A stretch of DNA of 32,000 nucleotides from Paramicrosporidium saccamoebae KSL3 (taxonomy: Eukaryota; Fungi; Cryptomycota). Within the stretch, counting starts at the first letter, position 1. Every line of letters begins with the position of its first letter. Where the stretch lies: assembly GCA_002794465.1 (NCBI GenBank), contig MTSL01000134.1:15495-47494 (forward strand), in the 5' to 3' direction. The position numbers were made by a program, and so were the translations under genes. Shown one piece after another: positions 1 to 32,000 of this stretch. A model generated the notes under the pieces. The model was not told the DNA's origin. It searched no databases and saw only the letters and a program-made list of their open reading frames with translations.

Positions 1-1
1 T

Positions 2-1272
2 TTACATTCTTACGATACGCACTTTGCCATCATCAAAGCTAGCGAGGAGGAGATTGGGTACCTCTACCAAATCAAATATAGCGTTTTCTTCCATTCCAAT
101 GGGCAATGAGGCCAGTAATTCGCCCTTGCGACCGTCCCAGACCATTATGGTGCCGTTTAGACATCCCACGGCAAGACAGCCCTCATTGCTAAGCCATGTG
201 TAACTTGTCACCCCATCCATCTCTCCATCTCCCAACACTCCCCTTACTTTGTAATTGTTCGCATCAAACATGTGCACCGTTCCGCCCAAAGAGCCGGCCA
301 TCATAATAGAATGTCCCTTCATGAACGAAACACATTCCACGGCAGCCTCGCCCGTACTGTGTTGCGACAGTATTTGCTGATGTCCCAAATGTAGTGCTGC
401 AACCATTCCGTCCGAAAAACCCACCAACGCCACCGGCATTACTGGATGCACAGATAGTGACAGCGCATCTCCAGGAAGCTGGTTGCCTGTGTAAGTGATG
501 GATGCCGTGCCGTCCTTTGGATCCCAAACAAAGACGACGCCGTCGCCACCCGTAACCAGCTGTTTTCCCGAAGGGGAAAAGGCTCCGCAGGTGGAGGTGG
601 TGGCATTTCCGGTAAATACGTTCATGCACTTTCCCAACTGAGCGTTCCACATCCAAACGGTTCCGTCTGCGCTTCCAGCTGCTAATACTGGTCCCTTTGG
701 ATGCCAATCCAGCCACTAAAATGATTAGTCAACAAGGCTCCGAGTACAGTCACTTCAGAGGGACCCTCAAGTACGTGGACACAGCTTCCTTCCGTGGTCC
801 AGATACGAACAGTGCCGTCCAAGCTACCAGTGGCCAGTAATTTCCCGTCAGTACTAAACTTGACATGTTCCACCGTATCAGTGTGGCCACACAGTTCTGT
901 AAGAATGTCCACTTTGAGGGTATCAGTGTCGTCGAGTCGAAAAAGAACGGCCTTGTCGTTGCCACCGCCCGAGGCAATGAGTGTAGGGTCGTGCGGGTTG
1001 ACGGAAAGCGAGTAAGACGGATCCCCATCATGCAGTTCCAACTCTGCAGCATACGGCACCACATCATCATCCATAGTGGCGTCGACGATCATAGGGTCCT
1101 CGCCATCATATTCTTCCAAAATGTCGTCCGAGTTGAGTAGCGCTTCCTCCTCATCAACCAGCGCTTCCTCTTCATCAAACAACGCTTCCTCCTCATCAAA
1201 AGAACCCCCCTCTTCTACATCAACTGCTTTTTTAGGGTGCTCATCAGCGGCATCTTTATATTCCGAGGTCAT
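2..1272 (-). CDS. SQT1: WD40 protein of the AAMP/Sqt1 family (Rpl10/uL16 chaperone)
   Basis: Exons 1272-748 and 715-2. A 32-nt intron at 716-747 (GTACTC..CTAAT..TTAG) joins ...LEGPSEVT to WLDWHPKGPVLAAGSADGTVWMWN, the typical Sqt1/AAMP sequence. Acidic N-terminus followed by WD repeats; TAA stop at 2-4. Confidence 0.85.
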
Positions 1273-1301
1273 GTCAGTCTACCCAGACCCTGGACAAATT
1301 T

Positions 1302-4037
1302 CTATTTATGGACGATGCTATTTACATATTCTTCGGCTGCGGCAATCACTGCTGCATCGACTTGTTCTTGGATTGGGAATGGAGTGGGATCCTTGACTAT
1401 TTGACTTTGCTCACTGGATAGAAATACAGGAAACCCGTGACGGGGATCATAGTACATGAACGAAATGTCCAGCAGCAAAACTTGCATCTACACATGATTA
1501 GACAAATCGTCCCAGTTACATTTTTGACAAACACTGTGGATCTGTTTCGCAGCAGCTTGACTGAAGCCACCTTTTTACGTCCTATGGCAAGCCATAAATG
1601 ATCCGATTCCCATCGAACGACCACGCCAAGAAGATCATAATCCTCCTGCTCCTCTAATAATTCATTTGGATTAATCGGAGGTCTTCCGGTAGGAATTTTT
1701 TCAGTCTGATAGTCTTTGAGGAAAAAAATACGGGTGGTCCGCACTGAAGATATATACACCACATTTCTTTTTTTGATTGTTGGCTTCATGCTGGTGATCT
1801 GTAGAATAGATCCCTCCACAACCCTGGAATACATTTCGGGATTCGAGTCCCATAATGTAACAATTCCAATATTCAAAGCGCCCGGCTTTCCGCAGCAATC
1901 GGCAACTTTAAATTTGACAGTCATCCGCACGCTGATTATTTGGTCTACCGACTTTGATTCGGTGTAATCTTCAGATCGTGTCAGGTTGTCAAGCTCCTCT
2001 TCAGTAACTGTTTGTCTTTGCCCCGATTCTCTCTCGACCATGTACAGTGCCGGGTATCTACGAATGACAGCAACCTGAAGACAGGATATCAGTCCCCCAT
2101 CGGCGTCGACTGAAGACAGAGAAACAATAAACGACACGCTTCGATGTCGGCCCAGCTTGGCATGCCACCGAGCCGGTCGAGTCGAGTTTCCGAAAATCTT
2201 CAATCTTACCTTGTCCTGTGCATCTAGAATGTCGGTGGCCTCTTCAGATACGACCTGCGCAAGGGACACTTTTAGTTTTTGACCGACCTTGATTTTCTCT
2301 GAAGTAATCAACCTTTCAATTGACAGGTCATGGGTAACCTTGAGCGAGTACCATCCATCGGAAAGGCTCATTGCACAGTCTGGTTGAAGGGAGGAAACGA
2401 ACAAGACCATGTATGCACTTGGACTGTCATCTCGCTCCGCAATCTTTTTCAGAATCGATCTTTGTGCCTTGTTGATTTCCCTGTCATACCTGTAGCACAA
2501 CTGTGAAATGACCGTTTCAGTGTTTAGGGACATGCCGCAAAAATCGGCAATACCAGTATTATAATAGGACAAAAGCTTCCAGATGATCATAAACATGTGA
2601 TTTTGAATCCACCGGACATCCAAAGATCCAAAACATTGCAGTGCCGAGGCATACACGTTGGAAAAGACCGGACCAGTTGCGTTCTGCTGTTGATTCTGCC
2701 GTTGATTATGCTGGCGATTATGTTGGCGATTCTGGCATTGATTCTTACAATCACAGAGACACTTCCTTTCTATATGATTATGAGGATTCAGCAAGGATAT
2801 TACCTGGAGGAACGCAAATGTCAAAAGTCAGGGTGGAGCATTCACGAGGCGGCGTCTTTGTAGAATTGAGTTTTGCCATAAATCCCGACCTTTCTACGCC
2901 CTTGACAAGAGCGGTCTCGAAGGGATTAATCAGTGAAGGGGATTTGAATTGTGGATTCGCAAGCTTGGTCTTCTTCGGTGCCTTTACATCGAGAGGCGCC
3001 TTCCATCCTTTAGTAATAGACCCAGGCGGTCCAGTAGCAGCATCATGATCACTGTTCACTGAGGACAATATTTTGGATGCTTTCGCGATGGCTGCCGATG
3101 ATGGCGTAGCAATCTTCCTCCCTGAAGCCGAAGAAAACATTGAAGTAGAGTTAAAGTCGCTACCAATCGAGTTCTCGATGGACAGAGGCCCGATCGCCCG
3201 TCCATCCGAGAAATTGTCTCCACTTGAAAATATCTGGTCTGCCTTTTTCAAAGCATCCTTTGATGGACTCTTAATCCTTCTCCCAGCGGCTGTTTGGAAG
3301 GACACTTTAGGCATGTTTTGAGGTGATTGGAAAGACAAGTCGGTAGGCTGAAGAGACAAATCGGTAGGTTGGAGAGACAAATCGGTAGGCGGGTGAGACA
3401 AATTGGTAGGTTGGAGAGGCAAACCAGTAGATTGGAGGGGAAAATCAATAGCCAATTTCAATTCTTTTGACGGCGATTTGAATTTTGTTGTTATACGAGG
3501 CGTATTACTATCTCTCAGCAAGGATTCTGCCCTGGAAATCGCTTCGGCAGAAGGACGATCAATCTTCCTCCCTGCCGCGGTTGCAAATCCCACAAAGCTC
3601 ACTGGCATCTCGACTGGCAAATCCGCCGTCGTCCTCCGATTTGCAGGCGAGGGCGGTGGGATGGTCTTTCCGCCAGCGGTCTTGAATTCCTGTGAAAATC
3701 CGATTGGCTGCGATGGGATGGCTAACATGTCGTCATCAGGACAATCACAGTCGTCAAAGAGCGTTGGTGTAGCCGGCGACAGGATTAGCTTGGAGGTGCG
3801 CTCAATGCAAGGCGTTTCATATTCCGACTTCCACAGCGACATGATTTGATTCTGCGTTTGAGTAGAAAAGGGCTGAAAGTCAAAATCCTCCCCCAAGTTT
3901 TGTAATTCAGAGGGCGCAGCATTTGCAATCGCATCTTGCAGCCGTACCCATCCACCAGCACAAATGTCGGGAGCAGTGTCCTCTGGCACAGAGTATTTGC
4001 CTGCCAGGAATTCCTCCAGTGGCACTGGGTCCCGCAT
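1302..4037 (-). CDS. BRCA2: BRCA2/Brh2 homologue, about 889 aa
   Basis: Exons 4037-2804, 2769-1520, 1487-1302 (introns 34 and 32 nt, total 2670 nt, in frame). BRC-like repeats FxTAxGK/RxI. Helical-domain motif WIQNHMFMIIWKL. OB1 motifs QLCYRYDREI, ILKKIAERDD, LSDGWYS, NSTRPARWHAKLG. OB2 IRRYP...TLWD. OB3 YDLLGVVV. Confidence 0.93.
2689..2748. repeat. 12-bp tandem repeat, about 5 copies, inside BRCA2 (Gln/Asn/Arg tract)
   Basis: gttgattctgcc gttgattatgct ggcgattatgtt ggcgattctggc attgattcttac; minus strand encodes KNQCQNRQHNRQHNQRQNQ. Confidence 0.75.
3333..3437. repeat. 21-bp tandem repeat, about 5 copies, inside BRCA2 (encodes LQPTDLS units)
   Basis: Unit GAGACAAATCGGTAGGTTGGA with variants; protein reads LPLQPTNLSHPPTDLSLQPTDLSLQPTDLS. 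Confidence 0.85.
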
Positions 4038-4068
4038 GATAAAGCTAATATCCCGAAATTTCTTTTAT

Positions 4069-5780
4069 TTACAAGCGATCATCATCAGTGTATGAGGAAC
4101 AAAACAGTCGGTAGAGTCTTTTAGACAGTACAAGACCAAATTTGCGCTGCGATTCGGATACTTCCCATTCCTTAAAGTAGTGTTCACGGGATTTTTCAGT
4201 GGCGAGTGACTGGTAGTGTCGCCACAATGACAATGCTGATGGAAATTTCTGGGTGATCGCGGCTGCCTTTTCCACAGTAAGTTGTCGGATGGAGAGGAGC
4301 TGCTTCATAAACAAATCTTTGATGGACAAGTTGGCCGACTTACTATTCATCTGAGTGAAACATCCGAAACTCTGAAACAGTCGTCTCCCTGTCAGCTTGC
4401 CCTCTGCCTCTAACTTGGAAAAGTAAGCGTCCCGTATAACAGGAGCGCCCATTATTCCGGCATGGAGGGATTCTGCTGCTCGATTTGTTATATCGATGGA
4501 TAGGGTTATTAAGAACCGTAAAGTCTCCTCAATGCCACTTGTGTAGCGTAGATGGAGACCATCCACTATCTGGGTATGCACAATAGCAGCATCAAACTTG
4601 TCCTTGCCAATGTTGCTAAAATCTGCCGAGCCCGACTTCTCCACCAAGTAGATTAAATTCTTGATTCCAGACGATCTAAGGCGAAACTACAAATATGTGA
4701 CACTTTGCACAACACTACCTTTTGTTCTATGAATCGACCATCGGGAATACTCGCCAACAAGTCATCCTCCCGTTTTCGCTCCACAATGTAATCTAGCACA
4801 ATCTCATCAGGTGCCTCTAAGCATTAGAAGAGTTTGATTCGCATACGGACGTGAGGTTTTGCGCGAGCAATCCACATAAAATCACCCAGCTCTAGACATC
4901 TCTGTTCCGAGGGTATCCCTGCGCTTTGAAGCCGATTAATAATAAAGTCTCGATCTTCCCTGGATTTGACCTCACGCGTGTCAACGAGCAAAACAATGTC
5001 AAATTGGCTTATTGTAAAGGTTTCAAAATCGGGGCTTCCCAAAGGGTTCATTTCGACCTCTTCGTCAGCAACAGAAGGAGGAGACTCGGGCATCGGCGCT
5101 GAGCTACGCCGCTCTCCCGAATTCCACAATCGCTCAGCAAGCTCTACTCCAGTATCGGTGAGGGAGAATCGCGCGGGAATGGAACATTTCTCCACAAAAC
5201 CTTTGGCTATTAGAGTTTTGATAGCTCCTTGAATTGGACAAAACGGTCCCTCGTCCATTGGCGAAAGACAGTAGGCCTGTCCCTGCGATACAATTTCTTG
5301 CTTCAAAAGATAGCCCTTTGGGTTAGGATGATGCTTCTCCAAGTGCAGAGCAATCAACATGGCATAGGGTCCAGATCTGAATGCGGGAACATATTCCTTG
5401 ACGACTGCTGCTCTTCGTCTTTTCGGTGCTGGTTCTACAACCAGTGGGATTGTTTGTGGCGGCCGTGGAACTGACCCGCCATCGTCCACAAAACGCTTTT
5501 CTAGTCTATTTCTGATATTACTCCCAATGCCATGTAGCTTTTCAAGCTGTCCGAAATCCGTCACAGACGCGTCAAGCTCCAGCAGGGACATGAGCGCCTA
5601 CCACCTTAGACACTGCCAATGGATTACCCGTCGATATACAAACTGAAGCCTGTCATTACGGGATGCGGCCTGTTCCTGCCACTCCAGCAGGTAGCCGGCT
5701 ATCTGAGCGTTTGGGCTGGATGCCACTCGATCCCTGATTGATGCTCCTCCTTGGCTAGCACCTTTTGCCATTGCCACCAT
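4069..5780 (-). CDS. MUS81: MUS81 structure-specific endonuclease, about 539 aa
   Basis: Exons 5780-5628, 5597-4847, 4816-4719, 4686-4069 (introns 30, 30, 32 nt; 1620 nt total). N-terminal HhH (LHGIGSNI), winged helix ([14 protein letters not shown]), ERCC4 domain ([44 protein letters not shown]), C-terminal HhH. The start could be the second ATG at 5771. Confidence 0.93.
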
Positions 5781-5901
5781 CCCGGTCCATTCCTTGCTAT
5801 ATATTCAACGTAATAACAGTGGAACATGCTGCAGAACACTGTAATTTAGCTCATAAATAACTAATCCCAATCAAAAACGAACTTGACCTGGGTCAGTATC
5901 A

Positions 5902-7650
5902 ATGGAATCCCGAGAATATGGATATGGTACTGCCTTGATTCCCAAGACTCTTACGAATTATATAGTGCCCCCCAGTGACCCAAGACTAGGAGGACGGTCT
6001 TCCAGCGCAGGATACGGTATAATATGGATAGAACACTAACATGCAGACCTTGGCCGTACCTCGAGCTATGATGACAGACGTGGCCGCGAAGCTGACCATA
6101 GTCGCCACCATGGAGGTCGAGACCGAGATAGAGACCGAGAAAGGGACCGGGAAAGAGGCCGAGAAAGGGAATCCCATAGAGAACCCTACAGAGAATCCCA
6201 CAGAGAGCCCTACAGAGAATCCCATAGAGACCGTGACCGTGACAGAGACCGACGTGACAGAGATAGACACGACGGACGAGAACGTCGTTATGACGATAGA
6301 GAACGACGTCGCTCCCGTAGCAGAGACGATCGTCGTGGTCGCGACTACGAGCGTGACAACGGTCGGTATTTCCGTGACGGTGGCAATGGCCGACGCCGTG
6401 ACAAGAGTCCTATCGCCCTCTTTGATAAATATTCAGTGGAAAATCTTAGTCCCTACCGTGGAGTGGCTCTCCCACTGGAGGAGCGACAGCGTGTATTGAA
6501 AAATTGGGATGCGGCACCAGCTGGATTCGAGAGGATTACTGCGGACAAGGCAAAACTGACTGGACTATTTCCCCCTCCAGGAAACATTGCCAAGATTACC
6601 AATTTTGTGCCACCGACACTGGACCCAACCAAGGCTGCCATGTTGGCAATGCTGACCAATACTACACCCGATACTGCGTCATATCTCTCATCAGGGGCGG
6701 CTTTGTTTGCGCCAGCATTATCTAAGCAAGCGAGACGAGTGTATGTGGGCGAAATCCCAAAGAATGCTACCGAGGACGAGATTGCCGATTTCTTTAATCA
6801 GCGCATGGCAGCCAATCAGTCGTCCACTGCCGGAATATATGTCCTGGGAGTGGAAATTGCTGGCGATCGGGATTATGCCTTTGTTGATCTGCGATCGCCC
6901 GAGGAGGCCGAGTTAGCCACTAAACTTGATGGTGAGCACTTCCGTGGCCATCAAATTATTGTACGTCGTACCCGTGAATACCAAACGGTTAGTAATGGTG
7001 GGCCTGAAACTCAAGCAGAACCGTCAGAGAATAATCAACTTGTCATTTCGGGAATTCCAAAATTCCTAACTGAAGCACATTTGAAGTACCTGCTGGCTCC
7101 GTTTGGACAAATCAAATTCTTGCGCGTTCTCCATGACGAGAGTCTCGGCACGGAGACGTTTGGTGTTGCTGTCCTCGAGTTGGATGATCCGGCTGTAGTG
7201 GAGCCGATGAGAAAGGGGCTGGATGGGTTTGACCTTGGCGAGCATCGTCTAGTCGTCAGGAAACTACCAGACTGTGTTGATGACGAGCAAGTAGCCCTCG
7301 CCCTGTCGCTATTCTCTCTGACACCTGGAAAAGCAACAACTGACCCGTCTCTTGTGATGCAGTTGCTCAACATGGTCACTACAGATGATCTTACTAATGA
7401 CCAAGACTATGAAGACATCATTGCCGACATTCGTGAAGAATGCGAACAATATGGAGACATTGTCACCATTCACGTACCAAGACCATCATTAGAGCACCGA
7501 GTAGCGGGAATTGGCAAGATTTTTGTCGAGTTTAGAAAAGTCGAAGACTGCATGCGGGCAGTCTCTGAGCTGTCTGGCCGATTGTTTGCTGATCGGGCTG
7601 TGCTGTCATCATACTTTCCTCTCGAAAAATTCCACCAGCGCATCTTATAA
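5902..7650 (+). CDS. U2AF2: U2AF large subunit (U2AF65)
   Basis: ATG 5902; 30-nt intron 6017-6046 (GTATAA..CTAAC..CAG). RS/RD-rich N-terminus in frame with ORF 6436-7650. ULM KNWDAAPAGFE, RRM1 RRVYVGEIP / YAFVDLRS, RRM2, and C-terminal UHM QLLNMVT..DIREECEQYG..GKIFVEF. A possible extra intron lies at 5927-5965. Confidence 0.92.
6167..6240 (+). repeat. 12-bp tandem repeat in the U2AF65 RS region (RESH/REPY units)
   Basis: agagaatcccat agagaaccctac agagaatcccac agagagccctac agagaatcccat. Confidence 0.75.
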
Positions 7651-7765
7651 TTGTTTATCAGAAATAAAGCAAGTTATATTCCTTGCGGTCCGTATGTGAC
7701 GTAGAGGTAGAGGTAGAGGCAGAGGATTGGTTAGTCGGGTATTTGACGTAGAGGGTTGATTAGTT

Positions 7766-7866
7766 GCTGGGTATTTGAGGACAGTGAGATGTGTATCCAT
7801 ACTATTATAGGATTAGCAGTGAACAAGCCCCCTTCCCGTCTGTGGTATTAACCCCACTACGCGACA
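7766..7866. repeat. Dispersed 101-bp non-coding element, copy A
   Basis: Matches the reverse complement of 14905-15005 at 97/101 positions. Weaker similarity continues to about 7744. Preceded by (GTAGAG)n at 7701-7724. Confidence 0.95.
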
Positions 7867-7886
7867 TATATTATTATTGAGGATAA

Positions 7887-8834
7887 CTAAATCTTGTTCA
7901 GATCAAATTCTGGAAAGTGCTTAAGCACAAACTGTTTGAGAGACTCTGAACAGCGTGCCAATTTCAGTGCTGCTGGCTTCGGTGGGGGTATATTTGGATT
8001 GACAGAGAAATACCACTCCAAAAGCTCTACGTGTCCAAGTTCAATGGCATCCTCGATTGAACGCCTACACAGCCGCAATTTAGATTCGCGTTGGTGTATA
8101 TAACGGAGAGCATCTAAACGGTTATTTGAAACTAGGGTCCGGAGGGTGTTCTCATTCAAATCTAATTTCTCCTTTACGTGTTGCAGGAATAACATTAAGC
8201 ACTCTGATTCTTTCGAGTTGATCGCGTAGTGGAGCAGATGCCATTTCGGCACCCATAATCCTTCTTTAATTAACGAATGGATAATCTCAACATTTCCGGT
8301 CAAGATTGCAGTGAATGGTGTACACGCAATTTTTAGTTTGCATTCCTTTAAAAAGTTGACTACACGCAACGAGGCAAATAATGGGTCTATATCAGAGTAC
8401 TCGAACATGGACAGATCGGATAGAGTCTTTGTAAGATTGATTGCATCATAGTTGGCCAGATTATTTGAATCAAGAACTTGCTCAAGCAGCTCTGGCAAGA
8501 ATTCAAGTATTTTCGGGTTGTCCGCAATCAGAATGGAGTGGACATTTTGCTCAAGATCACTAGCAGAAAGTAAATCGGGATATATATCCCAAGCAGTGTC
8601 ACGAAACATGGCATAGTATAGCACACGCTCTGCAGATGATCTGCCAGGAATGGCAGGAATATTGTCAAAGTTTCCGAGGAGCGCTGCTGACTCTAATGAC
8701 ACCTTAAAATCGGCTAAAGCTTGAGCTTTTGAATAGTTTTGAACAAGCAGCTGCTCTTCAGTGAGTCCATCTGAGCAACTGGCGGGTACGAAATTTGGCG
8801 AAATGAAAAATAGTGCGACGAGTGACAGATTCAT
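7887..8834 (-). CDS. Secreted ankyrin-repeat-like orphan protein, 315 aa
   Basis: First true ATG at 8834 (the ORF track starts at GTG 8843). Hydrophobic N-terminus MNLSLVALFFISPNFVPASC. C-terminal ankyrin-like helices AILTGNVEIIHSLI, LLHYAINSKESECLMLF, VSNNRLDALRYI, AIELGHVELLEWY. Intronless. Confidence 0.7.
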   Translation of the reverse strand: MNLSLVALFFISPNFVPASCSDGLTEEQLLVQNYSKAQALADFKVSLESAALLGNFDNIPAIPGRSSAERVLYYAMFRDTAWDIYPDLLSASDLEQNVHSILIADNPKILEFLPELLEQVLDSNNLANYDAINLTKTLSDLSMFEYSDIDPLFASLRVVNFLKECKLKIACTPFTAILTGNVEIIHSLIKEGLWVPKWHLLHYAINSKESECLMLFLQHVKEKLDLNENTLRTLVSNNRLDALRYIHQRESKLRLCRRSIEDAIELGHVELLEWYFSVNPNIPPPKPAALKLARCSESLKQFVLKHFPEFDLNKI

Positions 8835-8995
8835 GACTGACACGATTTTCCGGTTCCGTTACACACGGAATTGTGCGCTGGGGAACAGTAATTAATTACA
8901 AACTATAACATTATCGGCAGATTGCCGCAATTGCATTGATCCGAAAATTACTCTGAAAGGATGCAGCAGTTGTATCGGCCAAGCATCTATGGTTG

Positions 8996-9009
8996 GTTGC
9001 CCTGGCTAC
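8996..9009 (-). promoter_or_regulatory. RFX X-box consensus match
   Basis: Minus strand GTAGCCAGGGCAAC fits GTNRCC(N0-3)RGYAAC exactly; 161 nt upstream of the ankyrin-like gene ATG. Confidence 0.4.
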
Positions 9010-9279
9010 CCCGAAAATGCTTTGCAATACCCTCACGTCATCATAAGGGCGTCGTTGAAGCAGATACGGCTAGTACTAAACGACATGGGGATGGTACCCA
9101 TTATTAAATGGCATTTTCTCAGACAGTCTCTATAAGGGCGAGCATTGTTTTGGTCGAGTCGCACCTAAAAGAGCAATAGTGTTGTCAATCATACAATAAT
9201 ATAATGATCATTATTACAGTATTTGGACGCCTAGCTAAATCGGTAGCGTCTTCTTTTTCGCTTAATAGGTGCTCGATTC

Positions 9280-10107
9280 TTAAACTCTGCGTCCGATGAG
9301 TGAGCGTCCGCGGCTATGAGTGCGCTCCACGCCCTTCCGCATCGATCTCTTAGCCCCGTCATCGCCGTAACCACGCGGTCCCACAGCGCGACGGGTCCCA
9401 CTTTTGGGCCGAAGTCGACCAGATTGAGTGGATCTGCGTTGAATGTACTTTGAGCGACGACCACCGGTAGTACGGATAACAATGCGACCCCGCTTAGAGT
9501 TGGTGACGCGGCGACTGTTGTTGTCGCCAGTTGAGACGCTGGACGGGAAATCGTCCGAGCTAGACGACGATCTCGATGAGGAGCCAGATGAAGAGCTAGA
9601 AGATGATCCCGTGCCTGAAGATGACGTTCCAGTAGAAGTAAATGTAGAACTCATTGAAGAATAAGATGAGCTTGATGATGAAGACGATGCCCAAGATGAT
9701 GAAGACGAAGACGAAGACGAAGACGATGAATCAGACCCAGTGTAGCCGGATGAACCAGAGCTGCTACTTTTGCTGCTGCTTGAGCTTGAAGAGTCTGTCG
9801 AGACACTAGATCCCACGGACGAATACGAGTTGGAGCTGGAGCTGGAACTAGAGCTGGAACTGGAGCTTGAACTCGAAGACGAAGACGAAAACGAACTACT
9901 GGAGCTTGAGCGACGTCTACGGCTCTTTTCATGGCGTCCATGGCTCTTTCCACGACGTCCGTGACGTCTCTTGGTAGCAGCCGTCCAGCCTCGAGGCAGT
10001 AATGGGTGCACTCGGGTAATATCAAGCCCGGCATCTCCAGCGGGAGAGACTGAAGATGCACTGGCAATGACTAGGACAATGCCAGTAACGACACACTTTA
10101 GCAGCAT
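9280..10107 (-). CDS. Secreted Ser-rich / Arg-rich low-complexity protein 1, 275 aa
   Basis: Signal-peptide-like MLLKCVVTGIVLVIASA, basic block KRRHGRRGKSHGRHEKSRRRR, about 115-aa poly-Ser tract written with mixed TCN/AGY codons, Arg-rich C-terminus. Intronless. Confidence 0.75.
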   Translation of the reverse strand: MLLKCVVTGIVLVIASASSVSPAGDAGLDITRVHPLLPRGWTAATKRRHGRRGKSHGRHEKSRRRRSSSSSSFSSSSSSSSSSSSSSSSSSSNSYSSVGSSVSTDSSSSSSSKSSSSGSSGYTGSDSSSSSSSSSSSSWASSSSSSSSYSSMSSTFTSTGTSSSGTGSSSSSSSGSSSRSSSSSDDFPSSVSTGDNNSRRVTNSKRGRIVIRTTGGRRSKYIQRRSTQSGRLRPKSGTRRAVGPRGYGDDGAKRSMRKGVERTHSRGRSLIGRRV

Positions 10108-10345
10108 GATTGCAAAAATGCTCTCGTGGACGTTCCATTTTGAACTGATTATTCACTATACTGCATTTGGTGATTAATATTTATGCAACGCCACAATTTA
10201 GCACATGCAGCACTTATTACCAGAGACTGAGCGACGTCTCACATATTCAAAAATACGCGCAGAGACTGCAGTTTACTCAAGTCGTCATACTTAGTGATGA
10301 ATTAATATACTACTACTTGCTTAAATGAGTCTCTGCATTATTTGC

Positions 10346-11053
10346 TCAATAGCTGCTTGAGGTGCTACTGGTGCTCGAATATTTTGATGATGAGCTGCTG
10401 CTGCTGCTACTGCTCGATCCGCTGCTGTAGCTAGAGCTGCTGCTCGATCCACTGCTGGAGGATGAGCCAGAACTGCTGCTGGAGGATGAACCAGAACTGC
10501 TGCTGGAGGATGAACCAAAACTGCTGCTGGAGGAGGAGCTGGAGCTGCTGCTTGAAGACGAGCTTGAGCTTGAGCTTGAATGTCTACGGCGACGAGAACG
10601 ACGAGAAGAGCGTCCAGAGCGACGAGATCCTCTGCGTCCACGACGGCGCGAGTAGCCAGACGAGGAAGAGGAACTGGAAGAGCTCGATGAGCTAGAGTGA
10701 CGTGACACGAGGTAACTGCTTCCACTGCTGGAGGAGCTGGAGCTGGAGCTGCTGGAGCTGCTGGAACTGGAACTGCTAGAACTGGAACTGGAAGAATATC
10801 CCGAAGATACTGACGACGATCCGGAGGAGGAGCTGGACGAGGAGCTGTTGGCCGCGCGCAAGTTGCGAAGATTCTGCTTCACCAAAGCGGACCTCTTAAT
10901 AACCCGCGCAGTATATGGAGACACAGTCTTTCCCGATGACAATCTTGGCGTACCCACAGAGCGGTGTCGTTCTGTGCGCTTAGATTGCAGCCCACTCTCC
11001 ACACATCCAAACAGAGCCAACAGGCCGGTAAAAAGGGCGAGCTTGAATTGCAT
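10346..11053 (-). CDS. Secreted Ser-rich / Arg-rich low-complexity protein 2, 235 aa
   Basis: Signal-peptide-like MQFKLALFTGLLALFGCVES, basic linker, poly-Ser, RRRGRRGSRRSGRSSRRSRRRRH, then a second poly-Ser to the C-terminus. Intronless. Confidence 0.75.
   Translation of the reverse strand: MQFKLALFTGLLALFGCVESGLQSKRTERHRSVGTPRLSSGKTVSPYTARVIKRSALVKQNLRNLRAANSSSSSSSSGSSSVSSGYSSSSSSSSSSSSSSSSSSSSSSSSGSSYLVSRHSSSSSSSSSSSSSGYSRRRGRRGSRRSGRSSRRSRRRRHSSSSSSSSSSSSSSSSSSSSFGSSSSSSSGSSSSSSSGSSSSSGSSSSSSYSSGSSSSSSSSSSSKYSSTSSTSSSY
10451..10535. repeat. 24-bp tandem repeat in Ser-rich protein 2 (GSSSSSSS units)
   Basis: ACTGCTGCTGGAGGATGAACCAGA, about 3.5 copies. Confidence 0.8.
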
Positions 11054-11160
11054 TGTCGTCCGCGCGCCGGCTCTCCCTTTTTATTTGGGGTGGCATCCGC
11101 AATATAGGCGTATCGGGGTTCATTATAACCGTTTTGGTATATTTGAGGCATCACTTATAA

Positions 11161-13115
11161 ATGGATCGGGACATATGTGTCCTTAATTGGCGTGGCGGGG
11201 GTATGTTTTGGATGCTGCGGCAGTTGTGTGGGAAAGATGAGGCAAGGGAGGCGGCTTTCAGAGTGCCTGTGGAGAGCTGGGACGTTGATATTGCTAAGTT
11301 TTGTCGTGTATTAATAGAGTGTCTGATACAGGATCCTATTATTGGTGTGAGACAGGTCTGGTGACGTGTGGACGTCTGATTTTGTAGAGAGTGCTCAAGG
11401 TTGTCATTGACAATTTTTCCATGATTGTAAATAGCACAAATGTATCCGTTTTGTATGAAAAGCTGGAAAGGTGTGTGAATGACGACCTTGACCCTCATTG
11501 TCGAAGCTATGCCATGCAATTGCTTTGTCAGTGTGCTGGTAGCTATGCGGATACCACTGTGCAGGTGCGTGGATACGGCTCTGCTGTCGCTAACCAGACA
11601 TTAAAGCTAAAAGATGCAGTGTTCATTGTCCTTGGTACCATTATTGGCGACACACAGGCCCCTATTCGCGCCATGGCCTGCAACTTTCTCGGCAACATAG
11701 AGTCCAACGAACAGATACTCTGCCAACTACTCAGCAAGGAAGCGCCTGGCTCCATAAATGTGGATGGACATGACGTCGCCCTCCCATGGTCCTATTGTGG
11801 CAGTTTTGTTGTGGCCCTCGAAGACGAATTTGAAATGGTCCGACTTGCGGCCATTTCTGCAATTCGGAAGCTGGCACTCAAGTCAAAGAATTTTTCCACT
11901 CGAGCCGTCGAATTCCTAGTCGACTCGTTTCAGGATGAATCAGCGACAGTGCGGGTAGCTTCCTTCTTGGCGTTAGCTGACATTGTTGGATCTCACTCGG
12001 TGACCCTTTCGTTGTCGCCCGTGGAAAGTATCCTCTCGCATCTGGATGATACCGAGGCCGAGTCTAGAAGAGCTGTCCGCGTGTTGATATCGTCACTGAT
12101 CCTTGAGGATGAGGAGACACTGATCAAGATTTTGCGTTGTTTGCCTCTGGCCTTGGCAAAGTTTCCCGAGGAAGAGCATGAGTACTATGTATCACTCTTC
12201 GCTCTTGGGAAGCGAAATCCGAGTCTTGTCAACTCATCTTGTGGTCGACTCCTCAAGACGGAAAAATTCTATTTGATCCAAGAACCAAAGATTGAAGATG
12301 CCACCTATACAGTTCGACTTGCCGTCATTGTGGCAGCACTGCATGTCCAACCGCAATTCCATCCAGCCGTTCCAAATTTTGTCTTTCGGCATTATCACTT
12401 TTTGAAGATTAAATATGGAATTGCTGTGCCCAACTTTTACAATCATGAACTGTATGATCAATTTTACCAATCAAAAATTACTAAATCAACGCAAGCTGGC
12501 ACGCTTGAGGAGCGACGACAGAGCTTGCTCAGCAGGATTGCGTGCATGCTGAGACAGCCGAGCAATGTTACAGACCGTCAACGGGACACCTTGATAGCAA
12601 ACATAAAATACAATGAAGTGGGATTTCGGGAAGGATTTCAGGCGTTTCTCTTCACCATGGTCCAGAATCGAGGTTCTAATGACGTTCTGCTGGGCTTTGA
12701 AAATGTCTCGGTGGACTTGCAAGATTTTGTCCTTGGAAATGGACCTTTGGTTGTCGATGAAAGCATTCAGAGACTTTCTGTTAATATTTATCCAATCTCT
12801 TATACCATGGAGAGACCCTACAAGTGTAGTGGGAAATGTCCAATGCACCTAGTCATCAAAGGCAAGCTATCGACAACTACGACAAAGACTATTGCTGCTC
12901 AGGTCAACTTTTCTAATGGACAGTCGCAAAGATTCCCAGCCGAGATTACAAAAGACAATGTCATAGTGTCGCTGCTAAAAATTCCTGCTGCTACAATAGC
13001 CAGCTTGGATTCTGGGCCGCACCAAATTGCGCTGACAATTTTATCAATAGACGAAAACTGTGCCTTTCCACTTGGTCTGTCCGCCTCTCTGTATATTGAC
13101 CTGAACAAACAATAA
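11161..13115 (+). CDS. INTS4: Integrator complex subunit 4 (HEAT repeat)
   Basis: Exon 11161-11355, 32-nt intron 11356-11387 (GTCTGG..CTGAT..TGTAG), exon 11388-13115. CGSFVVALEDEFEMVRLAAISA...AVEFLVDSFQDESATVR matches the remembered INTS4 CGAFVHGLEDEMYEVRIAAVEA...CLDFLVDMFNDEIEEVR. DATYTVRL and FRHYHFLK match DPAYIAVL and FRHYAYLR. The start codon is uncertain (11161 or 11203). Confidence 0.82.
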
Positions 13116-13151
13116 AATAGACTTTAGTACTGTACACTCACTATACGAATC

Positions 13152-13394
13152 CTACTGTTTTTCTAAATCGCCAAAGCCCAGAGTGCTCCAGTCATCCTTG
13201 GCCATAAGTCCCTTGTCCATGCGACACTCAAAATACTCCCTCGCCAGGTCCCTACATGGTACCAGCTCCATTCTGTTCCTCTTTAGACACTTGAGATACT
13301 TGCCGACGAGGTCCTTGCACTCGCCATCGTGGTCCAGTGGAAATGCACCGTTGATGGGGGCTGTCCGGGTATGGTATTGCTGGGGAAGAGACAT
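13152..13394 (-). CDS. COX19: COX19 cytochrome c oxidase assembly factor (twin CX9C), 80 aa
   Basis: ATG at 13394 (the ORF track over-extends upstream). GAFPLDHDGEC-X9-C...C-X9-CRMDKGLM..DDW..LGF. Confidence 0.93.
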   Translation of the reverse strand: MSLPQQYHTRTAPINGAFPLDHDGECKDLVGKYLKCLKRNRMELVPCRDLAREYFECRMDKGLMAKDDWSTLGFGDLEKQ

Positions 13395-13410
13395 GGGTGA
13401 ATTCTGCTGA

Positions 13411-14601
13411 ATGTTGAGGGTAAGACTGGTCGCCAAGCGGCAAGAATATGTCGTTGAGGGACTGATGATGGTTCCAGACACGGCAGGCCCCAAGGAGCTG
13501 CAGGAGCTGCTGAATCACATGCTGGTGGATGCCCCACAGTTTGTGTTCCGGCTAGGCACCAAGGTTCTGCGGGGACAGTTGGACCTTCAACTTGCAGACT
13601 CTGGATGCTCCAAGGAGGACATTTGCGAAATTGGCTACGACTTGCCAGAAGAGGAGCCTAGGATAGAAGCGAGCATTGCCGAACCAGAATGGGTGCGAGC
13701 CGTCAGTGCCAGTGATGAAGGAGTCTTGACAGGCTCCTATGATCAGAGCGTCAGGTTCTACGCCAGCGGCAGTACCGAGCCGGTGGCACTCAAGGGAAGT
13801 TTTGATACAGTGACTGCAGTCTCGTGGATCAACGAGAATCGTCTGGTGGGCGGCAGTGCGGATGGCTCCCTCCGAGTGTGGAGTCGAAGCAACCCAGAAT
13901 CGCCTGAGCAAGTGCTATTGGGACATGTAGCAGCTGTGCAATGCATTCTTGTGGACGATAGTATAATCTACACTGCCGACTATGAGGGTTTTGTTTGTAA
14001 ATTTAGCACCAGCACCGAGGCGGCTGTCCTTCCTGTGGCACAATCGACACAACGAACAAAAAAGACCCGCTACTCCAGGCCTGGAGTTGCTCGAGAAGCC
14101 ATACCTACACAATCCTGCATCCCCCAAAAGGCGCATGAAAGTACCATTTCGGGTTTGGCAATGCATGAGGGCCACCTCTACACTTTTGGTTGGGACCGCC
14201 AAATCAAGCGATGGAAATTGCCAGAAATGGTTATTATGGCCACTTGGACCGCCCCAGATGCCATCTCGGCCGTATCGATGGACGGCGGATTGGCTGTAAC
14301 GGGCCATTCCGACGGCAGTCTTCATGTTTGGGATTTCACGAGTTCGTCCGTATCGTTAAATGGAAAAGACGCGGCTCATACGGGCTGGGTGTCGGGTGTT
14401 GTTCTGGATCCATTGGATCGAAATAGAGTCGTCAGCGTCGGCACGGACGGGGCTGTATTACTATGGGATAGGAAGGATCTGGCTGTCCCGGCAGCAACCA
14501 TTAGAGAGGCGTGTGCGAGCAAAGTACTTTGCGTAGATTGGCACGCCGACCTGCTAGCATATGGCGGCGAAGACAAGACGCTTGCCATCTACCGAACATG
14601 A
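13411..14601 (+). CDS. YTM1: Ytm1/WDR12 60S biogenesis factor (NLE/UBL domain + WD40), 396 aa
   Basis: N-terminal NLE-like VRLVAKRQEYVV...LQELLNHML...FVFRLGTKVLRG..L, EPEWVRAVS, LTGSYDQSVR, WD repeats. Confidence 0.82.
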   Translation: MLRVRLVAKRQEYVVEGLMMVPDTAGPKELQELLNHMLVDAPQFVFRLGTKVLRGQLDLQLADSGCSKEDICEIGYDLPEEEPRIEASIAEPEWVRAVSASDEGVLTGSYDQSVRFYASGSTEPVALKGSFDTVTAVSWINENRLVGGSADGSLRVWSRSNPESPEQVLLGHVAAVQCILVDDSIIYTADYEGFVCKFSTSTEAAVLPVAQSTQRTKKTRYSRPGVAREAIPTQSCIPQKAHESTISGLAMHEGHLYTFGWDRQIKRWKLPEMVIMATWTAPDAISAVSMDGGLAVTGHSDGSLHVWDFTSSSVSLNGKDAAHTGWVSGVVLDPLDRNRVVSVGTDGAVLLWDRKDLAVPAATIREACASKVLCVDWHADLLAYGGEDKTLAIYRT

Positions 14602-14645
14602 GCTGTACAGAATTTACAAGACAATATCCACTAGTGACCTCAATC

Positions 14646-14717
14646 CAGAATACCGAGAATACCCAGGATACTGAGAATACTGAGAATACCGAGAATACCT
14701 AGGATGCTGAGGATGGT
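14646..14717. repeat. 9-bp tandem repeat, 8 copies, downstream of YTM1
   Basis: cagaatacc gagaatacc caggatact gagaatact gagaatacc gagaatacc taggatgct gaggatggt. Confidence 0.9.
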
Positions 14718-14904
14718 CGCCTAGAAATGCCCCACGCCTACTAATAACAAAATCTCACTAATAGAATCTGTCAAGTAGTATCCACTCATAATTGACAATT
14801 CCAACCCAGATATATATGCTATCCTACAATCCAGTCCAGTCATAGCGAGGATGTGGCCTGTAAAAGAATCCCTTATTTTAATCAAACTGGCTCGCTCATC
14901 AAAG

Positions 14905-15005
14905 TGTCGCATAGTGGGGATAATACCACAGACGGGAAGGGGGGTTGTTCACTGCTAATCCTATAATAGTATTGATACACATCTCACTGTCCTCAAATAC
15001 CCAGC
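14905..15005. repeat. Dispersed 101-bp non-coding element, copy B (inverted relative to A)
   Basis: Reverse complement of 7766-7866 with 4 substitutions; weaker similarity to about 15028. Confidence 0.95.
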
Positions 15006-15119
15006 TAATCAATCAATCCTTTACATCACAAGAGGACCCTCTATATCGATTGGGTGCCACTACTTTACAATACCATCTCATAAACAGTATTCACTTATTA
15101 ATAGAATCCTTTAAATTAA

Positions 15120-17260
15120 TTAGGCAAATAGAGACCTTCCCAGCACATCGGGATTTTTAACTTTGAAAATGCGCACAATGTGACTATCAGTTGTGTATGC
15201 TTCGACAAGTGTAGAGAGTTTAGGATCGACGCCAGGAATGGGCTGCTGTCGGGCACGATCTACGGCCTGCGGACCCATCGTGCTAGCGACGCCATAATAG
15301 GTCATTTTGTACAGAATGCTTTCCTGCATCGCCTTGGGGGCCTGCAGATCCTGACGGTAGTCACCAGTGTCAGTCAAGTAGTCTTGTTCGCGAAGATCCT
15401 CGGGAAAGACGCCTTCAGCGATGCGAATCATCCACAAGAACTTGTTAATGTCGTCTCCACCGAACCCAGACATGGCTCCTGACAGGATCAGCACGTAGTC
15501 CGTGTCGAGTTGGCGCAGCACCGGATATGCCTTTCCCTCAGAAAGTGCCAATGCCTTTCCCACAGTGGCAATGTGAGTATTATTCCAAGTGTTATTATCC
15601 ACAATAGTGGTTCGATCAGCCATCCCTGCCAGCTGGTAGCCGTAATCCCACCAGGCAAGGATCTTGGCATCTTCGTCTGTATTACGACGCAGCCAGTAGT
15701 ATGCCTCGCGGAAATCGTCAATGATTCGGGGTTGGCCATTGCGGGGATCGGTGCTAGACATGATGATGGAGGGAGATGAGTAGGCGGAACTGGTTACCCA
15801 AGTGCAATGCCACATAAAGTAGGAGATCAGGACCACTGTGGGTGCCAAGACGGTGAACATTGAGAGTGCGCAGCTGCGAGTGTTCTTGGGGCCTGGTGTA
15901 TATGTGGAGAAGAGGACACTGGCGGAAATGGCACCCAAAACACACATAATGGGCGCTAGAGTCAGAATCAGGCGTACCATCACTCCGGCAAAGTATGTGG
16001 CGGATAGAATATACACTACGGGGAAAATGTGCTCATCGCGTCTTTGTTGGAAGCAGAAATACAGTCCCGCCGGTGCCATGAAGAGCAGCATGTGAAGATC
16101 AAGGAAAAACGAGCCCCAACTAGTGGGCTGATGTTCTGAAACTGAGGCAATGATGGGAATGTGCTTTCGTGCATAGCTAGTGTCCCAAAGCGAGTAGAAT
16201 CGGCCTGCCCAGGGAGCGATATACCCAGAAACGGACAATCCCACAAAAACAGCTGCAAGGACGGCACAAAGACCGATTGCAAGTCCGATAGTTAGCCGCT
16301 TGAAATGTTCTTCATGATCCACAAGTTGACGGACGCGATTAACAAAGGCCAGCAATTGCAGCAAACAGAACACGCCCATGGCGGCCATGTGTTCGCTACT
16401 GCGGGTGGGAGCAAGACCGACAAAGGGAATAGTCATTGACGCCAAAGTTCCGAGTACATAAAACGTGCAATACGACGTGTATAGGCGGGTGCTATATCGA
16501 CCCATCACCAGCAGAGCAAAGACGTGCAAGGGGATCAAGTTGATGATAAATACGTAGCCACCCCAAGACGACACCATATAAAAGTAAAAGCCCGCAGTGA
16601 GTGCGCCCCAAATGGCCGATCCCCTTTTGACTGCCCGGATCCAACAGAAGAATGTGGCCATCATCAAAAAGATTGCAATTCCCTCGTTATCATAGGAACC
16701 TGCCACAGAACGTGAAATGTATCCCGGACAAACAGCCATAAATGCGGCCGCTAAAAGGGCAGCTCCTCCGCCGGCCAGTTCTTTGGTAAGTAGGTAAGTA
16801 GCCACAGAGGTGAATCCTGCGAAAACTGGTGCCAAGAACACGCAAACATCACGAATGTCAATTCCCAAAGAGAGCACTGAATTTGCCACGTAATGCAACA
16901 CGGCAGATGTGATCATTATGCCTGGATAGACTGTTACTCCCACCACTCGGCCAAGCGGATACCAGGAGCGGTCATCAAACCAATTTAAAAAGGCGCTCCA
17001 TCCATTGTCGACGAGGTACTTGGTAGCACGGAAATTGAACCATGGGTCAAACTCGTGGATTACCGACTCGTACCGGATGACGGAGAAGAGGCGTGTACCA
17101 AATGCAACCAGCGAAATGACACTGAGCACTAAAATCTGCCATAGCACCAGGCGGTCACTGGCCTTGACCAGTATTCGGTCTACAATAAGCCCAGTCCAGT
17201 GAAAGTACCAATGACATTTAAGAGGCGAGAGCTGGTGGTCTTGCCAGCAAGAAACCCCAT
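15120..17260 (-). CDS. STT3: Oligosaccharyltransferase catalytic subunit STT3, about 703 aa
   Basis: Exon 17260-17209 (MGFLAGKTTSSRLLNVI), 29-nt intron 17180-17208, exon 17179-15120. Motifs IHEFDPWFN, SEHQP, WWDYGYQ, DNNTWN, DINKFLWMIRI. Confidence 0.96.
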
Positions 17261-17405
17261 TGCTGTGTGAATATCAAATTGCCTTATTTATCTCAATTTG
17301 GACGCCCGGCCATTAAGGTTGTCGTAGAGCTAATTCGGATCAAAAATGTAAAGTCAAATCACGGCTCCCCGGATGGCCTCGCTGAAACCTCCATCACAGC
17401 CTAGA

Positions 17406-17799
17406 ATGTCCCTTGAACAGTGTGCCTGTTGGGCCATGTCTGCTGCCTGTATGCCGTTTCGTACCCTGACACGCTAGGTGCTGGTGGTGGAATATATGGC
17501 TACATGAACCGCGCATCAATGCCCTCACTACTTGCTGGATTAGGCTTTGGAGTTTTGTATGGCATCTCTGCTCGGCTTATACAGACGGGGCGTGCATTGG
17601 ATGGAGTTGACCTGTCAATTTGTACCCTAACTGCAGAGTCTGATATGTAGTGGCCTCTACTCTGTTGCTTGTTGCAATGGGGCCCCGTGCGTACGCCACC
17701 CGCGCCAACATGCCGGTAGCTCTAAGTGCTGCCAGTGGCGTGGTCATTGCCCGGATGGGCTACGTCTCCTACGGACTGCGTCACTTCAAGACTGCATAA
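17406..17799 (+). CDS. TMEM14: TMEM14-family small membrane protein, 111 aa
   Basis: Exons 17406-17448, 17478-17621, 17651-17799 (two 29-nt introns). AMSAACAGGGIYGYMNRASMPSLLAGLGFG matches the family GG.GY...S.PSL.AG motif. Confidence 0.82.
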
Positions 17800-17886
17800 A
17801 CACGACAGCATAGTTGACAATGTATATAAAGATGGCAAATCACCTGTTGGCGGGCCAATTGGAACTCGATAAACACGGACACGGTC

Positions 17887-18574
17887 ATGTCCGACGACAG
17901 CTCAGAAATTGGCGACATTTCCGATGTGGGAAATCTCTCGGACGACCAAGACGAAGCAATGGAAACGACTCGATCGCCGCCGTCCAAGAGTAATCTTGAG
18001 CGGGAGGCAAATAAATTGCGATCAAAGTTCAAAATCCTGCGGGAGGCGCTCGCAGAGGAAAAGATGGCTGATATCAACCAAGAAATTGAAGAGGTCAAGA
18101 AGGGAAGCCATCCTGCATTGGGGAAGGAACTGCAGGAGCTGGAGAGGAGGAGGGCGGAACGGACAACAGTTTCCCACGAGAGGAAGCGAGTTAAAGTGGA
18201 AAATATTGTAAATGACTACAAGTCAAAGGTGCAGGCGCTGGATGACGAAAAAAGAGTACACAAATCGGTGCCTCTCCATTTGTTTTGTAGGCGACGGAGA
18301 ATGAAATTTTGGAAAAGACTCGGAAAAAGAACAAAAGTTCCAGTGGCTGATTTACTAATTTGTAGAGGCAGCCAGGATAAATGCTACCAAAATAGACAAT
18401 GATAATATCGAGGCTGATCTGGCTATCATCAAAAATGGAAAACGGAAGCAACCAGCTAATACATTGGAAGCAGGCAAGCTGGCATCGGGTAAACTGGAAG
18501 CTGAAGAACCAGTAATGGACGAACTGATAGTCGATACGGCAGTTTCTTCTCGAGAACTGCTCCATTCAGAATAA
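17887..18574 (+). CDS. Sds3/BRMS1-like Sin3-HDAC subunit, about 207 aa
   Basis: Exons 17887-18255, 18291-18336, 18366-18574 (alternative in-frame donors possible). FKILREALAEEKM..INQEIEEVKKGSHP...LQELERRR coiled coil and C-terminal IEADLAIIK resemble the Sds3-like domain. Confidence 0.65.
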
Positions 18575-18630
18575 GCCAGTAAAAACATTTATATAATAGT
18601 GGAAAATTGTGGCTGGTTGAACGAACAGCC

Positions 18631-20130
18631 ATGGGCGACATCTCTCGGCTCCTTCAGCATGTCAACTCGCTCCTCGAGTCTGAGCTGCTGTTGACAGAAG
18701 AGAATTTTGCAGAACGCTGTCGGGATGGAGTGGTGTTCTGGTACTCAGTGTCAGTGTGAGGTTACTAAGAGTAGCAAGCTGATCAACGTGCTGGCGCCTG
18801 GGTCGATACCGACGCGCCTGATTCGGGACTGTAACGACGAGCGACGAAGATATTTCCTAATGTTGGAGAACCAAACGCTGGTGCTCAAGGCTGCAAGAAG
18901 GCTCAACTGCTCATTGGTGAATATTGCGCCATCTGATTTAGTCGAGGGAAAGGTATGGTGGGACTGGTTGGTTCATTCCGGTAGGGAAATCTTTTGCATG
19001 GATTGCTATGGCAGGTAGTGAAGAATGGGATGGTCATAAAGCTGGCCATAGAGTATCCAAAGCCACTGTCTCGAGATAGTGCTTCTTACGAGATCAAAGC
19101 AGATAATGAGCTGGCCGCAGAACATGCCCTCCTCAGATGGATCAACTCTACCCTAGCTACTCCCAATGATCTTGTAACAGACTTTAAAGACTGTCTGAAG
19201 GATTGTCGACAGTACGGACGCTTACTGAACACGCTGTTTCCAACAATGATCGATATTGAGGAATTCACCAATCAAAATCCATTTCAGAGGGCTCCGCTGA
19301 TTGTTTCTGCAGGCAAGTCTATCCTCGGGAACAAGTGCATTTTGGAGGTCAATGATATTCTCAAGGGGAACGAAACGATGAATGTCCTGTTTCTGGCAAC
19401 TCTCTGTCGTCACGTAGCTGAAGAAATGTGCCAAACAGGTTCCATATCTTGTCAGTCGTCGTTCGATGCGTTAATCCCAGTGGAGAATACCGCGGAACTA
19501 GAGGCCAAGATTGCGGCTCTGATGGAAGAAAATGCAGCTTTGCGTCAGAAAGTTTCCGACATGCAAGCTGCTCTTGAAGAGTCGGATATTACTAAAGTCC
19601 CTCTAGAGGCAATTAAAGTGTGTCATGACGAACAGACAAAAAAGACGGAAGCGACGGAAAACGTGCTTGAATATTATGATGAATCCATACGCAATGCTTG
19701 TATGGATGATTCTGTTGCTCTTCGCTATATCTACCTGAGGGCCAAAGATCTGCTTCCCCTCGTTGCACTCCTCTACCCAGACCATTCTGCTCCCTCACTC
19801 ACCAACTCCTGCACCATCTCGGGCCACCTCACCAAAAAATCAGTGTGGGGATCTCGCTGGAACAGCCGATATGCCATCATCAAGGATAACTTTATTCTGT
19901 TCTACAAGGACGAGCACACAGCAAAACCTACCAGTGTAGAGAAGCTGGATGATTGTCTGGTGAGGCGGATGGATGGCATTTGTGCAAAATTCAAGGAGCC
20001 TGTGCTATGTGTGGAGGTCTGCAGTAAAGTTAATCCCCACTACTTTTACATATCCGCAAAAGAGAGCGTCCTGGATGTGTGGAAGGACCACATTACCAAA
20101 GTCTCCTCCTGGTGGGTCTCTCGTTCATAA
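18631..20130 (+). CDS. Fimbrin/plastin-type tandem CH actin-binding domain + coiled coil + PH domain protein, about 477 aa
   Basis: Exons 18631-18740, 18775-18952, 18985-20130 (introns 34 and 32 nt). CRDGVVFCKLIN..PGSI, ENQTLVLKAA..LNCSLVNI..SDLVEG..LLHGLLWQVV, EHALLRWIN, VTDF..CLKD...YGRLLN, GN..MNVLFLATL align to fimbrin ABD1. SGHLTKK..W..RYAIIKDNFILFYKDE is a PH signature. Confidence 0.82.
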
Positions 20131-20134
20131 GAGG

Positions 20135-20233
20135 ATAGTAGAGAAGGCTGGACGTGTGGATCAGTCATCGTGAAAGAGTATAGCAGAGAAGGTTGGACCT
20201 GTGGATCAGCCATTGTGAAAGAGTATAGTAGAG
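20135..20233. repeat. 45-bp tandem duplication (2.2 copies) between the fimbrin-like gene and the tRNA
   Basis: 20135-20179 vs 20180-20224 identical at 40/45 positions, plus a partial third copy. Confidence 0.9.
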
Positions 20234-20352
20234 TAATATAGCATATATATTATATGGATCCGAAATTTTGAAAATGTAGTAACGGAAACTATATCTGCGG
20301 ATTAGTAACCAGTTTATTATTCACTATAAATCCGACATTTATCCAGCATCTG

Positions 20353-20434
20353 GACACTATGGCCGAGTGGTTAAGGCGTGTGACTAGAAATCACATGGGC
20401 TCTGCCCGCGCAGGTTCAAGTCCTGCTGGTGTCG
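20353..20434 (+). tRNA. tRNA-Ser (anticodon AGA)
   Basis: Acceptor stem GACACTA/TGGTGTC, D arm TGGCCGAGTGGTTAAGGCG, anticodon stem TGTGA-CTAGAAA-TCACA, long variable arm, T arm GCAGG-TTCAAGT-CCTGC, discriminator G, 82 nt, followed by an oligo-T terminator at about 20438-20442. Confidence 0.97.
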
Positions 20435-20752
20435 AACTTTTTGCCAATGTGAACATCATTATTAATCTTTGATTTACAAGCGATATAGCCCGGTACGATG
20501 TAGTTTGTTATCACGGACGAAACTGTCGTGGAGTGGGTGCAACTGAACATGAGGGATCTTGACTTTTTATAATGTCGATCACAGTCAATATCTCCTTAGA
20601 TAGCCGTTCTCAACACTGCAGTGCTGTTTGGCACTCAGAAGCACGACCTTTGGTCTGTCCGATAGCGTTCATGTGCATGGTAATCCAAAATAATAGTGCC
20701 GGTGATAAACTGACTTTTAACATGGAACCATCCATCGACAAGGGGTCCCAAA

Positions 20753-21618
20753 ATGGCACCTGGAACAAAGAAGCGCCGTAACCGTCGGGATGAAGGGGCA
20801 CCGACAAAGGTGCGCAAGGAAAAGGATCCAAACCGACCTGTAACACTCGATGCACGTTCTTATTTTTGTAGAAGCAAGTGCCCAAGACGCTAGAGAGCAA
20901 GAGGATCTTTGATACGGACCAACTTATGGATGAGGACACTCTGGCACAAATGGACGCAACGGACGAATTTGCATCCTTTTTTGTCGACGGTGAAACACCA
21001 AAGATACTCATAACCACCACTCGACGCGCTCATATACCAACACACCAGTTTGCTGAAGAATTATCCGACTTTTTCCCCAACGCGGAATACCGGAAACGGC
21101 CTTCGCATGTGCTTGTGAGTGAGGTTGTAAAGGGTGCAGTGGAGCGCTCGTACACCCACATGTTGATAGTCAACGAATCTGAAAAAGTGCCCAATACGCT
21201 GAGCATTGTGAAGCTTCCCGAGGGCCCAACCGCCGTCTTCCAGTTGACATCCATCAAACTCGGCAAACAAATCCACAACCATGGCCGCTCCACCAGTCAC
21301 ACGCCGGAACTCATTCTCAACAACTTTGTCACCAAACTGGGCCACCGAGTGGGACGGTTCTTTGTCTCGCTGTTCCCGCATGTGCCCGAGTTTACCGGTC
21401 GCCAGGCAGTGACCTTTCACAATCAACGTGACTTTATTTTTGTGCGCCGGCATCGATACATTTTTGAGAATGGAGAGAGGGCGAGAATGCAAGAAATCGG
21501 ACCGCAGTTTACCCTAAAGTTGCACAAGATTTACAAGGCGGCTTGCCACTTGCAAAAGGCCGATGTTGAATATGAGTGGAAGCCACACGCTATTAATAGC
21601 AAAAAATTTGCCATCTAG
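20753..21618 (+). CDS. RPF1: Brix-domain 60S biogenesis protein Rpf1, about 277 aa
   Basis: Exon 20753-20839, 32-nt intron 20840-20871, exon 20872-21618. Motifs VPKTLESKR, PKILITT, PELILNNFVTKLGHRVGR, RQAVTFHNQRDFIFVRRHRYIF, QEIGPQFTLKL. Confidence 0.92.
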
Positions 21619-21675
21619 AAGCATACATAACATGATAAATTTCCGATTTATACACCGTTTATTCTTGTGATATCC

Positions 21676-22078
21676 CTGTGACTTTGAGTGAGAGCCATAC
21701 ACTATCAACAGCAAAACCATCTAAGAGCGTGGATAGATTTACGATTTATATAACGCCTACTCACTGCAGTATCTCTGTGATTTTGATTGATAACAACATA
21801 ATATCAACAGCAAAGCCATCTAAGAGCGTGGATAGATTTACGATTTATATAACGCCTACTATTCACTGCGGTATTTCTGTGACTTTGGTTGATAACGACA
21901 TAATATCAATAGCAAAACCACCTGAGAGCGTGAATAAATTTACGATTTATATAGCACCTACTCCTCACTGCAGTATCTCTGTGACTTTGGTTGATAACAA
22001 CATGTTATCAACAGCAAAGCCATCTATAAGCGCGAATAAATTTGCAATTTATATAACGTCTATTCCTCATTACGTTGT
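21676..22078. repeat. Tandem array of four 99-102-bp units between the RPF1 and RPF2 3' ends
   Basis: The CTGTGA anchor recurs at 21676, 21775, 21877 and 21979. Units share ATCAACAGCAAA(A/G)CCATCT and TTTACGATTTATATAAC. Confidence 0.95.
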
Positions 22079-22977
22079 TCCTGTGCCTTTTCCACCCGCG
22101 ACTTTTTCAAAGCCTTCACTTTGCGCACTTGGATTGTGTCAATCTTCTGTTGTCCGACATGGACGCGTCCCAAGGTCTCACCCAGCGCAGTGGTATTGAC
22201 GTTCTTCTCCTTCTTCGGCTTCGCCTCCTTTGGCTGTCTCAGTGCCTGCTTCATCAGCTCTGGGGATGCAAATCGCGTGCGGCCAATGACCCAGTCGATG
22301 GACGGTCCCATCAGCTGCAACTCGATCAACGGCACCTTTGTCCCAGATTTCTTCAAAAAGATGCGGTACACCCGGAAAAGAACCTTGTCTGCAGTGGCGG
22401 TTACAGAGATGACAGATTCTATGCCGGCCAGGTTGACAGAGTCCACAACATGGCCACGGAAAAAGTCGAGCAGCATACTTTGCAGCATTTTATATTCGTC
22501 GCGCTGCTCAAACAGCTCTCCGTTGAACACAAAGGCAGGCTTCATACCAACCGCACACGTAGGACCAGCAATACTCTTGATAGACTGGAAATCCGCGATT
22601 CCGAGCTCAATCATGTCAAGAACATGGTGGTCAAACATTCTTGTAAGTACCAGGTTATCCGGACGCTTCTTGGAGTGCGTCGCCAGCATAACAAACGCAG
22701 CGTCGTTCCTCTGGGAGAAGAATTCTAGAGTAGCCTCACTCTCGCCACCCTCAAAGGGATGCACGGCGTTCTTCTTGAACATCATAAAGGCGTCTGGCTT
22801 CTTGAGGGAGTATAGGTCGGAGAGGGCCTCGTTGACGACGGAAGATGTCTTGGTGCCACGCATAAAGATCGAGCCCTTGACATCTTCGACAATTTTGGAT
22901 TCACGGTCGTCGAGGAAGCGCTTTCCACGGGCAGTTTTAGGTTTTGGCTTTTGCAGAGGGTCCTTGTTCCAAGTCAT
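22060..22977 (-). CDS. RPF2: Brix-domain 60S biogenesis protein Rpf2, 305 aa
   Basis: KPKTARGKRFL..RESKIVE, LYSLKKPDA, KKNAVHPFE, LEFFSQRNDA, HSKKRPDNLVLTRMFDHHVLDMIELG, IELQLMGPSID..IGR. Confidence 0.95.
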   Translation of the reverse strand: MTWNKDPLQKPKPKTARGKRFLDDRESKIVEDVKGSIFMRGTKTSSVVNEALSDLYSLKKPDAFMMFKKNAVHPFEGGESEATLEFFSQRNDAAFVMLATHSKKRPDNLVLTRMFDHHVLDMIELGIADFQSIKSIAGPTCAVGMKPAFVFNGELFEQRDEYKMLQSMLLDFFRGHVVDSVNLAGIESVISVTATADKVLFRVYRIFLKKSGTKVPLIELQLMGPSIDWVIGRTRFASPELMKQALRQPKEAKPKKEKNVNTTALGETLGRVHVGQQKIDTIQVRKVKALKKSRVEKAQEQRNEE

Positions 22978-23124
22978 TTTCGCAGCCCCGGCAGCGCTTG
23001 GATTGTTTAAACTCTCATACTTGGGTGTATACTGATAAACTATTTAATAGATCTGGCATAGCAAAGAGCACATGGATAAAACCCTGTAATATTTAACGGC
23101 CATGTTGTCAGCGAGGACCCCTAC

Positions 23125-23907
23125 ATGTGGGGGAACAGGCCTACTACGAAGGGTGTGGTGGTTGCTTCCGGCTCTAATGAGACTTAGAAGTCGCCAAGAC
23201 ACAGCAGAAGAGTCTAAAGGGCACCTCAAGAGAGCTTGAACGAGATGTGGCTGGTCTAGACCGGGACATGACCAAGCTGGTATACTTGGCGCTGTCATAT
23301 TTACTTGTAGGAAGGGGAAATCCGGGCCGCAGCTAAGCGAGGGGATGAGGCGGGCGCTAGGATCTTGGCAAGGCAGCTTGTCAGAATGCGGGAACAAAAG
23401 ACTCGCCTCCAGGTCGTAAAGGGCCAAGTAAATACGGCTGGATACTCAGTTCAGGTACGCGGGTAGTGTGATGTGAATGCTAATAACCTACAGTCCGCAG
23501 CAAATCAAGCGGTCATGGGAGAGGCACTGGCCAGGACGACGGCGGCGATGGGGACCATGAACCAGCAGATGAGTGTTGGGGCTATGCAGAAAATGGCAAG
23601 TACTTATGAGGCCGAATCTTCCAAGATGGAGATGAAATCGGAAGCCAGTAATGCCAGTCATTTGTTTTAAACAATTAGTGGATGATGTTTATGACTCTCT
23701 CTTTGAAGGGAACGACGATATGGAGGCCAATGTCATGGACCAAATCTATGACGAAATTGGACTCGACATTATGCGAGCGGTATGCAGTTGGTGTTGCTAA
23801 TATATGTATAGGCTCCATCGGCACCGACGCAAATCAAGTCATCCGCCAATATCGTCACGGACGGTGATGTCGAGAAATTTATTCAGTCTCAAATCAGAGA
23901 GACATAA
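23125..23907 (+). CDS. CHMP2B: ESCRT-III CHMP2/Vps2-family protein, CHMP2B-like, about 204 aa
   Basis: Six exons: 23125-23152, 23188-23279, 23311-23454, 23494-23647, 23679-23779, 23812-23907 (615 nt, in frame). ILARQLVRMREQKTR, KMEMKSEAMDDVYDSLF, MDQIYDEIGLD. A possible upstream mini-exon lies at 23072-23085. The 2B versus 2A/Vps2 assignment is tentative. Confidence 0.75.
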
Positions 23908-24107
23908 TTAAACTAGATTCGAGATGTGTATTTTGATTTAATCCTCACCATTACCTTGACCTTCACCCTTGTCATTTCTACTGTTTCCACTTTCGCATTG
24001 TTTATGAGCCATGGTCATGCTATAGACTGATGCGGTTAAACCTCATATCCAGTCCCTCTCTATTGGAGGCCCGCCAGCCAATAGTATCGCTTAAAACCAT
24101 GTTAGTC

Positions 24108-24115
24108 GCGGGAAA
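24108..24115 (-). promoter_or_regulatory. E2F-type site TTTCCCGC, with nearby CCAAT (24078) and TATA-like ATATATAAAGG (about 24137-24147)
   Basis: Exact TTTSSCGC match 120 nt upstream of the YABBY-like gene ATG. Confidence 0.35.
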
Positions 24116-24235
24116 TTAGGCGCTCAATTAGCCGGGATATATAAAGGCTGCTTTGTTTCGAGGGTACCGTATAGTGGAGCAAGCCAACTAGCCGGTCTAG
24201 CCATCCATCACTATCCATAAGCACATCCGACAACA

Positions 24236-24510
24236 ATGGCCAAAGATAAGAAGAGTCCGCGTTCCAAGAAGGAGAAGGGTAAGCTTAATGAGACGGGCTG
24301 ACCTGTAGGAGCCCCCAAGGAGAAGCGTGCCGCCTCCCCCTACAATGTCTTTATGAAGAGCGAGCTTTCCAAGGTGAAAAAGTCCAACCCAAGCCTGAAC
24401 CACAAGGATGCCTTCAAGGCTGCCGCCCAGAACGTAAGGACATGGTCATGGTGCCGGATGCTAATGTGTAGTGGGCATCATCCTCGGAGAACCCCAAGAA
24501 CAAGAAGTAA
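24236..24510 (+). CDS. Small YABBY/HMG-box-like basic protein, 68 aa
   Basis: Exons 24236-24278, 24309-24433, 24472-24510 (introns 30 and 38 nt with GTAAG donors). MAKDKKSPRSKKEKGAPKEKRAASPYNVFMKSELSKVKKSNPSLNHKDAFKAAAQNWASSSENPKNKK matches the YABBY helix-loop-helix [35 protein letters not shown]. Confidence 0.9.
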
Positions 24511-24940
24511 TTCGTACGTACATGTTGGCACGTATATGAGTAGTGTTTTGTTCGTCTAATAAATGACCGAGTTTAAGTTGTTGTGAGCCGTGAAGTATAG
24601 TGCGGCGGGTGGCGGTGGTAGAGGGCGAGGACGGAAAGTTATTGGAGACAGTGATGGCTATTAGGTCCTATGAACCCTCTAATGTTGTGTTCTACTGATC
24701 ATAGAGGGGGGTGTACCAAATGACCGGCGGCCCCTCATATGTGACAGACATTTGATGCAGGTGGACTATTAGTAAAGCGGGCCAACGTAAAACGAGTATT
24801 AACCGAACAACCTCGGTACTATGAACACTGTAGTAAATCGTAGTTGGTATATAGTGATGAAATTTGAAGCTGTCTGTCGTCTTTCGTACTAAAGAGATTT
24901 ATTCAGTGTTATGAGCATCCAGAGGATGGTGAACATTATC

Positions 24941-25028
24941 CAAATTCAAATTCAAATTCAAATTCAACTTCAACTTCAACTTCAAATCCAAGTTGAAATC
25001 CAAACTCAAATTGAAATTGAAATCGAAT
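24941..25028. repeat. Degenerate hexamer microsatellite (CAAATT/CAACTT/GAAATT)n upstream of NOG1
   Basis: (caaatt)4 (caactt)3 followed by diverged copies. Confidence 0.9.
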
Positions 25029-25136
25029 GTCATACATCATAAGCTTGACTCATCTTTAGTATATATCAAATCTACAAGATGGACATTGCGTATATTCAAA
25101 CGAGACCCCGGCCCGACCCTTGCAAAGTTCTTGAGG

Positions 25137-26999
25137 ATGAGCAACCGCTACAGTTTCGGGTCGATCCAGCCGGTGCCCGCGCTGAACGACTTTTTGGACA
25201 TTGTCCTTTCGCGGACCCAACGCAAAACGCCCACCGTAGTGCACAAAGGCTACAACATCGGACGTATCCGCGACTTTTACCTGCGCAAGGTCAAGTTCAC
25301 CCAAGAAACCTTTGACACCAAGCTTGGGGCGATGCTGGAGGAATTCCCACGTCTGGATGACATCCATCCATTCTATGCGGACTTGATGAACATTCTCTAC
25401 GACAAGGACCATTACAAGCTGGCGCTGGGACAGATTAACACGGCCCGTCATCTTATTGAGACGGTGGGCAAGGAGTATGCCAAGCTTATCAAGTTTGGAG
25501 ACTCGCTGTATCGCTGCAAGCAGCTGAAACGTGCGGCGCTAGGCCGTATGGCGACGATTATGAAGCGACAGAAAGACTCGCTGGTGTATTTGGAGCAGGT
25601 CAGACAGCATCTGTCCCGTCTGCCGTGCATTGACCCCAACACCCGCACTCTGCTCATCTGCGGATTCCCGAATGTGGGGAAATCGTCGTTCATGAACAAG
25701 GTGACCCGAGCTGAGGTGGAGGTGCAGCCGTATGCCTTCACGACAAAGTCGCTGTTTGTGGGACACATGGACTACAAATATCTCCGTTGGCAGGTGATTG
25801 ATACGCCGGGAATCCTGGATCACCCCCTGGAGAACCGAAACACTATTGAAATGCAGTCGATTACTGCGTTGGCACATTTGCGTGCCTGTGTAATGTTCTT
25901 CCTCGATGTTTCGCAGACCTGTGGATATTCCATTGCCCAGCAGGTGGCGCTGTTCAACAGCATCAAGCCGCTGTTTGCCAACAAGCCGATTCTGATGGTG
26001 TTGAACAAGATTGACTTGATCCGTCCCGATGATATGGAGGCAGACGACCGGGCCTTGCTGCAGGCTCTTATGGATGAAGGATACGAATTTGCACAGTCCA
26101 GCTGTGTCACTAACGAGGGAGTCATGGATGTGCGCAATCTAGCGTGTGATAAGCTGATGGCCCAGCGAGTGGAACAGAAGATGAAGGGACAAAAGATTGG
26201 CGATGTCTTGAATCGTCTCCATTTGACTACCCCCAAGGTGCGTGATGAGAAGACTCGTCCAGCATTCATCCCCGAAAAGGTACTCAGTCGTCGTGCTGCT
26301 CCTCCAACTGAGCGTCGTCTTGCCCGCGACATTGAAGCTGAGAACGGTGGTGCGGGAGTGTTTAATGTCAACTTGAAGGAGCAATACATGCTACGCAACT
26401 CGGAATGGAACATGGATGACATCCCCGAGCTTCTTAACGGAAAGAACATTGCCGACTTTATTGATCCGGAGATTGAGGAAAAGTTGTTGCGCTTGGAGGC
26501 TGAGGAGGAACAGTTGGAGCAATCAGGTGCTTATGATGAATCGGCCTTCCAGTTGACTCCTGAGGAGATGGAGCTGCGTCAGCTGGCTGGAAAGATCCGC
26601 GATCGCAAACGCATCCTCACCCAGGAGCAGCGTCTACAGAAGAACACGAGTAGCCGTCCAGTACTTGTGCCACGGATTAAGCAACGCAAGCGTGCTGCTG
26701 GCGACAATGATGATCATGAAGATTACGGAATGGAAATTGACACGACGCCGTCAGGAAAGAAACGTGCCGTTTCCAAGGGACGTGCGCTCTCGGTGCCTGC
26801 TCCTCGTGATCGCAGCGTATTGGGACTCCGTGAGGATGGTGGAAAGATGCTGCAGAAGGTGACCAAGATGAAGCGCGTTGCCGAGAAGAGCCGTAACCAA
26901 GATGCTCGGAAGGGAGAGGGTGATCGTCGCATTCTCATGTCCCGGCCGCAACATATGATGTCTGGAAAGCGTGGAAATGGCTCCACGGATCGTCGCTAA
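25137..26999 (+). CDS. NOG1: Nucleolar GTP-binding protein 1, 620 aa
   Basis: ATG 25137 (MSNRYSFGSIQPVP..DFLDIVLSRTQRKTPT). G1 CGFPNVGKSS, YAFTTKSLFVGH, DTPGILD, NKID, C-terminal GKRGNGSTDRR. Confidence 0.97.
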   Translation: MSNRYSFGSIQPVPALNDFLDIVLSRTQRKTPTVVHKGYNIGRIRDFYLRKVKFTQETFDTKLGAMLEEFPRLDDIHPFYADLMNILYDKDHYKLALGQINTARHLIETVGKEYAKLIKFGDSLYRCKQLKRAALGRMATIMKRQKDSLVYLEQVRQHLSRLPCIDPNTRTLLICGFPNVGKSSFMNKVTRAEVEVQPYAFTTKSLFVGHMDYKYLRWQVIDTPGILDHPLENRNTIEMQSITALAHLRACVMFFLDVSQTCGYSIAQQVALFNSIKPLFANKPILMVLNKIDLIRPDDMEADDRALLQALMDEGYEFAQSSCVTNEGVMDVRNLACDKLMAQRVEQKMKGQKIGDVLNRLHLTTPKVRDEKTRPAFIPEKVLSRRAAPPTERRLARDIEAENGGAGVFNVNLKEQYMLRNSEWNMDDIPELLNGKNIADFIDPEIEEKLLRLEAEEEQLEQSGAYDESAFQLTPEEMELRQLAGKIRDRKRILTQEQRLQKNTSSRPVLVPRIKQRKRAAGDNDDHEDYGMEIDTTPSGKKRAVSKGRALSVPAPRDRSVLGLREDGGKMLQKVTKMKRVAEKSRNQDARKGEGDRRILMSRPQHMMSGKRGNGSTDRR

Positions 27000-27159
27000 A
27001 ATGCACGCGTTGTGTATGTTAGAATAGTCTTATATCCGTTTGCTACGTAGAGAAGTATTAAAAATATTGACATCTTTGTGAGATCTGGATACTTGTAGTT
27101 GTCGTATATTAGAGAGTACGTGTTGGATACTATGTTGGAGGATATATTTACCCACTCTT

Positions 27160-27245
27160 CATTCACTATCCACTTACGATCCACTTACTATTCACTCACT
27201 ATTCACTCAATATTCACTATTCACTCACTATTCGCTATTCACTAC
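27160..27245. repeat. Degenerate CTATTCA(CT) microsatellite between the convergent NOG1 and RFX genes
   Basis: ctattcactcactattcactcaatattcactattcactcactattcgctattcact. Confidence 0.8.
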
Positions 27246-27306
27246 TCTCTTACCCTCCCTCACTGTATATAGATTTATTCAACTATTCATATTCAACTCG
27301 TTGCTT

Positions 27307-28986
27307 CTAAGAGCACTGTTTCATGGGAGTGACTGGGACAGTACAGTTTCCCCTGCCAGGCTTGGGAGTCGAGGGCATGGAACAATCATTTGCAGGCTGA
27401 CTGTATGCTAGCAGACCAGACTTGCGGAACAACTCGTCCATTGAGGCAAAGCCAGCCATGGCCGTCTCATAGCTGGTGTGGACTGTAACTTGGCCGGCCT
27501 GGTCATGCTGGGCAGGCCAGTATGACAAAAGTCCGACAGCGCGACGATGCTCATCCAGCTTCTTCTCCAGCACATGCATAATGTACTCGTCAAAGATGAG
27601 TCGCAATAGATGATATGAGCCAAAGGAACTGGCAGAGCGGAGGGTCAGGTCGCGCATAATGGTAGTGGCGAGGAAGGACCAACGCAGCATAAGAGTTCGG
27701 GCGGCCTCCTCAAGAGTCACATTGGCCACCAATTCAACAGAGATGCACTGTTCCGTCATTGTCTCCAGCCATTGTGTCCATTGGGGCAACGATGCACCCT
27801 CCAGCAGGAACGCCTTGAAGGACACTTCTATATACGCCAGAAATGTCTCCTGGCCAGGAACTACCCATTGGATTTGCTCGCGGATTGTGCAAAAGTCAAT
27901 CTGTCCAAAGTCATGCAGCATAGCGCGCAGATGGTCAGGAGAGCCCAAGATGGCCCGTACTGCCTGTGACAGATGATTGAGGGCCGTGCGACGACGCAGC
28001 ACCTGACAAAAACGGCGCGCCAGATCGAGTTTGGCATCGACAATAATCGTCGGAATGGCAGTGTCGAACACTTGCAATAGCCACGTGTCCATGCAACGGG
28101 CAAAATGACGAATAGCCTGGGCAACGGCCAGGGGCAAAGGATCCAGCACTTCAGGAACGAGGATGTGGATGGCCACCTGGAACAGATAGTCATCTGCAAT
28201 GCTGACAATACGTACGCCCTCCTCCGTGTCCAGTCCAGGCAGTAGCGCCTTGGGAAGACCGCTCCAGAACATTCCCAGGGCCATCTCCACCAAATTGAAT
28301 TCGCGAGCCGAGATCAGACGCAATAGGTGCACTATATGATTTTGATAGAGCTGTGCAAAGCTCTGCATCATGTCTAGACTCACTTCAGCGCCCAACTTTT
28401 CGGGGATTGGTTGACAGATCTGCTCTACAAACCGCGCAAACTCGTCAAAGTCGGGGATCAGCGGATGGTATGGCAATTCGAGTGGTGGAGGGGGCGGTGG
28501 TCGTGACTTGAGTTGTTCCTTTGGTGCACATGGCTTGGTAATCCCCTCAGAGCTCACTGGAATGCGCATTTTGCGTTTTGGCCCTGGAGTTGTAGTTACC
28601 ATTCCGCCCTCTCCTACTAATTGGGTTGCTGTTGTGCCGGCGGGGGCGATCCCAAAGTAATGATATTTAGAGTTGCCTCGTGTGCCCAATCGGCGTGTCT
28701 TTAGCTCGGGGAACACTGCCCGGATCACTTTTCCAAAGGTGGCCGGATTGACAGGCTCCAGATTGCGCGTTTTACAGACTGTGGTGTAATCGTTAAAGAC
28801 GGTTGACCGCGGAACACTCGTGTTGACGCTAACTTCATAATGTTGGTATAGCCAATCCACCACAAATTGGGTGCGGTCATGACGGTCGTCGGCGTCCTCC
28901 TCCGGTTTGGCGCGCAGCGGCTCCTTTCCCGGCGACATTGTAATGGTGGACAGCGGCAGATCATCGGGGGTGGCCTCGGTGCTCAT
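27307..28986 (-). CDS. RFX: RFX winged-helix transcription factor with B/C/dimerisation domains, 559 aa
   Basis: DBD WLYQHYE...VPRSTVFNDY...PVNPATFGKVIRAVFPELKTRRLGTRGNSKYHYFGI. C-terminal LRRRTALNHLSQAVRAIL and IMRDLTLRSASSFGSYHLLRLIFDEY. Confidence 0.93.
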   Translation of the reverse strand: MSTEATPDDLPLSTITMSPGKEPLRAKPEEDADDRHDRTQFVVDWLYQHYEVSVNTSVPRSTVFNDYTTVCKTRNLEPVNPATFGKVIRAVFPELKTRRLGTRGNSKYHYFGIAPAGTTATQLVGEGGMVTTTPGPKRKMRIPVSSEGITKPCAPKEQLKSRPPPPPPLELPYHPLIPDFDEFARFVEQICQPIPEKLGAEVSLDMMQSFAQLYQNHIVHLLRLISAREFNLVEMALGMFWSGLPKALLPGLDTEEGVRIVSIADDYLFQVAIHILVPEVLDPLPLAVAQAIRHFARCMDTWLLQVFDTAIPTIIVDAKLDLARRFCQVLRRRTALNHLSQAVRAILGSPDHLRAMLHDFGQIDFCTIREQIQWVVPGQETFLAYIEVSFKAFLLEGASLPQWTQWLETMTEQCISVELVANVTLEEAARTLMLRWSFLATTIMRDLTLRSASSFGSYHLLRLIFDEYIMHVLEKKLDEHRRAVGLLSYWPAQHDQAGQVTVHTSYETAMAGFASMDELFRKSGLLAYSQPANDCSMPSTPKPGRGNCTVPVTPMKQCS

Positions 28987-29476
28987 CGTGTAGCTTGACG
29001 ACGGCTTCTGTTGTCATCCACGCCCCTATGTATGTTTGGCCTTTATCTGTAAACAATTAATTCTTGCCTTTTTGGGCCTAGTCCAAGTGTGAGTTATGAG
29101 TGAATTATGAGTGGGTTATCGGTTGTTCTGTATTATAGTAATCTTGAGTGTGCTGTAATATTATTGACAGCGGCTCTTAATTCCTAGCCAGAAAATATGA
29201 TATGCTGGGTCGTATAATAGTGTTATGCCGCCATGTGCTATGATATAACATGCTCCCATTTTTTAGTAATTAAAAGGCAGATTTGGTCGCTACGGATGGA
29301 TCGTCATGTTGGAATTCACATTCCATCTGCCTACTCGACTATTTACTCTATCCCTTATCCTACGCTACCACATCACTTGCCCTACTCTACTATTATCCCA
29401 CCCCTCACACTAGACCACTTGGTCGCGGATATGACTGTTTATTTTACAGACTCTCTGTAAAGGTGTCAAGAATACT

Positions 29477-30061
29477 TTACGACTCTGGGGCCGTCTCCAC
29501 TGTCGACTGCTCCTTCTTCGCATGTCTCATCAGCCATTGTAGCGTAATGTCAATATTCACCTGATTCTTGGCTGATATCGAGTAGCATGACACTTCTTGC
29601 GTCGCCACTGTCGACAGACCCAGTCGATCCACCAGCTGCTCCGCCGTCAATGCTCCGTCCAAGTCATTTTTGTTGCCCAGCACCAGCACCGGGATCCCTG
29701 TCAGCTGCGGCTTCTCCAGTAGGTTCCGCAGCTCATTACGCGCCATGTCCATTTTCGCCGTGTCGGCCAAGTCCACCACGAACACTATCGCATTTACTCC
29801 ACGACAGTAACGCTCCCACATGCTGCGGAATCGTGGCTGGCCTCCAATATCCCATACTTTTAGTGTCACCCGTCCCTTGGTTATCTTGCGCATGTTAAAG
29901 CCCACTGTGGGGATCATGTCTTCTGTGTATTCGCCCGTCGCCAGCACATTCACGAGAGTTGTCTTTCCTGAATTTTGCAGTCCCACTAGCGTAATCTCCA
30001 TTTCCTCCCGGAAGAAGAGACTCCGTAGCCACTCAACGAATGACCATAGCCAGCTAAACAT
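29477..30061 (-). CDS. ARL8: Arf-like GTPase Arl8, 194 aa
   Basis: [77 protein letters not shown]. Confidence 0.96.
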
Positions 30062-30465
30062 CCTGTTGCCTATGAGAAAGAGTGTCGCTCTTTTGCTTGT
30101 TTGACAACGGCTGCTGAAACAGGGGACCGCCTATGCGCTTTCTCAGCAAATCCCAGCGCGATATGCGAGCCGTTCACCAATCAGATTTTGCCTCCTATTC
30201 ATTTTGCACCAATTAGCGCCATTGTATACTAACAAACCTGTGGTCCATCTTCATTCGTTCATCTGTATTCTATACAATTGTGTAGATATTATATCGATTA
30301 TGGCGTTTGGGTAGATTACAACGAGTGCTTGCTGAGTGTGGGCGACTGATGAACCAGCTATACAGAATCTTAGGGGAGATTCGGCTAATGCTGGTTGGGC
30401 AGCACCCTTTATCGATTACAGAAGCAATGGCCCGGATACATAACGGAACCTTTTTGCACCTGTCC

Positions 30466-32000
30466 TCACTGTACCACGCTGAGCGAGTAGCTCCCACTGC
30501 CGGAACATACCAAGAGTCCCTCTCGCACTTTTCCATTGAGGAAGGCTGCTAGCGAGTCGGATGTGCATCGGTAGTCTGATGCAAACATGCCCAGCATTGC
30601 GTGGATGCGATCCAGCTTTAATTCACCGATATTAGTCATCATCGCAGTAATGTAGCTCCAGTATTTTTCCATCTCGTCGTCCTGTTTGGGAAGAGCCGGC
30701 ACCCGATCCTCCGCGCTGTACCCGATCGCAATGAGTGCATCACAGTAGTCTAAAAATCAAAGGAAATCATCCTGGTTCCATACCAGGTAAAGACGCATCA
30801 AACGTCTCACATAGGCTGATTGTGCCATCGGTCATATGTACAACCCTTTTTCTGATCCAAAACTCGACAGATGAACGGCCCATCTCGGCAGAGAATTGGT
30901 TTTCAAGTTTGTCAAAGAGTCTCTGTACCTCCCAAGGCCCATCGCTAATCAGCATAAGCACACAGGCCTGTGCATCAGAGCAGGTGAATGAGACGGATCC
31001 AGTTTCAAATTCAATCTCTAATGAAACGCGGGAAAGATCAGGCTTCCACCTCAGCTCCCTGGATTGATGCGTCTTGCTGTAATTGGTGGCAATGCTTTTT
31101 AAAAGATTTTCGTCCAGGTAGGCACTAGTAGCACCGGCTGGCTCAGAAAGTGGCCAGTATAGATGCGACAAGATGAGCACATTGGTCCCAAGTTTTGATT
31201 GCTTCATGCTAGTTTCATAATCTCGGAGCATGACCTCACAGGGCGCCCAATTCCCAGACGGCAACTTCGCCTTGCAAATCTCCAGCTCGGACGTCTATCG
31301 GTTAGCTTAGCCTCGTAAGATATATACCAGTATCAGCATGTTGGCTTTTCCCGATAGGAGATGCTCCGCCAAATGGCTCTGATATTCGCCCACCAGTTCT
31401 GTGGGGCCATCAAAAACATTGCACAGAACATCAAAGACTGTTCCAAGCTTAGAGCTGATTCGCACTGGCTCTAATCTTTTAATATGGACAGCGATGGTTA
31501 CGATCATATGCATCAGGTGGATCTGGTACCCAATTTGTCGGCAACTCTTCAAATACTGCACCCTCAGTGCCGTCAAATGCAATCTTGTTCAGATTCATCA
31601 GCGTGTCTTGATAATCTGGGTCGCTGTATAGGTCGAGAAGGACCTGCAAAACGGCACGAGATCCGTCCGTTCGCTTCCTGAAATTTAGTACAAAATAAAT
31701 GTCGCTACTTGAGATATGCTTTAACCTTTAAAGCAACGTGGTCGAGGATAAACCCAGTGGGATCCAGTCGCTTCAATGGCGCAACAGAGAGCGCCAACTG
31801 TCCAGCAATGTCCCCTGCCTCCACTCCGGCATGCAACAGACGAGAATCAAATCTATTGCAATTAGTTGTCAGCAGGTGTGTACGACGTTAGCACGGCCAC
31901 TAGCGTAATATCAAGATGGCTACCACATTGCCGATGTAGTTGTAGTATTTCAAGTTCGCTATTGGGATAATCAATAATGTAATCAAATATCCTTCCCGCA
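30466..32000 (-). CDS. APC2: Anaphase-promoting complex subunit 2 (cullin-like), 5' end outside the window
   Basis: Introns at 31853-31883, 31678-31708, 31471-31501, 31295-31327, 30750-30783. Motifs SRLLHAGV, LKRLDPTG, NWVPDPPDA, EYQSHLAEHLL, CEVMLRD, ILSHLYWP, WHB domain YWSYITAMMTN..L.LDRIHAMLGMF. Confidence 0.9.

Follow-up and report, generated by a model that had tools for sequence, protein, structure and literature searches.

The window analysed here is a stretch of 32,000 nucleotides of contig MTSL01000134.1 of Paramicrosporidium saccamoebae, an amoeba parasite with a compact genome. It holds two non-coding elements, copies A and B, placed in inverted orientation in two spacers between convergent 3′ gene ends. 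Copy A lies between the stop codon of U2AF65 (7650) and that of an opposing open reading frame (7887), and copy B between those of YTM1 (14601) and STT3 (15120). The features are as follows.

6436 to 7650, + strand: 3′ exon of U2AF65 (annotated 'Mrd1p', P0121); copy A lies behind its stop codon, in sense
7698 to 7743, + strand: degenerate tail of copy A, a (GTAGAG)4 run and a partial tandem duplicate of the outer part
7744 to 7765, + strand: outer part of the 124-nt homology in copy A, TGACGTAGAGGGTTGATTAGTT, about 74% identical to copy B
7766 to 7866, + strand: high-identity core of copy A, 97/101 to copy B, with the sharp terminus ...CCCCACTACGCGACA
14861 to 14881, − strand: direct repeat 2 of copy B, TTAAAATAAGGGATTCTTTTA, 23 nt past the sharp end
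14905 to 15005, − strand: high-identity core of copy B, inverted (repeat search, 29-mer count)
15006 to 15028, − strand: outer part of the 124-nt homology in copy B (local alignment, BLASTN)
15029 to 15079, − strand: degenerate tail of copy B; CGATATAGAGGGTCCTCTTGTGA (from 15048 downward) matches CGATGTAGGTGGTCGTCTCTGA of copy C
15099 to 15119, − strand: direct repeat 1 of copy B, TTAATTTAAAGGATTCTATTA, directly behind the STT3 stop codon, 17/21
15120 to 17147, − strand: STT3; copy B lies behind its stop codon, in sense orientation

Two near-identical elements behind gene ends

A repeat search aligned 7766-7866 with the reverse complement of 14905-15005 at 97 of 101 positions (96% complementary), the inverted arms being 7038 nt apart. 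A 29-mer taken from the core is found at exactly two places in the window, where 0.00 were expected. The inverted pair described in the original prediction is therefore real. The sharp, inward-facing GCGACA/TGTCGC ends that it reported were also recovered, and similarity stops at the inner end (..GCGACA) of both copies. In the outward direction, homology reaches further, to 7744-7866 and 14905-15028 (124 columns, 91.9% identity by local alignment and BLASTN). Differences between A and B are unevenly spread over it, with 4/101 in the core versus 6/23 in the outer part (Fisher p=0.003).

The 101-nt core begins 116 nt (A) and 115 nt (B) past the stop codon of the outer gene, U2AF65 or STT3, as the predicted distance of about 115 nt had it, and the 124-nt homology begins 93 nt (A) and 91 nt (B) past it. 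The stop codons given above likewise confirm the predicted position of both copies between convergent 3′ ends. The accompanying view of a genome stripped of intergenic DNA was overstated, because further convergent spacers on the same contig reach 300-440 nt. The spacer of copy B is crowded with small local duplications of the motif TAATAGAATCC.

A third copy, variable tails and flanking repeats

An nhmmer profile built from A and B was used to search for relatives, over 43 kb of the 7.3-Mb assembly. It retrieved copy C (L025 5473-5642, E=2e-6), located at about 48839-49008 of MTSL01000134.1, some 1.3 kb past the window end. Copy C is 71-74% identical to A and B, has about 30 nt inserted, and stops at the identical sharp end, CCCCGCTACGCGGCA. 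The blocks kept in it are CTGGGTATTTG (11/11), GTGAGAT (7/7) and CCCCRCTACGCGRCA (13/15). That a diverged third copy ends at the same sharp terminus points to a dispersed family. Copy C also sits shortly behind a stop codon, that of an upstream UPRTase gene, and all three copies start 72-93 nt behind the stop of the upstream gene on the same strand. A and B appear to be copies of a small dispersed repeat placed just behind gene ends. The three copies, with their common terminus, are all inside about 26 kb of one contig. As only 0.53% of the P. saccamoebae genome has been reported as repeats, simple or low-complexity for the most part (PMC5701793), the family must be low-copy or locally clustered.

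The copies share a common architecture: a sharp end, reading 5′-TGYCGCRTAGYGGGG on one strand and ...CCCCRCTACGCGRCA on the other, and an opposite end that varies. No coding capacity was found in the element. At the variable end, copy A alone carries a (GTAGAG)4.2 run (7701-7725, TRF), which corresponds to the hexamer tail first read as (CCTCTA)n. It also has a tandem duplicate (7692-7707 versus 7739-7754, 15/16) and two occurrences of GGGTATTTGA, at 7737 and again at 7769. The counts of GAYGTARAGG and GGGTATTTGA sub-repeats differ among the three copies, and in copy B the outermost stretch of the tail, beyond CGATATAGAGGGTCCTCTTGTGA, aligns weakly. The outer ends do degenerate into sub-repeats, as had been noted, with GAYGTARAGG, GGGTATTTGA and (GTAGAG)n all found there. 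A copy-variable tail of simple or tandem repeats, as looked for at the 3′ end of a retroposon, is thus present.

Copy C is flanked by the direct repeat GAGTRGCTAATAAACA, matching at 15/16 positions, a score reached in 0/3000 shuffles. The repeats flanking copy B match at 17/21 positions and are thus only 81% alike; their score was reached in 42/3000 shuffles, which is marginal in such AT-rich DNA. A flanking duplication was looked for around copy A, and none was found. Direct repeats of 16-21 nt fit target-primed reverse transcription, not DNA transposons or LTR elements. Copy-specific DNA separates the sharp end from the direct repeat, over 23 nt in B and 49 nt in C, and such gaps are not predicted by a simple insertion model.

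Gene order and spacers in sister lineages

The loci L004 and L007 of sister lineages carry U2AF65(+), secreted Ser/Arg-rich genes(−), INTS4(+), COX19(−), YTM1(+) and STT3(−), in the order and orientation seen here, and L001 and L003 are collinear with the window from INTS4 to Brix, across copy B. The genes between the two copies include three minus-strand signal-peptide genes after U2AF65 and before INTS4, and the signal peptide of the Ser-rich gene adjoining INTS4 has a homologue in the sister (MQFKLALFTGLLALFGC versus MQLKFAVLAALLALVGV). BLASTN and nhmmer found the element absent from every sister locus on these four contigs. The YTM1/STT3 spacer measures 519 nt here versus 40 nt (L004), 65 nt (L003) and about 100 nt (L001), and the spacer downstream of U2AF65 is 237 nt long here versus 125 nt in L004.

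Since the sisters keep gene order and orientation, lack the element and have shorter spacers, the 7-kb block is ancestral, neither inverted nor imported. By the same comparison, A and B are lineage-specific additions to 3′ spacers, and the genes lying between the copies were neither turned round nor brought in by them. Synteny had been proposed as a check of the idea that the copies are recombination sites that inverted or imported 7867-14904. The comparison refutes it: there is no rearrangement of the block in L004 or L007, nor across copy B in L001 or L003. The idea of an island boundary falls as well, the supposed secreted-protein island being ancestral synteny.

Origin of the repeat family

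We hold with moderate confidence that A, B and C belong to a low-copy, non-autonomous, retroposon-like family of non-coding repeats of about 125-175 nt, specific to the P. saccamoebae lineage, in which the cores of A and B were recently homogenised or copied. The family would have spread as a non-autonomous retroposon-like element, with the sharp end as 5′ head and the repeat-bearing end as a 3′ tail made variable by slippage. Long target duplications would arise on insertion, and copies would survive in gene 3′ flanks only, because this compact genome, we propose, offers no other tolerant DNA. The 96% identity of A and B would then result from a recent event, either ectopic gene conversion or copying from one to the other. 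In the first case, a tract of about 101 nt would have been converted between two inverted insertions of greater age, lying 7 kb from each other. The uneven A/B divergence, together with the 81% alike flanks of B, fits old insertions with a recently homogenised core. As in ectopic gene conversion, a 96% tract of 101 nt lies within an older homology of 74%, is bounded on one side by the homology end, and has its partner 7 kb away. Here, however, conversion would be deduced from heterogeneous divergence, and a young subfamily with a fast-evolving tail looks the same.

The family resembles SINEs and other non-autonomous non-LTR retroposons in its length and lack of coding capacity, in dispersed copies of apparently different ages, in having a precise end opposite a variable stretch of short tandem repeats, in the 16-21 nt direct repeats flanking two of three copies, and in its accumulation in harmless DNA. 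It differs from them in having no demonstrable Pol III promoter, no head related to tRNA, 5S or 7SL, no identified partner LINE, direct repeats that do not abut the sharp end, and three copies only. Several points count against a retroposon family: all three copies are inside about 26 kb of one contig in a genome with 0.53% repeats (PMC5701793), neither a partner LINE nor a reverse transcriptase nor a promoter was identified, and the flanking duplication is missing at A and marginal at B.

A local duplication, with no mobile element involved, is rather unlikely. A double-strand break in one spacer would have been repaired by copying a patch of about 124 nt, inverted, from a few kb away, through templated insertion, template switching or ectopic gene conversion, and copy C would have arisen likewise, earlier. 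The clustering of the three copies on one contig agrees with this, as do the failure to find terminal inverted repeats, short target-site duplications or coding capacity, the near absence of interspersed repeats from the genome (PMC5701793), and the many small TAATAGAATCC duplications in the copy B spacer. Random repair patches would nevertheless not yield one exact terminus in three unrelated contexts, nor do they account for the significant 16-nt direct repeat around copy C or for the same position and orientation relative to the upstream stop codon in 3/3 copies.

That the element is a 3′-flank module under selection, acting in termination or insulation or as an unstructured Pol II RNA just behind the poly(A) signal, seems unlikely. 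All three copies do lie in sense, 72-93 nt behind a stop and just past an AATAAA-like signal, the conservation of copy C is confined to blocks (CTGGGTATTTG, GTGAGAT, CCCCRCTACGCGRCA), and the tail has clustered GUAG/GUAA and UCUUG motifs, which we take to resemble yeast Nrd1/Nab3 sites. But four sister lineages with the same genes lack the element in their orthologous spacers, U2AF65, STT3 and UPRTase share no evident function, and there is no conserved structure. Moreover, orientation can be judged from copy C only, since an element between convergent genes always reads in sense relative to one of them.

Equally doubtful is a retroposon or domesticated module placed specifically at the 3′ ends of Pol II genes, in sense and right behind the poly(A) signal, some 40-90 nt after the stop. 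Integration at termination/poly(A) regions might be a safe-haven strategy in a compact, early-diverging fungal genome; alternatively, the element may have been co-opted as terminator or insulator. Gene conversion would maintain the similarity of A and B, and the pair could turn the 7-kb block round to give a rare isomer. Position-specific retroelements are known from compact genomes, such as the Dictyostelium TRE elements near tRNA genes and yeast Ty1, Ty3 and Ty5. A similar distance and orientation from a landmark of a neighbouring gene in a gene-dense genome, here 72-93 nt after a stop codon, would be common to these and to our copies, whereas the landmark here would be the 3′ end of a Pol II gene in place of a Pol III gene. 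The placement behind stop codons (n=3) is accounted for equally well by survivorship bias, the genome being compact.

A classical tRNA-derived Pol III SINE, or a Pol III ncRNA gene with internal A and B boxes, is improbable. Of the SINE-like or Pol III family first proposed, the dispersed family and its anatomy, a sharp end and a sub-repeat end, found support; the Pol III evidence did not. The head TGYCGCRTAGYGGGG is among the best-kept blocks of the three copies and is A-box-like at 9-10/11, and the tail is composed of repeats. The element does match TRGCNNAGYGG at 10/11 as claimed, but such matches occur at chance rate, 20 in the window versus 20.8 +/- 5.0 expected. No B box (GGTTCGANNCC), to be expected 30-60 nt downstream, was found within 2 mismatches inside A or B; the candidate put forward, GTTCACTGC, is further than that from a B box, and reads GCTCTCCGT in copy C. 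ARAGORN found only a tRNA-Ser, at 20353, with no tRNA relation of the element. Rfam at E<=10 had no match to A or B, and for C none above chance level (no tRNA, 5S or 7SL), and no four-T run follows any copy. Fold z-scores of -0.07, -0.20, +0.71 and +1.36 indicate no conserved fold. RNAalifold on the three sequences gave folds of -10 to -12 kcal/mol in which the covariation term was positive, a penalty, so that the suggested Rfam and covariation checks supplied no support. A structured ncRNA gene (snoRNA, snRNA etc.) was rejected for lack of conserved structure, covariation and a known-family match. An H/ACA RNA is argued against by copy C, which has GCA where A and B have a 3′ ACA.

Solo LTRs, or the terminal inverted repeats of a DNA transposon or MITE, are very improbable, and the earlier suggestion of an LTR or TIR remnant gained no positive support. 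A and B run TGA...ACA on the + reading, thus starting with TG and ending with CA, and copy A has TA on both sides if its boundary is set at 7742. However, copy C ends in GGCA, B lacks TA flanks, and the head/tail inverted-repeat score was reached in 178/500 (A) and 408/500 (B) shuffles. A short fixed target-site duplication (TA, TWA, 2-10 bp) was not seen on every copy, TA..TA being possible at A only, and no 4-6 bp duplication was seen at A, B or C, the direct repeats being of 16-21 nt. Both sharp ends, that of A and that of B, point inward, the wrong way for the TIRs of a 7-kb composite element, and the interior is ancestral synteny. MITEs of the Stowaway/Tourist type resemble the copies in size and in being non-coding and intergenic, and differ from them in the terminal inverted repeats and short fixed duplications that were tested for and not found here.

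Two inverted repeats of 101 nt, separated by 7 kb, might in principle mediate an inversion. An inversion or import of 7867-14904 is hardly credible given the identical order and orientation of conserved genes in independent sister assemblies, and so is an assembly artefact: 101 nt is a common Illumina read length, but a collapsed or duplicated read would not yield four differences and unlike tails.

One outcome is useful though mostly negative, namely that the "secreted-protein island" is neither delimited nor moved by repeats. If it is true genome-wide, the placement behind stop codons would be an interesting case of 3′-end targeting or co-option in a compact eukaryote. To return to the retroposon-like family that we favour, even a small family of genuine interspersed repeats is an addition to the near-repeatless picture of P. 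saccamoebae (0.53%). Such a family would be a rare sign that mobile DNA or ectopic recombination is at work in Rozellomycota, which lie close to the root of Microsporidia.

An inverted pair of repeats and a third copy

The original prediction had singled out an inverted pair of 101-nt sequences, 7766-7866 and 14905-15005, and this pair was confirmed: its arms are 96% complementary, with 7038 nt between them. No other non-coding repeat of the window comes near the pair in length, and a 29-mer from its core occurs exactly twice, against 0.00 occurrences expected. Window position 1 corresponds to position 15495 of Paramicrosporidium saccamoebae contig MTSL01000134.1, assembly GCA_002794465.1. The features concerned are the following.

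6436-7650 (+), U2AF65-like ORF
7692-7707 and 7739-7754, partial tandem duplicate in copy A
7701-7725, (GTAGAG)4.2 run in copy A
7766-7866 (+), core of copy A, homology 7744-7866
7887-8843 (-), ankyrin/DUF3447-like ORF, signal-like segment at its N terminus
13152-13493 (-), COX19 (CHCH)
13411-14601 (+), YTM1
14647-14714, 9-nt tandem array, (AGAATACCG)x6-7
14905-15005 (-), core of copy B, homology 14905-15028
15120-17147 (-), STT3 ORF

In the spacer alignment, the A/B homology extends outward over 124 columns at 91.9% identity. Each copy occupies a spacer between convergent 3′ ends, as had been noted. Sharp inner ends and outer ends decaying into sub-repeats had also been described, and both descriptions held: similarity ceases abruptly past ...GCGACA, and beyond the outer homology the copies dissolve into sub-repeats. 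The sub-repeats of the putative tail include GGGTATTTGA / GTAGAG. Differences between A and B are unevenly placed, 4/101 in the core versus 6/23 on the outer side (Fisher p=0.003).

A profile built from A and B was searched with nhmmer over 243 kb of sequence from this contig and from relatives; a single additional match in P. saccamoebae was significant (E=2e-6). This copy C lies at 5473-5642 of L025, a stretch of the same contig (MTSL01000134.1 ~48839-49008), about 1.3 kb past the window end. Its identity with A and B is 71-74%; it contains some 30 nt of inserted sequence and stops at the sharp terminus known from the pair, CCCCGCTACGCGGCA. Beyond the 124-nt A/B homology, the outer part of C, CGATGTAGGTGGTCGTCTCTGA, corresponds to CGATATAGAGGGTCCTCTTGTGA of copy B, so that the element is longer than the pair indicates, about 170 nt. 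Copy C sits in a head-to-tail spacer, in sense orientation after the UPRTase stop and 90 nt before the phospholipase D ATG.

The genes bordering the pair call for some remarks on annotation. The U2AF65 ORF is 100% identical to P. saccamoebae protein P0121, encoded on this contig, which bears the NCBI name ‘Mrd1p’; JGI labels close homologues of the protein “splicing factor U2AF subunit”, and the NCBI name is probably wrong. A search with the STT3 ORF gave a Logan protein as best match (79% identity), and the annotated 754-aa P. saccamoebae STT3 was not among the top matches. The ankyrin-like ORF is the only orphan in the block; its sole database match is itself (PSACC_01907), and it has no paralogues leading to other contigs. 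PSACC_01907 is annotated with 226 aa, versus an uninterrupted ORF of 315-318 aa that is present, and an exact look-up of the 315-aa ORF found it not on record. The lowest GC of the window, 42.6%, is at 8001-9000. An exact 11-mer of the element head, TCGCGTAGTGG, occurs at 8222-8232 inside this ORF, 360 nt from copy A; it was rejected as a further trace of the element, being within chance (~100 words against 64 kb).

Nature and history of the element

Three copies of different ages, in unrelated contexts, have one exact terminus in common and variable tandem sub-repeats at the other end. Short non-autonomous interspersed elements are built in this way, and A, B and C are most likely copies of such an element. 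Direct repeats flank two of them. For copy C, GAGTRGCTAATAAACA at L025 5650-5665 recurs at 5408-5423 with 15/16 matches, a score reached by 0/3000 shuffles, and contains an AATAAA signal; for copy B, a 21-mer recurs with 17/21 matches (42/3000 shuffles). Repeats of 16-21 nt fit target-primed reverse transcription, not DNA transposition or LTR integration. A SINE-like retroposon, taken broadly, is therefore the preferred reading; the TGYCGC end would be its head and the repeat-bearing end its tail. Weak points of this reading are the unique DNA that parts the direct repeats from the sharp end (23 nt in B, 49 nt in C), the flanks of copy A, in which no direct repeat was found, the fact that no partner LINE is known, and the small size that the published repeat content imposes on the family.

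The core is 96% identical between A and B versus 74-81% in the outer homology and flanking repeats. These values suggest that A and B are older insertions; a recent ectopic gene conversion would have homogenised their core of about 101 nt. Alternatively, the copying itself would be recent and the tail would evolve fast.

Neither a known nor a structured RNA was recognised in the element, and transcription by Pol III, which had been proposed, is not demonstrable. Neither Rfam at gathering thresholds (whole window) nor ARAGORN reported anything in the element, and at E<=10 Rfam gave no match for A or B and chance-level matches only for C. The window's only Rfam/ARAGORN match is a tRNA-Ser(AGA) at 20353-20434, absent from the corresponding place in the gene lists of sister contigs. 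Single-sequence folding of A and B on both strands gave z-scores of -0.2 to +1.4, and three-sequence consensus folds, again on both strands, were weak with a positive covariation term, that is, no covariation support. Matches at 10/11 to the A box, among them the presumed one of the element, number 20 in the window where 20.8 are expected, which is chance level; no B box exists within two mismatches, and the candidate stretch is not conserved in C. A T4 run after the element is absent at all three copies. The Pol III reading is thus unsupported. A and B have ACA at the 3′ end where C has GCA, which speaks against an H/ACA reading. A MITE or terminal inverted repeat was rejected: the head/tail complementarity of copy A (14/22), suggestive by eye, was equalled by 178/500 shuffles. 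A coding origin was dismissed: when the longest open frame across copy B, of 52 aa, was compared with 1.84 billion proteins, only a spurious bacterial repeat protein was retrieved.

Gene order in sister genomes

STT3 and U2AF65 have their nearest relatives on metagenome and Logan contigs. Two of these, L004 and L007 (U2AF65 77% and 62% identical to the window), carry MUS81/BRCA2, U2AF65(+), minus-strand signal-peptide genes, INTS4(+), COX19(-), YTM1(+) and STT3(-), an order identical to that of the window, orientation included. L001/L002 and L003 (STT3 70-72%) are collinear with the window over 11.6-21.6 kb, right through copy B. The idea that A and B had inverted or imported the 7-kb block is thereby refuted, and synteny conserved across independent assemblies rules out a misassembly at A or B. 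At the position of the putative secreted island, L004 has three minus-strand signal-peptide ORFs; the Ser-rich ORF beside INTS4 starts MQLKFAVLAALLALVGV in L004 versus MQFKLALFTGLLALFGC in the window, and L007 encodes a comparable Ser/Arg/Lys-rich secreted protein. The island is ancestral.

Two observations concern annotation. The NCBI model at 8-5591 (4346-9929 of L008, a stretch of the same contig) joins MUS81, BRCA2-like and WD40 regions in one 1717-aa protein; it is probably an annotation fusion, the genes being separate in L004 and L007. COX19 is missing from the NCBI gene list of this contig stretch.

No element was detected in the sister loci by BLASTN or nhmmer, and the spacers are shorter there.

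Spacer lengths in the window and in sister contigs
YTM1/STT3 spacer: window, 519 nt; L004, 40 nt; L003, 65 nt; L001, ~100 nt; L007, ~170 nt
Spacer downstream of U2AF65: window, 237 nt; L004, 125 nt

A and B are additions to these spacers. Some 260 nt more of extra DNA, containing the 9-nt array, lies between the YTM1 stop and the flanking repeat of copy B (14602-14860); it has no counterpart in the sister genomes, where the whole spacer measures 40-100 nt (L004, L003, L001), and nothing similar occurs in the rest of the window. Another tandem array, of 4-5 units of ~102 nt at 69-86% identity, occupies 21658-22090 (L025 16897-17420), close to where two convergent Brix-domain genes meet.

Extent of the family and placement of its members

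A three-sequence profile found no copies beyond A, B and C in 43 kb of MTSL01000134.1 and 85 kb of sister loci. An exact-word scan of JGI metagenomes with two words returned 16 matches of only 18-23 nt each, corresponding to chance, and the same kind of scan of GTDB genomes and IMG/VR returned none. The literature searched contained no description of P. saccamoebae transposable elements, and the repeat belongs to a family undescribed in these papers. According to the genome paper (PMC5701793), gene space makes up 76% of the genome and repeats only 0.53%, most of them simple or low-complexity; given this published content the family must be small.

The 124-nt homology starts 93 nt after the same-strand upstream stop codon in A, 91 nt after it in B and 72 nt after it in C; the 91-93 nt stretches of A and B share no significant similarity by global alignment (115/2000 shuffles). 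In a genome so compact that divergent start codons can lie ~16 nt apart, as do the likely ATGs of COX19 and YTM1, survivorship is expected to leave copies in 3′ flanks. The similar stop-codon offsets hint at something more specific than survivorship, though in three copies only.
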